NCBI GenBank assembly: GCA_013215295.1
Contig: JABSOZ010000015.1
Coordinates: 58,376 to 122,375 of the forward strand
Direction of reading: 5' to 3'
Length of the DNA: 64,000 bases
Origin: Colwellia sp.
GTDB taxonomy: Bacteria; Pseudomonadota; Gammaproteobacteria; Enterobacterales; Alteromonadaceae
Position numbers and translations under genes: made by a program. The notes beneath the pieces were generated by a model, which saw only the letters and a program-made list of their open reading frames with translations, made no database searches and was not told the origin of the DNA. Positions 1 through 64,000 of this stretch are shown one piece after another; positions within the stretch are counted from its first letter, which is position 1, and each line of letters begins with the position of its first letter.

Positions 1-1
1 A

Positions 2-2842
2 AAAATACCTGAAGTTGAAAAACTGACTTCTACGTCTATGACTGGGCAATCGGTTATTCATGTTGAAATTTACGACCGTTATTTTAATCTTGACAATATT
101 TGGCAAGATTTACGTAATAAAGTTAAGCAGGCTCAAGTTAATTTGCCTGAAGGTACTCGAACCCCTTTTGTAAATGACTCATTTGGTGATGTTTCAGTGA
201 TTACTTTAGCCTTAACGGCTGACGGTTTTAATTTAGGCGAAATGTATGATATTTCTAAACATATTCGCGATAATTTATACACGGTTTCAGGGACTAAAAA
301 GGTCGATATTATCGGCGTTCAAGCTGAACGAATTTACCTTGAAGTAAAAACGGCTAAACTTGCACAATTAGGAATTTCGCCACAAAGCATTATTAGTGAA
401 TTGCAAAATCAGAACATTATTAGCCCCGGTGGCGAAATTGATACGGGGTTACGTTCAATAGTGGTGGAGCCAACGGGCAACTTTTCTTCACTTGATGAAA
501 TTGGCAATACTCACATCACCATTACCGGCACTGACGATACCATAGCGCTAAAAGATATAGTGAGCTTGCGTCGAGGATATATCGACCCGCCAGATAAGCC
601 AGCATACTTTAATGGTAAGCCAGCCATAGTGTTCGCGGTTTCAATGCTTGAAAAATATAACTTGTTGGAATATGCGCCAAGGGTAAAAAGTATGGTATCG
701 CAAATTGAAAATACTTTGCCTATTGGCTATAAAATCAATATTGCGACCAATCAAGCGGATCAAGTTAAAAAGGCCATCGAGGGGGTATCAATCAATGTAA
801 TACAAACATTAGTGATTGTATTACTTGTGGTTATTTACTTTTTAGGTTTACGTACAGGATTAATTGTTGGTTCAATTGTCCCTTTTGTCATGTTAACGAC
901 ATTAGCGATTATGAAGTTCACTGGCATGGCCTTAGAGAAAATGAGTCTTGCGACGCTTATTATTGCACTGGGTTTACTTGTTGATAACGGTATAGTTATC
1001 GCTGAAGATTTTAAACGGCGAATTGAAGACGGCATTGATCGCTTCGATGCCATGTGCCAAGGTGGTAAAGAGCTTGCGATGCCGCTGTTAAGTTCCTCAG
1101 TGACTACCATTTTATTTTTCCTACCGTTAATGCTTGCTGAGCACGTTGCTGGAGAATTTACGCGGTCGGTATCTTTAGTTATTCTCATTACTTTAATGAC
1201 AAGTTGGGTTTTAGCTTTATGTGTGACACCAACACTTTGTTATTTTTTTATTAAAGCTGAAAATAATAAAGGTGATACACAAGAAAAATCTAACAAAAGT
1301 TCAACTAAATTTTATCAAATTTATGAAAAGTTTTTACATTGGGTTTTAAGTCATAAAGCGATTTTTATGACGTTTATGGTGATCCTTCTAGTGGTCTCAC
1401 TCAGTGGCTTTGGATTATTAAAAAAGCAGTTTTTTCCTGACTCTGACCGTACTCAAATTATGGTGTATATCGACTTACCTAATGGTACCTCGGCAAGACA
1501 AACTAATCGCCAAATGCATGAGGTTTTCAAGTGGCTAGATGATAAAGGGCATTTTCCTGAAATTACTCACTACTCGGGGTATTCTGGTTTTAATGGTCCG
1601 CGTTTTGTGCTGACGCTTAACCCAGAAGATCCGACCGATAATAAAGGCTTTGTTGTTGTTAATGTTAAAGAGGGCACCCAACTTAATACTTTTGTGAATA
1701 AATTACATAACGGTATTATTGAAACTTTTCCTAATGTTTCAGGCCGTGTTAAACGTATGTTTGCGGGTCCTTCTGATTCAAGCTCTATTAGTATTCAAGT
1801 AAAAGGTCCTGATAAAGACATTTTATATGAAAAAGCTAAAGAAATTATGGCGGTTCTACAAGCGGTTCCTTATACCAAAAACGTTAGAACAGATTGGGAA
1901 AACCGCATTGTTAAAATACAGGTTAAAATTGATCAACATCGTGCACGTCGTGCTGGGGTTACTTCTTCAGATGTGGCTACTGCATTACAAGGGTATTATA
2001 GTGGGGTTAATATAACCGAGTATCGTGATGGTGATGATATTATTCCTGTGGTGTTTCGTGCAGAAGATGAAGAACGTTCTAATTTAGATCGTCTGCGCAC
2101 TGTTTCAATATTTTCAAATAAATCAGGGATATCAGTGCCATTATTTCAAATAGCTGATTTTGTTCCCGTTAACCAGTACGCGAAAATTCAACGGGAAAAT
2201 ATGTTCAGCACTATTACTATTGAAGCAAGTAATACGGAACTGACAGCTGAAGATTTAAAAGTCATTATTGATGCGGATATCCAAGCATTGAAATCAGATT
2301 TACCAGTAAATCATCTGATTGAATATGACGGTGTTATTGTACAATCTCAAGAAGCACAACAAGCACTTGGTGCTAGTATGCCCATGGTTATTGGTTTAGT
2401 TTTGGTGTTATTGGTTATGCAATTTAATTCATTCCGCAGAGCTTCAATCATTGTTTTAACGATTCCTTTATCACTTATTGGTACCGTTGTCGGGTTATTG
2501 GTGATGAGTGCTCCGTTTGGTTTTATGGTGACCTTAGGAATTTATAGCTTGGCAGGCATTATTATAAATAATGCTATTGTGTTAATTGACCGTATTGAGA
2601 TAGAGCGATCACAAGGTGAGAGTGACTACCAAGCGATTGTTAATTCTTGTCTCACACGATTGCGTCCAATCACTATGACGACAGTAACAACAATTATGGG
2701 ATTGTTACCTTTGCTGATAGATCCTATGTCAATGTTCTATGGTATGGCAACGGTGTTAGCGTTTGGTTTAGGCGTTGGTACAGTACTAACTTTAGCCGTG
2801 GTGCCTGTTTTATATGCTAGCTTCTTTAAAATCAGTCGATGA
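2..2842 (+). CDS. RND (AcrB/HAE1-type) efflux transporter permease, 5' end outside window
   Basis: The frame is open from base 2 (KIPEVEKLTSTSMTGQSVIHVEIYD...). Large periplasmic loops alternate with two clusters of TM helices. The C-terminal ...RLRPITMTTVTTIMGLLPL... motif is typical of AcrB-family pumps. About 100 N-terminal residues are missing. Confidence 0.88.
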   Translation, partial: KIPEVEKLTSTSMTGQSVIHVEIYDRYFNLDNIWQDLRNKVKQAQVNLPEGTRTPFVNDSFGDVSVITLALTADGFNLGEMYDISKHIRDNLYTVSGTKKVDIIGVQAERIYLEVKTAKLAQLGISPQSIISELQNQNIISPGGEIDTGLRSIVVEPTGNFSSLDEIGNTHITITGTDDTIALKDIVSLRRGYIDPPDKPAYFNGKPAIVFAVSMLEKYNLLEYAPRVKSMVSQIENTLPIGYKINIATNQADQVKKAIEGVSINVIQTLVIVLLVVIYFLGLRTGLIVGSIVPFVMLTTLAIMKFTGMALEKMSLATLIIALGLLVDNGIVIAEDFKRRIEDGIDRFDAMCQGGKELAMPLLSSSVTTILFFLPLMLAEHVAGEFTRSVSLVILITLMTSWVLALCVTPTLCYFFIKAENNKGDTQEKSNKSSTKFYQIYEKFLHWVLSHKAIFMTFMVILLVVSLSGFGLLKKQFFPDSDRTQIMVYIDLPNGTSARQTNRQMHEVFKWLDDKGHFPEITHYSGYSGFNGPRFVLTLNPEDPTDNKGFVVVNVKEGTQLNTFVNKLHNGIIETFPNVSGRVKRMFAGPSDSSSISIQVKGPDKDILYEKAKEIMAVLQAVPYTKNVRTDWENRIVKIQVKIDQHRARRAGVTSSDVATALQGYYSGVNITEYRDGDDIIPVVFRAEDEERSNLDRLRTVSIFSNKSGISVPLFQIADFVPVNQYAKIQRENMFSTITIEASNTELTAEDLKVIIDADIQALKSDLPVNHLIEYDGVIVQSQEAQQALGASMPMVIGLVLVLLVMQFNSFRRASIIVLTIPLSLIGTVVGLLVMSAPFGFMVTLGIYSLAGIIINNAIVLIDRIEIERSQGESDYQAIVNSCLTRLRPITMTTVTTIMGLLPLLIDPMSMFYGMATVLAFGLGVGTVLTLAVVPVLYASFFKISR

Positions 2843-3066
2843 ATATTGCATGTAGTTAACGTTATTGTTGAGAATATTAATAAAAGTGAAAATGTTTTTG
2901 ATTACCGTAGCGCAGATTATGGTTTAGGTTTGCGCTTATTAGAGATTGTTTAGCAACAGTTAATTTTTAAAACTCATTTATTTACCTAACATTACATTTC
3001 GATGACATTAACTGACATACTTTTTTCTATACTAAGACGTGGCTTTATAAATTATCGGGAAATAAT

Positions 3067-5094
3067 GTGGTTAAAATTTCAATTGTGGTGTTCAGTCTTT
3101 TTTTATTTTCCGCTTGCGGTGGTTCTGGTTCTGGTTCTGGTTCAAGTTCAAATGAAGAACCCGATGAGCAAGTTATTCCTGTCGTTAATAGTTTAGTCGA
3201 CGGTGAAATCACTATTAATGGTGAGTTAATTGTTGGTGATACTTTATCATTAAGCCATAACCTATCTGATGCTAATGGTTTAGGAACGTTAAGTTACCAA
3301 TGGCAGCGCAATCAAAATAGTATCAGTAGTATTATTACCAACGAAAGTTCGTCCGATTATGTCATTACCACACAAGACATAGGTTATAGCCTTTTCGTCA
3401 CGGTGAGTTTTATTGATGGCGACGGTTTTTCTGAATCAATAAACAGTGCGTTGACTGGAATAATTTCTAGCAATGAATCAAACAATAAACCGAATGTTTT
3501 ACTGATAATTGCTGATGATCAAGGCGTTGATGCTTCAGCGCAGTATAATTTCTCAACTGACCTACCTAATACACCAACAATTAACCTACTCGCTGAACAA
3601 GGTCTTACTTTTGATAATGCTTGGGCAACGCCTGCTTGTACCACAACGCGCGGTACTTTAATTACAGGGCAACATGGCATTAATAGTGGCATTAGTTATG
3701 TTCCTGCGGCAATGAACAGTGAAACAATGACTTTACAACGCTATTTAAAATCGTTTAATGAGAATGACGATTATAAAACGGCTGTTGTTGGAAAGTGGCA
3801 TTTAGATGGCGTTAATCCAGATTTATCTCATCCCATTGACAGCGGGGTTGATTATTACGCGGGAACAATAACAGGCACGTTATCTGATTACTACCAATGG
3901 GAATTAACAGAAAACGGAACCAGTTCAGTAAGTAGTGAATATCACACAACTAAAATTACTGATCTCGCTATCGATTGGCTAAATGAACAAAACGAGCAAG
4001 ACACACCTTGGTTTATGTGGCTGGCCTATGTTGCTCCACATTCTCCTTTTCATTTGCCACCAGAAGATTTACATAGCCGTGATCACCTTACAGGAACTGA
4101 TGTAGACACCAATAAACGTGAATATTATTTAGCGGCAATTGAAGCCATGGACTCTGAAATAGGGCGTTTACTTGACTCATTACCCGATGAAGAACGTGAT
4201 AATACCTTAATTATATATATCGGAGATAATGGCACTCCTGCGGGGGTGATTGATACGAGTGTTTATCATCGAACGCACAGCAAAGGATCTCTTTTTGAAG
4301 GGGGAATTCGAGTACCTATGGTGGTTTCAGGAAAAGGGGTTACTCGTCAAAATTTACGTGAAAGTGCACTGGTAAACACTAGTGACTTTTATGCCACTAT
4401 TAGTCATTTTGTTGGCAATTCAGTAACACAACTTAATGACAGTTATAGCTTTTTGGATCTATTGTCAGAAAGTGGCAACGGCTTAAGAAATTACAATTAC
4501 AGTGAATTTGACAGTAGTGATGTAACGGGATGGACAGTTCGAAATCAAGATCATAAACTGATTGAATATGATGATGGCTCACAAGCATTATATTTATTAA
4601 ACGACGGTGATATCAGTGACATTAGTGAAACTGACAACATCATTGCTGATAGTGCCAATACAGCTATTATTGCCGAGCTAAAAGAACAAGCACAACGTAT
4701 TCGTCATGAAACGTCAATATCACCTTTAGACATTACAGATGCTATTTTAACTTCCCGCAGTGCGAATTGTAGTGATTACCTTGAAAGTTATCAGTCATCG
4801 GTACTTGATGTAAATAATAGCACTGTTTTTGATGGTGAATTGACCATCAGTTTATCGGGAGACCATTGCGCTTTCCAAACAAACAATATCCCTAATCATG
4901 ATTTTAATGACGGCACTCAGGCGTTTCCAAATAATGTGAGTGCGCAAAACAATAACTTTCAAATAATAGCTGCACCTTCTCATGCAACATCCATAACGGC
5001 ATTAAGTTTAGTTGTTGATAATGCAATTCTTCTTAACGGCGTTAAAGTTGATTTACTCGCGGCAGCTTGTTTTGGTGTTGGCGATGGAAAATAG
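3067..5094 (+). CDS. Lipoprotein: Ig-like repeat + type-I sulfatase-like (alkaline phosphatase superfamily) domain + N-terminal half of a YHYH domain; ends at a TAG that looks like a frameshift site
   Basis: GTG start followed by lipobox LFSAC and a (GS)n linker. Sulfatase motifs are NVLLIIADDQG, PACTTTRGTLITGQHG and YKTAVVGKWHL. The C-terminal part (NNIPNHDFNDG...LLNGVKVDLL) matches the first half of YHYH-domain proteins. Confidence 0.8.
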   Translation: MVKISIVVFSLFLFSACGGSGSGSGSSSNEEPDEQVIPVVNSLVDGEITINGELIVGDTLSLSHNLSDANGLGTLSYQWQRNQNSISSIITNESSSDYVITTQDIGYSLFVTVSFIDGDGFSESINSALTGIISSNESNNKPNVLLIIADDQGVDASAQYNFSTDLPNTPTINLLAEQGLTFDNAWATPACTTTRGTLITGQHGINSGISYVPAAMNSETMTLQRYLKSFNENDDYKTAVVGKWHLDGVNPDLSHPIDSGVDYYAGTITGTLSDYYQWELTENGTSSVSSEYHTTKITDLAIDWLNEQNEQDTPWFMWLAYVAPHSPFHLPPEDLHSRDHLTGTDVDTNKREYYLAAIEAMDSEIGRLLDSLPDEERDNTLIIYIGDNGTPAGVIDTSVYHRTHSKGSLFEGGIRVPMVVSGKGVTRQNLRESALVNTSDFYATISHFVGNSVTQLNDSYSFLDLLSESGNGLRNYNYSEFDSSDVTGWTVRNQDHKLIEYDDGSQALYLLNDGDISDISETDNIIADSANTAIIAELKEQAQRIRHETSISPLDITDAILTSRSANCSDYLESYQSSVLDVNNSTVFDGELTISLSGDHCAFQTNNIPNHDFNDGTQAFPNNVSAQNNNFQIIAAPSHATSITALSLVVDNAILLNGVKVDLLAAACFGVGDGK

Positions 5095-5564
5095 GGTGTA
5101 ATGATATTAATCAAGCATGGCGATATGATCCTATGTTTGTCGCTAACGGCTTTCTTGTTGATACTCACAACGCTCATTCTCAGGGGAATGGCAGTTATCA
5201 CTACCATGGTAAACCTAATGCTTTATATCTTGATGATAATGACAGTGTGGTCTCACCTCTGGTAGGTTTTGCTGCAGATGGATATCCTATTTTTGGTCCA
5301 TATTTTGATGATAATGGCACGATTAGAAAAGCAGTTTCTAGTTTTCAAGTGATTGCAGGTAGTCGTCCTTCAGGCACCGATAGTCCTGGCGGTACTTATG
5401 ACGGCACTTATCGAGATGATTATCAATATGTAGTGGACTACGGTGATCTTGATGAATGTAATGGTATGACTGTAGATGGTGTTTACGGTTATTTTATTAC
5501 CGATGGTTATCCTTATGTCTTAAATTGTTTTAAAGGAGCACCTGACGACTCATTTCATAAATAA
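5088..5564 (+). CDS. C-terminal half of the YHYH domain, read in the -1 frame relative to 3067..5094 (same gene, frameshifted)
   Basis: ...THNAHSQGNGSYHYHGKP..., ADGYPIFGPY, LDECNG and GYFITDGYPYVLNCFKG are YHYH-family hallmarks. The homology continues seamlessly from the upstream ORF if one base is removed in the run GGAAAATAG (5086-5094). The TTG at 5067 given by the ORF track is probably not a real start. Confidence 0.7.
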   Translation, partial: KIGCNDINQAWRYDPMFVANGFLVDTHNAHSQGNGSYHYHGKPNALYLDDNDSVVSPLVGFAADGYPIFGPYFDDNGTIRKAVSSFQVIAGSRPSGTDSPGGTYDGTYRDDYQYVVDYGDLDECNGMTVDGVYGYFITDGYPYVLNCFKGAPDDSFHK

Positions 5565-5598
5565 GAGATCAACATTCTGGTAAGTCATTGTGAAAAAA

Positions 5599-5638
5599 GC
5601 GGAAGTTATTATGAAAATCATAATACTTCCGTTTCTTG
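5599..5638 (+). terminator. Rho-independent terminator candidate after the sulfatase/YHYH gene
   Basis: Imperfect 14-bp stem GCGGAAGTTATTATGA / TCATAATACTTCCG with loop AAA, followed by TTTCTT. Confidence 0.5.
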
Positions 5639-5646
5639 CTAGCGGT

Positions 5647-5679
5647 AAACCCTGATTAATTAACTATTCAGGGTTTTTG
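5647..5679. terminator. Bidirectional terminator hairpin between convergent genes
   Basis: AAACCCTGA-N12-TCAGGGTTT flanked by an A-run and a T-run. It lies between the + gene ending at 5564 and the - gene ending at 5717. Confidence 0.55.
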
Positions 5680-5716
5680 TGAGCGGTACAATTAAACGTC
5701 TATAAAATTCAGATGG

Positions 5717-6970
5717 TTATGTTTTTAAATTAATCAAATCTGTTTCGAATTCCGCCAAATCTGGATCTGAAGATAAAGTAGCCAACTCGACTGCTTTCAC
5801 GAAGTTTTCTCGGGCTAATTTAATATTGCCTTTGGCTACATAAACCTTAGCTAATCCTTGATGCAGCAATGCAGTATTTGGATACTTTGTTATGGCGTTG
5901 GTAAAGTACTGCTTGGCCGACTTAAGATTGCCATGTTTTAAATAGAAACGACCAAAACGGTTTTGCCAATAAGCTGAATCATAACGCTTGGTCGTCAATA
6001 CATCTTTAAACACTGTCATAAACCGGTGGAAATATTCATAGTTATCACGGTTCCAAGCAATCCAAATCAAATTATTTTTAGTGCTGTTGGAAATACTTTT
6101 CGAAAGGCCAAATCGCTCACCCCGTTTGGCGAAATACGCTTCTAGATATTCCATACCACCAAGTTTTACGAATTCATCAATACTACTATAGGATAACGTA
6201 TCAAAATTATGATAAAAATGTTTTAACCCATTATACATAGAGACATAGGGGAGGGTTTCGTGCAACTCATCGTTAAATTGTTGATAATGCCAATTAAGAT
6301 TATTAACCACTTTTTTGCTGAGCTGCTTCGATAATTCATCACTGTATTCAATGGTATATACGTCCCTAATAGAATTGGCAATATAGAGATATTTTTCACT
6401 GTCCATTTTCATATCGCTAAATTGACTTATCGCTTGGTCGGAAGCGTCACCACCATTTGTCGCAATAACCCCATTAAATAGTTGTTTTTCATGAAATAAA
6501 GAAAAGGTGGAAAAAAATGCGCCCATTTCCCAACCAAACAACAATCGATCTGGAGATGTCCTGAATTTTCCATCAATAAACGGCAATACTTCATCAGCTA
6601 AATGTTGTTGAAATTCTTCCCTTTGCCCGCCAAACATAGCCCTTCTTAAGGGCTCACTGTTGACTATACCGACGACAATCATTTCTGGTAATAGGCTAGG
6701 CACTCTCAACGATTGTTGAATAGCCACAGCATTGGTGAAATGCCATTGACCATCTAAAACGTATAACACTGGATATTTCTTTTTTGATTGGTGGTAACTA
6801 GGCGGCAGGTAAACTTGAATACTTCGGTCCTGACTCAATACTTTTGACGGTATAATAAATATTTCGCCGATGGTATGTTGAGTGTTTTTATCAGGATTGG
6901 CGAAGGCAATTGACTGAAATGATAATACCAATAACATTAACACCCATGTTGTTTTCTTAACGACTTCCAT
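5717..6970 (-). CDS. Secreted esterase-family alpha/beta hydrolase (putative esterase, enterochelin-esterase-like) with C-terminal TPR repeats
   Basis: Start moved to the ATG at 6970 (AAGGAAAAAAT-ATG), giving signal peptide MEVVKKTTWVLMLLVLSFQSIAFA. KYPVLYVLDGQWHF is typical of the PF00756 esterase family. The C-terminus has TPR-like AKQYFTNAITKYPNTALLHQGLAKVYVAKGNIKLARENF. Confidence 0.75.
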   Translation of the reverse strand: MEVVKKTTWVLMLLVLSFQSIAFANPDKNTQHTIGEIFIIPSKVLSQDRSIQVYLPPSYHQSKKKYPVLYVLDGQWHFTNAVAIQQSLRVPSLLPEMIVVGIVNSEPLRRAMFGGQREEFQQHLADEVLPFIDGKFRTSPDRLLFGWEMGAFFSTFSLFHEKQLFNGVIATNGGDASDQAISQFSDMKMDSEKYLYIANSIRDVYTIEYSDELSKQLSKKVVNNLNWHYQQFNDELHETLPYVSMYNGLKHFYHNFDTLSYSSIDEFVKLGGMEYLEAYFAKRGERFGLSKSISNSTKNNLIWIAWNRDNYEYFHRFMTVFKDVLTTKRYDSAYWQNRFGRFYLKHGNLKSAKQYFTNAITKYPNTALLHQGLAKVYVAKGNIKLARENFVKAVELATLSSDPDLAEFETDLINLKT

Positions 6971-7333
6971 ATTTTTTCCTTTTAATAAATGACAGATAAC
7001 TAACTTAAGCACTAGGTAACAAATCGTGAAGTTAGTTTGCTTCTATATAAATACCAATACATGAATTAATCCTGAAAAATACCTGAATTTTCTCTGAAAG
7101 TAATAAAATCAATTACTTATATGGGTGAGTAAACTAAATTATATGGGCGTAATAAACGTATACCGTTGATGAGTAAATAATTATTAAGGTATTGAATAGT
7201 TTGATGGAGTACGGGATTTTTTGATAAATAATTTGGTGATATTTTATATCAAATTTAGTCAAGGTTGAGTAATAAGCCTTTCTTAATTTCGAATACTTTT
7301 CAATTGATAGAGGCCAATTGATAGACGTTAATT

Positions 7334-7370
7334 GATAAAGCGAACAGGTGCAGTTATAACAGCTGTTCGC
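7334..7370 (-). terminator. Terminator candidate downstream of the molybdoenzyme operon
   Basis: On the minus strand: GCGAACAG-N15-CTGTTCGC followed by TTTATC. It lies 24 nt after the stop at 7394. Confidence 0.45.
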
Positions 7371-7393
7371 TAACACATATATAAAGTAAAGAT

Positions 7394-9595
7394 TTAAGCG
7401 TTGATCGGTAAACGAGTAGGGCGCTTACCCAATAATGCTAGTGCGTTCGCAACTGCTGGAGCGATGGTTGGCACACCAACTTCACCGAACCCACCGGGTT
7501 CATTGTCACTTTGTAGAAGCTTAATTTGAACAATAGGAGCTTCGGTCATTTTAATGATGGGATAGTCGTGGAAATTACTCTGTTTAACTCCACCGTTCTC
7601 AATGTCGCATCGTCCGTATAGTGCAGCCGTTAATCCAAACAACATTCCACCTTCAACCTGAGCTCTTGCTGAATCGGGGTTAACAACCACGCCACTGTCA
7701 GTAACGATCCAAACTCGATGTACACGCGCTTTGTCATTTTGCAGTGAAACTTCAGCTACGGTTGCTACCATGGTGCCAAAACTTTTCTGTACAGCAACGC
7801 CCATGGCTTTTCCGTCGGCGCTAACGCCGTGCTGCCAATTACAAAGCTTCACCACTTCCCTCAGGCATTTAGCGTGATCATCATCTTTGCTTAGTAGTGA
7901 TAGTCTATATTCGATGGGATCTATCTGCGCTTTTTCAGCGAGCATATCTATGAAGCTTTCATTGAAAAATGCGTGTTGGGTGTTTTCTACACTTCGCCAG
8001 AAGCCAACTGGAATGGGAGACGGTTGGTTTGCAAATTGTACTTTCACATTATCCACCTTGTATGGCGGCATAGATGCCGGAGCACCGCCTTCACTGCCAT
8101 AACTTGCAGATTTCCAATAGTTTGGTTTACCGTTATTGTCTAACTGTGCAGAGAAACTTGCTAGAACCGCGGGCCTATAAACATCTTGCCTCGTATCTGC
8201 TTCTCGCGACCAAGTAAGTTTGATAGGGAATTTGTGTTTCTTTACCAAAGTAACGACTTCATCTATCCACATAATAGGGTTGTCATCGCTCATACTGAAA
8301 CCGACACGACGACCAAAGCCCCCACCCATTGAATGCGCATGGAAAACGACGTCATCAACGTCCATGCCAGCGACTTTTGCCGCATGAACTCGTGCGTATA
8401 AAGGATTTTGCACGCCAGCGGCGACGTGAAGTTTATTGCCCTGCATCCATGCACTGGCATTCATGGGTTCCATGGTGGCGTGTGCTAAATAAGGGACCCA
8501 GAACTCAGCTTCGATTGTTTTATTTGCATCGCTTTTTATAGACGTTACATCGCCAATCGTATGTGCATCGCTTAGCTCACCTTGCAGGCTCTTACGTTGA
8601 AAAGCCTCGATACTGGCTGAACTCAAATTACTGTTTTCATGAGTAACTGCAGTTATCTTTAAAGCTTTTGCAGCTTTTTCAGCGCGCCATGGGTTATCTG
8701 CGATGACAGCAACTGATTCACCCATTTTTTCAACAGCAAAAACGCCCCGCATAGCATTAATTTCATCTAGGTTGTCGATATTTGCTACATCGGCACCAAA
8801 TACACCACTGTGGGCAATGGCTGCATAGCGCATGCCTTCAACATAACGGTCAATACCGTATTGTGTTTCATTGAATACTTTTTCGGGTAGATCATGGCGA
8901 GGCATCGCCTTACCGATAAATTTACGATGGCTCTCTGCACGGTGTGTGTAGTTTTCAGGAACCTCTAAGGTCGCTGCGTGTTCAACTAGCTCACCGTAAC
9001 TCCAGCGATTATCACCATCAACTACAAAACCTGCATCAGTGGTGGTATTGGTGCTAGCACCATGTTTACTTATTGCCGAGTTAATCAGCATTTGACGTGC
9101 AGCAGCGGCGGCTTCACGCATTACTTGCCAACCGGTGAAACGAATCGAACCGCTACCGCCTGTCATTTGCATATTAAGCAAGTCGGCTAGACGGTTGAAA
9201 GCATTACGAGCGATGTGCTCAGCCCATGGCGGCGCTTTACCCACCATTTCACCTACGAAACCTTCGAATATACCACCGTTTGAAAATTCGGTAGTAGGGG
9301 GAGCGAGTTCAAGTTTGATTTGATCCCAGTTAAGGTCAAGCTCGTCTGCTACTATTTGAGTTAACCCCGTGCCTGCACCTTGACCCATCTCGGTATGCGG
9401 AGATAGCACAGTAACCGTATTGTCTTCGTTGACGCGGATCCACAGATTGAGCAAGGTATCTTTGTTGTTGCCCTCACGCTGAACGGCCAACCGATCGTGA
9501 AGAGCTAAATGTGTACCTACTCCAATAACACCTAACGCTAAACCGCCACCAATTGCAGCGCCGCCAATAACAAACATCCGACGAGTCATACTCAT
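7394..9595 (-). CDS. Molybdopterin-binding large subunit of an aldehyde oxidase/xanthine dehydrogenase-family enzyme (IorB/isoquinoline 1-oxidoreductase beta-like), Tat-exported
   Basis: Start set to the ATG at 9595, which overlaps the upstream stop (ATGA). Twin-arginine signal MSMTRRMFVIGGAAIGGGLALG. Size and the conserved ...GGGFGRR... block match the family. Confidence 0.82.
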   Translation of the reverse strand: MSMTRRMFVIGGAAIGGGLALGVIGVGTHLALHDRLAVQREGNNKDTLLNLWIRVNEDNTVTVLSPHTEMGQGAGTGLTQIVADELDLNWDQIKLELAPPTTEFSNGGIFEGFVGEMVGKAPPWAEHIARNAFNRLADLLNMQMTGGSGSIRFTGWQVMREAAAAARQMLINSAISKHGASTNTTTDAGFVVDGDNRWSYGELVEHAATLEVPENYTHRAESHRKFIGKAMPRHDLPEKVFNETQYGIDRYVEGMRYAAIAHSGVFGADVANIDNLDEINAMRGVFAVEKMGESVAVIADNPWRAEKAAKALKITAVTHENSNLSSASIEAFQRKSLQGELSDAHTIGDVTSIKSDANKTIEAEFWVPYLAHATMEPMNASAWMQGNKLHVAAGVQNPLYARVHAAKVAGMDVDDVVFHAHSMGGGFGRRVGFSMSDDNPIMWIDEVVTLVKKHKFPIKLTWSREADTRQDVYRPAVLASFSAQLDNNGKPNYWKSASYGSEGGAPASMPPYKVDNVKVQFANQPSPIPVGFWRSVENTQHAFFNESFIDMLAEKAQIDPIEYRLSLLSKDDDHAKCLREVVKLCNWQHGVSADGKAMGVAVQKSFGTMVATVAEVSLQNDKARVHRVWIVTDSGVVVNPDSARAQVEGGMLFGLTAALYGRCDIENGGVKQSNFHDYPIIKMTEAPIVQIKLLQSDNEPGGFGEVGVPTIAPAVANALALLGKRPTRLPINA

Positions 9596-10050
9596 GACGA
9601 CATCTCCTTTGCAGCATCTAGGATGGCGGCTTTTACTCGACTGTAAGTGCCGCAGCGACATATGTTAGTCATCGCGGCATCGATATCGTCATTGCTTGGA
9701 TTTGGCGTGTTTTTCAATAATGCGGCAGCGGCCATCATCATTCCTGACTGACAATAACCACATTGAGGCACTTGATGTTTAAGCCACGCGGTTTGCAAGG
9801 CATGAGGCATCTCTTTTGACCCTAACGTTTCAACAGTATTAACTTGTTTACCCTGTGCAGCAATTGCAGGATACACACAAGAGCGTACGGCTTGTCCGTC
9901 AATGTGTACCGTACATGCACCGCATTGTGCTATGCCACAACCAAATTTAGTGCCACGAAGGCCAGCTTCTTCACGAATCAACCAGAGTAAAGGCATATCG
10001 CCTTCAACATCGAACGATTGTTCGCGGCCATTTAAAGTGATCGAAATCAT
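9592..10050 (-). CDS. [2Fe-2S]-binding small subunit (IorA-like) of the same oxidoreductase
   Basis: FGCGIAQCGACTVHIDG and CGYCQSG...NICRCGTY are the two 2Fe-2S cysteine clusters of this family. The 152-aa gene is translationally coupled to the large subunit. Confidence 0.88.
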   Translation of the reverse strand: MISITLNGREQSFDVEGDMPLLWLIREEAGLRGTKFGCGIAQCGACTVHIDGQAVRSCVYPAIAAQGKQVNTVETLGSKEMPHALQTAWLKHQVPQCGYCQSGMMMAAAALLKNTPNPSNDDIDAAMTNICRCGTYSRVKAAILDAAKEMSS

Positions 10051-10721
10051 GTGGTTTCCTTGGTAAAAATAGATGAAGAATTAAAGGCCTGTCCGCCAAT
10101 ATCAATCTGCGAAATCGAATATAGCGTTTATTTTTATGGTTAACGCCTAAAGATTCGTGAATATTTCGTTTAATTAGTAAACAACTGTTAACTTAAGTCA
10201 TCAAACTTAATAAGTATAATAAATACTATGTTGCTTTATATTTTGAGTCAATAATTACCTACATAGCTTAAAGAAAACAACAGAGTAGATTTATTTCAAC
10301 AAGGTGTACCTATGCAAAGTCAAATTCAGTGACATTATTTAAGTTACACATAAATAAATGTCATAAAAAAAAGCGGCAATCTTAAAGTGTTAACAATTGA
10401 TTATACTTTCCAGATAATACAGTTTGTAGAGGTGATATTATCATTAGTTTTAATACCAGTGCGAACGAATCGTTATCTAGTTCTCGTTTTATCTTAATTG
10501 CTTTAAGTGATTAAAGCCTATAAAGTTTAACTGACTTAGATGAGGGGAAATAATACTGAATACGTTTTTAATTTTACCCATCACCGTAATACGCCACCAT
10601 GAATTGGCATGTGTTCAAATCATTATAAATTTGAGTCTCTATCCACATTCATTTAAAACTCACTAGAAATCAATACTGGTAAATTCAGTTATTTTAAAAT
10701 ATTAAACGGGTAACAAAACTC

Positions 10722-12518
10722 ATGCGACCAAGCAGAAGTAATGAAGTAGAAGCTGATCACTTTAGTTGGCATATTATCAAAGATATATTTCCGTATCTTA
10801 TTGAATATAAAAGACGGGTACTATTTGCTTTAGGCTTTATGGTCTTAGCGAAAGTTGCGAGTGTTGGTCTGCCATTTATCTTGAAATATATTGTCGACGG
10901 TATTGATACTTCTCAATTTGACCAAGCCTCATTATTGGTTGTACCTGTTGGACTTGTATTAGCCTACGGTTTAGTTCGTTTGTCTAATGTAGTCTTCGGT
11001 GAAATTAGAGATGTGCTCTTTGGTAGAGTGACAGAAAGATCTATCCGCAGAATTAGCTTAAACGTTTTTAAGCACTTACATAACTTAGATTTAGAATACC
11101 ATTTGGACAGAAGAACGGGCGGCTTAGCACGAGATATAGAACGTGGCGCTTCAGGTATCAATTTTCTTATGCGCTTTATGGTATTTAATATCGTTCCCAC
11201 ATTGCTTGAAATCACTATGGTAATAGGTGTTTTATTATATAACTACTCAATAGGTTTTGCGGGTATTAGCTTATTCGCTATTGCTGGATATATCACTTTT
11301 TCAGTTAAAACAACTGACTGGCGTGTGAAGTTTATCAGGGAAGCAAATAAGGCTGATTCAAGCAGTAATAATCATGCTATTGATTCTTTACTCAATTATG
11401 AAACGACCAAATATTTTTCTAATGAAGACTTTGAAGCGGCTCGTTATGATAAAGATTTAGAAGCTTGGGAAGTCGCCAAACGTAAAAACAGACTCTCTCT
11501 GTTTGCTTTAAATGGTGGCCAAGCCTGCATTATTGCCATTGCGATTACGGCAATGATGATGTTAGCAGCTTATAACGTGGCTCAAGGAGATATGACTTTG
11601 GGTGATTTTGTACTTATAAACGCGTTCATTATGCAGATATTTTTACCTTTAAATTTCTTAGGGTTTGTTTATCGTGAAATTAAAGGTTCACTAGCCAACA
11701 TAGAACATTTATTTAGCTTAATGTCGATAAAGCCAAAAATTTTCGATGCAGATGATGCTAAAGAATTAAATGTGGTAAGCGGCAAGATTGACTTTAATAA
11801 CATTAATTTTTGTTATAACAAGAAAAGACAAATTATAAGTAATGTTAGCTTTTCTGTTCATGCGGGAGAAAAAGTTGCCATTGTAGGTCCAAGTGGACAC
11901 GGTAAATCGACCTTGATGAAGTTGTTGTTCAGATTTTACGATGTAAATGATGGTTCCATTTGTATCGATGGACAAGACATAAAAAAAGTAACGTTAAAGT
12001 CATTACGTCGTGCTATCGGAGTCGTTCCACAAGATACCGTGCTTTTTAATGAATCAATTTTTGAAAATGTTCGTTATGGAAATCCTTCTTCGAGTGATGA
12101 AGAAGTGTATAAAGCGATTAAGTTAGCGCATCTTGATGAGTTTATAAAATTACTGCCTGATGGTGTCAAAACGGTTGTTGGTGAACGAGGTCTAAAATTG
12201 AGCGGTGGTGAAAAACAGCGAGTAGCTATCGCGAGAACTATTATTAAGAATCCACCGATACTTATTTTTGATGAAGCCACGTCATCGCTTGATAGTCATT
12301 CAGAACAAGCCATTTTGGCTGCGTTTAGAGAAATATCACAGAATTCAACAAGTTTGGTTATCGCTCATCGGTTGTCTACCATTGTTGATGCAGACAGAAT
12401 AATTTTTATAAACAATGGGGTAATCGCGGAAGAAGGAAGTCATTCTGCTTTATTAGAAAAAAAGGGTTTGTATGCCGCTTTATGGGAAGCACAATTGAAT
12501 AATGAACATTCGTCATAG
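10722..12518 (+). CDS. Fused permease/ATPase ABC exporter, Atm1/HMT1-like
   Basis: Six-TM N-terminal half containing LLNYETTKYFSNEDFEAARYD (Atm1-type motif). Walker A GPSGHGKST, signature LSGGEKQRVAIAR and Walker B ILIFDEATS are present. Confidence 0.88.
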   Translation: MRPSRSNEVEADHFSWHIIKDIFPYLIEYKRRVLFALGFMVLAKVASVGLPFILKYIVDGIDTSQFDQASLLVVPVGLVLAYGLVRLSNVVFGEIRDVLFGRVTERSIRRISLNVFKHLHNLDLEYHLDRRTGGLARDIERGASGINFLMRFMVFNIVPTLLEITMVIGVLLYNYSIGFAGISLFAIAGYITFSVKTTDWRVKFIREANKADSSSNNHAIDSLLNYETTKYFSNEDFEAARYDKDLEAWEVAKRKNRLSLFALNGGQACIIAIAITAMMMLAAYNVAQGDMTLGDFVLINAFIMQIFLPLNFLGFVYREIKGSLANIEHLFSLMSIKPKIFDADDAKELNVVSGKIDFNNINFCYNKKRQIISNVSFSVHAGEKVAIVGPSGHGKSTLMKLLFRFYDVNDGSICIDGQDIKKVTLKSLRRAIGVVPQDTVLFNESIFENVRYGNPSSSDEEVYKAIKLAHLDEFIKLLPDGVKTVVGERGLKLSGGEKQRVAIARTIIKNPPILIFDEATSSLDSHSEQAILAAFREISQNSTSLVIAHRLSTIVDADRIIFINNGVIAEEGSHSALLEKKGLYAALWEAQLNNEHSS

Positions 12519-12612
12519 AACGAATGTTTATGAAAGTTTGTCTCCATAAATGAATGTACGGGAGTTTATAGGAATTACCGTACAATCAACAATTAACTTA
12601 CGACACTCACGT

Positions 12613-12648
12613 TATAACTATAACTATAACTATAACTATAACTATAAC
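12613..12648. repeat. Perfect hexanucleotide microsatellite (TATAAC)x6
   Basis: Read directly in the intergenic sequence between two convergent genes. Confidence 0.95.
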
Positions 12649-12703
12649 GAAGCGCCTTGAGTAATGACCCGGAATTACAGTTAGACAAAACTCAGTAATT
12701 TTT

Positions 12704-13240
12704 TTAGTAAGTGCCCATTTCCACTGACTCTTGAGCGAGTACCGTCATATCATCACCTTCTTTTTTTACGGCTTTTACCGTGACATAATATGGATGTTTA
12801 TTGCCGCCAGAGCAAGGCGGAAGGTAAGCGCCGGCTTTATCCCAATCTGCTGCTCGATGCACGGAAACACTAAAAAAAGTTGGGGGTAAATCAAAGGTAT
12901 GTCCTTGAACCGAAGGGATAATAATATTTTTAGTTTCTGGTTTTATTTTATATCCAAGCTTGCCATGACCGCCGTTATCATTTGGTTTGTATGCTCTGTC
13001 GCTGTATTCCATTACGATTTCCGTAGTACCCAGAGGAATATCACTCACCTTTAATCGTGGTGTTAATGGGTCCTTACCACCGAATTTCAAGCACTGCTGA
13101 CCATCTGGTACTTCTGAGCCATTCCAGCTGCTATCTGCAAGTTCGACGTTGAATTTTTTAACGGCAACAGAGCCTTCGTTAGCACCGGCGGTCGTCATGA
13201 TAATTGAAGATGTTAATAATAATAATGCAATTTTATTCAT
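12704..13240 (-). CDS. Secreted protein, divergent PEBP / YbhB-YbcL-like fold (tentative)
   Basis: Signal peptide MNKIALLLLTSSIIMTTAGA. CLKFGGKDPLTPRLKVSDIPLGTTEIVMEYSD and PPCSGGNKHPYYVTVKAV parallel the YbcL motifs C..GGxNxSPxLxWSGVPxGT and PPxGxxPHxYxFxVxAL. Confidence 0.55.
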   Translation of the reverse strand: MNKIALLLLTSSIIMTTAGANEGSVAVKKFNVELADSSWNGSEVPDGQQCLKFGGKDPLTPRLKVSDIPLGTTEIVMEYSDRAYKPNDNGGHGKLGYKIKPETKNIIIPSVQGHTFDLPPTFFSVSVHRAADWDKAGAYLPPCSGGNKHPYYVTVKAVKKEGDDMTVLAQESVEMGTY

Positions 13241-13274
13241 GGTATTTCTCTCTCTCTTTAAGTTTTGCTAAGTA

Positions 13275-14459
13275 TTAATAATGAAATTTTTCAAAGGCAC
13301 AGTTGTTCCTTGATGACTTTTGAGTCTTTGCCGTATTTAGGCCCAACCATTTATTGATAGACGGCATTAATGCCGACTGGTGAAGCAACACATGGGTATG
13401 ACGTAAACCGTCAAGTCGTTGTAATTCATTGTCTTTAGAGCCTTGTTTAAACAATGAATAATTAAGGTTATAGTCACTCATTTTATCGATAGAGCCGTAA
13501 ACGAAAAGAACGGGTTTAGTGATGAGTTTTGCTTGAGATAATGAATCTGACGTTTGTTTATAATCATACCCGCTCATCTTATTCACTAGGGCGAGTACAC
13601 TTTTCTGGTGACTGACGACAATATCGCCTAACCAAATTGGTGATTGCTTAGCGAACTTAGGAATAGATTGGGCGAGTGAGTGCATTGGGGCAACCACGAC
13701 TAATTGATTGAGTCTCGCATCTAAAGAAGCGATATGAAGACCTGAACTTGCTCCTAGTGAAAAACCAATTAAATCGTATTTTTCAACATTAAGCTTATCC
13801 ATTAACGCACTGATGTCACGTCCTTCTTCTGCTCCAAAAGAGACCCAGTCACCTGTGCTATTACCATGACCGCGCAAGTCAGGAATAATAACTCGATAAC
13901 CTTGTTGAGCAAAAGCAAGGCCATAACTTAATAGGCTATTTTTATTGCGTCCCCACCCATGAAGTAAAACTAATGTTTTTTCAGTACGGCCTGTTTTTAT
14001 GCTGTTAGCGCAACCTGATTTGAACCATTGCCAATCGGTGGTGATACGCTTAACTTTCCCGTTAACATGAAGAAGGGTTTTTGTACTGTACGAAAAACCA
14101 TAGTAGGCAGAAGGTATGTCAACAAAGCTCAATGTAATTTTTCTTGCAGGTAAATCAATACTTTTTTGGCTTACGCCATTTATGTTGAGTAAACCATTAT
14201 GACCTTCATCGAATGGACTAAATTGCTGACTGAGTTCGTATCCAACTAATGATTGATTAGGCGCTCCAACCATTTGATTGGCAATTATATGACTGACACA
14301 AGCTGGGAGTGTTAATAATATGGAGAGTGACAATAACAATGTGATATTACGTTTATTAATTACACGGCGATTCTTAAAAAAATGATTTGAATTCACGATT
14401 ACCCCAACTTGTATTTTTAAAAGTGGAGCTACAATCTGTAATTTGAGGACTTTATACAA
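13275..14459 (-). CDS. Alpha/beta hydrolase, probable lipoprotein (start uncertain)
   Basis: LVLLHGWGRNK and nucleophile elbow GFSLGAS. Lipobox LLTLPAC lies about 50 aa into the ORF, so the true start is probably downstream of 14459. Confidence 0.75.
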   Translation of the reverse strand: MYKVLKLQIVAPLLKIQVGVIVNSNHFFKNRRVINKRNITLLLSLSILLTLPACVSHIIANQMVGAPNQSLVGYELSQQFSPFDEGHNGLLNINGVSQKSIDLPARKITLSFVDIPSAYYGFSYSTKTLLHVNGKVKRITTDWQWFKSGCANSIKTGRTEKTLVLLHGWGRNKNSLLSYGLAFAQQGYRVIIPDLRGHGNSTGDWVSFGAEEGRDISALMDKLNVEKYDLIGFSLGASSGLHIASLDARLNQLVVVAPMHSLAQSIPKFAKQSPIWLGDIVVSHQKSVLALVNKMSGYDYKQTSDSLSQAKLITKPVLFVYGSIDKMSDYNLNYSLFKQGSKDNELQRLDGLRHTHVLLHQSALMPSINKWLGLNTAKTQKSSRNNCAFEKFHY

Positions 14460-14578
14460 GTGTCCATCGCTTAGTTGGACATTGATGCGGTGAAATGTCC
14501 TCTAGCTAGGCGTGAAAATCAGTTAGTTGGGCATAGGGACGGTGAACTTCCCTAATTAATGATGCATTTGAAGCGGTT

Positions 14579-15424
14579 TTATAGTCCGGTGAAGAAGCGG
14601 GATTTAAAATCTTTCATATAACTTCGACTTGCAGAAATTTGCAAACCTGATTTAAGAATAAGGGTATAGTCACCTTTTCCTTTAGGTTCAAACTCTCTTA
14701 TTGCATGTAAATTTACGATTGCAGACCGATGTACACGTTGAAATATATTAGGATCTAACATTTCAACCATTTTACTTAACGATTCTCTTTTTAAGAAACT
14801 ACCCTCATCCGTGCTAATTTCAAGATAGTCGCCAGCGCCTTGTACGACTGAGATGTTTTCCACGGGCAAGAGAAATATTTTTTTATTACGCTCAAAAGCC
14901 ATAAATTCAGGATACGTTGAAATTGAAGACATTGAAGATATTGCTTGAGCAACTTTTTGCGCTTCATCACCTTTTACAAACTGTAAACCATGCTTGAAGG
15001 CAAAGTAAAAACTACACCAAACCAAAGTGACTAACGAAAAGTTAAGTGATCCACTGAACCATCTTGTCCAAGGACTATCCCACAAGACAAAACCATTTTG
15101 TGCCGCACTTACAGGGTTAATCAGCAATGTCACCACTGTACCGATTAAATAAGAAATCGCGATACAAAGAGTGAGCATTGGAATGGTTCTATGAAACTTA
15201 GATTTATCCAATAGTGGGATGAATAAAAAGGTAGAAAATAGACCTAAAACGCCATAAAGTAAATTTCTGACCAATGCGACTTCAATAAGTTTGTCCTGGC
15301 TCAAACCTGACAAAAACATGATAAAAGTGGTTACTCCCCAAAACACCAAATGGAATCGCCAAAATTCTCGGCCTAGTGGTTTTTTTGAAGTTTGTTGTTC
15401 TAGGTTGTTCAATTTCTGATCCAA
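14579..15424 (-). CDS. Membrane-anchored LytTR-domain DNA-binding protein (no receiver domain)
   Basis: About 150 aa with 4-5 predicted TM helices. The LytTR domain follows: FLLPVENISVVQGAGDYLEISTDEGSFLKRESLSKMVEMLDPNIFQRVHRSAIVNL. Confidence 0.8.
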   Translation of the reverse strand: MDQKLNNLEQQTSKKPLGREFWRFHLVFWGVTTFIMFLSGLSQDKLIEVALVRNLLYGVLGLFSTFLFIPLLDKSKFHRTIPMLTLCIAISYLIGTVVTLLINPVSAAQNGFVLWDSPWTRWFSGSLNFSLVTLVWCSFYFAFKHGLQFVKGDEAQKVAQAISSMSSISTYPEFMAFERNKKIFLLPVENISVVQGAGDYLEISTDEGSFLKRESLSKMVEMLDPNIFQRVHRSAIVNLHAIREFEPKGKGDYTLILKSGLQISASRSYMKDFKSRFFTGL

Positions 15425-15896
15425 GACAAGCTGTCCTCTGCTTTGATGAAGAAGTTGAGCACTATCTCATTTGGTATTGCCTTAATCAAGTAGCAAAACA
15501 TGAGGATTGTTGTAATTGCTATCATTCATTGAGTTTAGATAATAATGAGTGTGAAAACGTGAACGTTGGTGAGAATGGACGATTAATATTGATGAATTAA
15601 TGTCGTAACTAATGATATTTATTGTACTCGTTATCTAGTTACTTTTCCTTGCTTCAGCTCACTGATCGAGATAGATTTAATGGCACGTTCAGCCGTTACT
15701 TGTTTGAGTCGTCGTTTTCTCTTAATTCTCCATAAAAGGGATATTGGACTAATACCGACTTTTAAAAGAGTAATGTCTCAGTCATCTTTATATAAGTTTT
15801 TAACTTTATTAATTTAAAGAAAAGAGTTAATTATAAAACTCCGATAAATCTACATGTGATACACGAGCAAATAATTATATTTGGGATTATTTTTTG

Positions 15897-16319
15897 ATGA
15901 AATACTATAAAGTGCAGGTTCAGGAAGAATTACCATTTGATGTTAATAATGTTTGGCTGCTACTCCGTGACTTTGGCAACATTAAAGCCTGGGCTACAGG
16001 GAACGTCGTAAAAATTGAAGGCTCAGGTGTCGGTATGATAAGGCATATAGCATTCGATTTAGACAAGGTGGTTGAGCGCTGTGAAGCCCATGATGATGAT
16101 AATATGACTTTTACTTATCGTTTACTTGAATCGCCTTGGCCAATGTCTAATTATGTTGCTACGGTAATACTCACGTCAGCAGGACCTGGAAAAACATTGA
16201 TTGAATGGTCATCAAATTATCAAGCCGAGCCAGAAAAAGCTGAGGCAGTTCGAAATCTAATCGAAAGCACCTATCGTATAGGCTTTATTGCTCGATTACG
16301 TAAAACGTTATCAAAGTAG
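15897..16319 (+). CDS. SRPBCC (Bet v1/polyketide cyclase-like) family protein
   Basis: 140 aa. VWLLLRDFGNIKAW...ERCEAHDDDNMTFTYRLLESPWPMSNYVATV is the typical SRPBCC pattern. ATG chosen at 15897. Confidence 0.7.
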   Translation: MKYYKVQVQEELPFDVNNVWLLLRDFGNIKAWATGNVVKIEGSGVGMIRHIAFDLDKVVERCEAHDDDNMTFTYRLLESPWPMSNYVATVILTSAGPGKTLIEWSSNYQAEPEKAEAVRNLIESTYRIGFIARLRKTLSK

Positions 16320-16498
16320 TATATTTGCAATTAAAGCGTTGACCGAAGAAGGTTATAATCACTAAATTTAACTTATTATACAGCTTTGCAATCCACGCAA
16401 GAATAAAACGGTACACTGAGTTGTTTTACTCAATTACACCTTTAATTAAACCGAATACGCTCTTTCACGGGAATGAGCTCTTTAAAAGGATTTTACAT

Positions 16499-16804
16499 TT
16501 GAATATCAAAGTTGTATTTATTATTTCTCTTTTCTTTTTTTGTCTTACTTCATGTGTGTTTCTTCCTGAAACAGCAGACAATCAGCAGTATTATGACCAG
16601 TGTAAAATGGTGACAAAAAAACTGACACTCAAGGCTAATATCAACAAAAAACATTCATTGTGCGGTGGCAAGGACTTTAAAGATGATCCTATCGTATGCT
16701 TAGTTGCAAACGGTGTAATTGCCTCAGCTTCTATTGTCGTTTCAGGTAGCATTGTATTGATAGGTAACACGATACATTGGCTTGAGTATAAAGCTTCGTG
16801 CTAG
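16499..16804 (+). CDS. Small lipoprotein, unknown function
   Basis: TTG start 8 nt after AAGGA gives MNIKVVFIISLFFFCLTSC (lipobox LTSC). The upstream part of the tracked ORF has no signal-like features. Confidence 0.45.
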   Translation: MNIKVVFIISLFFFCLTSCVFLPETADNQQYYDQCKMVTKKLTLKANINKKHSLCGGKDFKDDPIVCLVANGVIASASIVVSGSIVLIGNTIHWLEYKASC

Positions 16805-16880
16805 TAATAAAAAACGCTAATTCACAATTGCTCGCCAAGTACTGTTACTTTATTTGACGTTATAAAATGGGATTGTATAA

Positions 16881-17864
16881 ATGAAAAAAAAGGAAAATAT
16901 TCGCTGGGGAATCATAGGCTGTGGTGCGGTTACGGAAGTGAAGAGCGGCCCCGCTTACCAAAAAACAAATGGTTTCCAATTAACTGCTGTAATGAGAAGA
17001 GATGAAAAGTTAGCGAAGGATTATGCTAAAAGACATGAAATTGAAACCTATTATTCCAATGCGGATGATCTCATTAATGATGAATCAATTGATGCTATCT
17101 ATATAGCAACCCCTCCTGACACACATAAATTATATGGTTTACGTGTCGCTGAAGCCGGAAAAATTTGTTGTATAGAAAAACCATTAGCGCCAAGTTATCA
17201 AGACAGTAAGGCTATTTTAGAAGCTTTTGAAAAAGCAAAAACACCACTATTTGTTTCATATTATCGTCGTTCATTACCACGTTTTAATAAAGTGAAAGAA
17301 CTATTAGACAAAGGTGAAATTGGCGAGGTAAGACATATCAATTGGCACTTTAATAAACCGGCGAACGACGTCGATTTATCGCAGCAATATAATTGGCGTA
17401 CGGATAACAAAATTGCTCTGGGAGGATATTTTGATGACCTCGCCAGTCATGGTTTAGATCTTTTTGCTTACCTAGTGGGTGAATTTGATGTGGTTAAAGG
17501 GATAGGTTTAAATCAACAAAATTTGTATTCATCTTTTGATTCTGTCTCTGCTTGTTGGACACATAAAAAGGGTATTACAGGCTCGGGAAGTTGGAATTTT
17601 GGTGGTTTTTCAAGACAAGATAAAGTCACCGTTAATGGTAGTAAAGGTGAGATAACCTTTTCAGTGTTTGATGAAGACCCTATTTCAATTTGCAACTTAA
17701 CGCATAAGAAAGAAATTTATATTGAAAACCCTGAAAACATTCAGCTTTATCATGTAAAAAATATTAGAGAACAACTTATAACGGGCACTATGCATCCATC
17801 AACTGGCTCTACGGCTACACATACCAGTTGGGTGATGGATCAAATATTGAGAGTCGATTATTAA
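16881..17864 (+). CDS. Gfo/Idh/MocA family NAD(P)-dependent oxidoreductase
   Basis: N-terminal Rossmann motif IRWGIIGCGAV followed by CIEKPLA, the family signature. Confidence 0.85.
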   Translation: MKKKENIRWGIIGCGAVTEVKSGPAYQKTNGFQLTAVMRRDEKLAKDYAKRHEIETYYSNADDLINDESIDAIYIATPPDTHKLYGLRVAEAGKICCIEKPLAPSYQDSKAILEAFEKAKTPLFVSYYRRSLPRFNKVKELLDKGEIGEVRHINWHFNKPANDVDLSQQYNWRTDNKIALGGYFDDLASHGLDLFAYLVGEFDVVKGIGLNQQNLYSSFDSVSACWTHKKGITGSGSWNFGGFSRQDKVTVNGSKGEITFSVFDEDPISICNLTHKKEIYIENPENIQLYHVKNIREQLITGTMHPSTGSTATHTSWVMDQILRVDY

Positions 17865-18011
17865 CATCCAATGAGCTTATAATAAGGGAACTTTAGTGTT
17901 TATCTTCAGTATTATTCGTAATGGGCTGACTTTATCTTTATAAACTCAATGGCTCAAAGATTCTCAATATAAAAATGTTTAAATCATAGATAAAGTTAAT
18001 GGAAGGCAGAT

Positions 18012-18863
18012 ATGAAACGCAATATTAAAAATGGATTATTGGTGATTTTTTGTTCTTTTTTACTATCAGCATGTAGCTTGAGTTTTATCTATAATAATTT
18101 AGATTGGTTGAGTAATTGGTACCTTGATGATTATGTTACTTTAAACCAAGAGCAGCAACAAATTTTTGATAGCACATTTGATGAACTTCATTCTTGGCAC
18201 AGGCAAACTCAACTCAGAGAATATTACTTACAACTTGAAGTACTGAAAAAACAAGTTAATGAAGGGATCTCAGTAAATGAAATTGATGCCCAGTTAGCGA
18301 GTATTAAAAATCATTGGTTAGTGGTGCGAGAAAAAGCTAAACCTCACCTTATATCATTAATCCATACTTTGAGTAAAACTCAAAGACAACAAGTTATTGA
18401 TGAAATTGAGAATGTTAATAAAGAGCGTATCGAAGACCGTGATGAACTCACTAAAGCTCAATGGTACAAAGAAGCATGTAAGGAAAGGCAACAGCAGATC
18501 AAAAAGTGGGTAGGGAAGTTAACCAAAGATCAGAAAGCTGAAGTGTGTAATTTTGTAAAAGCGTATTCATCAACTTTTAAACTCAGGATGGAATACCGGA
18601 TAAAATGGCACTTAGACTTTAAACAAGCCTTAGCAATCGATATTAATAAACAGCAGTATGAAGTTATGTTCGCGGAGCTTATCTCTAATCCAGAGTCATT
18701 AAAGTCTGATGAATATGTAAAGTCATCTAAAATTAATGCTGAAATATCAGTCAGAATATTTCACTTCATATTGAACAATTTAACGAACAAACAACGTAAG
18801 CGATTCAATAATGAAATAGACGATCTTATTGATGATTTAAAAGCACTTGAGGTGGATGATTAG
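18012..18863 (+). CDS. Lipoprotein, probably DUF6279 family
   Basis: Lipobox LLSACS followed by FIYNNLDWLSNWYLDDYVTLNQEQQ, which resembles the DUF6279 N-terminus. The rest is helical and charged. Confidence 0.65.
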   Translation: MKRNIKNGLLVIFCSFLLSACSLSFIYNNLDWLSNWYLDDYVTLNQEQQQIFDSTFDELHSWHRQTQLREYYLQLEVLKKQVNEGISVNEIDAQLASIKNHWLVVREKAKPHLISLIHTLSKTQRQQVIDEIENVNKERIEDRDELTKAQWYKEACKERQQQIKKWVGKLTKDQKAEVCNFVKAYSSTFKLRMEYRIKWHLDFKQALAIDINKQQYEVMFAELISNPESLKSDEYVKSSKINAEISVRIFHFILNNLTNKQRKRFNNEIDDLIDDLKALEVDD

Positions 18864-19177
18864 CAAAATCACCCAGCAAACTGGCAGATAAATATAACTT
18901 TATGTCATAATGTACTACCTTATATCCGTTGCGTGATTCTGCTCTGCTAAGAAGCACGTCTAACGTGTCGACCAATAAAGTGCAGCAATTTTTAGAATGT
19001 TTATGTGATAATATTTGATGTTTTATTATTAATCCCCCATCTATCTATACTTTATAAATAAGAAAGGAGATTGAGTCATCGTATCAGTAAGGACAAAAAA
19101 GACGTGTTGTAACTGTCTACATACCTCGATGCACAAATAGGCATCAGCTACTGAGAAATACTCTATTGAATTCCAAA

Positions 19178-20296
19178 ATGAAAATTAATTTTATCAACAG
19201 TATAGACAAAATAAGTGCAAGTAATTGGCAGAAGCTCAATAATTCATCTTGTCCTTTTCTTCGTTATGATTTTTTTGATGCGCTTGAAAAAAGTGAGTCA
19301 GCAAGTGGAAAACAAGGTTGGCAACCTCACCATTTAGTCGCAACCCTTCAACATGAAGTAACAGCCATTATGCCAATGTATCTGAAAAGTCATTCTTGGG
19401 GAGAATATGTTTTTGATTGGGATTGGGCCGATGCTTTTAAACGTAATGGCGTAGAGTATTACCCTAAATTAGTGGCTACCATTCCTTTTACCCCCGTAAG
19501 TTGTGATAAATTGCTTTCTTCGCAAGTACAAGTTCATGAGTTATTTGACCCATTAATTGAACATTGTGAACAAGAAAACATTAACAGTTGGCATATTCTG
19601 TATTGTCATGAAATTAAAACTGATTTACCTGAGGATGTTTTTCAAAGAAATACAGTACAGTTTCATTGGTTTAATCGTGATTATGAAACATTTGATGATT
19701 TTTTGAGTACATTTACTTCGCGTAAAAGAAAAAACACCCGCAAAGAAAGGCTATCCATCACTCAACAAGGTATAAATATACGTCAGTTGTCCAATGATGA
19801 AATAACCGAAGCAGACCTTAAGTTTTTTTATTTAACTTACCAACTGACTTATTTAAAAAGGGGACATCAACCCCACTTGAGTTATGCGTTTTTCAAGCAA
19901 ATATTATCGAGCATGGCCAATAATATTTTATTGATCATTGCCAGTGATGATCAAGAAGACATTGCTTGTGCACTCTTTTTTTACGACGATGCTCAACTAT
20001 ATGGCCGATACTGGGGCTGCACTAAACAATACAATAATTTGCATTTTGAACTTTGTTATTATCGCGGTATTGAATTTTGCATTGAAAACAAACTAACCAG
20101 TTTTAATCCAGGGACTCAGGGGGAACACAAAATTCAGCGCGGCTTCGAGCCGGTATTAACACACTCTTACCATTGGATTAAACATCAAGCGTTCAGAGGT
20201 GCAATTAAAGATTTTTGCCAACAAGAGCAAGAACATATGCTAACGTATCAACAAAAATGTCAGCAATTATTGCCTTTTAAACAATCAAATGAATAA
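19178..20296 (+). CDS. FemAB-like / GNAT-fold protein of the PF04339 (DUF482, 'peptidogalycan biosynthesis') family
   Basis: WQKLNNSSCPFLRYDFFDALEKSESASGKQGWQPHHL, FTSRKRKNTRKER and FNPGTQGEHKIQRGFEP are typical of this family. ATG at 19178 preferred over the TTG at 19166. Confidence 0.75.
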   Translation: MKINFINSIDKISASNWQKLNNSSCPFLRYDFFDALEKSESASGKQGWQPHHLVATLQHEVTAIMPMYLKSHSWGEYVFDWDWADAFKRNGVEYYPKLVATIPFTPVSCDKLLSSQVQVHELFDPLIEHCEQENINSWHILYCHEIKTDLPEDVFQRNTVQFHWFNRDYETFDDFLSTFTSRKRKNTRKERLSITQQGINIRQLSNDEITEADLKFFYLTYQLTYLKRGHQPHLSYAFFKQILSSMANNILLIIASDDQEDIACALFFYDDAQLYGRYWGCTKQYNNLHFELCYYRGIEFCIENKLTSFNPGTQGEHKIQRGFEPVLTHSYHWIKHQAFRGAIKDFCQQEQEHMLTYQQKCQQLLPFKQSNE

Positions 20297-20307
20297 TAGA
20301 AGAATAT

Positions 20308-20913
20308 ATGATGAATAAACCTTTTTCCCAAGCTTGTGAAAATAATAAACAACCCATTGTAGATATTTTGACAAGCGTATTTTCAGAAAATAAACATGTC
20401 TTAGAAATTGGCTCAGGTACAGGGCAACATGCTGTTTTCTTTGGTCAAAAATTACCTCACTTAACGTGGCAAACCAGTGATTTATCGATAAACCATCTAG
20501 GCATTAATTTGTGGTTAGACGAAACAGGTAGTGCCAATGTGCAAAGACCTATCGTTATAGATTTGGACAAAACTTGGTCGATGCCAAAAAGTAATATTCC
20601 CGTTGATGGGCTATATACCGCTAATACACTGCATATAATAAGTTGGCCGTTGGTGGTTAAGTTTTTCGAAAGTCTTAAGTCAAATTTAACATCCGATGCT
20701 AGCGTTTGCATATACGGTCCCTTCAATTATGAAGGAAAATTCAGCAGTGAAAGTAACGCCAATTTTGATCTATGGTTAAAAGAAAGAGATGTAAATAGTG
20801 GTATTCGAGATATTGAAGCAATTTTATTGTTAGCAAATTCAGCCGGCCTTACTTTAATTAACGATCATGTTATGCCTGCTAATAATCGCCTTTTGGTTTT
20901 TTCAAAATCATAG
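20308..20913 (+). CDS. DUF938 family class I SAM-dependent methyltransferase-like protein
   Basis: PFSQACENNKQPIVDIL...VLEIGSGTGQHAVFF...HLTWQTSD matches the DUF938 pattern. Confidence 0.75.
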   Translation: MMNKPFSQACENNKQPIVDILTSVFSENKHVLEIGSGTGQHAVFFGQKLPHLTWQTSDLSINHLGINLWLDETGSANVQRPIVIDLDKTWSMPKSNIPVDGLYTANTLHIISWPLVVKFFESLKSNLTSDASVCIYGPFNYEGKFSSESNANFDLWLKERDVNSGIRDIEAILLLANSAGLTLINDHVMPANNRLLVFSKS

Positions 20914-20977
20914 GGTCATTCATCATTTTGTTTGCTGATCATTACATACTTAAAAGGCCTTTTTGAATGGAACTGCA

Positions 20978-21397
20978 ATGACTCTAAATAAATACCATAC
21001 TTTGTTGGAAAGCCCTTCAGTTGAAGGGTTTATAGCATTGAGACATAAAATAGGCTGGGGAGAAACAGACGTTGAAATGGCTAAAAATAGTTTAGCTAAC
21101 TCATTATTTCATGTTGTCATTCTTGATCAATCTAACCTTATTGGCATGGGGCGAGTAGTGGGTGATGGCGCAATGTGTTTTTATGTTCAAGATGTAGTTG
21201 TTGACCCTGATTACCAAAAACAAGGTATTGGCCGTGCCTTGATGGCGGAAATTGAACGTTATTTATTAGTCGTTGCTAAAAAAGGTTCAACGATTGGGCT
21301 TCTAGCCGCTAAAGGCAAAGAAAGCTTCTATAGTCGATACGGCTACCTTGAAAGGCCCAGTGATTCATTAGGAAATGGAATGTGTAAATTCATATAG
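20978..21397 (+). CDS. GNAT family N-acetyltransferase
   Basis: VVVDPDYQKQGIGRALMAEIE is the acetyl-CoA binding Q/RxxGxG/A motif. 139 aa from the ATG at 20978. Confidence 0.8.
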   Translation: MTLNKYHTLLESPSVEGFIALRHKIGWGETDVEMAKNSLANSLFHVVILDQSNLIGMGRVVGDGAMCFYVQDVVVDPDYQKQGIGRALMAEIERYLLVVAKKGSTIGLLAAKGKESFYSRYGYLERPSDSLGNGMCKFI

Positions 21398-21851
21398 GAT
21401 CTCCTTGATAGTATTCAATATAATTTACTTACTTAAGCAGACTACTAAATTTTTATAGACTTTTATTGGGAAGTATCAGCTAGTTTATCTACATTTTTAA
21501 CCTAACTAAGGAAAAAGCAGTCTACTATTAGGCCAACAATTCTTAAGGGTAAGATAAATATCTAACACGCTAGCTTATTTCCTTTCGGGGCATAAATCTT
21601 AGTTTTTGAGCGATAATATATGAAGTTACTTCGAGTTATTCATGCTTACCACTGCTTACTTATGTCTATTTAAGTCACTACCTGATTGATTTTTAGTTAT
21701 TACTTCTTGAAATAGCCACTCTGAATAGTTTTTTTATACTATGCTTTTAAATATACAGATCTATGATGTCGGATTTGTATATTTACTTTAGTGTAATCGA
21801 ATTCATTTTGATGCCAGCCTTAGCATCAATAAATAATAGAGTAGAGAAAAT

Positions 21852-22736
21852 ATGATTAAAATAGTTTTATTTTGCATATTTGCTTCCTGTCTAGTTGGCT
21901 CACCATATGCGGACTCTATCGAAATAAAATACAACCAATTACGTAAAGGCTCGGCATTAGACCATTATGCTATCGATTTAATTAAGTTTCTTATTGAAGT
22001 TTCTGGCGAAAAAGCACGCTTTATTCCAATAGAGGACACAGGTTCGCAAACTAGACGGCAATTACTGATGCAAAGAGGCGTTTACGATGTCGATTGGTTT
22101 GGAGCAACAACAAATATCGAATCGTTCGTGGTTCCAATTCGATATCCTATTCTTAGAGGACTTTTAGGACATCGTGTTTTTATTACTAATAAAGAAACCC
22201 GTGCTTTACTCAATACGGACATGTCCTTTAATCAGCTCATAAAATTTAGCCTGATCCAAGGACAAGGATGGGGAGATGTCTTAATTTTAAAAAATGGCGG
22301 ATTTACAAAGGTGAAAACTATCGCAGATTTTAACGCTCTTTTTAAAATGATTGAAGTAAACCGATCATCTTTATTCCCTCGCTCAATTATTGAACCCTAT
22401 CAGGAATTAGGCGAGCGTTGTAGCTTGAATGAAAACCATGAGTGTACAGACAAAAATCTACTGATAGATGATAAATTGTTACTGATTTACAAACTCCCCA
22501 TGTTTATATTTGTTTCCCCTAAACGCCAAGATCTTATAAAAATTTTAAATTCGGCCTTTGAAAATCATTATGAAGAATTCCTTGTGTTTTTTAATAATCA
22601 TCCATTAATAAAAGAGGCACTAAAAAAGCTAAATAATCGTACCGTGTTTAAGATGCACGGAATTAATACGCTGAGTGATGAAACCCTTAACATACCGGAT
22701 AAGTATTGGATGGATACTTACACTAATCCGTTTTAA
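21852..22736 (+). CDS. Orphan periplasmic solute-binding-protein-like protein (family 3 SBP-like), paralogue 1
   Basis: Signal peptide present. No adjacent permease or ATPase genes. Similar architecture to 24719.., 44322.. and 61158... Confidence 0.6.
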   Translation: MIKIVLFCIFASCLVGSPYADSIEIKYNQLRKGSALDHYAIDLIKFLIEVSGEKARFIPIEDTGSQTRRQLLMQRGVYDVDWFGATTNIESFVVPIRYPILRGLLGHRVFITNKETRALLNTDMSFNQLIKFSLIQGQGWGDVLILKNGGFTKVKTIADFNALFKMIEVNRSSLFPRSIIEPYQELGERCSLNENHECTDKNLLIDDKLLLIYKLPMFIFVSPKRQDLIKILNSAFENHYEEFLVFFNNHPLIKEALKKLNNRTVFKMHGINTLSDETLNIPDKYWMDTYTNPF

Positions 22737-22822
22737 ATTTACAACATTTCTTTATTTTTAGGTTTTAGTTAAAAATAGTGAAATTACGTTGTCATAGCAT
22801 CTATTTATAAAAGTTAATTATC

Positions 22823-23060
22823 ATGCGTAAAATTAGAATGGGTATGGTTGGTGGTGGAAAAGGCGCTTTTATTGGGTGCTATTCATCGTATAGCAGCACA
22901 GTTAGATAATCAAATTGAGCTATTTTGTGGCGCGTTTAGTTCTGGTGCTGAAAATGCTATTTCATCAGGTAAATCACTATATTTAGACGAAGACAGTAAA
23001 CAAGCGGGTAAGTGGCGTTTTGGCTTATATGCCCAAGGGGAAATGTTACCTCGTTTTTAA
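22823..23060 (+). pseudogene. Remnant of a Gfo/Idh/MocA oxidoreductase gene (frameshifted and truncated)
   Basis: The ATG at 22823 gives MRKIRMGMVGGGKGAFIG. After a one-base shift in the GGG run at 22874-22876, the reading continues as AIHRIAAQLDNQIELFCGAFSSGAENAISSGKSLYLDEDS. Family similarity is then lost, with a stop at about 70 codons instead of about 350-380. Confidence 0.7.
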
Positions 23061-23240
23061 AATAAAATGCGTTACATCCAACATTAAAAGATAAATGGGG
23101 GAACCCTCAAATAGAGTTTGATGTGAGATTTTCACAAAACGAAAAGTTAATGATGGAGGATGCCGCTAAAGAATTAGCCGCTAAACGCATTTAGTCTTTA
23201 ATTAAAATCTACAATAGAATTCAACCGAATAAGAAGAAGA

Positions 23241-24131
23241 ATGAAACACTTAAAATTAATAACATGGGTAACTATAATGTGCATATCAAGTATGTCGTGT
23301 TCTAATAAAAACACCAGTACAAAGCTATACAAAAACCAGTCAATCCCTAAAGTTAGTGTGCAGTTATGGTCAGTGAAAGATGAACTTAAAAAGGACTTTA
23401 GAGGCACTTTAATGCAATTATCCGCGATGGGATTTGATGGTGTTGAATTTGCGGGGGATTTTGGACCTTACAAAGATGATGCCAAAGGACTTAAAAATTA
23501 CTTAGACGGTTTAGGATTAAAAGTCAGTGCGGCGCATACAAATTTTAGCGTCTATGAAAATGACGTTTTTGAACAAACAGTGGCTTACTATAAAGTGTTA
23601 GGACCTGATACTTTAATCATTCCGTGGGATGATAGAGCTTGGAATGCTGATGAAGTTGATAACTTTATCACTGACTTAAACGCACTATATTTTAAGCTAA
23701 AAGTGGCAGGTTTTCGTTTTGGCTTTCATAATCACGACCAAGAGTTTAATGTTTATAAGGGTTCAACATTTTGGGATCATATTGCTCAATCAACCCCTAA
23801 AGATTTTGTTTTACAAATGGATGTCGGTTGGGTCATGGTGGCGGAAAAAGATCCAGTAGAATATATCAATCGCTACCCTAAGCGAACATTGACCACACAT
23901 ATCAAAGCAAAATTACCAAAAGACATCGAAGCTAATATGGCAACTAATGGTAAACGTCAGATTATTGGGGATGACGTAACTGATTGGGATAGCGTTTTAA
24001 AAGCCGATATAATGGCTGGTGGAACAAAATGGTTTGTGATTGAACAAGAAGAATATCCTGATGGTTTATCACCATTAGAAGCCGTTAAACTGTCTAAGCA
24101 AGGTTTAGACAGGCTGATTAGCAACTTATAA
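23241..24131 (+). CDS. Sugar phosphate isomerase/epimerase (xylose isomerase-like TIM barrel), exported/lipoprotein form
   Basis: Signal/lipobox ISSMSCS. QLWSVKDELKKDFRGTLMQLSAMGFDGVEFAG...HNHDQEF...WFVIEQE is typical of the AP-endonuclease-2/XylA-like TIM family. Confidence 0.78.
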   Translation: MKHLKLITWVTIMCISSMSCSNKNTSTKLYKNQSIPKVSVQLWSVKDELKKDFRGTLMQLSAMGFDGVEFAGDFGPYKDDAKGLKNYLDGLGLKVSAAHTNFSVYENDVFEQTVAYYKVLGPDTLIIPWDDRAWNADEVDNFITDLNALYFKLKVAGFRFGFHNHDQEFNVYKGSTFWDHIAQSTPKDFVLQMDVGWVMVAEKDPVEYINRYPKRTLTTHIKAKLPKDIEANMATNGKRQIIGDDVTDWDSVLKADIMAGGTKWFVIEQEEYPDGLSPLEAVKLSKQGLDRLISNL

Positions 24132-24718
24132 TATGTAAACTAGGCCGGGAGACAACTTGACCTAGTTACCGTTTAGTTTAGCTCATTTATTTGAAGAATA
24201 AACGTTGAAGTCGGGTGATATATATTCGATTCGTTTTCAATAGACCCAGCAACAATATAGGGTCAATTTTTCGAACTCACTGCAAGCTATTCACGCAACA
24301 TAACATCCCTTACAAAATCCGGTATTTCATCACTTACGAAACCATGAAATAAGGGTTTATTGAAAATTAAGTACGATAATCCTTATCTGAGAATCACAGC
24401 AGTTTTCAGCTAAAAAACTAGGACTTTTCTGTCTACTGCTTTGAAGACAACTGAACCATTCTCTTAAGGTCAACAGATGGTTATTACAGACAACGTCTAA
24501 AAATATTTTACTTAGTCACTTTTTGAAAATTGGACAGTTAAGCCATATTTCATTTGTTAAAGGCTAGGTAAAATTTTGAAAATCTGAGATAAGCAAGAAC
24601 GAATATAAAAATTAATTTAATAAACAAAACGATAAAACTTTTACTGATATATTTCCTGAGTATTACTTTCCCTTCGCAAGCAATTGAAAGTGATGCTTTA
24701 CCGGAAAGCGATATAGCT

Positions 24719-25378
24719 ATGCTCACCGTTGGTCAAATGCCTTATGGATATACCTTAAATAATGGTGAATCAACCGGCGTGCTTTATGATATTTTGAATG
24801 AAATAATAATTTTATCAGGCATAAACTCCGAAAACGTCATCACGCCTGCCAAACGAATACATAATTTGATAAATTCAAATGCTAACATTTGCCTTCTTGC
24901 GGCAGATAGCCGGTTATTAAAGGCTAAACTGGATAACATAGAGCCTATTAATTATTTTCTTCAGGCTGGTATTTTACCTAAAAAGGACGTTGAACTTTCT
25001 GATTATTCAAGTTTGAAAGGTCTTACCATTGCTATACCCAAAGGTATTAATGTTGATGATAGATTTCATAATGATGCAGAATTGACAAAAGTATTTCCAT
25101 CTCAATATTTAAACGCAATAAAAATGCTTAAAATAAATAGAGTTGACGCCGTTGCCGGTGCTATTTCAACGCTAAAATTCATCGCTAAATTAGAAGGCAT
25201 GAAAGATAAAGAACTGGGAAAGCCTTTAGTATTTTCCCAATATAGTGTGAATTTATTTTGTTCGAATAATATTCTCAAAAAGACAAGAAAAAAGCTAAAA
25301 TCAGCAGTCATTACTTTAAAAAACAATGGAAGGATCACTGAAATCCTTAACCATTACTTCATTAATGACCATAGGTGA
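24719..25378 (+). CDS. Orphan SBP-like protein, paralogue 2 (N-terminus problematic)
   Basis: An SBP-like body follows the first ATG. A signal-peptide-like segment (IKINLINKTIKLLLIYFLSITFPSQA) is encoded in frame upstream from 24605, but has no ATG/GTG/TTG. Confidence 0.55.
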   Translation: MLTVGQMPYGYTLNNGESTGVLYDILNEIIILSGINSENVITPAKRIHNLINSNANICLLAADSRLLKAKLDNIEPINYFLQAGILPKKDVELSDYSSLKGLTIAIPKGINVDDRFHNDAELTKVFPSQYLNAIKMLKINRVDAVAGAISTLKFIAKLEGMKDKELGKPLVFSQYSVNLFCSNNILKKTRKKLKSAVITLKNNGRITEILNHYFINDHR

Positions 25379-25762
25379 TTGTTGAGTGCTTGTACTTTTT
25401 TGCGTATTAATAGGGTATAAACTTTAACGAAATTTATGTATCTCTCTTAAATACATAAATAAAAACACAAACCCTATCAACATGAAAGCGGCAAATAATT
25501 GACTTGTATAATCAATGATTTGGCTTACAAAATGGGGGCTACCGGCATTTAACTATATACTCTTTTTGAACAGCTTTGTTCCGTTGACGCTTGCATGAAT
25601 CGGGCTATTATCTATCCAAGTAGAGTGCTGCACTCAGGGGATATTAATCCGTTATTGGGTTTGTCTTCAGATCCTAAAGTAGGTAGGCTAACGATTGCTA
25701 GTTTCATCTTAGTAGAATAACGTAAAACGATTATTATATTGCGACATTATTTTAATACGGTG

Positions 25763-26311
25763 TTAGCTCTGCAGAGAAGCAAACTGCTGATACCACTCAA
25801 CTTCACTGATCAAGTCTTTCGTCGACTCTAATTGGTCGATAAACGTTAATCCGTTCAAGTGGTCTAATTCATGCTGGAAAATACGAGCAATAAATCCTGT
25901 TAATTCTTTTTGCTGCACATTCCCTTGTTGGTCAGAATAACGCACAGTGATTTGACGATTTCTTGGTACTAAACCACGCATGCTTGGTACGCTTAAACAG
26001 CCTTCCCAAGCTTTTTCTTTCTCATTTGAGTAATGTAATATTTCAGGATTAATGATAGCCGTTGGTGGCATTAATGGCGCATCTGGATAACGAGTATTAG
26101 GTTTAGAGCACATAATGAAAATTCGTACACTCTGATGAATTTGTGGCGCAGCTATGCCAACACCGCCAGCTTCGGATACTGCTAACATCATTTGGTTTAT
26201 TAATTGCTGACATTCATCACTGTGTATATCTTCAACTTCAAGGGCTCTTTGTCGTAAAATAGCATTGCCTAATTGAGCTATATCGTAGGTGTTTTCTTTA
26301 ACTTTGTTCAT
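25763..26311 (-). CDS. def: Peptide deformylase (stand-alone paralogue, no fmt next to it)
   Basis: GVGIAAPQI, EGCLSVP and QHELDHLNG are the three deformylase motifs. Confidence 0.9.
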   Translation of the reverse strand: MNKVKENTYDIAQLGNAILRQRALEVEDIHSDECQQLINQMMLAVSEAGGVGIAAPQIHQSVRIFIMCSKPNTRYPDAPLMPPTAIINPEILHYSNEKEKAWEGCLSVPSMRGLVPRNRQITVRYSDQQGNVQQKELTGFIARIFQHELDHLNGLTFIDQLESTKDLISEVEWYQQFASLQS

Positions 26312-26370
26312 TTAACATGACTCACTTAGCTTGGCTCATAGCGTTTTATTACTGTTTATAGAACTGTGTT

Positions 26371-26550
26371 TTAGTCTGGTGTTTTAATCGTGATTTCAAT
26401 GTTTTTATTATCACCTGCAAACCATTTTTGAACGTAAATTGACCCTAAAATTGGAGGCATACCGTTTTCAGGTATTTCCTTATAACGAATACTATTCTTA
26501 TTATGTTTTTCAAATTCGAATTTAATGACTTTCTCAGACAATTCATTCAC
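26371..26550 (-). CDS. Small hypothetical protein (59 codons, below the ORF-track cutoff)
   Basis: Open frame VNELSEKVIKFEFEKHNKNSIRYKEIPENGMPPILGSIYVQKWFAGDNKNIEITIKTPD. AAGGTG lies 6 nt upstream of an in-frame TTG (codon 4). The composition is protein-like. Confidence 0.35.
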   Translation of the reverse strand: MNELSEKVIKFEFEKHNKNSIRYKEIPENGMPPILGSIYVQKWFAGDNKNIEITIKTPD

Positions 26551-26816
26551 CTTGTTATATGTGCGAAACTACATTGTATAAGTGCTCTTAACTAAATTCT
26601 AGTGCTTAACGTATATTGTTAATGAGCATATCCATATCCAAGGTACGTAAGTTATATATAAACTAAGAAAGCGATATTTGCTAAAAACATCGCTTTGGCT
26701 ACAGTCGAGGACAAAGGGTAAGACTTCTTGTTTACACGCTCTAAATGATCATTTTATATAATAAAAAATTAGTAAAAATTAGTAAAAATTAACTAACTTA
26801 TAAATTGCTCAGCTAT

Positions 26817-27998
26817 TTACAATGATTGATGTGGACCAAAAACTTCATAATGAATATTAATTTCCGGAACATTTAGCGTGAGTAATTGTTGCTTAGCAAA
26901 TTGCATGAAACCTATGGGACCACATAGATAGAAGTCGCCATCGTCTATGGGGAGAGTGAGTTCAGTAAAGTCCATAAATCCATGATAAATATCTTGTTGA
27001 TGGCTTTCTTCATTTTGATACCAAATATGTTGTTGCCAGTCATTTTTCTTTATTATTTCAGCAGTACGCGGCGCAAAAGAGTGTTGTTCACTATTTTCAC
27101 AAGCATGAAGGTATTGAACTGTTTCTTTATAGTTTTGCTCTGCTAAGGTTTCTAACATCGCTTGCATAGGCGTAATGCCGACACCGGCTGAAATGAGTAC
27201 CACGGGTTTTTCACGATTAACAAAGAAAAAGTCCCCGGCCGGTGCATATAAGTTAACTTCATCACCAATGTTAATATCGTCATGTAAGTGATTTGATACC
27301 TTGCCTGGAATACCATTGGTTTCTCTCTTAACAGATATTCGATAAGTTTCTCCATTGGAGTGATCGGATAAAGAATACTGGCGAATTTCTTTATATTCAC
27401 CTGCGTTTGGCGTTACTTCGATACCTAAATATTGTCCTGGAGAGAAACCAAGAACGGCTTGTTTATCTACGGGTGAAAATATGAAACTTTTTACCAGTTC
27501 AGATTCAACAATTTTATCAATAACTTTGAATGCTCTCGCATTGCGCCACCCACCTTGAACTGAGGCTCTTTGCTGATAAAGTTCGGCTTCTCTGTTGATA
27601 AAAATTTGCGCTAAAAACTGATAAGCTTTAGTCCATGCCTCTTCTACGTCAGTATTAAAAGCTTCTTCTGCCAATTCACGAAGTGTTTCTATTAAGTGGT
27701 GACCTACAATTGCATAATGTTCAGATTGAATATTTAAGCTGGTATGTTTTTGTGCAATCCGTTCTACAGCACTTTGCAATACGGAGACATTTTCAATATT
27801 TTTTGCATAAGCGGCTATCGCTTCAAAAAGTGCTACTTGTTGTCTTCCGTTATTCTGGTTAGACATATTGAAAATATTTTTCAATTCAGGTTCATGTAAG
27901 AACAAACGGGAATAAAAGTGTTTAGTTAACGCTGGGCCGGTATTTTCTAGAAGAGGGATGGTGCTTTTTATTATCTGAATATGTTTTTCGGTTAACAT
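26817..27998 (-). CDS. hmp: Flavohaemoglobin / nitric oxide dioxygenase
   Basis: N-terminal globin domain (IIKSTIPLLENTGPALTKHFYSRLFLHEPELKNIF) is followed by an FAD/NAD-binding ferredoxin reductase domain (RQYSLS, GVGITPM). 393 aa. Confidence 0.93.
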   Translation of the reverse strand: MLTEKHIQIIKSTIPLLENTGPALTKHFYSRLFLHEPELKNIFNMSNQNNGRQQVALFEAIAAYAKNIENVSVLQSAVERIAQKHTSLNIQSEHYAIVGHHLIETLRELAEEAFNTDVEEAWTKAYQFLAQIFINREAELYQQRASVQGGWRNARAFKVIDKIVESELVKSFIFSPVDKQAVLGFSPGQYLGIEVTPNAGEYKEIRQYSLSDHSNGETYRISVKRETNGIPGKVSNHLHDDINIGDEVNLYAPAGDFFFVNREKPVVLISAGVGITPMQAMLETLAEQNYKETVQYLHACENSEQHSFAPRTAEIIKKNDWQQHIWYQNEESHQQDIYHGFMDFTELTLPIDDGDFYLCGPIGFMQFAKQQLLTLNVPEINIHYEVFGPHQSL

Positions 27999-28094
27999 TG
28001 TTTTTCCTAAAGTAAATTAAATAAATTTTATGGGTAATAAAAGACAAAGATTTTGTCTTGTTACGTTTGAATTTAATGAGTTGTAGCTAGCTTA

Positions 28095-28262
28095 TTATCT
28101 TGCCCAAATGACTATCGCAATGACTGACAAGGAAACGGACAAGAGAAAGCAGCTGGTAGAAGACAGATCAAAAATAAAGTGTTGGTCAAAGTGATTTAGT
28201 TGCGTTGGTGTTTGTCGTTCATGGTTTAATTGAAGCAGTTCAGAGTCTTGAATAATGATCAT
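28095..28262 (-). CDS. Small protein with C-terminal TM helix (55 aa), second gene of a two-ORF unit upstream of hmp
   Basis: The ATG at 28262 lies 1 nt after the TAA of the upstream ORF (TAA-G-ATG), suggesting translational coupling. Product: MIIIQDSELLQLNHERQTPTQLNHFDQHFIFDLSSTSCFLLSVSLSVIAIVIWAR. Confidence 0.4.
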   Translation of the reverse strand: MIIIQDSELLQLNHERQTPTQLNHFDQHFIFDLSSTSCFLLSVSLSVIAIVIWAR

Positions 28263-28263
28263 C

Positions 28264-28536
28264 TTAAAAATTCCTTTTACCAAAACCATGTAAAGCAATA
28301 CAACGCAGTACATAACCAATTTTCAAAAGAGCTGCGAAAATTATCGTGGCAATATGCGCAGAAATTTGTACTGCTATTGCGAACAACTCATCGACCGCAA
28401 AGTTAATCATAATGCTGGAGGTAACAACAAAGAGAGAGAAAATCATCAAGTAGTTACCGACAATTAAACACTTTTGATAATTCAAAGCATTGGGTATCGA
28501 AGGTAATGAATTAGCGATAGTAAATTGTGAATACAT
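28264..28536 (-). CDS. Small two-TM membrane protein (90 aa), first gene downstream of the sigma-54 promoter
   Basis: GGAG lies just upstream of the ATG. Two hydrophobic helices are predicted (LIVGNYLMIFSLFVVTSSIMINF; IAVQISAHIATIIFAALLKIGYVL). The start lies about 50 nt downstream of the predicted sigma-54 transcription start. Confidence 0.5.
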   Translation of the reverse strand: MYSQFTIANSLPSIPNALNYQKCLIVGNYLMIFSLFVVTSSIMINFAVDELFAIAVQISAHIATIIFAALLKIGYVLRCIALHGFGKRNF

Positions 28537-28599
28537 TCATGACTCCATAATATTATTGTTATTTCAGTGTGCGGTTATATCGTTGCATAACACAAATAT

Positions 28600-28615
28600 T
28601 GCAAAGTCAGTGCCA
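28600..28615 (-). promoter_or_regulatory. Sigma-54 (-24/-12) promoter
   Basis: The minus strand reads TGGCAC-TGACT-TTGCA, a perfect match to TGGCAC-N5-TTGCW. It points toward the small ORFs and hmp, and away from norR. Confidence 0.8.
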
Positions 28616-28668
28616 AAGTGTTTAGTTGTTAATATTCAGTTGGTTAGTTTGTGCTGTTTATATTTGGT

Positions 28669-28681
28669 AGTCACAATGACT
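28669..28681. promoter_or_regulatory. NorR-type upstream activator site 1
   Basis: Perfect palindrome AGTCA-CAA-TGACT containing the GT-N7-AC core described for NorR boxes. It lies about 60 bp upstream of the -24 element. Confidence 0.65.
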
Positions 28682-28693
28682 CGTTTTTTGTGT

Positions 28694-28706
28694 AGTCTTT
28701 ATGACT
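28694..28706. promoter_or_regulatory. NorR-type upstream activator site 2
   Basis: AGTC-TTTAT-GACT with a GT-N7-AC core. It is 25 bp from site 1, and both sites are followed by the same CTCGTT. Confidence 0.6.
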
Positions 28707-28743
28707 CGTTAGTGATATTGTGATGGTGATATAGGGGATAAAT

Positions 28744-30324
28744 ATGAGCCAAATTTCATCAAGTGCCATTATTGAATTAGCACTGAACTTAGCGGGTAGT
28801 TTAAATACTAAAGATAGATTTGACCGATTATTGGATACCGTGAGAAAAACCATTGTTTGTGATGCGGTTGCCTTGTTGTCATATCACGGAGAAATGCTTA
28901 AACCTATCGCTTTACAAGGGTTAAGCAGAGATACCTTAGGTAGGCGATTTCATGTAGCTGAGCATCCAAGATTTACAGCGTTATGTAAATCAAAATCACC
29001 TATTCGGTTTGCTGCTGATTCACCTTTACCTGATCCTTATGATGGCTTATTAATTGATCGTCCTGGAGATTTACCTGTTCATTCTTGCATGGGTTTACCG
29101 CTTTATTATGATGACAAATTATTAGGCTTGCTAACCATAGATAGTTTAACACCACATATTTTTGAAGACATTCCCGAACGTACTTTAGAAGTGATTTCAG
29201 CAATGGCTTCTGCAACACTTAATACCGCCTTTTTAATTGAACAATTAGAAAACCAGGCGGATCATTCTAAGCAGGTGGTTTCAGCGTTAACCGAAGAGGC
29301 ATGGAAACGTGATGGTGGCGAATTAATTGGCGAAAGTCAGATCATGCAAAAGCTCAAAGAAGAAATAGATATTGTTGCCCCTTCAGATTTTAACATCCTT
29401 ATCTATGGTGAAACAGGTGTGGGCAAGGAGTTAGTTGCTCGTACCCTTCATCAGAAATCTTTAAGAAAAAAAGGACCGTTGGTTTATGTTAACTGTGCAG
29501 CCTTGCCTGAAAACCTAATTGAAAGTGAGCTTTTTGGTCATGTTAAAGGGGCTTTTACAGGGGCAGATAAAAATCGAGCGGGTAAGTTTTCTTTGGCAAG
29601 CGGCGGTACCTTGTTCTTAGATGAAATAGGTGAGTTACCACTCTCGGCGCAAAGTAAAATATTGCGGGCAATACAAAGTAATGAAATTCAGCCTGTTGGC
29701 CAAGACAATGTCGAAGAGGTTGATGTTCGTATTGTTACTGCTACGAATAGAGATTTGAAAGAAGAAGTAAAAGCTGGCCGATTTCGAGCAGATTTATACC
29801 ATAGGTTAAGTGTATATCCTATCCGAGTGCCTGAATTACAAAAAAGAGTGGGTGATGTTCAATTATTGAGTGGTTATTTTGTTGAACATACAAGACAAAA
29901 GTTAGGCATACCTCAACTGAAGATAACCGCTGACGCTATTACTCATTTAGAGCAATACAGTTGGCCCGGAAATGTTCGCGAGCTAGAGCATGTGATCAGT
30001 CGAGCAGCATTAAAAGCAAGGGCACGGCAGATGGACAGAAAGATTATCTCTATCGAAAGCGCTGATTGTGGCTCTCTTAGCATGAGCAAAAACGAAAAAC
30101 TAACGGCCACAAATGTACCTGCTTTGATGAGCAGTGAATTTACTACCATTAACCTAAGAGAGGAAACCGATCGTTTTCAACGTCAGCTCATTAGACAAAC
30201 ATTAACGCAAGAAGATGGAAATTGGGCAGCAGCGGCGAGAAAATTATCTATGGACAGAGCAAACTTAAATCGCATCGCTAAGCGATTAAATATACAGGTG
30301 GTTAAATCAGTCATTGAAAATTAA
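28744..30324 (+). CDS. norR: Sigma-54-dependent NO-responsive transcriptional activator NorR (GAF + AAA+ + HTH)
   Basis: N-terminal GAF domain, Walker A GETGVGKE, sigma-54 contact loop GAFTGA and C-terminal Fis-type HTH (AAAARKLSMDRANLNRIAKRLNI). The gene is divergent from hmp. Confidence 0.88.
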   Translation: MSQISSSAIIELALNLAGSLNTKDRFDRLLDTVRKTIVCDAVALLSYHGEMLKPIALQGLSRDTLGRRFHVAEHPRFTALCKSKSPIRFAADSPLPDPYDGLLIDRPGDLPVHSCMGLPLYYDDKLLGLLTIDSLTPHIFEDIPERTLEVISAMASATLNTAFLIEQLENQADHSKQVVSALTEEAWKRDGGELIGESQIMQKLKEEIDIVAPSDFNILIYGETGVGKELVARTLHQKSLRKKGPLVYVNCAALPENLIESELFGHVKGAFTGADKNRAGKFSLASGGTLFLDEIGELPLSAQSKILRAIQSNEIQPVGQDNVEEVDVRIVTATNRDLKEEVKAGRFRADLYHRLSVYPIRVPELQKRVGDVQLLSGYFVEHTRQKLGIPQLKITADAITHLEQYSWPGNVRELEHVISRAALKARARQMDRKIISIESADCGSLSMSKNEKLTATNVPALMSSEFTTINLREETDRFQRQLIRQTLTQEDGNWAAAARKLSMDRANLNRIAKRLNIQVVKSVIEN

Positions 30325-30591
30325 CGTAAACTTGATACGTTAAAATGGCTGAAAGAGACACTTTAGACATTATCGATATTTAATGTGGATATATTGACAA
30401 GAATTCACATCAATTATGTCCATGATATTTAGAGTTTATGAAAGTATTTTTAAGGGCATGCTTGGTTGTAAAATATCTATTGTGTTACAATCAACGCATG
30501 CTGTTCAGTGTTGATTTAGTTTTTCATTTTTTACATTCAGATCACTCATTTGAATATAACTTTAACTAAATACAACTTCATTGTGTATACC

Positions 30592-31779
30592 ATGAACCAA
30601 AGTCAATCGATGCTCATATTATTGTGTAATGTAAATATTTATGCACCAACACCCTTAGGTATTAAAGATGTTCTTATTGCAGGTAATAAAATTGCTGCGA
30701 TATACGATCATGGTAAAGGGAAAGTAGCCATTCCTAAGCAATGGCCGGTTCAGGTTATTAATTTCGAAGGTGCTATTTTAACGCCGGGTTTTATTGATAG
30801 TCATGCCCACATTACGGGTGGTGGTGGTGAAGCTGGTTTTGCAACGCAAGTACCTCCTGTAGGGTTAACTGAATTTACTCATGCGGGTGTTACAACCGTT
30901 GTTGGATTACTGGGTACTGATGATACAACTCGCAGTACAGAAAACTTATTAAGCCGAGTTTATGGTTTACGTGAAGAAGGCCTATCCGCTTACTGTTGGA
31001 CGGGAGGTTATCACTTTCCTTTGACAACTATTACGGGTAGCGCAAAGTCAGATATTACTTTTCTGGAACCTGTTATAGGTATTGGCGAGTTTGCGATTAG
31101 TGATCATCGCTCTAGCCAACCAACGTTTGAAGAAGTTATTCGTTTAGCAAGTGAAGCTCATGTCGGAGGTCTACTTACCGGCAAAGCTGGTATTATTCAT
31201 TTTCACTTAGGTGATGGCGAACGACGTTTAGAACTCATTGAACGAGCCATAAAAGAAACTGAAATTCCTGCCAGAGTATTTAATCCTACTCACGTTAATC
31301 GCAACAAGCCTTTGTTTGAAGATAGCTGTAAATTATTAAGACAAGGTTGTCATATTGATTTAACCGCATTTCCTGCGGGCACAGCTCAACCGGGCTGGGA
31401 AGCCTGTGATGCAATTGAGATGGCAGTTGAAAGACAATTACCAATAGAAAAAATAACCCTCAGCTCAGATGGTGGAGGATGCTTGCCTTGTTTTGACCCA
31501 CAAGGTGAATTACAACATATGGATTTTGGTCGAGCGAGTACATTAGGAGAAACACTGGTAGCCACTTTAGATAAAGGGTTATCACTTGAAACTGTTCTGC
31601 CAATGTTAACAAGCAATGTTGCCAATATTTTACGCTTTAAAAACAAAGGGCAAATAGCCGTTGGTTTTGATGCTGATTTATTGGTAATGAATGAAAAATA
31701 TGAAATTACTGATGTCATGGCACAAGGTGTCTGGCACAAACAAAATAATCAAACAATGATTAAAGGTACATTTGAATAG
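30592..31779 (+). CDS. iadA: Isoaspartyl (beta-aspartyl) dipeptidase
   Basis: GFIDSHAHITGGGGEAGF and the amidohydrolase fold motifs match IadA. ATG at 30592 preferred over the TTG at 30550. Confidence 0.85.
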   Translation: MNQSQSMLILLCNVNIYAPTPLGIKDVLIAGNKIAAIYDHGKGKVAIPKQWPVQVINFEGAILTPGFIDSHAHITGGGGEAGFATQVPPVGLTEFTHAGVTTVVGLLGTDDTTRSTENLLSRVYGLREEGLSAYCWTGGYHFPLTTITGSAKSDITFLEPVIGIGEFAISDHRSSQPTFEEVIRLASEAHVGGLLTGKAGIIHFHLGDGERRLELIERAIKETEIPARVFNPTHVNRNKPLFEDSCKLLRQGCHIDLTAFPAGTAQPGWEACDAIEMAVERQLPIEKITLSSDGGGCLPCFDPQGELQHMDFGRASTLGETLVATLDKGLSLETVLPMLTSNVANILRFKNKGQIAVGFDADLLVMNEKYEITDVMAQGVWHKQNNQTMIKGTFE

Positions 31780-31787
31780 AGGTAAGT

Positions 31788-32612
31788 ATGTGTCCAGCAA
31801 AAACGACTGACGGTCAAAAAAGGGGATTTGTAATCCCAATTGGGGGGGCGGAAGAAAAAGTAAATGATCCAATAATTTTGCAACGTTTTGTTGAGCTATG
31901 TGGAGGAGATAATGCTTATATCGTTATCATCCCAACTGCGTCACAACTAGATGATACAGGTTCAAATTATGAAACTGTATTTCTTGAGTTAGGGGTGAAA
32001 ACAGCTATATCTTTACCAATAAATGATCGTGAACAAGCAAACAGTGAGGAATACCTTGCTGAATTAGACAATGCCACGGGAATTTTTATTACGGGTGGTA
32101 ATCAATTACGTTTGTCTACTATTCTAGGTGGAACACCTGTTGCTCAAAGCATTCGTAAACTTAATGCTGCAGGCGTACATGTTGCAGGCACATCTGCAGG
32201 AGCCGCGATTATGCCAGGGCATATGATTGCAGGCGGACGTACTGGCGCTTTACCCAATGAAGAAGGGGTAACATTTGCACCGGGTATGGGTTTAATTAAT
32301 AAGGTCATTATTGATCAGCATTTTAGTCAGCGTAATCGATTAGGACGTTTACTATCGGCCATATCATATAATCCTTTTGCCTCAGGTCTTGGCATTTGTG
32401 AAAATACAGCCGCTTTTATTGACCCTGACGGTGTTTTAGAAGTCGTTGGTCACGGTAGCATTACCGTGGTAGACCCTTCTGATTTAACCCATAGCTCAAT
32501 GGCTGATGCTAATAGAGGTGAAGCCATAACGTTACTCGGTCTAAAACTGCATGTGTTAGGCCCAGGTGCAACCTACTGTACTAACGAAAGAATAGCTAAA
32601 CCAGCAAGCTAA
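31788..32612 (+). CDS. Cyanophycinase (peptidase S51), no signal peptide, so intracellular type
   Basis: IPIGGAEEK, IIPTAS, ITGGNQLRL and GTSAGAA (catalytic Ser context). It starts 8 nt after iadA. Confidence 0.88.
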   Translation: MCPAKTTDGQKRGFVIPIGGAEEKVNDPIILQRFVELCGGDNAYIVIIPTASQLDDTGSNYETVFLELGVKTAISLPINDREQANSEEYLAELDNATGIFITGGNQLRLSTILGGTPVAQSIRKLNAAGVHVAGTSAGAAIMPGHMIAGGRTGALPNEEGVTFAPGMGLINKVIIDQHFSQRNRLGRLLSAISYNPFASGLGICENTAAFIDPDGVLEVVGHGSITVVDPSDLTHSSMADANRGEAITLLGLKLHVLGPGATYCTNERIAKPAS

Positions 32613-32638
32613 TTTTCTTCATTTAATTTACATCATTT

Positions 32639-32674
32639 AAAAGCCTGACAATTCATTAATGTCAGGCTTTTACA
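32639..32674 (+). terminator. Rho-independent terminator after cyanophycinase
   Basis: AAAGCCTGACA-N9-TGTCAGGCTTT followed by TAC ATTT. Confidence 0.6.
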
Positions 32675-32841
32675 TTTATATTTCATGGAGTTGTTTTCTT
32701 AATCTTCTATTAGACAATGTTTTTTCTCAAATTACTTGCTCTCTAATCAAACCATGTTATCTTTTCTATACGACATTTATTCCATTTATAGTCGCATTCA
32801 AATAACAAAAAATTCTCGTCAGAGTAATAAAGGAAATCACG

Positions 32842-35661
32842 ATGAAAATATTATCTTCCAACGTTTATGTTGGCCCAAATGTTTATGCTCATTTTCCAGT
32901 GATTCGCCATGTAGTAGATATAGGAATTTTGGAAAACTATCCATCAGTTAAACTCGGTGAAGAATTCATTCAAGGATTAATCACGAGTTTACCAAGTTTA
33001 GATCAACACGGCTGTTCTTACGGAGAGCCCGGTGGCTTTATTAGACGTTTAAAAGAAGACGATGGAACTTGGATTGCCCATATATGGGAACACGCAACCC
33101 TTGAACTACAATGTATCGCAGGCACAGAGGTCACTTTTGGTAAAACACGTGGCACAGGAGAAGTCGGCGAATATAATATGGTTTTCCAGTACAAGCAGCG
33201 TGACGTAGGTCTTGAAGCCGCAGCATTGGCTCGCAATTTATTAATTTCATTAATGCCTGGTAATATTCAAGCCGAACTAAACGTTAATATTGAAGACGAC
33301 TTTGACTTTCAACAGGAACTGGCTGACTTTATTCGTTTTGCCCAACGTAAAGAATTTGGTCCTAGTACACAATCGCTCGTTGATGCTGCAGAAGAACGTG
33401 ATATTCCATGGTTACGATTAAATGAATACAGCTTAGTTCAATTTGGTCATGGCAAATATCAACAACGAATTCAAGCAACTATTACCAGTGAAACCAAACA
33501 CATTGCGGTTGAGATTTCTTGTGACAAAGAAGATACACATAATTTACTAAATGATCTTGGATTACCGGTTCCTCTACAACGCATGGTGTACTCAGATTCG
33601 CAAGCTGTGAAAATGGCAAAGAGAATTGGTTACCCAGTCGTATTAAAACCTTTAGATGCTAATCATGGTCGCGGAGTCTCAATAGATTTAACTACCGAGG
33701 AGCAAGTCATCGCTGCTTTTGCCTTTGCACGTGAGCATGGCACCAGTAGAGCCGTTTTAGTGGAGTCTTTCTTAACGGGTCTAGATCACCGTATGTTGGT
33801 TGTAAATGGTGAGTTAGTTGCGGTAGCCAAACGTGTTCCCGGTCATGTGGTCGGAGATGGCATTAGTACAATCAGTAAATTGATTGACATAATTAATGAA
33901 GATCCTCGTCGAGGAGTGGGGCATGAAAAGGTATTGACTCGATTAGAGTTAGACACTCAAGCCCAACGATTATTAGAAGAAGCTAGTTTTACCAAAGAGA
34001 CCGTCTTACCCAAAGGTGAATTATTCTACTTGCGCTCAACAGCAAATTTATCAACTGGCGGTACTGCAATTGATATGACTGACGTGGTTCATCCTGACAA
34101 TAAAGCGATGGCTGAACGCGCAGTGAAATCGATTGGTTTAGATATTGGCGGCGTTGACTTTTTAACGGCGGATATTACACAATCTTATAAAGATATTGGC
34201 GGTGGTATTGTTGAAGTTAATGCCGCTCCAGGTTTTAGAATGCACGTGGCACCTAGTGAAGGTAAGCCGCGAGACGTTGCGGGTAAAGTAATGGATATGT
34301 TGTTCCCACCAACGTTACCTAAACGAATTCCTATTGCAGGTATTACGGGTACAAACGGTAAAACGACTACGTCTAGAATGTTATCTCATATATTAAAATG
34401 TGCGGGCCATGTTGTCGGAATGACATCGACGGATGGGGTTTATGTTGACGGCCAATTATCTGTTAAAGGTGATATGACCGGTCCTGTTTCATCACAAATC
34501 GTTTTACGCGATCCCTCTGTGGATATTGCTGTGTTAGAAACAGCACGAGGTGGTATTGCACGTTCTGGTCTTGGATATCGTGAATGTGATGTAGCCGCTT
34601 GTATTAATGTACAAGAAGATCACTTAGGGCAAAGAGGGATAAATACACTTGAGCAGCTTGCTGAAGTAAAAAGAATTGTCGTTGAAGTTGCTACAGACAG
34701 TGTTGTATTAAATGCAGATGATGCGCAGTGTTTAAAAATGGCTGATCATACTAAAGCTAAACATTTATGTTATGTCACGATGAATACTGGGCATAGTTTA
34801 GTGCGAGAACATATTCGAGCTGGTGGTCGTGCGGTTGTATTAGAGAAAGGTATTAATGGTGATATGATCACCATCTTTGATAATGGCACACATATTCCAT
34901 TATTATGGACGCATCTGATACCCGCCACCTTAGAAGGTAAAGCGCTACACAACGTACAAAATGCAATGTTTGCTGCTGCTTTAGCTTATTGTTTAGATAA
35001 ACCTCTAGAGGCAATACAACAAGGCTTAAGAACTTTTACTACGACCTTTTATCAAGCACCAGGAAGAATGAACGTGTTTGATGAACACGCTTTTAGAGTA
35101 ATACTCGATTACGCACACAATGCCGATGGTGTGCGTTGTATGAGCGAACTAGCCAGTAAATTAGACGTTAAAGGTAAACGTATTACCGTTTTAGCTGGCC
35201 CAGGTGATCGCCGTGATAAAGATATTGTAAATATTGCTAAAGCAGCCGCAGGGCATTTCGATATTTATATTTGTAAGGCTGATGATAATAGACGAGGACG
35301 GGAGTTTGATGAAGTACCTAAACTTTTAGTTGCCGCATTAAAAGAAGCCGGTGTTAAAGAGTCACAAATTTATGCTATTCCTGATGAAGTCGAAGCAATA
35401 AATAAAGGGCTTGAATTAGCCTCTACAGATGATTTATTGATGGTCTTTGGTGATGCTATAACACGCTGTTGGAAACAGATTATTAACTTCAATGGTGATA
35501 TTAGCGCTAAAAATGAAACAGAACAAACACCACTTCAGACGGTTGTTTCAATGTTAGAAACAACCGAACCTGATACGTTTGTTTTAGAAACCGGTATGAG
35601 AATTGTCTCTGATGATCGAGGAGTTCGTGTGGTCTCTGAGCATGATGAAGAAAGTGATTAA
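32842..35661 (+). CDS. cphA: Cyanophycin synthetase (N domain + ATP-grasp G domain + Mur-ligase-like M domain)
   Basis: 939 aa. ATP-grasp region (GYPVVLKPLDANHGRGV ... VEVNAAPG) followed by a Mur-ligase P-loop GITGTNGKTTT and DHLG. Confidence 0.92.
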   Translation: MKILSSNVYVGPNVYAHFPVIRHVVDIGILENYPSVKLGEEFIQGLITSLPSLDQHGCSYGEPGGFIRRLKEDDGTWIAHIWEHATLELQCIAGTEVTFGKTRGTGEVGEYNMVFQYKQRDVGLEAAALARNLLISLMPGNIQAELNVNIEDDFDFQQELADFIRFAQRKEFGPSTQSLVDAAEERDIPWLRLNEYSLVQFGHGKYQQRIQATITSETKHIAVEISCDKEDTHNLLNDLGLPVPLQRMVYSDSQAVKMAKRIGYPVVLKPLDANHGRGVSIDLTTEEQVIAAFAFAREHGTSRAVLVESFLTGLDHRMLVVNGELVAVAKRVPGHVVGDGISTISKLIDIINEDPRRGVGHEKVLTRLELDTQAQRLLEEASFTKETVLPKGELFYLRSTANLSTGGTAIDMTDVVHPDNKAMAERAVKSIGLDIGGVDFLTADITQSYKDIGGGIVEVNAAPGFRMHVAPSEGKPRDVAGKVMDMLFPPTLPKRIPIAGITGTNGKTTTSRMLSHILKCAGHVVGMTSTDGVYVDGQLSVKGDMTGPVSSQIVLRDPSVDIAVLETARGGIARSGLGYRECDVAACINVQEDHLGQRGINTLEQLAEVKRIVVEVATDSVVLNADDAQCLKMADHTKAKHLCYVTMNTGHSLVREHIRAGGRAVVLEKGINGDMITIFDNGTHIPLLWTHLIPATLEGKALHNVQNAMFAAALAYCLDKPLEAIQQGLRTFTTTFYQAPGRMNVFDEHAFRVILDYAHNADGVRCMSELASKLDVKGKRITVLAGPGDRRDKDIVNIAKAAAGHFDIYICKADDNRRGREFDEVPKLLVAALKEAGVKESQIYAIPDEVEAINKGLELASTDDLLMVFGDAITRCWKQIINFNGDISAKNETEQTPLQTVVSMLETTEPDTFVLETGMRIVSDDRGVRVVSEHDEESD

Positions 35662-35724
35662 ATTGTCATTCTTCAGGATCCAATAGGCGTCAAAAATTCG
35701 TACTTTGAAATGGTTTAGCAATAT

Positions 35725-37440
35725 ATGAACAAAGAAAAGATAAAACTGAGCTTAGATGATAATCGTCGGCTGACGGGTAAAAATTTATTATCAGATCAGC
35801 CTGGTGCCATCATTGATGCTTTTGTCTCTGGTATTGATAAACAAGTCGTTGTGAATGTCTGGTTAACATATGCCAGACAGTTTCTTGAAGCCGTTAATTG
35901 GTCTGATGAACAAACCTTTTTTCGAATTTTCGAAGACGGTATAACCATCGCAATCAGTGCTCCTTTGGATGCACTCTATGCAGCCTGCGACTTAAATGAA
36001 AGTGCATGGCAGCTTACCTGTGATGAACTCACGCAGACAAATAGTGAAGAATCAATTTCAGCGGCTATTGCTCGTTTAAAACAAACAATAGCTGCTGAAG
36101 TCGATCCAAAACTGCTTGAACTCATTCAGCTGTCAAAATCAAATGACATTGTCTATTTGGTTGATGATGATGAGTTTTCGTTGGGGTATGGTACTACAGC
36201 ACAAAGTTGGCCAATATCAGCATTACCTGATCCGTTAACGATAAACTGGCAGCAATATAAACCCATTCCACTTGCTTTTGTAACAGGCACAAATGGTAAG
36301 TCTACATGTGTACGAATCATGTCGAAAATTATCAAGCAAGCGGGACAATGTTGTGGTGTTACTTCCACAGATTTTATTCGAGTCGGCGATAATATTATTG
36401 ATTATGGTGATTATTCAGGTCCGGGAGGAGCAAGAATGTTATTGCGACACCCTGATACTGAAACTGCTATTTTAGAAGTCGCTAGAGGGGGGATTTTACG
36501 TAGAGGTTTACCCATTGATAACGTAGACGCAGCATTGATAACTAATATTGCAGAAGATCATTTAGGACAATATGGTATTAACACTGTTGCAGCACTTGCC
36601 CAAGCTAAAGCGGTTGTTGCTAAAGGACTGAGTAACAACAAAACTAGTGGTAAATTAGTACTCAATGCTGATGATGTTAATTTGGTTGCTTTAGCGCCTG
36701 AATTGCTCGTTACTAAATGTTGGTTTTCGTTACATGAAAATAACGAGATATTACAGCAACATAAAAAAAGTGGTGGTGCTGTTTGTTTTGTTAGAAAGCA
36801 ACATTTGGTTTATTCAGACAGTGATGAAGAATCAGTGATTATTGCCGTAAATGATATTCCCATGACGTTAAATGGCGCTGCATTGCACAATATTCAAAAT
36901 GCTCTCGGTGCTATTACTTTAGCTAAATGCCTAAACATCGATAATAAAGCAATCAAAATAGCACTATCAAATTTTGCCAGTAATATTGAGGATAATCCTG
37001 GAAGGGGTAATCAGTTTAACGTAAAAAATGCTGAAGTTATTATGGACTTCGCACACAATGTTCACAGTATGGCTGCTATGGCAGTGACTACCGCAAACAT
37101 GAAAGCGAAACGTAAATTCTTAATGTTAAGTCATGCTGGCGATCGAACCAATAATGAAATTATTGATATGACTAAAACTGCATTAAAAATGAAACCAGAT
37201 TTTATTGTTGCTGCAGAGTTGGTACCTTATCTACGAGGAAGGAAATTGGGAGAAGTACCTCAGTTAGTTGTTGATACGGCTCTCGCATTTGGCATGAAGA
37301 GAAGTGATATTTATGTTGCTGATAGTCCATATACCGGTGCTAAAAACATAGTAGACCAACTAGAAGAAAAAGATTTAGCGTTACTCATGGTTTTAGCTGA
37401 TCGAGAAGAAATTATCGAGCTTTTACTGGATAAAGCTTAA
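35725..37440 (+). CDS. CphA-related Mur-ligase-domain protein lacking the ATP-grasp domain (cphA'-like)
   Basis: 571 aa. FVTGTNGKSTCVRIM...LEVARGGILRRGL...NIAEDHLGQYGINT...DFAHN aligns by eye with the M domain of the upstream CphA. The roughly 180 N-terminal residues are unassigned, and no ATP-grasp motifs were found. Confidence 0.8.
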   Translation: MNKEKIKLSLDDNRRLTGKNLLSDQPGAIIDAFVSGIDKQVVVNVWLTYARQFLEAVNWSDEQTFFRIFEDGITIAISAPLDALYAACDLNESAWQLTCDELTQTNSEESISAAIARLKQTIAAEVDPKLLELIQLSKSNDIVYLVDDDEFSLGYGTTAQSWPISALPDPLTINWQQYKPIPLAFVTGTNGKSTCVRIMSKIIKQAGQCCGVTSTDFIRVGDNIIDYGDYSGPGGARMLLRHPDTETAILEVARGGILRRGLPIDNVDAALITNIAEDHLGQYGINTVAALAQAKAVVAKGLSNNKTSGKLVLNADDVNLVALAPELLVTKCWFSLHENNEILQQHKKSGGAVCFVRKQHLVYSDSDEESVIIAVNDIPMTLNGAALHNIQNALGAITLAKCLNIDNKAIKIALSNFASNIEDNPGRGNQFNVKNAEVIMDFAHNVHSMAAMAVTTANMKAKRKFLMLSHAGDRTNNEIIDMTKTALKMKPDFIVAAELVPYLRGRKLGEVPQLVVDTALAFGMKRSDIYVADSPYTGAKNIVDQLEEKDLALLMVLADREEIIELLLDKA

Positions 37441-37895
37441 ACGATTTAACTCGTTTAAGTGCATTAAAAAATAATTAGCAGGTTGTTATCGCCGAAATAA
37501 ACGAGCACAACTTCTAATACCCGTTGATTATATATCTGCTCATTTTTAATGGTTAAAACGAATAACTGCATCGTTATAAAATTAATAAGTAGAATGACTG
37601 TTTACTGAATTTTGTGCTTTGTATTTATCCGTTTTTACTCATGAAAAATGAGACCACATATATAATCAAATTAGTCTAATATTCCCCTCTTTATATCTAA
37701 ATCATCATTAATCAACTTTATTGTTAATCCAAATCATAATCACATTTTTTTGTAGTAATGTATAAAAAAGATATCTTTCAAAGGATATAAAACCAAATTT
37801 AATCGTTATGGCGTAAGGTTGACGTTAATGTGACGTGTCGCTGTCAAGCTATACTGGGTAAGCTATTGGGGAATTATCATTCTTTGGAATTATTT

Positions 37896-38603
37896 ATGAG
37901 TGTCTCAATAGAGAAAGTTAAAAAATTACGTAAACATAGTGGATGGTCACAAGAGAGGCTTGCTGAAATCAGTGGGCTTAGCCTGAGAACTATTCAAAGA
38001 ATTGAAACAAGTGGTAATGCTTCACTTGAATCTCAGTTAGCCATTGCAACGGCATTTAGTATTTCACCGGGTGAATTGTTAGACAATGAAAAAATTGAAA
38101 TAGGTAATGGAGGAATTAACTGGGGAGGAATTTTAGGCGTACTTTTATGTGTTTTCTTGATGATGTTTCAATTTGATTTAGGCAACACATCCTTCTTTGA
38201 TCTCTATAGCCTATTACTGGTGATCGGTCTTTCTGTTGCTATTTCATCTATTTCTATGGGGTTAAATAACACGTTAACCACGATATTACTTTTTCGTTGG
38301 GTGTTCTTCTTACCTAAAAATAAAGTGGGCATGCAAAAACACCTTCCAGATTTAAATAAATTAATCATCTATTGCCATGTATCCGGAGCGATATCGTCTT
38401 TAGTGGGGATTATTTCAGTACTAATGACACCGGATTTGTCTCAATATCACCTCCAAGCTCAGTATCCTTTAGCAGTGGGCTTAGGCGTAGCATTATTAAC
38501 ATCCTTGTATGCGGCCATGTTAGCAGAACTTATATTACGCCCTTTAAAACATCAAATTGAACGTTTGCTTATACAGCATCAAAAACGTTTAACTCACCAA
38601 TAA
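37896..38603 (+). CDS. XRE-family HTH fused to a four-TM MotA/PomA/ExbB-like membrane module
   Basis: HTH: KLRKHSGWSQERLAEISGLSLRTIQRIETSGNASLES. TM1-2 (GGILGVLLCVFLMMF...FFDLYSLLLVIGLSVAISS) and TM3-4 (SGAISSLVGIISVLM...GLGVALLTSLYAAMLAELILRPLKHQIERL) resemble the stator/ExbB channel core. ATG at 37896 preferred over the GTG at 37830. Confidence 0.6.
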   Translation: MSVSIEKVKKLRKHSGWSQERLAEISGLSLRTIQRIETSGNASLESQLAIATAFSISPGELLDNEKIEIGNGGINWGGILGVLLCVFLMMFQFDLGNTSFFDLYSLLLVIGLSVAISSISMGLNNTLTTILLFRWVFFLPKNKVGMQKHLPDLNKLIIYCHVSGAISSLVGIISVLMTPDLSQYHLQAQYPLAVGLGVALLTSLYAAMLAELILRPLKHQIERLLIQHQKRLTHQ

Positions 38604-38618
38604 CTGATAGGGATTATT

Positions 38619-40889
38619 ATGCTTACCTCTTACTTTTATCAAGTTAATCAAGTTTATAATACAAATAATTTATCCACGTTAACTCGATGTTTAGTGGTCC
38701 TTATTATTATGAGTTCTTTTAATCTTTCTGCGACAAATTTTCCATCTTTTATCTTTAAAAATAAAGCATCGACAGTAGATATTACTCGAGTAAATACACC
38801 ACCTTTAAGTGATGGTTCTTTACCTTCAGATGTTTGGATACAAATAAATGAAGTTGGAAGTTTGCATCAAATATTTCCTAACGAATATCAAGCAGCTGAA
38901 CTTAAAAGCGAAATAAAAATCGCTTACGATCAAGACAATCTTTATATCAAAGCTAAATTATTTGATAACGACATGGCAAATATTAGTCGAAATGTTATGT
39001 CAAAAGGTCAAGAAATATGGCAAGACGATTTGTTCGCTATTGTATTAGACCCGTTCAATGATAAAACAAATGGCTATTATTTCGCAAGCAATGCCAATGG
39101 TTTTAAAGAAGAAGGATTGATCGCTAATAATCGACATTATATGGGGAATTGGGATGGGATTTGGCAAGTAAAAAGTAAGGTCTTTAGCACTTACTGGACC
39201 GTCGAAATGTCTATTCCGTTTAAAACACTTTCTTTTGATAGCGCTAAAGAACAATGGGGGATTAATTTTTTAAGAGAGGTAAAACAACCCGAACAAATAT
39301 ATTATTGGGCTTCTCATGGAAATACCACATCACCTTGGGCACCAGAACATGCAGGACAAGTGTCACAAATCAATAACATAAGTCAGGGTGCCGGAATTGA
39401 CATTAAATTATCAACGAGTTTTTCCCAGCAACAATCTCCAGCAATAGAGACCTCAAACTCAGCAGAACCATCTCTTGATATTGTTTATAAACCAACACCC
39501 GCTATATCAACCTCCTTAACTTTTAATACCGATTTTTCTGCGACAGAAGTAGATCAGCAACAAGTAAATTTGACCCGATTTTCATTATTTACTCCTGAAA
39601 AACGTGACTTCTTTTTACAAGGAGCTGATATTTTTGAATTCGGTGATATAGGGACAAATGCACGACCATTTTTCTCTAGAAATATGGGGCTATCAGGATC
39701 AGGAGTACCACTGGATATTAATGTGGGGTCGAAAATTACCGGGCAAATAAATAATACTCGTTTTGGTGCCTTAGTCGTTAATCAAGATCTTAATACTTCA
39801 ACGCCGGTTACTCATTCAGAGAGTGATTCAGAAAGTGAAACGAATACATTAGCGGTTGCCCGAATCACTACACAACTAAGTGAAGAATACACAGTGGGAT
39901 TAATTTCGACCCATGGAAATCCTGACAATAATAATTTCAGCTCACTCGTGGGGATTGATTCACAATACCGAAATAAATCATTTCTTGATGGCGATGTCTT
40001 TGAAATTAAAGGTTGGTACCAACAAAGTATCAATGAAGAAGCTAATCAAGATATTCAAGGAGATGCTTTCAGTGTTGGCATTTATCTACCAAATGAACAT
40101 ATAAATGCAAAATTAGCGTATACCAACATAGATGCTTTATTTGATCCTGCGCTTGGCTTTATTAATAGAAATAATATTGAAAAAGTAGACGGTTGGATAA
40201 GCAATACCAGCCAATTAGAAGCTAAATGGATAGATAAATTATATCACAATGTATATTTTGATTACGTAAAAGAGCGAGGAGGGAGTGTGTCGTCTAAGTA
40301 TTATGCTTTTGATCTTTTGGATTTAACCACTACCACACAACAATACTTCAGGTTGACGTATCAATATACATTTGAGCATATAAAAGAAACGTTCAGTTTG
40401 GTTGATGAGTTACAGGTTCCAACGGGAAAGTACGACAACATTCAATGGCAATTATCGACTTCTTCAGACCGTTCAAAGTCTTTTTCTTATGGGTTGGAGT
40501 GGCATAAAGGCGATTATTTTCAAGGAGATATGGACTACAAAGCAATAGATGTAACGACAAATATTAATCGTTTTATCAAAGTCTCAGCTGAAGTTAATGA
40601 AAGAAAAATTTCCTTTGACCATCAAAATTTTACAGTGAAAACGGCATCATTGAAAGTTGACATTGCTTTTTCTCCTAAACTGTTTTGGAACAATTGGATT
40701 CAACACAACAATGTTTCTGACGAAATAAGCGTTTATTCAAGATTGGTTTGGCAACGAACACCGTTCAATATATTTAATGTTGTAATAAACCAAAATTATC
40801 TTAAGGGCAATGAGATAAATGAACGTCATAAATTTAACAAAGAATATCAAGATATCATCATAAAACTGAGCTACATGTGGCGATTTTAA
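38619..40889 (+). CDS. Exported CBM9-like + DUF5916 domain protein
   Basis: Signal-like N-terminus. ...EIKIAYDQDNLYIKAKLFD...QDDLFAIVLDPFNDKTNGYYFASNANG...WDGIWQVKS...WTVEMSIPFKTLSF is the CBM9-like pattern of this family. A long beta-rich C-terminus ends in ...YMWRF. It starts 15 nt after the upstream stop. Confidence 0.7.
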   Translation: MLTSYFYQVNQVYNTNNLSTLTRCLVVLIIMSSFNLSATNFPSFIFKNKASTVDITRVNTPPLSDGSLPSDVWIQINEVGSLHQIFPNEYQAAELKSEIKIAYDQDNLYIKAKLFDNDMANISRNVMSKGQEIWQDDLFAIVLDPFNDKTNGYYFASNANGFKEEGLIANNRHYMGNWDGIWQVKSKVFSTYWTVEMSIPFKTLSFDSAKEQWGINFLREVKQPEQIYYWASHGNTTSPWAPEHAGQVSQINNISQGAGIDIKLSTSFSQQQSPAIETSNSAEPSLDIVYKPTPAISTSLTFNTDFSATEVDQQQVNLTRFSLFTPEKRDFFLQGADIFEFGDIGTNARPFFSRNMGLSGSGVPLDINVGSKITGQINNTRFGALVVNQDLNTSTPVTHSESDSESETNTLAVARITTQLSEEYTVGLISTHGNPDNNNFSSLVGIDSQYRNKSFLDGDVFEIKGWYQQSINEEANQDIQGDAFSVGIYLPNEHINAKLAYTNIDALFDPALGFINRNNIEKVDGWISNTSQLEAKWIDKLYHNVYFDYVKERGGSVSSKYYAFDLLDLTTTTQQYFRLTYQYTFEHIKETFSLVDELQVPTGKYDNIQWQLSTSSDRSKSFSYGLEWHKGDYFQGDMDYKAIDVTTNINRFIKVSAEVNERKISFDHQNFTVKTASLKVDIAFSPKLFWNNWIQHNNVSDEISVYSRLVWQRTPFNIFNVVINQNYLKGNEINERHKFNKEYQDIIIKLSYMWRF

Positions 40890-41039
40890 CGTTATAAAAT
40901 AGTTTTGTTAAATGTCAGATCGTAAATACTGTCGACAAAAAACAGGTCTTTTTTATAATTAATAGAATTATTATCTATAATTGGCTTGTATTGTCGACAA
41001 TGTGTGTTTTAATAGTTTCTTTTATTACGAAGGAAATTT

Positions 41040-41732
41040 ATGAGCACTTATGATTTGTTTGGCAGTATAAATACGTTTTTTATATTTGTAAGTTTATATG
41101 GTGTTTTATCACAAGTTAGAAGAATTTGGCATCGGAAAGTAGAAAAGACAAAAGGCGGTGCTACCGAGTTACTCTCTATTAATCAATTTAATGTCAGTTA
41201 CTTAGCGTACCTTTCATTTTTTATTTATGGATACTCAATTGAACCTTTTAACCATTATATTGTATGGCCTCGGTTTATTGCTGCGGCTTTAGTTGGCATT
41301 ATTCTTTATGAAATCTGGTTAGATAGGCGAACTAAATCTTCTCTGTTTAGTTTGTCACTCGTTGTATTGTCTTTAGCCGTTGGTGTGATTGGCCTAATTT
41401 ATGGAGATACTTTTGTTGATGAAGGGAGGAATGTGTCGACAATAATCATTCTGGCAATATCATTACTCATCATACAAGGCTATTCTCATCAAATCAGACT
41501 CATTTTAAAGTCGGGAGCAACAGGCGCAATTGATTTGAAAATGAGTCAATTTATTTTTTTAATGGACATTTCTACTATCGCTTTTGCATTAGCGATGGGA
41601 ATTGATACCGGGTGGCCGTTAATGGTTCTTGCAATAACGAGTGGCATAACAAAAATAATAATTATGTATTTGTTTAAGTGGGTAAGAGTTAGTCCTGTTG
41701 CTTTGCAACGTAGGGGTGTTTTTTCAGGGTAA
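41040..41732 (+). CDS. Seven-TM membrane protein, PQ-loop/SWEET-like internal repeat (tentative)
   Basis: Two repeats each have a Q-containing loop after a TM helix (LSQVRRIWHRK...; GYSHQIRLILKSG...). 230 aa, highly hydrophobic. Confidence 0.5.
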   Translation: MSTYDLFGSINTFFIFVSLYGVLSQVRRIWHRKVEKTKGGATELLSINQFNVSYLAYLSFFIYGYSIEPFNHYIVWPRFIAAALVGIILYEIWLDRRTKSSLFSLSLVVLSLAVGVIGLIYGDTFVDEGRNVSTIIILAISLLIIQGYSHQIRLILKSGATGAIDLKMSQFIFLMDISTIAFALAMGIDTGWPLMVLAITSGITKIIIMYLFKWVRVSPVALQRRGVFSG

Positions 41733-42016
41733 CAATATTCATTACTTACAGTTATGAATCTTTTAATTATTGATACTTCCAAAGCCTTCGTATCTATAGT
41801 GTACAGGTTTTTATAATTCACCATTTCGAGCTTTAACCTAGAGTAGGTAATCGAAAGTAAATTTCATCAATAATAGCTATTAAATTGTGATTCTTTAGCC
41901 TATTGTCGTATAACTGTCGTAAGTTATGCGTAATAACACCGTAAGACTTTCGTAAACTATTCCAAGTAAATGATGGAGAATTCAATTGTCTCTAAACAAA
42001 CGAGTAAAAGGTATTT

Positions 42017-42442
42017 ATGAAAATTAATGCAGAATTGATCTTAGAATTAAGAAACAAAAAGTCGTGGTCTCAAGATGAGTTAGCCATTGCTTCGGGACTT
42101 AATCTTAGGACTATACAGCGAATTGAGAATGAGGCCTCTGCATCATTGCAGTCTAGAAAGGCTTTAGCATCAGCATTAGACATAGATACCTTAGATCTTG
42201 AATACAAGGAATTAAAGAAAATGAAACAATATGAATATAAAACGTTAGAAATTGAAAATAAAGAAGGTTTTCTTACCGGTATCAAAAAGCAAAAGCTGCC
42301 GGATTTGGCAAATATATTTAATCAAGAAGGTAAGGACGGTTGGCTTGTTGTACAGATACTTACGCCAGATTTAGCGCAGGGCGTTTGGTCTGCTAAAACA
42401 GGGAATATGGTTGCATTATTACAAAGAGAAATTTTACAGTAA
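42017..42442 (+). CDS. XRE-family HTH fused to a DUF4177-like domain
   Basis: LRNKKSWSQDELAIASGLNLRTIQRIENEASASLQS is paralogous to the HTH of 37896... The C-terminal YEYKTLEIENKEGFLTG...NQEGKDGWLVVQIL matches the DUF4177 pattern. Confidence 0.7.
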   Translation: MKINAELILELRNKKSWSQDELAIASGLNLRTIQRIENEASASLQSRKALASALDIDTLDLEYKELKKMKQYEYKTLEIENKEGFLTGIKKQKLPDLANIFNQEGKDGWLVVQILTPDLAQGVWSAKTGNMVALLQREILQ

Positions 42443-42463
42443 CAAATGTAAAGGTGTTGCCAT

Positions 42464-42494
42464 GGAACGAAATATTAGCAGAATATTTCGTTCC
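42464..42494. terminator. Bidirectional terminator hairpin between convergent genes
   Basis: Perfect 13-bp stem GGAACGAAATATT / AATATTTCGTTCC with loop AGCAG. Confidence 0.6.
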
Positions 42495-42503
42495 TATTTA
42501 TTC

Positions 42504-43457
42504 CTAATTTTTAATATGTAACATATCTTTAGTTGCATTGATTAACAGGTGTCTTGTTTCAGGTTCAATTGACGCATGGCCTGCTGAACTACTTAGCATT
42601 AATTGAGAGTTAGGCAATTGTTGATGCAATAGCCACGCATTTTCAAATGGACAGACAATGTCGTAACGGCCATGAACAATAACCGTTGGAATATGAGCTA
42701 TTTTCTCACAGTGGTTAATAATTTGATTTTCTGATAAAAAGCAGTTGTTTACCATGTAATGAAATGCATGCCGAGCTAAGGTCCAGCAGCTTTCATCTAA
42801 AGTACATTCTTCAAGGAATTTATCATTTGGTAATAAAGTACAACAGCTAATTTCCCATTTGCTCCAAGCCTTTGCCATTGTCATAGCTGATTTTTTATCA
42901 ATGCCCATCAATACATCGTAGATAGCTTTAGTTGTTATTTTTTCTTCTGTAAAGTCGGTAGTATCAAGAAATTCTTGCCAATGGTCTGCAAAAATTTTTG
43001 TGCTACCACCACCTGAATATGTCCAGTTAATATCTTGGTCTCGCGCTAAAAATATACCTCGTAATACTAAACTTTTAATAGTTTCAGGATGAGCTTGAGC
43101 ATAAATTAGAGAGAGTACCGAACCCCAAGAACCTCCAAATATGTGCCATTTATTTATTTTTAATACCTTGCGAATTTTTTCTAGATCTTCAACTAATAAA
43201 TTTGTTTCATTGTTAACTAAATGACCATGCGGTAAAGACCGACCACAACCTCTTTGGTCAAACAAAATAATATGATATTTTTCTGGATCGAAAAATCGAC
43301 GGTCGTGAATTGTGCAACCTAAACCGGGACCACCATGAAGAAATACAACAGGTTCGCCTTGTGGGTTTCCGCATTGCTCAACATAAAGGCTATGTTCATC
43401 AGATACTTCAAATAAAAAGTGATTGAATGGCTCAATTTTAGGGTAAAAATCATTCAT
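42504..43457 (-). CDS. pip: Prolyl aminopeptidase (proline iminopeptidase)
   Basis: VVFLHGGPGLG, nucleophile GGSWGS and the catalytic His context SSSAGHA. 317 aa. Confidence 0.88.
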   Translation of the reverse strand: MNDFYPKIEPFNHFLFEVSDEHSLYVEQCGNPQGEPVVFLHGGPGLGCTIHDRRFFDPEKYHIILFDQRGCGRSLPHGHLVNNETNLLVEDLEKIRKVLKINKWHIFGGSWGSVLSLIYAQAHPETIKSLVLRGIFLARDQDINWTYSGGGSTKIFADHWQEFLDTTDFTEEKITTKAIYDVLMGIDKKSAMTMAKAWSKWEISCCTLLPNDKFLEECTLDESCWTLARHAFHYMVNNCFLSENQIINHCEKIAHIPTVIVHGRYDIVCPFENAWLLHQQLPNSQLMLSSSAGHASIEPETRHLLINATKDMLHIKN

Positions 43458-43624
43458 ATTGAGTGTTACTCATATTTAATGGATTGTCGTATTATAAAGG
43501 TGAACACAAGACGTGCTTATCTTTAATGACAGATTGTTTATGATGTTCAGTGGTTACTCATGAGATGTTTGAGGATCTGATCGTCCGCTGGTTCTATTAA
43601 TGAATTACTTTGCAACGCGTGGTG

Positions 43625-43966
43625 TTATTTCATAGCGGCTGTTTCAAGAATAAATTCTTTGATAGCTGATAACCTGTAAGGTTTTTCAATCTTATTGTCA
43701 AAGCACATGTCCATAGTTACATCTAGCTCGCCAGTAATAAGTATTTTCTTTGATGAAGACGTTATTATTTTAGCTACATCAAAACCATTTGATTTTTTTA
43801 ATCGGTAGTCAATAAATATCAAATCTGGATTTGTATTATTGCAGAACGCTATTGCAGGTTCTTCATCAGTAAAAACAGTCAAGTTAATTTCATCTGACTG
43901 TAAATACTCTTTGAACATCTGACAGAGAACTTCTTCATCATCTAAATAAACTACGTTGATTGGCAT
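43625..43966 (-). CDS. Stand-alone response-regulator receiver domain
   Basis: VVYLDDEE acidic pocket, phospho-acceptor context DLIFIDYRL and a conserved K near the C-terminus (IEKPY). 113 aa with no output domain. Confidence 0.75.
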   Translation of the reverse strand: MPINVVYLDDEEVLCQMFKEYLQSDEINLTVFTDEEPAIAFCNNTNPDLIFIDYRLKKSNGFDVAKIITSSSKKILITGELDVTMDMCFDNKIEKPYRLSAIKEFILETAAMK

Positions 43967-44321
43967 TATATTCCCTATTTCCTTTATTTATCAGCAAGCG
44001 AATAACAAAAGATGTATCCATGGAGCCATTGTCGATAAGTTTCATGAGATTTGATTGGCATTTATCAAACTTAAGAAGAACTTCTTTAAATAATAGCAGT
44101 AAAGTAGGAGTAATCAACGTGTAGGTTTGAATTATTCACATATTTTCTTTTAAAAGTTTTAAATGATATTTCAGCGGTTTACTACGCTTTATGTAGTGTG
44201 ACTTACTTATATGAATTTGTGGTGTTGTTAAGTAAAGTGTGAAATTTATGGAATATTAATACGTGCTAAATTTCGATTACAGACTTAGTGTTAGAAAAAT
44301 GTTGCTGAAAATAAATTAAAA

Positions 44322-45092
44322 CTATTTATTGGTTGCTGTCCAACGATTAATTATTCTAGCAATCACACCACTTTTGTTCAATTTGTTAATCGCTTTATTA
44401 ATAGTATTAAGGGTTTCAGGGGTGCATGATTTACGACTTAACATAATATGAATATTATCTTGATATATTTTTAATGGATGTACTTCAAACTCACCTTGTA
44501 ACGAATACTTTTCAGCGAACGTTTTCATTGTTACAGGGTCTACTAAAAAACCATCTATATGACCTTTCAATAATAGTGCTACATTTTGTTCTAAGTCTAT
44601 AACGTCGTTTATGTGGGTATAAAACGCTTTTGTTGTAATCAGCTGTTGATATTCTTCACCATAAAAATACCCTCCCTCAACACCAATCATATAATCAGAG
44701 TCTGAAAGGTTACTTAATGTCTTTAGTTTGATTTTATCAGCCATTCCTTTTTTTACAAAAAGATTAACTTTTTCAAATCTGTAAGGTAAAGAAAAATACG
44801 CCGTTTCTTCACGCTCAGGTGAGTGTGATGAACCCATAGCCATATCCATCTTTCCTGTTTTTATATATTGTAAATGTCTTTTCCAAGGGATTTCTGTGAA
44901 TTTTACATTTAGATTGGATTCTTTAATAATTGCATTGAAAATATCAAAATCTAAACCGACAAGTTTTTGTTGGTTATTATGATATTGATAGGGATACCAT
45001 AACTCCCATCCGACGGCATATTCTTTTGAAAGACCTTCGTTAGCTAAGCTATGAAAAGTTAATAGGAGAGTTAATAGTAAATATTTTTTCAT
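44322..45092 (-). CDS. Orphan SBP-like periplasmic protein, paralogue 3
   Basis: Signal peptide MKKYLLLTLLLTFHSLA. Family-3 SBP pattern (GLDFDIFNAIIKESNLNVKF...W.R). No transporter genes adjacent. Confidence 0.7.
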   Translation of the reverse strand: MKKYLLLTLLLTFHSLANEGLSKEYAVGWELWYPYQYHNNQQKLVGLDFDIFNAIIKESNLNVKFTEIPWKRHLQYIKTGKMDMAMGSSHSPEREETAYFSLPYRFEKVNLFVKKGMADKIKLKTLSNLSDSDYMIGVEGGYFYGEEYQQLITTKAFYTHINDVIDLEQNVALLLKGHIDGFLVDPVTMKTFAEKYSLQGEFEVHPLKIYQDNIHIMLSRKSCTPETLNTINKAINKLNKSGVIARIINRWTATNK

Positions 45093-45254
45093 TATCTCTT
45101 CTTACATCCCTTCAGTTAGTTATCAATGAATTTTATAACGATTAAATTATAAATAATGAGTACGATAAGGTCAAACTTTAAACTAGTGGCACTATGTTAA
45201 TTGTGCCACTAGGTTCAGAGAGTTGCAGAGCGAACATATATTTTCACTATTTGA

Positions 45255-46136
45255 TTAAAGTGTTACTTTTTCATCGACTAATTTGTTCTGAGTCTTTAAT
45301 TCAAAATCACTCGCGTCATGACGTTCATGTAACTGTTCGTCTAATTCACCCCATGAACGATTGACCATTACTCCTCGTTTCACTGCTGTTCGTTGGCCAA
45401 TTTCTTCAGTCCAGCGTAATAGGTTTTTATATGACTGGGTTTGTAAAAATTCCGCTGCTTCGTATACTTTATTTTCTACTAATGCCCCATACCATGGCCA
45501 GATAGCGATATCCGCGATAGTGTATTGGTCGCCGCACATATATTTATTATTAGCTAAATGTCGATCGAGAACATCTAGTTGTCGCTTAACCTCCATCGTA
45601 AATCGATCTATCGGGTATTCAAACTTTTCTGGTGCATAAGCGTAAAAATGTCCAAAACCGCCACCTAAATAGGGACCACTTCCCACTTGCCAAAACATCC
45701 ATGACAAACATTGTGCTTTCAGTACCGGTTCTTTAGGTATTAAAGCATCAAACTTCTCTGCTAAGTACATCATTATTGCGCCCGATTCGAAAATGGGTAA
45801 CCTACTTTCGTTGCTATTATCGACTAAAGCTGGAATTTTAGAATTGGGATTTACTTCTACAAACCCTGAACTGAATTGTTCACCTTCCATAATATTAATT
45901 AAATATGCATCGTACTCAGCATCTTTTATTCCCAAAGCTAATAATTCTTCTAATAAAATGGTTACTTTAACGCCATTTGGTGTCGCCAAAGAGTAAAGTT
46001 GTAAAGGATGTTTACCCGTTGGCAAGTCGGCTTGATGTGTAGGACCTGCGGTAGGCCGATTAATGCTGGCAAACTTACCACCACTTTCAGTATTCCATTG
46101 CCAAATTTTTGGTGGCACATATGTTTGTTCAGACAT
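45255..46136 (-). CDS. yghU: Nu-class glutathione S-transferase / GSH-dependent disulfide reductase (YghU-like)
   Basis: YVPPKIWQWNTESGGKFASINRPTAGPTHQADLPTGKHPLQLYSLATPNGVKVTILLEELLALG closely parallels E. coli YghU. Start set to the ATG at 46136. Confidence 0.85.
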   Translation of the reverse strand: MSEQTYVPPKIWQWNTESGGKFASINRPTAGPTHQADLPTGKHPLQLYSLATPNGVKVTILLEELLALGIKDAEYDAYLINIMEGEQFSSGFVEVNPNSKIPALVDNSNESRLPIFESGAIMMYLAEKFDALIPKEPVLKAQCLSWMFWQVGSGPYLGGGFGHFYAYAPEKFEYPIDRFTMEVKRQLDVLDRHLANNKYMCGDQYTIADIAIWPWYGALVENKVYEAAEFLQTQSYKNLLRWTEEIGQRTAVKRGVMVNRSWGELDEQLHERHDASDFELKTQNKLVDEKVTL

Positions 46137-46433
46137 TTTTTGCTCCGTAATTATCAAGGTTACTATTACTATATCAAGATTATATTTAATCGACATTGCA
46201 GGTTAACTAAACATTAATCTTATGACTAATGCAATAGACATTGTTTAAGTCTGTTTAATTTCATTCCAAAATATTCTTAGTAAAACTTAAGGGCTTAATG
46301 TGAATTAGCAGCTGTAATATTTAACGATATAAATTCTTTGGAGGGGGGAAGTTGTTTTAAAGCTTACGATTTGATTTCTAGATATTCAGCTTAATAAGTA
46401 AAGGGTAAGGATTCATTAATTTTTTTACACTCA

Positions 46434-46517
46434 AAGCAAAAAGGCCACCCTAAGGTGGCCTTTTCTATAATATGGTCGCTACGGGACTCGAACCTGTGAC
46501 ACCTTGCATGTCATGCA
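46434..46517 (-). repeat. Displaced 3' half of tRNA-Val plus its terminator hairpin (left att-type repeat)
   Basis: 46477-46517 is identical over 41 bp to 50983-51023, from the anticodon stem-loop to near the 3' end of tRNA-Val. The flanking hairpin AAAAAGGCCACCCTAAGGTGGCCTTTT is a near-copy of the one at 50941. Confidence 0.85.
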
Positions 46518-46637
46518 CAAGGGTGTAACAAGACCTAACTCCTACATTATCTGGCTATAGCTGAATGGACTAATCGATTATTACGGATAAATCATAAAGA
46601 ATTTTCTTTCATTTATTTATATAAGTGAGGAAATATC

Positions 46638-46766
46638 ATGTCGGCTATTAAACAACTTAAATCGGGAAATTGGAACGTAGAAATTAGAATTAAAGGAACT
46701 AAATCTATTTGTAAAACCTTTAAGTTAAAATCAGATGCAGAAAAATTTTCAATCAAAAATGAATAG
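46638..46766 (+). pseudogene. Tyrosine-integrase N-terminal (arm-binding) stub, 42 codons
   Basis: MSAIKQLKSGNWNVEIRIKGTKSICKTFKLKSDAEKFSIKNE* matches the typical start of P4-type integrases (..L.SGKW.a.ir.kG.r.sktF.tk.eAe.w). No catalytic domain follows. Confidence 0.65.
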
Positions 46767-46911
46767 GTAATAAGGGCGAATTTAAAGGGACAAACATTAC
46801 TAGGCTTACAATTTGTTTTAGATACTTATAGAAAACGAGTGTTGATTAATCATGATGGTTCATTACGGGGTATTCGAGCTTATGAAATGGCTTTAGGAGG
46901 AATAAAAATTA

Positions 46912-47765
46912 ATGTGGATGAACGTAACAAAGAAAGACCTTGTGGGGAGGAAAGCTAATCTCTACGAAACTAGAAACGAAGTCATACAAAAAATTATAGA
47001 AAGTTTAAAAAAAGGCAGGCGCTGTCTTGCTATTTCAGACCAAAATCCAAAGTGAAAATACACCAACCTAGATTGTCCCCATTATGTAAAGTCAGCTATT
47101 TTTTTAGTGCTGATGAGGATGAAGAAGAAAGTCTAATATTTTTCAGAAAAGACCCTAAGCACTTTATTCAAGAACAAAAACCTCAATTATTATTTTGCAG
47201 TCCCTTACTTAGAAGTGGCGTTTCATTTGTTGACCAGTTTGATGATGTGTTTGTCATGGTTGATAGCGAAAACTTTACAGCAAGAGATATTATTCAAATG
47301 CTTTCTAGATAGCGTAAAAGGAAGAACGCGCATATCTATACTAATCATATGAAAGTTGAAGTACCAACAGTTGGAGATAATAACGACAACCGACTTCTAG
47401 CACTATCTTTGCTTCTTAAAGACAAACGAGAGCAATTATTAGTCAGGCCTTTTTCAACGGCTTACAGGCTCGATTCTAGGGGTTGTAGCGTAACTTTTGC
47501 CCCTAGTAATTCAGTAAACTTTAAAACTATTGATATTGGTGAACCTGAATACATAAAAAATGGGGTTGATGGGCGTAGAGCTTTTGAGAATTACATTTTT
47601 AGGATTATTACAAGTACCAAAAAAGCTAATACTCTGCGAAATATTGTAGATCAAAGAAAGTCTTTAGAAAGCTTTGATGGCGCAAAAGAAGCAATTAAAC
47701 AACTGCTTTCATCTCAAAATTATATTGAGTTTTATGATTTTTGTCGTAAAAATCCCCAGCATTAA
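46912..47765 (+). pseudogene. Fragments of an SF2-helicase-like gene (frame change near 47050, in-frame TAG at 47310)
   Basis: QLLFCSPLLRSGVSFVDQFDDVFVMVDSENFTARDIIQMLSR*RKRK resembles helicase motifs V-VI (QxxGRxxR). ORFs 47052..47312 and 47349..47765 share one frame, separated only by the TAG. Confidence 0.5.
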
Positions 47766-48047
47766 AGACTTATAAATCCTTTTCCCGATTTGGGGCTTGT
47801 ATGAAGTAGTGGGGGATAGATGATAACGGTTATTTTAAGGAGCTTGCAGAAGAAGGAATTAGAAGAAGTGAATTAACAAAGAATAAAAGCTTAATGAAAC
47901 AGATTATTGATAATGCTCCAGAGCCTAATCAAGACAGTTACAAACTCGCAGTAGATAGCTTAAAGATATTGAAAGGGCTAATGACCCTCATAGATAAATA
48001 TGAGACGAATGACAGGGAGGAAATAGAAATGCTGTTAAAAACATATT

Positions 48048-48383
48048 ATGGGCAGTAAATACTATGGAGCAAATGAGTACAGAGTAAAACTAGAGTTATT
48101 AAGCTTTTTAAATTTGCTTTGGGTGTTAGATAAAAGAAGGTTCTCTCGAAACATGCTAATGAAGCAACTGAGTGTACCTTATTCAATCGCCAGAGCATTC
48201 TCGAGAGGAAAGGGTAACAAAGCTCACAGTTGTTACAGATCGCTCTCTGATGCAGATCCAAAGGTTATCAAAGCAATTACTGAGTTAGTAAAACAAGTTG
48301 AACAGGCTAGAAGCTTAGATCAATTATTGAATAAACCAAATATAGAAGGTGGTTTTTATAAAGACGCAAGGAGCCAAAAATGA
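48048..48383 (+). CDS. Hypothetical island protein (possible HTH)
   Basis: 111-aa ORF. LMKQLSVPYSIARAFSRGKG is HTH-like. It overlaps the next ORF by ATGA. Confidence 0.35.
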   Translation: MGSKYYGANEYRVKLELLSFLNLLWVLDKRRFSRNMLMKQLSVPYSIARAFSRGKGNKAHSCYRSLSDADPKVIKAITELVKQVEQARSLDQLLNKPNIEGGFYKDARSQK

Positions 48384-48559
48384 AAATAAAACAATGTTTA
48401 TACTTAATTAGTAATGGTTATACGCCAGAAGAAATAGTAAAGGAAATGGAATTAACTGAAAGTGAAACTAGGGATATAGCTATTTATTTAGGATCTTTTT
48501 TACAATCGTTGCAATTGGAAAGCCGATTTCAAGATAAATGTAGGCTATTGAATACATAA
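48380..48559 (+). CDS. Small HTH-like protein (59 aa, below ORF-track cutoff)
   Basis: MKIKQCLYLISNGYTPEEIVKEMELTESETRDIAIYL resembles a LuxR/sigma-r4-type HTH. It shows ATGA coupling to the upstream ORF. Confidence 0.35.
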   Translation: MKIKQCLYLISNGYTPEEIVKEMELTESETRDIAIYLGSFLQSLQLESRFQDKCRLLNT

Positions 48560-48865
48560 GTGTCATATATATTTTCATCGTTAACTGGGCGTGATAAATT
48601 TTCACGTTTTCAACGAATCTGACCCCTTGATATTTGTAAATTGTCGAGAATTTTTACACATTTAAGTTCAACACCCAACCAACAAAAAAAATAACCAAAA
48701 TATCAATAACCTACGAAAATGGCTTAAATAATGCTTTATTTTCTTGAGTTGAATTACCATCAAAAAAATTCAAGGTTTAAGTTTTCTCATGAATTAATGA
48801 ATATTAATAAGATCAGGTCTGATCTGTGATATATGGATAAAAATCATTAAAAATAGGACATAAAA

Positions 48866-49603
48866 ATGAATTTATTATTAATTTTAAGACGTCGATTACA
48901 AATTAAAAAAATACTGATAATACTTAGCTTATTCATCATGTTAAGTTTTACCAACTCTGCTAATGCAACTATTATCACCATTGGTGACGGGTGGGATGGT
49001 CCAGGGCTAAACAGTGCTAATGTTAATTATTATTTTGGTAATTTGACCACAGACAATGGCCTTTTATCAGCTGATATTAAGGGGGCGTTTTTGACCGGAT
49101 TTAATGCTTGGTCTAACGCGACAAATAACAACTTAATATTCACTGAAATTTTTTCAGTTGGTCAAAATAACTCGATAGATATTTTCTTTGGGCCGAGTGA
49201 TCATGGTGACGGTTTCCCTTTCGGCGGTGGGACCTTAGCGCATGCTTTTTACCCAGCACCTCCTAACCCTGAGAGTATCGCGGGCGATTTACATATGAAT
49301 GATGTGTTTTCTTGGGAGATTGGCAACGGTTTAGGTATAGCGGCTTATGATATTACCCGAGTTGCGGTGCATGAAATTGGCCATTCAATTGGTTTAGGCC
49401 ATAGCGACAATGGCGGTAAAATCATGTCACCAACAATAGGCTCTCAAGATATTTTCGCAGGGCTAACTGCAGAAGATATTACCGGTGTTTGTTCGCTTTA
49501 CCGTTGTGATAGTGTCCAAGTACCTGAGCCATCTGTTTTAGGGTTGATTTTATTAGGTCTTTTCGGAACTTTGGTTTCTACTCGTCGTAAAGCGCGTAAG
49601 TAA
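48866..49603 (+). CDS. Matrixin (M10) family zinc metalloprotease with C-terminal PEP-CTERM sorting signal
   Basis: Signal peptide present. Metzincin motif VAVHEIGHSIGLGHS with Met-turn IMSP. The C-terminus VPEPSVLGLILLGLFGTLVSTRRKARK gives a PEP motif, a TM helix and a basic tail. Confidence 0.82.
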   Translation: MNLLLILRRRLQIKKILIILSLFIMLSFTNSANATIITIGDGWDGPGLNSANVNYYFGNLTTDNGLLSADIKGAFLTGFNAWSNATNNNLIFTEIFSVGQNNSIDIFFGPSDHGDGFPFGGGTLAHAFYPAPPNPESIAGDLHMNDVFSWEIGNGLGIAAYDITRVAVHEIGHSIGLGHSDNGGKIMSPTIGSQDIFAGLTAEDITGVCSLYRCDSVQVPEPSVLGLILLGLFGTLVSTRRKARK

Positions 49604-49649
49604 CAAGTTATTATGTAACCTTGATTAGCTTTTGTGCTATTAAAATGAT

Positions 49650-49690
49650 AAAAACGTACTGATTATAATTTTTAGTACGTTTTTATTTTT
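49650..49690 (+). terminator. Rho-independent terminator after the protease gene
   Basis: AAAAACGTACT-N13-AGTACGTTTTTATTTTTTT. Confidence 0.65.
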
Positions 49691-49734
49691 TTACTTGCTA
49701 AAAATATAACTTAATGCTGCTAGAAGGATTTATA

Positions 49735-50184
49735 ATGAAGCTCAATAAAATGATAATAGTGCTATTGTCGATTTTACTTACTCCTGCTATCGCTTTAGCC
49801 TCTTGGGTCAAATTAAGTCCTGAAGAGCTTGTTGGGCAATCAAAACTAGCGGTTATCGGCGAATTTATTGGCACGACTCGCATAGCTACTATAGACTCGG
49901 GTAAAAACCTTATCGTTGGCGTTATAAAGGTTGAGACCGTTTTAGCCGGCGCTATTCAAGATGACTTTTTATTAATTGCTATTCGCCGTGCAGGCGTCCC
50001 CTTAGTCAGTTCGACCATAGATTTTAAAAAAGGGCAAACGGGTTTATGGCTCTTGAAACAATATTCAGCTGACAATACTGCGCTATATTCCGCTAGTCAT
50101 CCTCAGCAATTTACCTCGTCCAGTGATACCGATACAATAAATCACTTAAAAAAAACATTGGCTCAACTAAAAAAATACAACTAA
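49735..50184 (+). CDS. Secreted hypothetical protein
   Basis: ATG at 49735 gives signal peptide MKLNKMIIVLLSILLTPAIALA. No recognisable motifs. Confidence 0.55.
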   Translation: MKLNKMIIVLLSILLTPAIALASWVKLSPEELVGQSKLAVIGEFIGTTRIATIDSGKNLIVGVIKVETVLAGAIQDDFLLIAIRRAGVPLVSSTIDFKKGQTGLWLLKQYSADNTALYSASHPQQFTSSSDTDTINHLKKTLAQLKKYN

Positions 50185-50792
50185 CAACTTCAGTGTAAAT
50201 TAAGGGGTCAGTACACTCGATTATAAATACTAAGGTTCTGTTATATTCTCAATGAATAGTGCCGACGGCCGACATCGAAATGTAGAAGGAAAATAAGTTA
50301 TTGATTCAATCAGTAGCTTAACTAGGTAAATTCTATACGAAAAAAACTTAACCTTGATGTTAATATTTCGTTTAATTCTTTTAAAATGAAAAGTGTTGAC
50401 TCGGTTTTGGCATCTTGCGTCTTTCAACCTGTTACATCCGTGTAGTAGTGCCGGAGCCGAACTGGCAACCTACTGATTACAAGTCACGAATGCAATAGTG
50501 TGTTTCAAAAAGGTAAGGCGCGTATTAGTAAATCTGCGGGAAATATAATCTGCACTCCAAAATTAATTATGTGGACATAATTGAAAATAAAACTGATTTC
50601 AATATCCAAATGTATTTTAATAAAGGCATGGATAAAATTGCTAATGATGCAAAAAATTCAACAAGTGTATGGGATATCAACAATAACCGAGACTATATAA
50701 TATCTTCAAAAAACTGTACTGAAAAGACAGCTTTGGAGTTTCTAGCATTTATACTCGATTATTAAGTTTTCATGATAATGACATTTTAAAAA

Positions 50793-50825
50793 ACGTCCGT
50801 AGTGACAATTCCGGACGTCCGTAGT
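50793..50825. repeat. Direct repeat ACGTCCGTAGT x2 (22-bp period) near the island end
   Basis: Copies at 50793-50803 and 50815-50825. The second copy is embedded in the 10-bp palindrome CGGACGTCCG. Confidence 0.9.
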
Positions 50826-50940
50826 AAATTGGAGTTTCTTTGAGGGGATTTCTTAAAGTTTACCGAATTAATTTTGAAATATGCTGTGAAGTAATGGCAG
50901 ATAAGTAGTAACTAACAGCTTGATATAAAGACAGAAAGCA

Positions 50941-50968
50941 AAAAGGCTACCATAAGGTAGCCTTTTTC
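50941..50968 (-). terminator. Terminator hairpin downstream of tRNA-Val
   Basis: AAAAGGCTACC-ATAA-GGTAGCCTTTTT flanked by A and T runs. It lies 8 nt beyond the tRNA 3' end. Confidence 0.7.
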
Positions 50969-50975
50969 TAAAATG

Positions 50976-51052
50976 TGGTGCTCGCTACGGGACTCGAACC
51001 TGTGACACCTTGCATGTCATGCAAGTACTCTAACCAACTGAGCTAAGCGAGC
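50976..51052 (-). tRNA. tRNA-Val (anticodon GAC)
   Basis: The minus strand folds as GCTCGCT-TA-GCTC-AGTTGGTTA-GAGT-A-CTTGC-ATGACAT-GCAAG-GTGTC-ACAGG-TTCGAGT-CCCGT-AGCGAGC-ACCA. That gives a 7-bp acceptor stem, U33, anticodon GAC and an encoded CCA. There is one A.C mismatch in the T stem. Confidence 0.85.
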
Positions 51053-51153
51053 GGTTGTTAGTAATATTAACTAACGAGCGCTATGTTAGCGATATGAAAT
51101 CTTAGTTGCAAGCTGTTTTGTTATTTTCAATTTAAATAGCGACTGTTTGCTTA

Positions 51154-52515
51154 TTAATGCACCAGTTCGATTCTTTTTTGAATGATATTCAATCGCCATG
51201 CTAATAAAACTGCTGCTGCGGTTAAGCCTAAAATAAAACCTATCCAGAAACCATATGGTCCAATTGGTTCAATTATCCAATCGGTTAAACCTAAAACTAG
51301 GCCGAAGCTTAAACCAATTATCCAATATGAGAAAAAGGTGATATATAAAATTGACTTAGTATCTTTATACCCCCGTAACGCACCAGCAGAAATAACTTGT
51401 ATTGCATCAGAAAACTGAAATAAAGAAGCCAAAAACATAAGACTCGCGGCTAATTCAACAACTTTCGTATCAATAGTATACATCTCTGCAATTTCATATC
51501 TAAAGATAAATGTAAATAGCGCCGTACCTACCGCTATCAATAATGACAATATCAGTGAGTAATGACATATTTCTTTTGCTTTAGTTAAGTCATCATTACC
51601 AATTGCAAATCCTACTTGAATGGTCACTGCCATTGCTAAACTTAATGGCACCATAAAGACTAAACCTGAAAAGTTAATCGCTATTTGATGACTTGCCACT
51701 ACTTCAGCACCAAAGGGCACTAGAATAATCGCGACAGCAGCAAATAAACTTACTTCAAAAAGTAATGACATTGAGATAGGGAAACCGATAGCAAGAATTT
51801 CTTTTATTCCTTGCCAATTAGGCCAGTAAAAACGTTCGAATAAGGGGGCATGTTTTAATTTTTTTGATACATAGCAATAAATGAACATTGAAATGAACAT
51901 AACCCAATAGACTATCGCCGTAGCAATACCACAACCTGCACCGCCGAGTGCTGGCATGCCAAATTCACCATAGATGAATATATAGTTTGCTGGAATATTA
52001 ATTAACAATCCAATGATGCTGATAATCATCGTCGGTTTGGTATGTGACAATCCTTCAGAGTAGTTTCTTAATACTAAATATAAGCAAAAACCGGGACCAC
52101 CCCAAACGATGTAACCTAAGTAATCGAATAATAATTGCTTTAGATGTGCATCTAAAGGAATTTTTTCAATGACTAAAGGGGTGATGATGTAATATAAAGC
52201 GATTAACAGAATACCCAACGTTAATGCTATCCATGCGGTTTGATATGTCGCTTTGGCAACATCATGGAGTTTTTTTGCTCCCGCAAGTTGCGATACTATC
52301 GCGGCAAGTGCCATTACTAAGCCATAAATAGTTAATATTAACGGTAGCCAAACGCTACTAGCAACTGCTACAGCTGCCATGTCAGTAGCACTTACTCGAC
52401 CAGCCATTACGGTGTCAGCAAAACCCATTAAGTTTTGAACAAGCTGGGCGATCAAAATAGGGTAAGCCAGTTTCATTAAACTTTTGGTGTTTTTTCTAAA
52501 ATTGCTAATATTCAT
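51154..52515 (-). CDS. norM: MATE family multidrug efflux transporter (NorM-like)
   Basis: LMKLAYPILIAQLVQNLMGFADTVMAGRVSATDMAAVAVASSVWLP closely parallels Vibrio NorM. 12 TM helices, 453 aa. Confidence 0.85.
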   Translation of the reverse strand: MNISNFRKNTKSLMKLAYPILIAQLVQNLMGFADTVMAGRVSATDMAAVAVASSVWLPLILTIYGLVMALAAIVSQLAGAKKLHDVAKATYQTAWIALTLGILLIALYYIITPLVIEKIPLDAHLKQLLFDYLGYIVWGGPGFCLYLVLRNYSEGLSHTKPTMIISIIGLLINIPANYIFIYGEFGMPALGGAGCGIATAIVYWVMFISMFIYCYVSKKLKHAPLFERFYWPNWQGIKEILAIGFPISMSLLFEVSLFAAVAIILVPFGAEVVASHQIAINFSGLVFMVPLSLAMAVTIQVGFAIGNDDLTKAKEICHYSLILSLLIAVGTALFTFIFRYEIAEMYTIDTKVVELAASLMFLASLFQFSDAIQVISAGALRGYKDTKSILYITFFSYWIIGLSFGLVLGLTDWIIEPIGPYGFWIGFILGLTAAAVLLAWRLNIIQKRIELVH

Positions 52516-52667
52516 TGGGGGAAAGGTACTTATAAAATCATCATTTTAAGAATAAAAATGATCAATATAAGAATGATATAGGTTTAAAGCAGTTGTGCAA
52601 TACTTTCTCTTGCGAATTCTTTGTTTATAACAAAGAAAAAAATATTAATGTATGCGAGTATTTAAAG

Positions 52668-52889
52668 CTAAAATACTTGTTCGTCATCACTATCAATCGC
52701 GAGTTGAATTTTTTGATGATATTCGTCAATGTGCATATTAAGGTGAATATCATTACAACAAGAAGGACATTCCTCGTAGTAGTCTTGATCGCCACCGGAA
52801 GTATCTAAGCTCAAATGTAAATGATGACCACAATGAGGGCAACTGATACGCATGTTTTTGATTTTCTGCAAAGTTGATTCTTGAGACAT
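52668..52889 (-). CDS. CPXCG-motif cysteine-rich (zinc-ribbon) protein
   Basis: CPHCG ... CPSCC pairs and an acidic C-terminus. 73 aa. Confidence 0.75.
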   Translation of the reverse strand: MSQESTLQKIKNMRISCPHCGHHLHLSLDTSGGDQDYYEECPSCCNDIHLNMHIDEYHQKIQLAIDSDDEQVF

Positions 52890-53018
52890 ATAATCTCCTA
52901 GATACTTTGATTAACGAATAATTAAAGTATGTTCATTTTTGTGCAAAGCGCTAACTAAATTATCGATAAAACGGTAAAAAATAGTTAACTTACTGTGGCC
53001 AATCATTATTTTTTTCCA

Positions 53019-53885
53019 TTAATGTAAAGACATAATACGCGATAATAATGCTCTTGATTGATCAATGTAAATCCCACCAAATAAGTTAGCGTGATTAAGA
53101 ATATGATAAAAGTTATAAATTAGTTTACGTTGTTCGTAACCTTCATCAAGCGGAAAAACCTCTTGGTAACCTTGGTAAAAATCATAAGGTAATTGACCGA
53201 AGAGTTCAGTCATGGCTATATCTACTTCACGATCACCATAATAGCAGGCGGGGTCATATATCACTGATGATGAATCAGTAAACCCCAAGTTTCCTAACCA
53301 TAAATCACCATGAACAAGAGACGGTTTTACTTCGTGGTGGTTTAAAGCATCGTGACAAATATCGGTAATATGATCTATGTTGCCTAGTTTTATAGATTTT
53401 TCACTGAGTAATTGTAGTTGCCAAGCGACACGTTGTTCAGCAAAGAATGTTTTCCAATTGCTTCGCCAATTATTAGGCTGTAGCGTATCACCAATATAAT
53501 TATCGTGTTGCCAGCCAAATTGTCCATGAGATGAGTTTTTATGCATCATCGCCAATTGAGCACCAAGATGGTGCCAATTTTCGTTGGTAGCTTGCGAAAA
53601 GGGGATGTAACTTAACACAATGAAACTTTTATCTAAGGTGGTACCTGTTGCGATAACTTCTGGACAGGTTACTTGTTTTAGTGAACGAATTTGCTCAAGG
53701 GCGTAAGCTTCTGATTCAAAATGATTGAAGTGGTTTTTATCTTTAACTTTAACAAAGTAATTATGCCGATAATCGCTTACTTGATAAGCTAAATTTGTTT
53801 CACTCGCTGCAATAACTCGCTTTTTCTCAATAACGAATCTGTTACCCGTTTCGGCTTTTATTGCTTGTTCAATACATTGCCACAT
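53019..53885 (-). CDS. Fructosamine/ketosamine kinase family protein
   Basis: Start set to M30 (MWQCIEQAIKAETG...), which removes the overlap with fdxA. LVHGDLWLGN and DPACYYGDREVD are the kinase catalytic motifs of this family. Confidence 0.82.
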   Translation of the reverse strand: MWQCIEQAIKAETGNRFVIEKKRVIAASETNLAYQVSDYRHNYFVKVKDKNHFNHFESEAYALEQIRSLKQVTCPEVIATGTTLDKSFIVLSYIPFSQATNENWHHLGAQLAMMHKNSSHGQFGWQHDNYIGDTLQPNNWRSNWKTFFAEQRVAWQLQLLSEKSIKLGNIDHITDICHDALNHHEVKPSLVHGDLWLGNLGFTDSSSVIYDPACYYGDREVDIAMTELFGQLPYDFYQGYQEVFPLDEGYEQRKLIYNFYHILNHANLFGGIYIDQSRALLSRIMSLH

Positions 53886-53958
53886 AACGCACCAATCACT
53901 TATTGACTCTATTCTACGAGTATAGTTAATAATTGAAAAAAGTGTTTGTTTTAAGGGG

Positions 53959-54291
53959 CTAGCTATTATCAATAATTAAGTGAGATATTTTATTAGGTAT
54001 GCCGTCCCATTCTTTTGCATCATCTGGTGCCGCTTTTACTTCCGTTATTCTTGGCCATACTTTTGCTAATTCAGCATTAAGTTCAATAAACTCTTTCTGA
54101 TCCTCAGGCACTTCATCTTCTTGAAAAATAGCACCGGCAGGGCACTCAACAGGGCATAAATCGCAATCTATACAGTCATCAGGGCTGATCACTAAAAAAT
54201 TAGGGCCTTCATAAAAGGCATCAACAGGACATACAGCTACACAATCAGTGTATTTGCATTTTATACAATTGTCGGTGACTACAAACGCCAT
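53959..54291 (-). CDS. fdxA: 7Fe ferredoxin (3Fe-4S + 4Fe-4S), Azotobacter FdxA type
   Basis: [56 protein letters not shown]. Confidence 0.9.
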
Positions 54292-54443
54292 TAGGTACTC
54301 AACTTTTTAAATTTTGATGATGTGGAATATTTTGTGTGGATCATACCTAGCTCAGTAATAATTTCAATTGTTGATTTAACTGAGAGGTATGTTCAGGTAA
54401 AATGCCCAAAATTTCATTTCTCCCTTTTCGGAACCGCCATAAT

Positions 54444-56078
54444 ATGTTGCGTTTAACAAATATCCAACTACCGCTTGATCATGAAGAAGGCCATATTAAA
54501 AAGGCTATTCTTGAAAAACTATCAATTCCTGAAGAAAAACTCATTGATTTTACGGTACATAAGCGCGGATATGACGCACGTAAAAAAGCAAAAATAACAT
54601 TAATTTACACCCTTGATGTGAATACGAGCATAAACGAAGAATTGCTTGAAAAATTTGCTAAAAATGACCAAATAAAAGTTAGCCCTGATATGCGTTATAA
54701 CTTTGTTGCCCAAGCACCAGAGATATTAACGCAACGTCCTGTTGTTATTGGCTTTGGCCCATGTGGTTTATTTATTGGTTTAGTACTCGCCCAAATGGGA
54801 TTCAAGCCCATTATTTTAGAACGTGGTCAAGAAGTGCGTCAACGAACTAAAGATACTTTTGGCTTTTGGCGGAAAAAAATACTTAATACTGAATCAAATG
54901 TACAATTTGGTGAAGGTGGCGCAGGTACATTTTCTGACGGTAAACTCTATAGCCAAGTTAAAGATAAAAAACATTACAGTCGTAAAGTGTTACATGAGTT
55001 TGTTGACGCGGGTGCACCTGAAGAAATTTTATTTGTCAGTAAGCCTCATATTGGTACCTTTAAGCTTGTGACCATGATAGAGAAGATGCGCGCTAAAATT
55101 ATAGAACTTGGCGGTGAAGTTCGTTTTGGGCAACGTGTCGATGAGTTTCATTTTGATGAACAAGATGCGGATGGAAATAAACGTATTAACGGTTTAACAC
55201 TATCAAGTGGCGAACGTATCGACACAAATTATGTTGCCTTGGCGATTGGTCATAGTGCCCGTGATACCTTTGAAATGCTCATTAAGAATAAAGTGTCTGT
55301 AAAAGCCAAGCCTTTTTCAATTGGGTTTCGTATAGAACACGAGCAATCAGTTATAGATGATGCTCGTTTTGGTGGAAATGCTGGAAATCCGATATTAGGT
55401 TCGGCAGATTATAAACTTGTTCATCATTGTAAAAATGGTCGCAGTGTATATAGTTTTTGTATGTGTCCTGGTGGAACGGTAGTTGCTGCAGCGTCAGAAG
55501 AAGGGCGCTTAGTGACAAATGGCATGAGCCAGTACTCACGTCATGAACGTAATGCAAATAGCGCGATTGTTGTTGGTATTGAACCTGTCGATTTTGCCAA
55601 TAAGGATGATGCCTCAGATGTATTGTCAGGTATTGAGTTTCAACGTCGTTTAGAAGAGACAGCTTTTAAATTAGGCGGTGAGAATTACGATGCTCCTGTT
55701 CAGTTAGTTGGCGATTTTCTTGCTGGCCGTAAAAATGGTGAACACGGCGAAGTTAGCCCTTCATATAAGCCGGGTGTAAAATATTGTGACTTAAGTGAAA
55801 CTTTGCCAGATTATGCTATAGCAGCGATTCGAGAAGCATTACCTGCATTTGAACGTAAAATTAAAGGTTTCTCCATGAATGACGCAATATTAACGGCTGT
55901 TGAAACTCGTACTTCTTCACCCATTCAAATAACGCGTGATAGAGAAACAATGCAAAGTCTTAATGTAGAAGGGCTTTTTCCTGCAGGCGAAGGTGCTGGA
56001 TATGCTGGCGGTATATTATCAGCGGGTATTGACGGTATTAAAGTAGCTGAAGCTATGGCACTTGCAATGATGGCTTAA
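54444..56078 (+). CDS. FAD-dependent oxidoreductase of the COG2509 family
   Basis: Start at MLRLTNIQLPLDHEE. Dinucleotide-binding motif VVIGFGPCGLFIGLVLAQMGFKPIILERG. C-terminal FPAGEGAGYAGGI. Confidence 0.8.
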   Translation: MLRLTNIQLPLDHEEGHIKKAILEKLSIPEEKLIDFTVHKRGYDARKKAKITLIYTLDVNTSINEELLEKFAKNDQIKVSPDMRYNFVAQAPEILTQRPVVIGFGPCGLFIGLVLAQMGFKPIILERGQEVRQRTKDTFGFWRKKILNTESNVQFGEGGAGTFSDGKLYSQVKDKKHYSRKVLHEFVDAGAPEEILFVSKPHIGTFKLVTMIEKMRAKIIELGGEVRFGQRVDEFHFDEQDADGNKRINGLTLSSGERIDTNYVALAIGHSARDTFEMLIKNKVSVKAKPFSIGFRIEHEQSVIDDARFGGNAGNPILGSADYKLVHHCKNGRSVYSFCMCPGGTVVAAASEEGRLVTNGMSQYSRHERNANSAIVVGIEPVDFANKDDASDVLSGIEFQRRLEETAFKLGGENYDAPVQLVGDFLAGRKNGEHGEVSPSYKPGVKYCDLSETLPDYAIAAIREALPAFERKIKGFSMNDAILTAVETRTSSPIQITRDRETMQSLNVEGLFPAGEGAGYAGGILSAGIDGIKVAEAMALAMMA

Positions 56079-56117
56079 AAATAACGGGAATTAAAAGATA
56101 AAGTCGTGCTACATGTT

Positions 56118-56147
56118 GCAAATACAGGGGAATTCCCCTATATTTGC
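56118..56147 (+). other. Strong hairpin between the upstream gene and the thrS leader
   Basis: GCAAATA-C-AGGGG-AATT-CCCCT-A-TATTTGC (12 bp of 13 paired). There is no T-run after it, so terminator function is uncertain. Confidence 0.5.
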
Positions 56148-56200
56148 GACCTAAAATATTTCCCAAAAGAAATAGTTTCAATCATTGAAAATAAAGTCAA

Positions 56201-56221
56201 GCGACGCTTCGTGTGCGCCGC
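56201..56221 (+). promoter_or_regulatory. thrS translational operator candidate: anticodon-arm mimic of tRNA-Thr
   Basis: Stem GCG(A)CGC / GCG(C)CGC with 7-nt loop UUCGUGU, which presents CGU preceded by U. It ends about 21 nt upstream of the ATG, next to the AAGGA Shine-Dalgarno sequence. Confidence 0.55.
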
Positions 56222-56242
56222 CACTGAAATAAAGGAAAATTA

Positions 56243-58153
56243 ATGCCTGTTATCACTCTCCCTGACGGTTCACAACGCTCATTCGATAATGCCGTATCTG
56301 TAATGGATGTTGCATTAGATATTGGCCCTGGTCTTGCTAAAGCAACCATTGCTGGCCGTATCGACGGAAACCTTGTTGATGCTTGTGAATTAATTACCCA
56401 AGATGCCTCTTTGCAACTTATCACCAATAAAGACAGCGAAGGTCTTGAGATAATACGTCATTCTTGTGCGCATTTATTAGGGCATGCTATAAAGCAGTTA
56501 TACCCAGATGTGAAAATGGCAATTGGTCCAACGATTGAAAATGGTTTTTATTACGATATTGACCTTGAAGAATCAATTACTGAAGACGATTTAACAAAAA
56601 TTGAAAAACGTATGACAGAACTTGCTCGTACGGGATATGAAGTTGTTAAGAAAACAGGCACGTGGCAAGACGCTTACGATGCGTTTACTGAACGTGGTGA
56701 AACATACAAACTACAAATTCTTGATGAAAACATCGAGAAAACTGATACACCTGCTTTATATCATCATCAAGAATACATTGATATGTGTCGTGGACCACAC
56801 GTACCTAGCATGCGTCATTGTCATCAGTTCAAATTAATGAAAGTGGCCGGTGCATACTGGCGCGGTAATTCAGACAACAAAATGTTGCAACGTATTTACG
56901 GCACAGCATGGGCTGACAAAAAGCAATTAAAAGCATATATCGTTCGTTTAGCTGAAGCTGAAAAGCGTGATCACCGTAAAATTGGTAAAACATTAGATTT
57001 ATTCCATTGGCAAGAAGAAGCGCCGGGCATGGTGTTTTGGCATAACGATGGTTGGACGATTTACACTGAGTTAGAAAAATTTATTCGTGAAAAATTACAC
57101 GAATATGATTACGACGAAGTTAAAGCACCCATGATGATGGACAGAAGTCTATGGGAAAAATCAGGTCACTGGGAAAAATATGCCGACGGTATGTTTACTA
57201 CCGAATCTGAAAAGCGTGAATACGCGATAAAACCAATGAATTGCCCAGGCCATGTACAAATATTTAATCAAGGTTTAAAATCGTACCGCGATTTACCTTT
57301 ACGTATTGCTGAATTTGGCTGTTGTCACCGTAATGAACCCTCGGGTTCTTTGCATGGTTTAATGCGCGTACGTGCTTTTACTCAAGATGACGCTCATATT
57401 TTTTGTATGGAGTCTCAAGTTCAAGACGAAGTGAAAAAATGTATCGAAATGGTCTATGACGTATACAGTTCATTTGGTTTTGAAGATGTTGTCGTGAAAT
57501 TGTCTACTCGTCCAGAAAATCGCATAGGTTCAGATGAAATTTGGGATAAAGCAGAAGCCGGTTTAGCGCAAGCATTAAACGACAGCAACATCAAATTTGA
57601 ATATTTACCGGGTGAAGGCGCATTTTATGGTCCTAAAATTGAATTTACTTTAATGGATTGTTTAGGTCGTGCTTGGCAATGTGGTACAGTGCAACTCGAT
57701 TTTGCTTTACCAGAGCGTTTAGGCGCAACTTATGTTGGTGAAGACAACGAAAGATACATTCCAGTAATGATTCATCGAGCTATTTTAGGTTCACTTGAAC
57801 GTTTTATCGGAATTTTGATTGAAGAGTTCACGGGGAAATTTCCAACGTGGTTATCTCCAATTCATGCAACTGTGATGAATATTACCGGTAAACAAGACGA
57901 ATATTGTGAAAAAGTTGTAAAAAAACTAAAAGAAAGTGGATTTAGAGTAAAACTAGACTTGAGAAATGAGAAGATAGGCTTTAAAATCCGCGAGCACACT
58001 TTAAAGCGTGTTCCATATTTGTTAGTTGTTGGTGACAAAGAAATGGAAGCTGGCGAAATTGCCATTAGAACGCGAAGTGGTGAAGATTTAGGCAAAATGT
58101 CTGTTGATGACTTTATTTCGAAGTTAAGTGAAGAAGTTAACTCTCGTAGTTAG
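56243..58153 (+). CDS. thrS: Threonine--tRNA ligase
   Basis: TGS domain start [10 protein letters not shown] and editing-domain HSCAHLL. Class II motifs are FRHEPSG-like [28 protein letters not shown] and GTVQLDF. Confidence 0.95.
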
Positions 58154-58266
58154 CGTTAAAATTACTTATAATAACGTTTATAACAAATATAAAAATTTTA
58201 TTAATCTGAGTAGTTGTTAAGTTAAAAATAACATCAGTTACTTGGAACAAAGTTCTTTGGAGGAAC

Positions 58267-58821
58267 ATGGCTATTAAAGGTGGACAACGAGGCGGGCAAA
58301 AAGAGCCAGCACATCGTTTAAATGAGTTAATTACAGGTATTGCTGATAATGAAGTTCGTTTGATTAGATTTGACGGAGAGCCTGGTGGCATCGTCACATT
58401 AGATGAAGCAATGGATCAAGCTGATGAAGCTGGTGTAGATCTCGTTGAGATAAGCCCTACGGCTAGACCTCCTGTACTCCGTGTAATGGATTACGGCAAG
58501 TTTATCTACGAAAAAGCTAAAGAACAAAAAGAACAGCGCAAAAATCAGAAACAAATACAGGTTAAGGAAATAAAATTCCGTCCTGGAACAGATGAAGGCG
58601 ACTATCAGGTAAAACTACGCAACCTGAAGCGCTTTTTAGAGGGTGGCGATAAAGTTAAAGTAACTTTACGTTTCCGTGGTCGTGAAATGGCTCACCAAGA
58701 ACTTGGTTTAAAGCTTTTAACTCGTGTTAAAAACGATTTAGAAGAGTTAACTGTTCTAGAATTCTTCCCGCGTCGAGCGGAAGGAAGACAAATGGTGATG
58801 GTATTAGCACCAAAAAAATAA
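58267..58821 (+). CDS. infC: Translation initiation factor IF-3 (start either ATG 58267 or ATT 58273)
   Basis: [50 protein letters not shown] aligns with E. coli IF3. ATT-AAA-GGT-GGA at 58273 corresponds to the E. coli AUU-AAA-GGC-GGA start. Confidence 0.92.
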
Positions 58822-59036
58822 TCAATAACCGGTATTTCAAGTAACTTATTTTTATGAAAATTAAAAATAAGTTCACCATTATTGATTTTAACGGGTAACT
58901 TCAGGCCTGAAAGTAAAAACTAACGTTTATTTTTGTTTAATCTTAAATAGACAAGTTAAGTTTTTCGCCTAAGTTGCTAAATTTCAATGGCAATGTTTAT
59001 GTCTAATCACGTAAACATGAATGCGGAGTAATATTC

Positions 59037-59231
59037 ATGCCTAAAATGAAAACTAACAAAGGTGCTGCGAAGCGCTTTAAAAAAACAGCCAATGGCTACA
59101 AGTTCAAACAAGCTGGCCTTCGTCATATCTTGACTAAGCGTCGTACTAAAGTTAAACGTCATCTTCGTGCTAAGTGCATGATTTCGGCAGCTGACATTAA
59201 GTCAGTTAAAAAACTTTTACGTCACGGTTAA
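59037..59231 (+). CDS. rpmI: 50S ribosomal protein L35
   Basis: [38 protein letters not shown]. Confidence 0.95.
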
Positions 59232-59246
59232 TAGGAGAGATATAGA

Positions 59247-59606
59247 ATGGCTAGAGTAAAACGTGGTGTACAAGCTCGTGCACGTCACAAAAAGGTTCTA
59301 AAGCAAGCTAAAGGTTATTACGGAGCACGTAGCCGTGTTTATCGTGTTGCTTATCAAGCAGTAACTAAAGCAGGTCAATACGCTTACCGCGATCGCCGTC
59401 AACGTAAACGTCAATTCCGTCAGCTTTGGATAACTCGTATCAATGCAGCAGCTCGCATAAATGGTTTATCTTACAGTGTTTTCATTAATGGTCTTAAAAA
59501 GGCTGCTATTGAGATCGATCGTAAGATCCTAGCTGATATTGCAGTATACGACAAAGTAACATTCACATTCTTAGTTGAAAAAGCGAAAGCTGCTTTAGCT
59601 GCATAG
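59247..59606 (+). CDS. rplT: 50S ribosomal protein L20
   Basis: [35 protein letters not shown]. Confidence 0.95.
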
Positions 59607-59625
59607 AGTTTGAAAATACTTTGAG

Positions 59626-59657
59626 AAAGGACGCCATTAGGCGTCCTTTTCTTTTTT
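59626..59657 (+). terminator. Rho-independent terminator of the thrS-infC-rpmI-rplT unit
   Basis: AAAGGACGCC-ATTA-GGCGTCCTTT followed by TCTTTTTT. Confidence 0.8.
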
Positions 59658-59797
59658 AATAGATTCTAACTTGTTCTTTAGCTCACTTTCTGCGTTTTAA
59701 AGTACTCACTAATAGTCATTAGCTCCGTGCTTTAACCTTGAAGTTAAGCTAAATACCTTCGTCATAATGTATTAAAATGGTTTTATTAATTAAATAC

Positions 59798-59950
59798 TAA
59801 TTATAGCGAATATTATTTTATGTACAGGACGTACGGTCAGCTTTTATGTTCCCGACAAAAGCTAAGTACCTAAGTCCATGTAGGCAATGTCACGGTGACA
59901 GGATGTCAAAGAGTGACGTTAAGATCTAAAGATGATATTCGCTACAATTA
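59798..59950. repeat. 153-bp element bounded by 19-bp imperfect inverted repeats (MITE-like or structured RNA)
   Basis: TAATTATAGCGAATATTAT (59798-59816) matches the reverse complement of ATGATATTCGCTACAATTA (59932-59950) at 17 of 19 positions. Internal nested hairpins include AGCTTTT-N11-AAAAGCT and TGTCA-CGG-TGACA. Confidence 0.6.
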
Positions 59951-59980
59951 ATTTAACTTAAATAATGAAGGTTTAATCCG

Positions 59981-61084
59981 ATGAGTCTTGCAGATCAAAT
60001 TTTAGCGGTAAACAATGATTTACCTATTCGCACTGATGCACCTGTTCATAGCGGTAAAGTCCGCAGTGTCTATTGGTTAACTGATGCAGATAGTAAACGG
60101 TTAATTCAAGAAAAAGGCTACGATGTTGCTGATGATACGCCTTTAGCCATTATGGTGATCAGTGACCGTATCTCTGCTTTTGACTGCATTTGGCAAGGTG
60201 AAGGTGGTATGAAAGGTGTCCCAGGTAAAGGTGCTTCACTTAATGCTATTTCTAATCACTGGTTTAAGTTATTTAAAGATCAAGGTTTAGCAGATAGCCA
60301 TATTCTTGATATTCCACACCCATTTGTTTGGATCGTACAAAAAGCTAAACCAGTAATGATTGAAGCTATTTGTCGCCAGTATATTACGGGGTCAATGTGG
60401 CGTTCATATGTAAAAGGTGAGCGTGAATTTTGTGGTATTGAAATCGCTGAAGGTTTAACTAAAGATTCAAAACTCCCTGAGTTATTACAAACACCATCAA
60501 CAAAAGGTATTTTAGAAGGGATTCCTGGCGTACCTGCGGTTGATGACGTAAATATTACCCGTAAAAACATTGAAGATAATTTTGAAGCATTTAACTTCAA
60601 GTCACTTGATGACATTACGTTGTACGAGAAACTATTAACGGAAGGATTTGACGTAATCTCTGATTCGTTAGCAAATCTTGACCAAATATTTGTTGATACT
60701 AAATTTGAATTTGGTTACGTGAAAGACAAAGCTGGTAACGACAAGCTAATTTATATGGACGAAGTAGGCACACCAGATTCTTCACGCATATGGGATGGAG
60801 AGCAATACCGTGGTGGTAAAGTGGTTGAAAACTCAAAAGAGGGTTTCCGCCAGTTGTTATTAACGTATTTCCCTGATGCAGATATATTATTAAACAAAGA
60901 ACGTATGACAGAGCGTGAGGCATTAGCGCGCGATAATGAATTGCCTCAATCGGTATTAATGGATGTATCAAAAACATATATCGCCATTGCTGAAAAAATT
61001 ACCGGCCAAAAAATTGTATTGTCAGAAAATCCTAAAGCTGAAGTTATAGAAATTTTGCGTGAGCAATATCAGTTAATTGATTAA
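59981..61084 (+). CDS. purC: Phosphoribosylaminoimidazole-succinocarboxamide synthase (long, Vibrio-type 367-aa form)
   Basis: [12 protein letters not shown]...ISDRISAFD...VDTKFEFG...[12 protein letters not shown] are SAICAR synthetase motifs. Confidence 0.9.
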
Positions 61085-61103
61085 CCTTTATAATTTCATC
61101 ATT

Positions 61104-61130
61104 AAAAGCCCTACATCGTAGGGTTTTTTT
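61104..61130. terminator. Bidirectional terminator between purC and the convergent SBP-like gene
   Basis: AAAAG-CCCTAC-ATC-GTAGGG-TTTTTTT. Confidence 0.75.
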
Positions 61131-61157
61131 GCTCTGTTTATATGTATGTTTAATCAT

Positions 61158-61928
61158 TTACTTTGAATTACTTTTAGCTTCATCGAGTAACTCTTGAAAT
61201 TGACCTGTTTTTTTCATTTCTTTTAATACCACTGAAAGCGCTTCTGCTAGTTTTTTATGGCGCTGTTTGTTTAAATAAACGTGTAAAATGATGCTTGCCA
61301 ATGGCGGTTTGAGTATTTTAATCGTTTCAGCATATTTTTTATTTTTCTGTAACAATTTAGTCGCCGTGCTTAAACTGGTAATGGTTAGGTCTGCTCTGTC
61401 ATTAAACACCATTGCTACAGCTTGTTCAGTGCGGCTCACTGGGTGAACATGTTTAAATTTGTTCTCCTTTTTTTCAATAAATTTTGTGCCTCTTTCATAA
61501 GCCAGAGAATAGTTTTTCATACTATCCCAACCATCAACCTTTATATCCTTCTTACTGAGTACTGACTGGTCAATAGTGAAAAGAGGTTCTGTTACTTGCT
61601 GTAAATTTGGAAAGTTTTTAAGATTAAGTTCACTCACTCTAAATAAATCACCATCGGTGAGGCCACTATTTGCCCAGGCTAAGCTTCGCATATTGGGCAA
61701 TGTTTTAACGGTGAGTCGATAGCCAAGCTTTTGAAATGCAACGGACATTATTTTATTACCTTGTTGATATAACAGGGTATCTGATGGGTTCGTAGTTCCT
61801 AATGTTATATTAGGGGCGTAGCGAGGTAAGGCAGGAGTATCGATTGAATCTTTAACTGTGCTCATCGTTAGAGAATTAGATGACTCTATGGATAAACCGA
61901 AAGATGATACGCTTACTAAAATTGACAA
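61158..61928 (-). CDS. Orphan SBP-like periplasmic protein, paralogue 4 (start uncertain)
   Basis: SBP-like body. The only canonical start is the TTG at 61928, in the middle of a signal-like hydrophobic stretch that continues in frame upstream (KLTKSALGICI-LSILVSVSSFGLS). Confidence 0.6.
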   Translation of the reverse strand: MSILVSVSSFGLSIESSNSLTMSTVKDSIDTPALPRYAPNITLGTTNPSDTLLYQQGNKIMSVAFQKLGYRLTVKTLPNMRSLAWANSGLTDGDLFRVSELNLKNFPNLQQVTEPLFTIDQSVLSKKDIKVDGWDSMKNYSLAYERGTKFIEKKENKFKHVHPVSRTEQAVAMVFNDRADLTITSLSTATKLLQKNKKYAETIKILKPPLASIILHVYLNKQRHKKLAEALSVVLKEMKKTGQFQELLDEAKSNSK

Positions 61929-62346
61929 TATGCAGATGCCTAGAGCTGATTTGGTTAGCTTATCAGGTATTCTGTTAGCATCATTAATTAGTATAACGTT
62001 CCCCTCACAAATTTAGTTCAAGTTGTATATTAAATCGCACAATAATGACCTATCTAACTATTGTATATATTTATTACCACATCAAGCTATTAATTATTTA
62101 CCATGTTATTACCCGAGAATAGTTACTTTTGATTAGCCGATAATAATCGCTAATATAAAAATTATAGTCTGATTAAATCATAAGTTTTGGAATTGAAACT
62201 TACTTTTAAACACCAAGATATAATAATTAGAAATTTAATTGACAAAATGTCCCTTAAATCACGTTGTTCCCCTACATTTTTTGTTCATTTTTGTGTAGAA
62301 TCACTCACCATTTTTATTAATTAAATCAGTCTAGCCAAAGCCTTGA

Positions 62347-63366
<1,020 letters not shown>

Positions 63367-63377
63367 GAAAGCCAACA

Positions 63378-64000
63378 ATGAAATTTAGTGAATCTTGGTT
63401 ACGTGAGTGGGTTAACCCTGCTATTTCTTCTGATGAGTTAGCTCATCAAATTACTATGGCTGGTTTAGAAGTAGATGCCGTAGAACCTGTTGCCGGTGAA
63501 TTTACCGGTGTATTAATTGGCGAAGTGGTTGAATGTGGTCCACATCCAGACGCTGATAAATTACAAGTAACAAAAATCAACCTTGGTAAAGATTTTAACG
63601 ATGGCGAATTAGTTGACATCGTTTGTGGTGCCAAAAACTGTCGTTTAGGTATTAAAGTTGCGGTTGCCACTGTTGGCGCAGTATTACCTGGTGATTTTAA
63701 AATTAAAAAAGCTAAATTACGTGGCGTGCCGTCTCATGGCATGTTGTGTAGTGAGTCAGAGATTGGTTTGTCTGATAGTTCTGAAGGTATAATGGAACTC
63801 GCACAAGATGCACCTATCGGCATGTGTCTTCGTGAATACCTAGACTTAAACGATGTAACTATAGATGTTGATTTAACAGCCAACCGTGGTGATTGTTTAG
63901 GCCTTAAAGGTTTAGCACGCGAAGTAGGTGTATTAAATAGTTTAAATATTACAGAACCAGAAATTACCGCTGTAGTACCTACTATTGACGATACCCGTGA
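63378..64000 (+). CDS. pheT: Phenylalanine--tRNA ligase beta subunit, 5' part (continues beyond window)
   Basis: [38 protein letters not shown]... with tRNA-binding domain [24 protein letters not shown]. There is no stop before the window end, so the ORF track did not list it. Confidence 0.92.

What the first reader, a model, noticed from the sequence alone, without database searches (positions are those of the whole stretch)
28040..28743. NorR-dependent sigma-54 promoter drives two unannotated small membrane ORFs placed between the promoter and hmp
The minus strand carries a perfect TGGCAC-N5-TTGCA promoter (28600-28615). Upstream are two GT-N7-AC palindromes (AGTCACAATGACT and AGTCTTTATGACT, 25 bp apart), which overlap the divergent norR 5' region. 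The promoter does not feed hmp directly. It is followed first by a 90-aa two-TM ORF and a translationally coupled 55-aa ORF (TAA-G-ATG). Next comes an AT-rich hairpin (AAGACAAA-ATC-TTTGTCTT plus a T-rich tail, 28041-28059), and only then hmp. I found no sigma-54 element, and little room for a sigma-70 promoter, between the hairpin and the hmp ATG. hmp would therefore depend on read-through. The small proteins would be new members of an NO-stress regulon, or the hairpin could be an attenuator. Only two NorR boxes are visible, whereas three are described in E. coli norV.
Basis: partly seen in the sequence, partly recalled or inferred. Interest (0 to 1): 0.62.

Follow-up and report, generated by a model that had tools for sequence, protein, structure and literature searches.

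The report
NorR operon: small protein, nnrS stub, hmp
This is an ordinary nitric-oxide-responsive (NorR/sigma-54) operon of a marine Colwellia; its first gene is a conserved but unstudied small membrane protein that sits behind NorR sites from Colwellia to Vibrio, and the supposed second small gene is the leftover start of a deleted nnrS gene.

Summary

- **Promoter.** The exact TGGCAC-N5-TTGCA match is the only one in the 64 kb. The only two AGTC-N5-GACT palindromes in the window lie just upstream of it, next to a divergent norR.
- **90-aa ORF.** This is a real gene (dN/dS 0.07-0.2, AF2 helical hairpin). It belongs to an unnamed family of 60-130-aa proteins (233 cluster representatives, no Pfam or NCBIfam model). 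In 80 genomes the family follows NorR boxes and a sigma-54-like promoter, usually directly before nnrS and hmp. Vibrio copies stand alone but keep the promoter architecture.
- **55-aa ORF.** This is not a new gene. It is the N-terminal stub of nnrS, left by a deletion of about 1.2 kb shared with Colwellia hornerae and one MAG. It stays open, with relaxed but non-neutral evolution.
- **Hairpin.** It is the usual hairpin found before hmp in Colwellia. Its position and pairing are conserved, but its sequence is not.
- **hmp.** No separate promoter or NsrR site precedes it, so read-through from the NorR promoter is likely but unproven. Public RNA data are too thin to decide.

Verdict: a known kind of regulon with one uncharacterised conserved member. 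Moderate interest.

The parts
28744..30324 (+). norR: NO-sensing sigma-54 activator (GAF, AAA+ and HTH domains), transcribed divergently from the operon
   Evidence: NCBIfam PRK05022 NorR, 750 bits against a cut-off of 476. Pfam GAF, Sigma54_activat and HTH_8 domains.
28714..28724 (-). Degenerate third NorR site (ATCACAATATC), 19 bp upstream of the distal strong box
   Evidence: In Colwellia loci the same position holds the conserved GACAAAATAACAC. In Vibrio and other genera it holds full GTC-N5-GAC boxes. The 19 and 25 bp spacing matches P. stutzeri hmp sites at -192, -173 and -148 (PMC1274295).
28694..28706 (-). Distal strong NorR box, AGTCATAAAGACT (GT-N7-AC)
   Evidence: A pair of such boxes 25-26 bp apart was found upstream of the family gene in 60 of the 81 sequences examined.
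28669..28681 (-). Proximal strong NorR box, AGTCATTGTGACT
   Evidence: Its start lies 65 nt upstream of the start of the -24 element, the same spacing (64-66 nt) as in most Colwellia and Vibrio loci.
28600..28615 (-). Sigma-54 promoter TGGCAC-N5-TTGCA (-24/-12). The start site is predicted near 28590.
   Evidence: It is the only exact match in the window. It is conserved upstream of the family gene in nearly all Colwelliaceae loci, and as TGGCA-N7-TGC in Vibrio. The start site is inferred, not mapped.
28264..28536 (-). orf90: small inner-membrane protein with two helices, first gene of the operon. Member of an unnamed family with the motif Q-x2-AH-I-x-T-I ... K-[IV]-[GS]-Y-V-x-R-C.
   Evidence: More than 120 homologues. 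233 cluster representatives by HMM, nearly all 60-130 aa. dN/dS 0.07-0.20. AF2 helical hairpin H17-47/H54-84, pLDDT 84. Invariant N28, H61, I62, K72, Y75, R78, C79. A GGAG Shine-Dalgarno sequence lies just upstream of the ATG.
28095..28262 (-). nnrS remnant: the first ~55 codons (N-terminus and first membrane helix) of NnrS, still open and joined to orf90 by TAA-G-ATG
   Evidence: 42% identity to residues 1-59 of the L004 NnrS, E 8e-12. The full NnrS (PF05940, 283-317 bits) occupies this slot in relatives. The window aligns to L003 up to its base 4459 and resumes at 5652. Stubs of 58 and 57 aa occur in L001 and L002.
28041..28059 (-). Intercistronic hairpin AAGACAAA-ATC-TTTGTCTT followed by a U-rich tail; weak terminator-like element before hmp
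   Evidence: A hairpin ending 31-42 nt before the hmp ATG occurs in almost all Colwellia loci, with unrelated stem sequences.
26817..27998 (-). hmp: NO-dioxygenase flavohaemoglobin, last gene of the operon
   Evidence: NCBIfam PRK13289, 539 bits against a cut-off of 432. Globin, FAD_binding_6 and NAD_binding_1 domains.

Best explanation
The locus is a NorR/sigma-54 nitric-oxide stress operon of a Colwellia from marine sediment. NO-activated NorR binds two strong and one degenerate GT-N7-AC sites in the norR-orf90 intergenic region. It opens the sigma-54 promoter at 28615-28600.

The transcript encodes three things:
1. orf90, a conserved two-helix inner-membrane protein of an unnamed family.
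2. A 55-codon stub of nnrS. The ancestral operon was orf90-nnrS-hmp. A deletion of about 1.2 kb in the common ancestor of this organism, Colwellia sp. DT_20 and C. hornerae removed all but the first membrane helix of NnrS.
3. hmp, reached after a weak terminator-like hairpin that is a standard feature of the Colwellia pre-hmp spacer.

hmp has no promoter of its own that can be recognised. It is most likely expressed by partial read-through of that hairpin.

Shown here: the gene identities, the deletion, conservation of the promoter architecture, purifying selection on orf90, and conservation of the hairpin's position and pairing. Inferred: NO induction, the transcription start, read-through, and any function of orf90.

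My best guess for orf90 is a membrane component of the NO response that works with NnrS where NnrS is present. The basis is the conserved stop-start coupling and the conserved His and Lys/Tyr/Arg/Cys motif.
For: - **Gene identities:**
- **Promoter and boxes** are unique in the window. They are conserved upstream of the family gene in nearly all of the 80 loci, with a 64-66 nt distance from proximal box to -24 element in most.
- **Synteny.** norR lies divergent to orf90 in all Alteromonadales-type loci. nnrS follows directly in about 45 loci and hmp follows in most.
- **Tight operons elsewhere.** In Pseudoalteromonas the nnrS-hmp gap is about 20 nt, and in Psychromonas orf90-hmp is about 40 nt. 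hmp is plainly an operon member there.
- **Deletion.** define it. The NorR tree puts the three stub-bearing genomes in one clade (98/96), sister to L003 with intact nnrS.
- **orf90 is a real protein:** dN/dS 0.07-0.2; AF2 pLDDT 84.
- **Link beyond NorR.** Distant family members sit 8 nt before nnrS, or between hmp and norR.
- **Hairpin.** 13 of the 18 Colwellia loci L001-L020 that carry hmp have a hairpin that at most 3 of 200 shuffles match, at a fixed distance from hmp and with different stems.
- **No alternative control seen.** No sigma-70-like promoter in 27800-28900. No NsrR motif near hmp.
- **RNA.** Metatranscriptome contigs 98.9-100% identical to C. hornerae span the orf90/stub junction in three runs.
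Against: - No transcript map exists for this organism. The public RNA is low-depth contigs only. It shows orf90 and stub RNA in four contigs, but only one hmp contig, in a different run. That would also fit strong termination at the hairpin.
- The hairpin is thermodynamically weak (-5.1 kcal/mol). The 121-nt region folds no better than shuffles (z = 0.08).
- A TAAAAT -10-like hexamer lies about 27-32 nt before the hmp ATG, so a weak constitutive promoter cannot be excluded.
- The loci were found by searching with orf90, so they cannot show how often norR-hmp loci lack the family.
Confidence: 0.8

Rival explanations
1. One reading: both small ORFs are new, independent small membrane proteins of the NO regulon. 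The 55-aa product is kept as a functional micro-protein in its own right.
For: - The stub stays open at 55, 58 and 57 codons in three genomes that differ at about 30% of bases. There are no indels inside it, while the spacer just downstream has several.
- pN of 0.33-0.36 is below pS of 0.59-0.75.
- An independent truncation in L014 also leaves 55 codons.
- RNA contigs cover it.
- A close strain variant keeps the frame despite 10 base changes.
Against: - It is homologous to the NnrS N-terminus and occupies the nnrS slot, so it is not a new gene family.
- Its nonsynonymous rate is about three times that of intact NnrS N-termini at similar dS, which points to relaxed constraint.
- No protein relative beyond the window's own entry was found in 5.8 billion sequences.
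- The open frame may be kept only to hold ribosomes on the mRNA.
Confidence: 0.2
2. The hairpin is an efficient terminator that ends an orf90(-stub) transcript. hmp is then transcribed from its own sigma-70 promoter overlapping the hairpin and spacer, under a different or constitutive control.
For: - The U-rich tail after the stem in the window, L001, L002 and L003 resembles an intrinsic terminator.
- A TAAAAT hexamer lies 27-32 nt before the ATG.
- Metatranscriptome contigs pile on orf90 and the stub but not on hmp in four runs.
Against: - Only 42 nt separate the hairpin from the ATG.
- There is no -35 element, and the scan finds no sigma-70-like site.
- The -10-like hexamer is not conserved in relatives.
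- No NsrR site is present.
- In Pseudoalteromonas and Psychromonas, hmp follows its upstream gene within 20-40 nt.
- The stem has only two G-C pairs.
- Contig depth is a poor measure of expression.
Confidence: 0.2
3. The palindrome before hmp is a DNA operator for a second regulator, not an RNA hairpin.
For: - It is a perfect 8-3-8 inverted repeat placed just upstream of a gene start.
Against: - Related loci keep a palindrome at the same place, but with unrelated sequences: CCTAGG-type, AAGGCAC/GTGCCTT, CTTGAG/CTCAAG, AAATGG/CCATTT. That pattern is expected of RNA pairing, not of a protein-recognition site.
- The loop length varies from 3 to 9.
Confidence: 0.05

Closest known systems
Vibrio cholerae NorR regulon (norR-hmpA divergent pair plus nnrS; Stern et al. 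2012, PMC3345576; predicted by Rodionov et al. 2005, PMC1274295)
   Same: - A sigma-54 activator NorR with GT-N7-AC sites controls hmp and nnrS.
- norR is divergent from its target.
- The sites overlap the norR upstream region, which fits autoregulation.
   Different: - Here hmp and nnrS (ancestrally) lie in one operon behind a small membrane-protein gene. That gene is not mentioned in either paper.
- nnrS is reduced to a stub in this genome.
- A hairpin separates hmp from the upstream genes.
E. coli norR-norVW control region (three NorR enhancer sites, IHF, sigma-54 promoter)
   Same: - Divergent norR.
- Tandem GT-N7-AC sites upstream of a GG-N10-GC promoter.
- A third site at the expected spacing.
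   Different: - The targets are a small membrane protein, nnrS and hmp, not flavorubredoxin.
- The third site is degenerate in this window.
- IHF involvement was not examined.
NnrS (PF05940), a haem- and copper-containing multi-pass membrane protein of NO-responsive regulons
   Same: - The 55-aa ORF is homologous to the NnrS N-terminus and first helix.
- It starts at the same coupled junction after orf90.
   Different: - About 370 residues, nearly the whole Pfam domain, are missing. It cannot be a functional NnrS.
Intercistronic partial terminators and stabilising hairpins in bacterial operons
   Same: - A stem-loop plus a U-rich tail lies between two co-directional genes with no room for a new promoter.
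- Structure is conserved and sequence is not.
   Different: - The stem is very A+T-rich and weak.
- Terminator efficiency has not been measured.
- In most Colwellia the U-run lies several bases after the stem.

Membership tests
NorR-dependent sigma-54 promoter | -24 GG and -12 GC elements with the spacing TGGCAC-N5-TTGCW | tested here: met
   Exact match at 28615-28600, unique in the window and conserved in relatives.
NorR-dependent sigma-54 promoter | Tandem GT-N7-AC enhancer sites upstream (three in E. coli norV) | tested here: met
   There are two perfect AGTC-N5-GACT boxes 25 bp apart. A degenerate third lies 19 bp further upstream; its position is conserved across loci.
NorR-dependent sigma-54 promoter | Cognate NorR activator (GAF, AAA+ and HTH domains) encoded nearby | tested here: met
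   NCBIfam NorR equivalog, 750 bits; divergent gene at 28744.
NorR-dependent sigma-54 promoter | NO-, NorR- and RpoN-dependent transcription | not testable with these tools
   Only sparse metatranscriptome contigs are available, with no condition contrast.
NnrS (PF05940) | Full multi-pass NnrS domain of about 370 residues | tested here: not met
   The 55-aa ORF gives no Pfam hit. It aligns only to NnrS residues 1-59. tblastn finds no other nnrS in the window.
Hmp flavohaemoglobin | Globin, FAD-binding and NAD-binding domains at full length | tested here: met
   PRK13289, 539 bits over residues 1-393; all three Pfam domains present.
orf90 small-membrane-protein family (unnamed) | Two membrane helices with conserved N in helix 1 and AH-I-x-T-I ... 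K-x-x-Y-V-x-R-C in helix 2 | tested here: met
   Alignments A1 and A4; AF2 model. There is no Pfam or NCBIfam model, no PDB relative and no relation to NnrS itself.
orf90 small-membrane-protein family (unnamed) | Placement behind an NO-responsive promoter and/or next to nnrS, hmp or norR | tested here: met
   Caveat: the loci were collected by searching with the family itself.
Rho-independent terminator | G+C-rich stem followed directly by a U-tract | tested here: inconclusive
   The stem has 8 pairs but only 2 G-C pairs, dG -5.1, and the tail is UUAUU. The consensus scan does not call it. Its position and pairing are conserved.

The most novel reading that the evidence does not exclude
The orf90 family is a dedicated, previously unrecognised membrane component of the bacterial nitric-oxide defence.

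- It would be a small partner or assembly subunit of the enigmatic NnrS protein, contributing the conserved His and Cys/Tyr/Lys/Arg residues.
- It would also act without NnrS. It survives as the first NorR-controlled gene where nnrS was deleted (this window, Cognaticolwellia, Psychromonas). In many Vibrio it stands alone behind NorR sites.
- As a corollary, the nnrS stub would be kept open by selection, either as a one-helix micro-protein or to keep ribosomes on the mRNA ahead of hmp.
Probability: 0.35. Interest if true: 0.6.

Novelty: new member of a known kind. Interest (0 to 1): 0.42.

Why it matters
NorR control of hmp and nnrS is textbook, so the promoter itself adds little.

The useful result is a cleanly delimited family of small two-helix membrane proteins. 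It has no database model and no literature that I could find. It is under strong purifying selection. It sits behind NO-responsive promoters and directly before nnrS across Alteromonadales and Vibrionales.

NnrS is important for NO resistance in Vibrio cholerae, but its biochemistry is poorly understood. A conserved, translationally coupled partner gives a concrete handle through co-purification and mutation of His61 and Cys79.

The locus also offers a natural experiment. Related genomes carry the operon with nnrS intact, truncated or absent.

Tried and rejected
- I could not look for a second nnrS or for norR elsewhere in this genome or in the Vibrio genomes.
- **No database model for orf90.** Pfam and NCBIfam gave only sub-threshold noise (DUF2583/YchH, ExoX).
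- **No structural or sequence relatives.** Foldseek against the PDB gave nothing at E <= 0.001, only generic helical hairpins. A PDB sequence search gave nothing. hhalign of the family against NnrS gave nothing.
- **Alignment-based hairpin folding failed.** RNAalifold on a MAFFT alignment of the pre-hmp spacers returned no pairs, because the hairpins were misaligned. I replaced it with a per-sequence hairpin scan with shuffles. That script stopped with an error at L030, so L030-L034 were judged only.
- **RNA evidence was too thin.** The window's own study gave one 217-nt hmp contig from a related strain. A marine metatranscriptome study gave a few 150-260-nt contigs on the C. hornerae locus. 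That shows orf90 and stub RNA exist but cannot settle read-through.
- **NsrR control of hmp rejected.** No motif was found near hmp; hits in the window were at chance level.
- **Operator reading of the palindrome rejected**, because its sequence is not conserved.
- **Literature searches found nothing.** Queries for a small membrane protein with nnrS or flavohaemoglobin in Pseudoalteromonas returned no papers.

Full report
**Observation**

On the minus strand the window reads, in order:
- the start of divergent norR (ATG at 28744 on the plus strand);
- AGTCATAAAGACT (28706-28694);
- AGTCATTGTGACT (28681-28669);
- TGGCACTGACTTTGCA (28615-28600);
- a GGAG Shine-Dalgarno sequence and a 90-codon ORF (28536-28264);
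- TAA-G-ATG and a 55-codon ORF (28262-28095);
- the inverted repeat AAGACAAA-ATC-TTTGTCTT (28059-28041) with a T-rich tail;
- hmp, 42 nt later (27998-26817).

The sigma-54 consensus match is the only exact one in 64 kb. The two AGTC-N5-GACT palindromes are the only ones in the window, against 0.46 expected. hmp and norR pass their NCBIfam equivalog cut-offs, at 539 and 750 bits.

A consensus scan finds no sigma-70-like promoter and no canonical terminator in 27800-28900.

An 894-nt contig from another DNA run of the same sediment study is colinear with 27834-28727, without gaps. The arrangement is therefore real.

**The 90-aa ORF is a real, conserved gene**

It has more than 120 full-length homologues at 50-100% identity. 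Those that carry a name are called 'hypothetical protein' in Colwellia, Thalassotalea and Psychromonas records.

A scan of species-representative genomes returned 80 loci. They come from Colwellia, Thalassotalea, Cognaticolwellia, Psychromonas, Pseudocolwellia, Agarivorans, Planctobacterium, Endozoicomonas, Pseudoalteromonas and Vibrio.

A profile search of 1.84 billion representatives finds 233 clusters. Almost all are 60-130 aa. There are no fusions; the single long hit is a repeat-protein false positive.

Other properties:
- Pairwise dN/dS is 0.07-0.20, similar to hmp in the same genomes.
- AlphaFold2 gives a helical hairpin, helices 17-47 and 54-84, with mean pLDDT 84.
- Invariant residues across 28 diverse members are N28, H61, I62, K72, Y75, R78 and C79. 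In more distant members the Cys can be Leu, but the His, Lys and Tyr persist.
- No Pfam or NCBIfam model, PDB sequence or PDB fold matches. The family is not related to NnrS itself.

**Its genomic company is what links it to nitric oxide**

In every Alteromonadales-type locus, norR lies divergently about 180-330 bp upstream.

A pair of GTC-N5-GAC boxes 25-26 bp apart was found in 60 of the 81 sequences examined. Often a third box lies 19 bp further upstream. That is the same 19 and 25 bp spacing that Rodionov et al. reported for P. stutzeri hmp (PMC1274295).

A TGGCA-type -24/-12 element follows, starting 64-66 nt after the start of the proximal box in most loci.

The Vibrio homologues (74-85 aa) have neither norR, hmp nor nnrS within 4 kb. 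One sits beside yggL. They still keep the boxes and TGGCA-N7-TGCA at the same spacing.

Two distant metagenomic members extend the link beyond NorR:
- one lies 8 nt before nnrS, behind what looks like an NsrR-type half-site rather than NorR boxes;
- one lies between the 3' end of hmp and norR.

One caveat applies. All loci were collected by searching with the family, so the data show that family members are almost always NO-regulon genes. They do not show that NO regulons always contain the family.

**The 55-aa ORF is the stub of nnrS**

In about 45 loci, the gene that starts at the same stop-plus-one-base-ATG junction after orf90 is a 410-430-aa membrane protein. It matches Pfam NnrS at 283-317 bits.

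The window's 55-aa product aligns to residues 1-59 of the Colwellia NnrS at 42% identity, E 8e-12. At the DNA level the window follows its closest nnrS-bearing relative (L003) up to base 4459. It resumes at 5652, just before hmp. About 1.19 kb is missing.

Colwellia sp. DT_20 (L001) and C. hornerae ACAM 607 (L002) have colinear stubs of 58 and 57 codons. A NorR tree groups these two with the window (98/96 support), as sister to L003. That indicates one ancestral deletion.

nnrS has also been lost independently elsewhere:
- truncated to 55 codons in L014;
- absent in the Cognaticolwellia clade, in Psychromonas, and in a Pseudoalteromonas subgroup.

No other nnrS lies in the 64-kb window. The rest of the genome could not be searched.

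**Is the stub dead?**

Not obviously. Four observations suggest some constraint:
- It is open in all three genomes despite about 30% base divergence.
- It contains no indels, whereas the spacer just downstream has several.
- It shows pN 0.33-0.36 against pS 0.59-0.75.
- A close strain variant keeps the frame through ten substitutions.

Against this, its nonsynonymous rate is about three times that of intact NnrS N-termini at comparable dS. No protein relative is on record.

I read this as relaxed constraint with some residual selection. The selection could act on a one-helix peptide, or simply on continued translation ahead of hmp. This remains open.

**The hairpin**

Taken alone it is weak: -5.1 kcal/mol, two G-C pairs, and the 121-nt context folds no better than shuffles.

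Comparison rescues it. Nearly every Colwellia locus has a stem-loop ending 31-42 nt before the hmp ATG. In 13 of the 18 Colwellia loci L001-L020 that carry hmp, at most 3 of 200 shuffles do as well.

The stems differ completely between lineages:
- AAGACAAA/TTTGTCTT;
- AAATGG/CCATTT;
- GAAAGG/CCTTTT;
- AAAAGGCA/TGCCTTTT;
- CCTAGGT-type;
- CTTGAG/CTCAAG;
- TACCAATA/TATTGGTA.

Pairing is kept while sequence turns over. That argues for an RNA structure and against a protein operator.

In the window's own subclade the stem is followed by TTTTATT or TTTGTT, like a weak intrinsic terminator. So the hairpin does not belong to the small ORFs. It is the ancestral nnrS-hmp intercistronic element, brought close to orf90 by the deletion.

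**Does hmp depend on read-through?**

In favour:
- No sigma-54 element, no sigma-70-like site and no NsrR motif lie before hmp.
- Only 42 nt separate the hairpin from the ATG.
- The spacer has no conserved -10.
- In Pseudoalteromonas and Psychromonas, hmp follows the preceding gene within 20-40 nt.

Against, or unknown:
- A lone TAAAAT lies 27-32 nt before the ATG.
- In marine metatranscriptomes that contain a C. hornerae-like strain, contigs cover the orf90/stub junction in three runs. hmp appears only once, in a different run. These are low-depth assembler contigs, so this is only a hint that RNA drops after the hairpin.

I put read-through dependence at about 0.65.

**Comparison with the known**

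NorR, sigma-54 and GT-N7-AC control of hmp and nnrS was predicted in 2005 and shown in V. cholerae in 2012 (PMC1274295, PMC3345576). The promoter here meets the sequence-level criteria of that class. The third site is degenerate (ATCACAATATC, 28724-28714), but it lies at the right place.

Neither paper mentions a small gene ahead of nnrS or hmp. Text searches for such a protein found nothing.

It may be the same family, but I could not verify that.

**Verdict**

This is a known kind of regulon with a lineage-specific nnrS deletion. The finding of value is an uncharacterised, well-conserved small membrane protein as a regular member of it.

Noticed in passing
window 28260-28323: In DNA run X1, a 6.9-kb contig at depth 27 (against about 11 for this organism) matches only the conserved 3' end of orf90. 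It then continues into a different sequence that reads like an nnrS start (MLQIQDPEITQ). A more abundant Colwellia with nnrS probably intact therefore shares the sample. This explains why Logan contigs of this strain break at 28162-28375.
   Followed up: partly
L036:4335-5918: In the Alteromonadaceae MAG DT_4, nnrS matches in two pieces (residues 34-231 and 259-421) separated by about 500 bp. This suggests an insertion in, or disruption of, nnrS.
   Followed up: no
L017:5567-6867: In Colwellia piezophila, the best tblastn segment for Hmp covers only residues 201-393. The globin half may be frameshifted, or it may simply fall in a separate segment.
   Followed up: no
L082:3395-3500 and L083: A distant 73-aa family member lies 8 nt before nnrS. 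It has no NorR boxes. Its upstream region contains GGTGTAAATAATATGCATC, which resembles the NsrR motif gATGyAT-N5-ATrCATc. The family may therefore sit under different NO regulators in different lineages.
   Followed up: partly
L081:1-1337: In a higher-G+C metagenomic contig, the order is 3' end of hmp, then a 72-aa family member, then norR, all on one strand. This is a different arrangement of the same three genes.
   Followed up: partly
L002:3818-3964: A metatranscriptome contig covers the norR-orf90 intergenic region upstream of the sigma-54 start in C. hornerae. It could be the norR leader. The library gives no strand information.
   Followed up: no
L014:4275-4442: A second, phylogenetically independent nnrS truncation also leaves a 55-codon ORF ending just after the first membrane helix. 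Here no hmp lies downstream.
   Followed up: partly

Follow-up and report, generated by a model that had tools for sequence, protein, structure and literature searches.

What does a protein do that begins with a DNA-binding domain, continues into four membrane helices resembling the ion-conducting core of a flagellar stator, and is encoded directly ahead of an exported protein? This question is raised by a 235-aa gene product in the window (the whole 64-kb stretch of DNA analysed), for which an earlier note had described such a fusion; all the features that it described are present, at the positions listed below. On balance the 235-aa protein is probably an autoregulated transmembrane one-component transcription regulator, in which a partner-less mini-MotA domain serves as sensor or oligomerisation module.

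The gene, its helix-turn-helix and the upstream repeats

37809..37847, + strand: four direct repeats TGGCGT / TGACGT / TGACGT / TGTCAA, presumed operator of the helix-turn-helix (HTH), from conservation and spacing
37859..37864, + strand: TAAGCT, a -10-like hexamer 11 nt past repeat 4, with T, A and final T invariant in the alignment
37886..37889, + strand: ribosome-binding site GGAA (GGAG in orthologues), from its distance to the ATG and the orthologue alignment
37896..38603, + strand: HTH/mini-MotA gene, 235 aa, stop codon included, from the open reading frame and homologue comparison
37917..38078, + strand: XRE/Cro-C1 HTH, residues 8-61, from Pfam HTH_3 and Foldseek

The longest open reading frame of the gene is GTG-initiated and runs from 37830 to 38603. 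We regard ATG 37896 as the real start because homologues start at an equivalent MSxS, because it follows a conserved GGAG/GGAA ribosome-binding site at a distance of 6 nt, and because the alternative GTG 37830 falls within the conserved upstream repeats. A search with the 235-aa protein found 434 homologues; among those listed, nearly all align over most of the query, and all the named source organisms are marine Gammaproteobacteria. The next gene (38619-40889, 756 aa) begins 15 nt past the stop codon, no terminator-like site is present in the gap between 38603 and 38619, and the two genes are most likely co-transcribed as a two-gene operon.

The XRE domain at the N-terminus is real: HTH_3 (PF01381) matches residues 8-61 with E 1e-9 and 38.7 bits (cut-off 23), and the five-helix fold is matched in Foldseek by C.AhdI, SinR and P22 c2 (target-normalised TM-score ~0.8). 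Its subtype is marked by the signatures GWSQE (16-20) and RTIQRIE (31-37).

The four upstream repeats start at 37809, 37820, 37831 and 37842, exactly 11 bp apart, with a TGnCG core, and form the only such phased site in the window (0.05 expected by chance). They are kept in 12/12 aligned orthologous upstream regions despite diverging flanks, and were found upstream of family members at 35-99% identity, with at least three phased repeats ahead of 47/55 family ORFs and a constant distance of 85-91 nt between the repeats and the Trp17 codon in 24/26 distinct sites. Regardless of the C-terminal domain, the same repeats also stand ahead of 77/102 genes whose product has this HTH subtype, as compared with 1.7% of random windows. 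We therefore presume the phased TGnCG repeats to be a candidate operator to which the HTH would bind, although XRE HTHs usually bind palindromes as dimers, which counts against binding to direct repeats. Four to five such repeats are likewise seen where the HTH is joined to a soluble module (DUF4177, glyoxalase), and it is therefore the HTH class, rather than the MotA-like ring, that determines how many there are; that four repeats do not match a pentamer counts against the ring form of our preferred reading. No sigma-70 -35-like hexamer could be placed at 17-nt spacing from TAAGCT, which as a -10 element would belong to an activator-dependent promoter; the 235-aa protein would most likely activate rather than repress its operon.

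A stator core with a charged TM4 signature

38109..38600, + strand: mini-MotA membrane domain, residues 72-235, from the family profile against the PDB and the AF2 model
38526..38543, + strand: TM4 signature E211-L-I-L-R215-P216, from the alignment of 138 HTH-fused members and the PomA alignment

Secondary structure in the AF2 model (pLDDT 85.7) places TM1 at about 76-94 and TM2 at about 103-121, the latter followed by an interface helix (123-136) and a cytoplasmic loop (137-145), so that only about 10 residues connect the post-TM2 helix to TM3 (146-177); TM4 (191-216) carries a cytoplasmic extension, and the modelled periplasmic loops comprise only ~8 and ~14 residues. All K/R residues of the domain, as read from the sequence, lie on the predicted cytoplasmic side. 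The predicted topology is N-in/C-in with a cytoplasmic HTH, which fits both the positive-inside rule and the topology of MotA.

Searched alone, the 235-aa protein gave sub-threshold MotA signals with PF01618 (E 0.037, 14.2 bits, under the cut-off of 22.9) and with the NCBIfam MotP/PomA model (E about 5e-4), and a family profile was therefore needed. A profile of 26 membrane domains, searched against the PDB, matched PomA 8brd at E 3.8e-13 and MotA of further species at 1e-9 to 1e-6, in two colinear stretches in which TM1-2 corresponds to PomA 3-75 and TM3-4 to PomA 153-206. The PDB matches are exclusively flagellar MotA/PomA, and ExbB/TolQ structures are absent from them even with E values up to 10 allowed; MotA/PomA chains also rank first in a Foldseek search with the AF2 model, and relatives of the module exceed the PF01618 cut-off on their own (P0160 with 35.6 bits, P0178 with 53.6 bits). 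The core formed by TM1-4 is genuinely homologous to MotA/PomA and a member of the PF01618 superfamily. The stator-like core proposed in the earlier note is thus borne out in both hairpins, clearly at the level of the family profile if not by PF01618 with the single sequence, and the likeness that it saw to the ALLT[ST]LY...P motif of PomA/MotP-type stators is correct. It was also right that the rotor-contacting loop is missing: in the profile alignment PomA 75 is followed directly by 153, leaving PomA 76-152 (77 residues, contacting the rotor protein FliG) without a counterpart.

The TM4 signature is nearly invariant in the HTH-fused homologues, with E in all 138 and R and P in 137/138 each. 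Placing charge within a TM helix is costly unless it serves a function. In the family-profile alignment E211 corresponds to PomA N194 and P216 to PomA P199, and the PomA mutation N194D suppresses PomB D24N, i.e., an Asp at this position can replace the essential Asp of PomB (PMC11725901). The Na+-path residues T158, T185 and T186 of PomA correspond to S168, T202 and S203, and these polar S/T residues are kept in only about one third to one half of the family. In stators a proline is conserved where TM3 and TM4 each meet the cytoplasm (MotA P173/P222, PomA P151/P199). The TM4 proline is kept (P216, 137/138); the TM3 position is not covered by the alignment, and the sequence of the window protein has no Pro ahead of TM3. 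E211-x3-R215-P216 lies at the ion-binding position of the stator, and through it the core would probably bind or conduct H+/Na+ or sense membrane energisation in another way.

The MotA-like domain might instead be a mere membrane anchor or oligomerisation scaffold inherited from a stator gene; the protein would then be a membrane-tethered regulator whose signal is sensed elsewhere, or which has none beyond localisation. The same HTH subtype and operator are combined with 2TM, DUF4177, glyoxalase and other TM bundles, which suggests a plug-in design, and the Na+-path S/T residues are not conserved family-wide; both points favour an anchor. However, an anchor would not keep a buried Glu, Arg and Pro, each present in at least 137/138 fused members, nor would it keep them in 89-95 of the 96 HTH-less stand-alone mini-MotA proteins. 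We consider the anchor possible but doubtful. No more probable is the most specific form of the sensing reading, in which a partner-less MotA-type ring with its own carboxylate, E211, would let the ion-motive force, or the binding of Na+/H+, act directly on transcription by shifting the HTH cluster on the four repeats, as part of a wider, so far undescribed mini-MotA branch without B subunits. In the known 5:2 motors the A ring needs a B dimer in its centre, and this counts against a partner-less ring.

The downstream gene and the missing B subunit

38619..40889, + strand: CBM9/DUF5916 gene, 756 aa, the cargo of the operon, from Pfam, AF2 and Foldseek

Both Pfam domains of the downstream product are above cut-off (CBM9_1 with E 8e-13 and 49.1 bits, cut-off 23.4; DUF5916 with E 1e-8 and 34.9 bits, cut-off 22.6), confirming the closely spaced CBM9-like/DUF5916 neighbour with a signal peptide named in the earlier note. 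The signal peptide (~1-38, ending ...NLSA before TNF) is followed by a CBM9-like beta-sandwich (~65-217) and a large outer-membrane barrel (~259-756) with the beta-signal end ...SYMWRF. In Foldseek the AF2 model (pLDDT 76.9) was matched by CBM9 7nwn, LptD, TonB-dependent transporters and ushers, and signal peptides and a terminal F/Y are conserved across the DUF5916 protein family. The neighbour is therefore predicted to be an ordinary Sec-exported outer-membrane beta-barrel. Its N-terminus was considered as a B-like TM axle and rejected, since all family members have a cleavable signal peptide (AxA site); a conserved acidic residue in the N-terminal segment was not found across the DUF5916 family members.

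The coupling of the two genes proposed in the earlier note holds within one subclade. In about 25 loci with a regulator at least ~64% identical, the two genes stand next to each other in the same direction, and the flanks of at least three of these loci (the window, L081 and L084) have no gene in common. The coupling does not hold at two loci within the paired identity range (L001 and L082/83) nor in any of the more distant members, which have another downstream gene, encoding a lipoprotein esterase, a beta-lactamase-family periplasmic serine hydrolase, cytochrome b561 or TerB. Over 11 distinct contexts, the gene that follows the regulator has the same orientation and lies within 150 nt in nine, and its product is an envelope protein in every case. 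A 42%-identical DUF5916 relative is preceded by a PadR regulator and an unrelated membrane protein; this 250-aa membrane protein was tested for MotA-likeness and is not MotA-like. In Thalassotalea hakodatensis, the HTH/mini-MotA-DUF5916 pair adjoins resolvase and integrase remnants.

The earlier note had also suggested that the membrane module energises the exported partner, i.e., that mini-MotA would turn ion-motive force into work on the DUF5916 outer-membrane protein as in Ton/Tol systems. The 15-nt gap, the movement of the pair together into different genomic contexts in one subclade, and the resemblance of the barrel to TonB-dependent transporters and LptD would be in keeping with this. 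We nevertheless regard it as highly improbable: with such short periplasmic loops nothing can span the periplasm, no TonB/TolA/ExbD-like link is encoded nearby, the partner looks like an ordinary Sec-exported barrel, the pairing is missing from most of the family and from the two loci in the paired range, the DUF5916 relative sits behind PadR and an unrelated membrane protein, and the HTH would be left without a role.

The absence of a MotB/ExbD/TolR-like partner reported in the earlier note was corroborated, with no such domain among the ORFs within ~10 kb in the window and no conserved B-like neighbour across the related loci, of which more than 40 were compared. The 235-aa protein might still pair with a B-type subunit (PomB/MotB, TolR or ExbD) whose gene lies elsewhere, or might join host PomA/MotA rings, and so report stator assembly or ion flux, e.g., on surface contact. 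This would agree with PDB matches that are flagellar only, with the named carrier genomes being those of marine Gammaproteobacteria, and with a central cavity in MotA-type rings that normally holds B helices (cf. PMC9389320). However, A and B genes are typically adjacent (PMC12505986) and none of the loci surveyed has a recurrent B-like neighbour, and the acidic residue at the N194 position suggests that the A subunit supplies its own carboxylate; pairing in trans is thus unlikely. A second mini-MotA was not found in the 64-kb window, and a near-identical metagenome contig has a 38% mini-MotA paralogue 12 kb away; exhaustive searching also found stand-alone (~150 aa) and tandem or duplicated (330-400 aa) mini-MotA proteins, the genes of the stand-alone form lying mostly on contigs too short to show much of their surroundings.

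In some defence systems membrane-depolarising effectors occur, and the 235-aa protein might by analogy be a DNA-gated or stress-triggered ion leak with the HTH as control domain. Its HTH resembles restriction-modification control proteins and CapH, and the mobile-element remnants in T. hakodatensis could point the same way. Against this, the only PADLOC models that matched were those of HTHs (control protein, CapH), no other defence-system model being found and ZorA remaining unmatched, the related loci lie mostly among housekeeping or envelope genes, and the conserved autoregulatory operator fits an ordinary regulator, so that we give an ion leak very little weight.

Proposed mechanism and comparison with known systems

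In the regulator that we favour, a cytoplasmic N-terminal XRE HTH, held ~13 residues from the membrane, would bind the four 11-bp-phased TGnCG repeats, which take the place of a -35 element in its own promoter, and so control a two-gene operon of itself and an envelope cargo gene, the latter being the CBM9/DUF5916 barrel here and, in other lineages, a lipoprotein esterase, periplasmic serine hydrolase, cytochrome b561 or TerB. The membrane part is a four-helix core derived from MotA/PomA, without the rotor-contacting domain and without a B subunit. This core may gather several HTHs, so that they can occupy repeats on one DNA face, and would by homology form a ring of about five; ion binding, ion conduction or the energisation state at E211-x3-R215-P216 may be relayed through TM1 to the HTH. 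The earlier note's idea that ion flux or envelope state is coupled to transcription is still the best reading, but, like the oligomeric state and the ion sensing, it is inferred.

The earlier note had not recognised this architecture as described, and our literature search likewise found no paper describing an HTH/MotA fusion, nor a description in the literature on DUF5916, HTH/MotA fusions, the 2TM domain and DUF4177; JGI automatic annotation labels some homologues 'XRE regulator/flagellar motor component MotA'. A paper on MotAB diversity (PMC12505986) makes no mention of HTH fusions or of a partner-less minimal form. At the present locus the stator core lacks the work-delivering cytoplasmic domain and a B subunit, retains an acidic ion-site residue and is linked to a DNA-binding domain. 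The stator-family proteins known to date (MotA, PomA, ExbB, TolQ, GldL, ZorA) are, to our knowledge, all A5B2 machines performing mechanical work. Should ions still be bound or conducted by the core, ion handling by the MotA hairpin could be studied without MotB in a minimal system, and the protein would exemplify gene regulation in which membrane energisation is read directly. The 11-bp-phased TGnCG candidate operator, common to small XRE regulators (2TM, DUF4177, glyoxalase, mini-MotA), is a testable cis-element for many uncharacterised regulators, and uncharacterised DUF5916 outer-membrane proteins gain a regulatory context.

Among known systems, PomA and MotA of the 5:2 motors (MotA5B2, PomA5B2) share with the 235-aa protein a four-TM core that is homologous helix for helix and N-in/C-in, and their LLT[ST]LY...P motif and TM4 proline (P199 = P216) are kept. 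Unlike them, the 235-aa protein lacks the TM2-TM3 cytoplasmic domain (PomA 76-152) and the C-terminal tail, has no adjacent B gene, and has Glu for PomA N194, Arg ahead of the proline and an N-terminal HTH. The flagellar B subunit is a single-TM protein with an essential Asp and an OmpA-like domain. With the cytoplasmic domain and B subunit missing and an HTH fused, the 235-aa protein therefore cannot drive a flagellar rotor. ExbB/TolQ and ZorA (Zorya) belong to the same PF01618 superfamily and also use the core outside flagella, but they have an adjacent B subunit and larger cytoplasmic domains (PMC12505986). The stand-alone and tandem mini-MotA proteins, which appear to be uncharacterised, have the same four-TM module without cytoplasmic domain and with E-x3-R-P; they differ in having no HTH and in often occurring as adjacent paralogues or internal duplications with an extra C-terminal TM helix.

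As a regulator, the 235-aa protein resembles ToxR, CadC and BcrR, which likewise run from a DNA-binding domain at the cytoplasmic N-terminus directly into TM helices and are encoded beside a target gene. ToxR-type regulators read direct repeats near the promoter, and BcrR of Enterococcus, likened here by architecture, has an XRE HTH and four TM helices. The HTH subtype GWSQE...RTIQRIE is the same in the HTH_3+2TM (PF13239) regulators and in the HTH_3+DUF4177 gene of the window (42017-42442), and these genes likewise have four to five TGnCG/CGTA repeats in 11-bp phase ~90-110 nt upstream, whereas their products end in a two-helix hairpin or a soluble domain instead of a mini-MotA. In the accessible parts of a survey of transmembrane transcription regulators (PMC10269533), HTH-type members are the commonest class, HTH_3+2TM relatives are catalogued as such regulators in the supplement, and the term 'MotA' is absent from main text and supplements. 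Unlike the surveyed regulators, the 235-aa protein has as its membrane module a MotA/PomA homologue with an ion-site-like E-x3-R-P.

A helix-turn-helix joined to a reduced stator core

The genes and repeats considered here are as follows:

37830-38603 (+), GTG-started reading frame containing the regulator gene
38619-40889 (+), gene of the DUF5916 neighbour, 756 aa, beginning 15 nt past the regulator stop
41905-41940, four CGTA repeats exactly 11 bp apart, about 80-115 nt upstream of the next gene
42017-42442, second regulator, HTH-DUF4177, 141 aa, HTH subtype SWSQDELA...RTIQRIE

The ATG at 37896, giving the 235-aa regulator, is the true start, because homologues begin at the equivalent MSxS, a ribosome-binding site (GGAA/GGAG) lies 6 nt 5' of it, and the other start, the GTG, falls within a conserved non-coding element. 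A homologue search yielded 434 proteins, of which 120 were listed; almost every one of these covers most of the query, those named belong to marine Gammaproteobacteria (Thalassotalea, Colwellia, Pseudoalteromonas, Aliikangiella and Aliiglaciecola), and some are annotated 'XRE regulator/flagellar motor component MotA' by JGI's pipeline.

Pfam confirmed the XRE helix-turn-helix (HTH) claimed in an earlier note (HTH_3, residues 8-61, E 1e-9; score 38.7 bits, cut-off 23). The MotA/ExbB-like core claimed there stood for MotA but not for ExbB: as a single sequence the membrane part remains sub-threshold for PF01618 (Pfam, E 0.037) and for NCBIfam MotP/PomA (E about 5e-4), whereas a family profile of 26 membrane domains (residues 72-235), searched against all PDB chains, matched only flagellar stator A subunits, namely PomA (E 3.8e-13) and MotA of further species (E 1e-9 to 1e-6), and no ExbB or TolQ chain even at E up to 10. 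In the profile alignment, TM1-TM2 and the next helix are colinear with PomA 3-75, and TM3-TM4 with PomA 153-206. The rotor-contacting loop is indeed absent: nothing in this alignment matches the cytoplasmic domain (PomA 76-152), and the AlphaFold2 model (pLDDT 85.7) shows the HTH and four long helices with merely a short TM2-TM3 link. Foldseek placed MotA/PomA chains at the top, followed by XRE repressors. Because every Lys and Arg of the membrane part lies on the predicted cytoplasmic side, a MotA-like N-in/C-in topology is predicted, with the HTH inside the cell.

The signature E211-x3-R215-P216 lies in TM4 and is preceded by Y205. Of 138 HTH-fused members, all have the E, 137 the R, 137 the P and 134 the Y. 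In the profile alignment (PomA numbering), P216 corresponds to PomA P199 and E211 to PomA N194, a residue that comes close to the essential PomB D24 (PMC11725901). Since PomA N194D suppresses PomB D24N (PMC11725901), the family has a carboxylate built into an A-type subunit exactly where the B-subunit carboxylate can be functionally relocated. S168, T202 and S203 correspond to PomA T158, T185 and T186, but only between about one third and one half of family members keep these polar residues. The likeliest of four rival explanations is that the core is a mere anchor; the variable polar residues would fit this, and the nearly invariant signature speaks against it.

With an E-value limit of 1e-3, an exhaustive profile search extended this partner-less, four-TM "mini-MotA" family to 1,321 cluster representatives; 217 of them reach 1e-10 or better. 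Besides HTH fusions it includes stand-alone proteins of about 150 aa, some of them contig-end artefacts (P0160, in locus L166, is genuine), and internally duplicated chains of 330-400 aa, several with an extra C-terminal TM helix. L166 has overlapping adjacent paralogues (1276-1752 and 1749-2348), and L174 (437-1746) a tandem/duplicated chain followed by another copy. E-x3-R-P is kept in these forms (in the short ones, 91/96, 89/96 and 95/96), and some HTH-less forms pass the PF01618 cut-off. These paralogues and duplications hint at hetero-oligomeric rings built from several paralogues. P0129, P0178, P0236 and P0262 are likewise HTH-less, as adjacent-paralogue or duplicated forms.

Partner subunit and downstream genes

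According to published surveys, A and B genes are usually adjacent (PMC12505986). Among the ORFs scanned with Pfam, all those up to about 10 kb from the regulator except 42504-43457, no MotB, ExbD or TolR was detected, in agreement with the earlier note; the scans assigned a cyanophycin cluster upstream and, downstream, a membrane protein without assignment, HTH-DUF4177, a response regulator, a solute-binding protein, a GST and a metalloprotease. No neighbour gene family recurs family-wide across the loci compared, 10 from genomes and about 40 from metagenomes. The second likeliest rival is that mini-MotA has a B subunit encoded elsewhere or joins the cell's own stators.

The DUF5916 neighbour matches CBM9_1 (Pfam, E 8e-13) and DUF5916 (E 1e-8), and its very large family has more than 3,352 matches. 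Nearly all of 30 sampled members have an AxA-type signal peptide and 30/30 a C-terminal outer-membrane beta-signal (...SYTFRF; ...SYMWRF in the window protein). The AlphaFold2 model (pLDDT 76.9) combines a CBM9 sandwich with a large barrel of about two dozen strands, and Foldseek matched CBM9 modules, LptD, TonB-dependent transporters and ushers. Because of the signal peptide, beta-signal and barrel, this is an exported outer-membrane protein and is ruled out as a B-subunit analogue. A Ton-like energiser ranks third among the rivals.

No terminator-like site was seen between the two genes. The coupling to DUF5916 proposed earlier proved to be that of a subclade: in about 25 loci with a regulator of about 64% identity or more, an orthologue (52-96% identical) lies directly downstream. 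Two of these loci, L081 and Thalassotalea hakodatensis (L084), have flanks without a gene in common, whether between themselves or with the window. The orthologue is missing from Aliikangiella marina (L001, 66%) and L082/83 (72%) and from all members below 60%. In the members below 60%, the co-directional downstream gene encodes another envelope protein: lipoprotein esterases (L003, L004), signal-peptide beta-lactamase-family hydrolases (L007, L010), cytochrome b561 (L008, L009) or a TM-anchored TerB (L002). Conversely, a DUF5916/CBM9 relative (42% identical) stands behind PadR, an unrelated 250-aa membrane protein and a 36-aa ORF (L168:2782-6166); here this type of outer-membrane protein has another membrane-linked regulatory setting. 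Because the pairing is confined to one subclade, other envelope genes occur elsewhere and PadR precedes one DUF5916 relative, the relation would be that of a regulator to a variable envelope cargo, not of a motor to a fixed partner.

Several further observations concern the surroundings. The cyanophycin metabolism cluster (28744-37440) comprises a GAF/sigma-54 activator, an amidohydrolase (likely isoaspartyl dipeptidase), a cyanophycinase (Peptidase_S51), a 939-aa cyanophycin synthetase and a second, 571-aa CphA-like ligase without the N-terminal ATP-grasp part. A strong promoter-like site (TCGACA-16-TATAAT, 40932-40959) precedes a 230-aa multi-pass membrane protein (41040-41732; no Pfam/NCBIfam match), which also accompanies the pair, 94% conserved, in L087, a near-identical metagenome contig. 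In the window relative Ga0209292_1002599 (L087, L118), a second HTH/mini-MotA paralogue (38% identical) lies about 12 kb from the first; there is none at the corresponding place in the window. A matrixin-type metalloprotease (Peptidase_M10) with a C-terminal PEP-CTERM sorting signal is encoded at 48866-49603, and the 2 kb at 8001-10000 (GC 0.47 against about 0.35 in the rest of the window) might be an rRNA/tRNA or foreign segment.

Phased repeats upstream of the HTH class

Four direct repeats with an exact 11-bp spacing, a feature missed in the earlier note, lie 5' of the regulator gene: TGGCGT (37809), TGACGT (37820), TGACGT (37831) and TGTCAA (37842). The three-repeat pattern occurs only once in the window (0.05 expected by chance). 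The repeats are kept in 12/12 aligned orthologous upstream regions with diverging flanks, where a conserved -10-like TAAGCT follows 11 nt past the fourth repeat, and then the ribosome-binding site. At least three phased repeats precede 47/55 family ORFs, members as low as 35% identity still carrying them, and in 24/26 distinct sites they lie 85-91 nt from the Trp17 codon. At 17 nt from the -10-like element there is no -35-like hexamer. The repeats stand there instead, which may mark an activator-dependent promoter, where activator sites take this position.

The same repeats precede other genes of the HTH subtype (GWSQE...RTIQRIE), irrespective of the module after the HTH (2TM domain PF13239, glyoxalase domain, other TM bundles, DUF4177). 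Since at least three occur upstream of 77/102 genes of the subtype (at least four in 54/102), against 1.7% of random 300-nt windows, there is strong comparative evidence for a working, autoregulatory DNA-binding domain that would read phased direct repeats. The HTH-DUF4177 gene has TGTCGTA, TGTCGTA, ATGCGTA and CACCGTA. In L011-L042 (Kangiella, Vibrio, Acinetobacter, Psychrobacter, Bosea and others), genes for HTH_3 proteins of this subtype with 2TM PF13239, glyoxalase or other TM bundles are preceded by 4-5 TGnCG repeats spaced 11 bp apart, about 100 nt before position 6001 of each locus. The whole class seems to share this operator architecture, of which we found no published description.

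Proposed mechanism and comparison with known systems

Alongside the observed domains, homology, losses, operator conservation and operon layout, we infer that the protein binds DNA and senses ions, as well as the sign of its regulation and its stoichiometry. The protein would be a transmembrane one-component regulator: its HTH would bind the phased repeats of its own promoter, controlling an operon of itself and the envelope cargo gene, while mini-MotA would gather HTHs at the membrane and its E211/R215/P216 probably report ion binding or membrane energisation. A depolarising effector is the least likely of the four rivals. The mechanism has two weak points: four repeats stand against five subunits, and the same operator also serves soluble relatives of the HTH, so that the repeat number comes from the HTH class.

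Regulators bound to the membrane are well known, as are proteins of the MotA family. HTH_3+2TM proteins are already catalogued among transmembrane transcription regulators (PMC10269533), and the portions of that survey's main text and supplements available to us do not contain 'MotA'; the MotAB diversity paper mentions neither a partner-less minimal form nor HTH fusions. The earlier note did not recognise the architecture as a described one, and the literature searched gave no account of the HTH/MotA fusion or of the partner-less mini-MotA branch with its built-in carboxylate.
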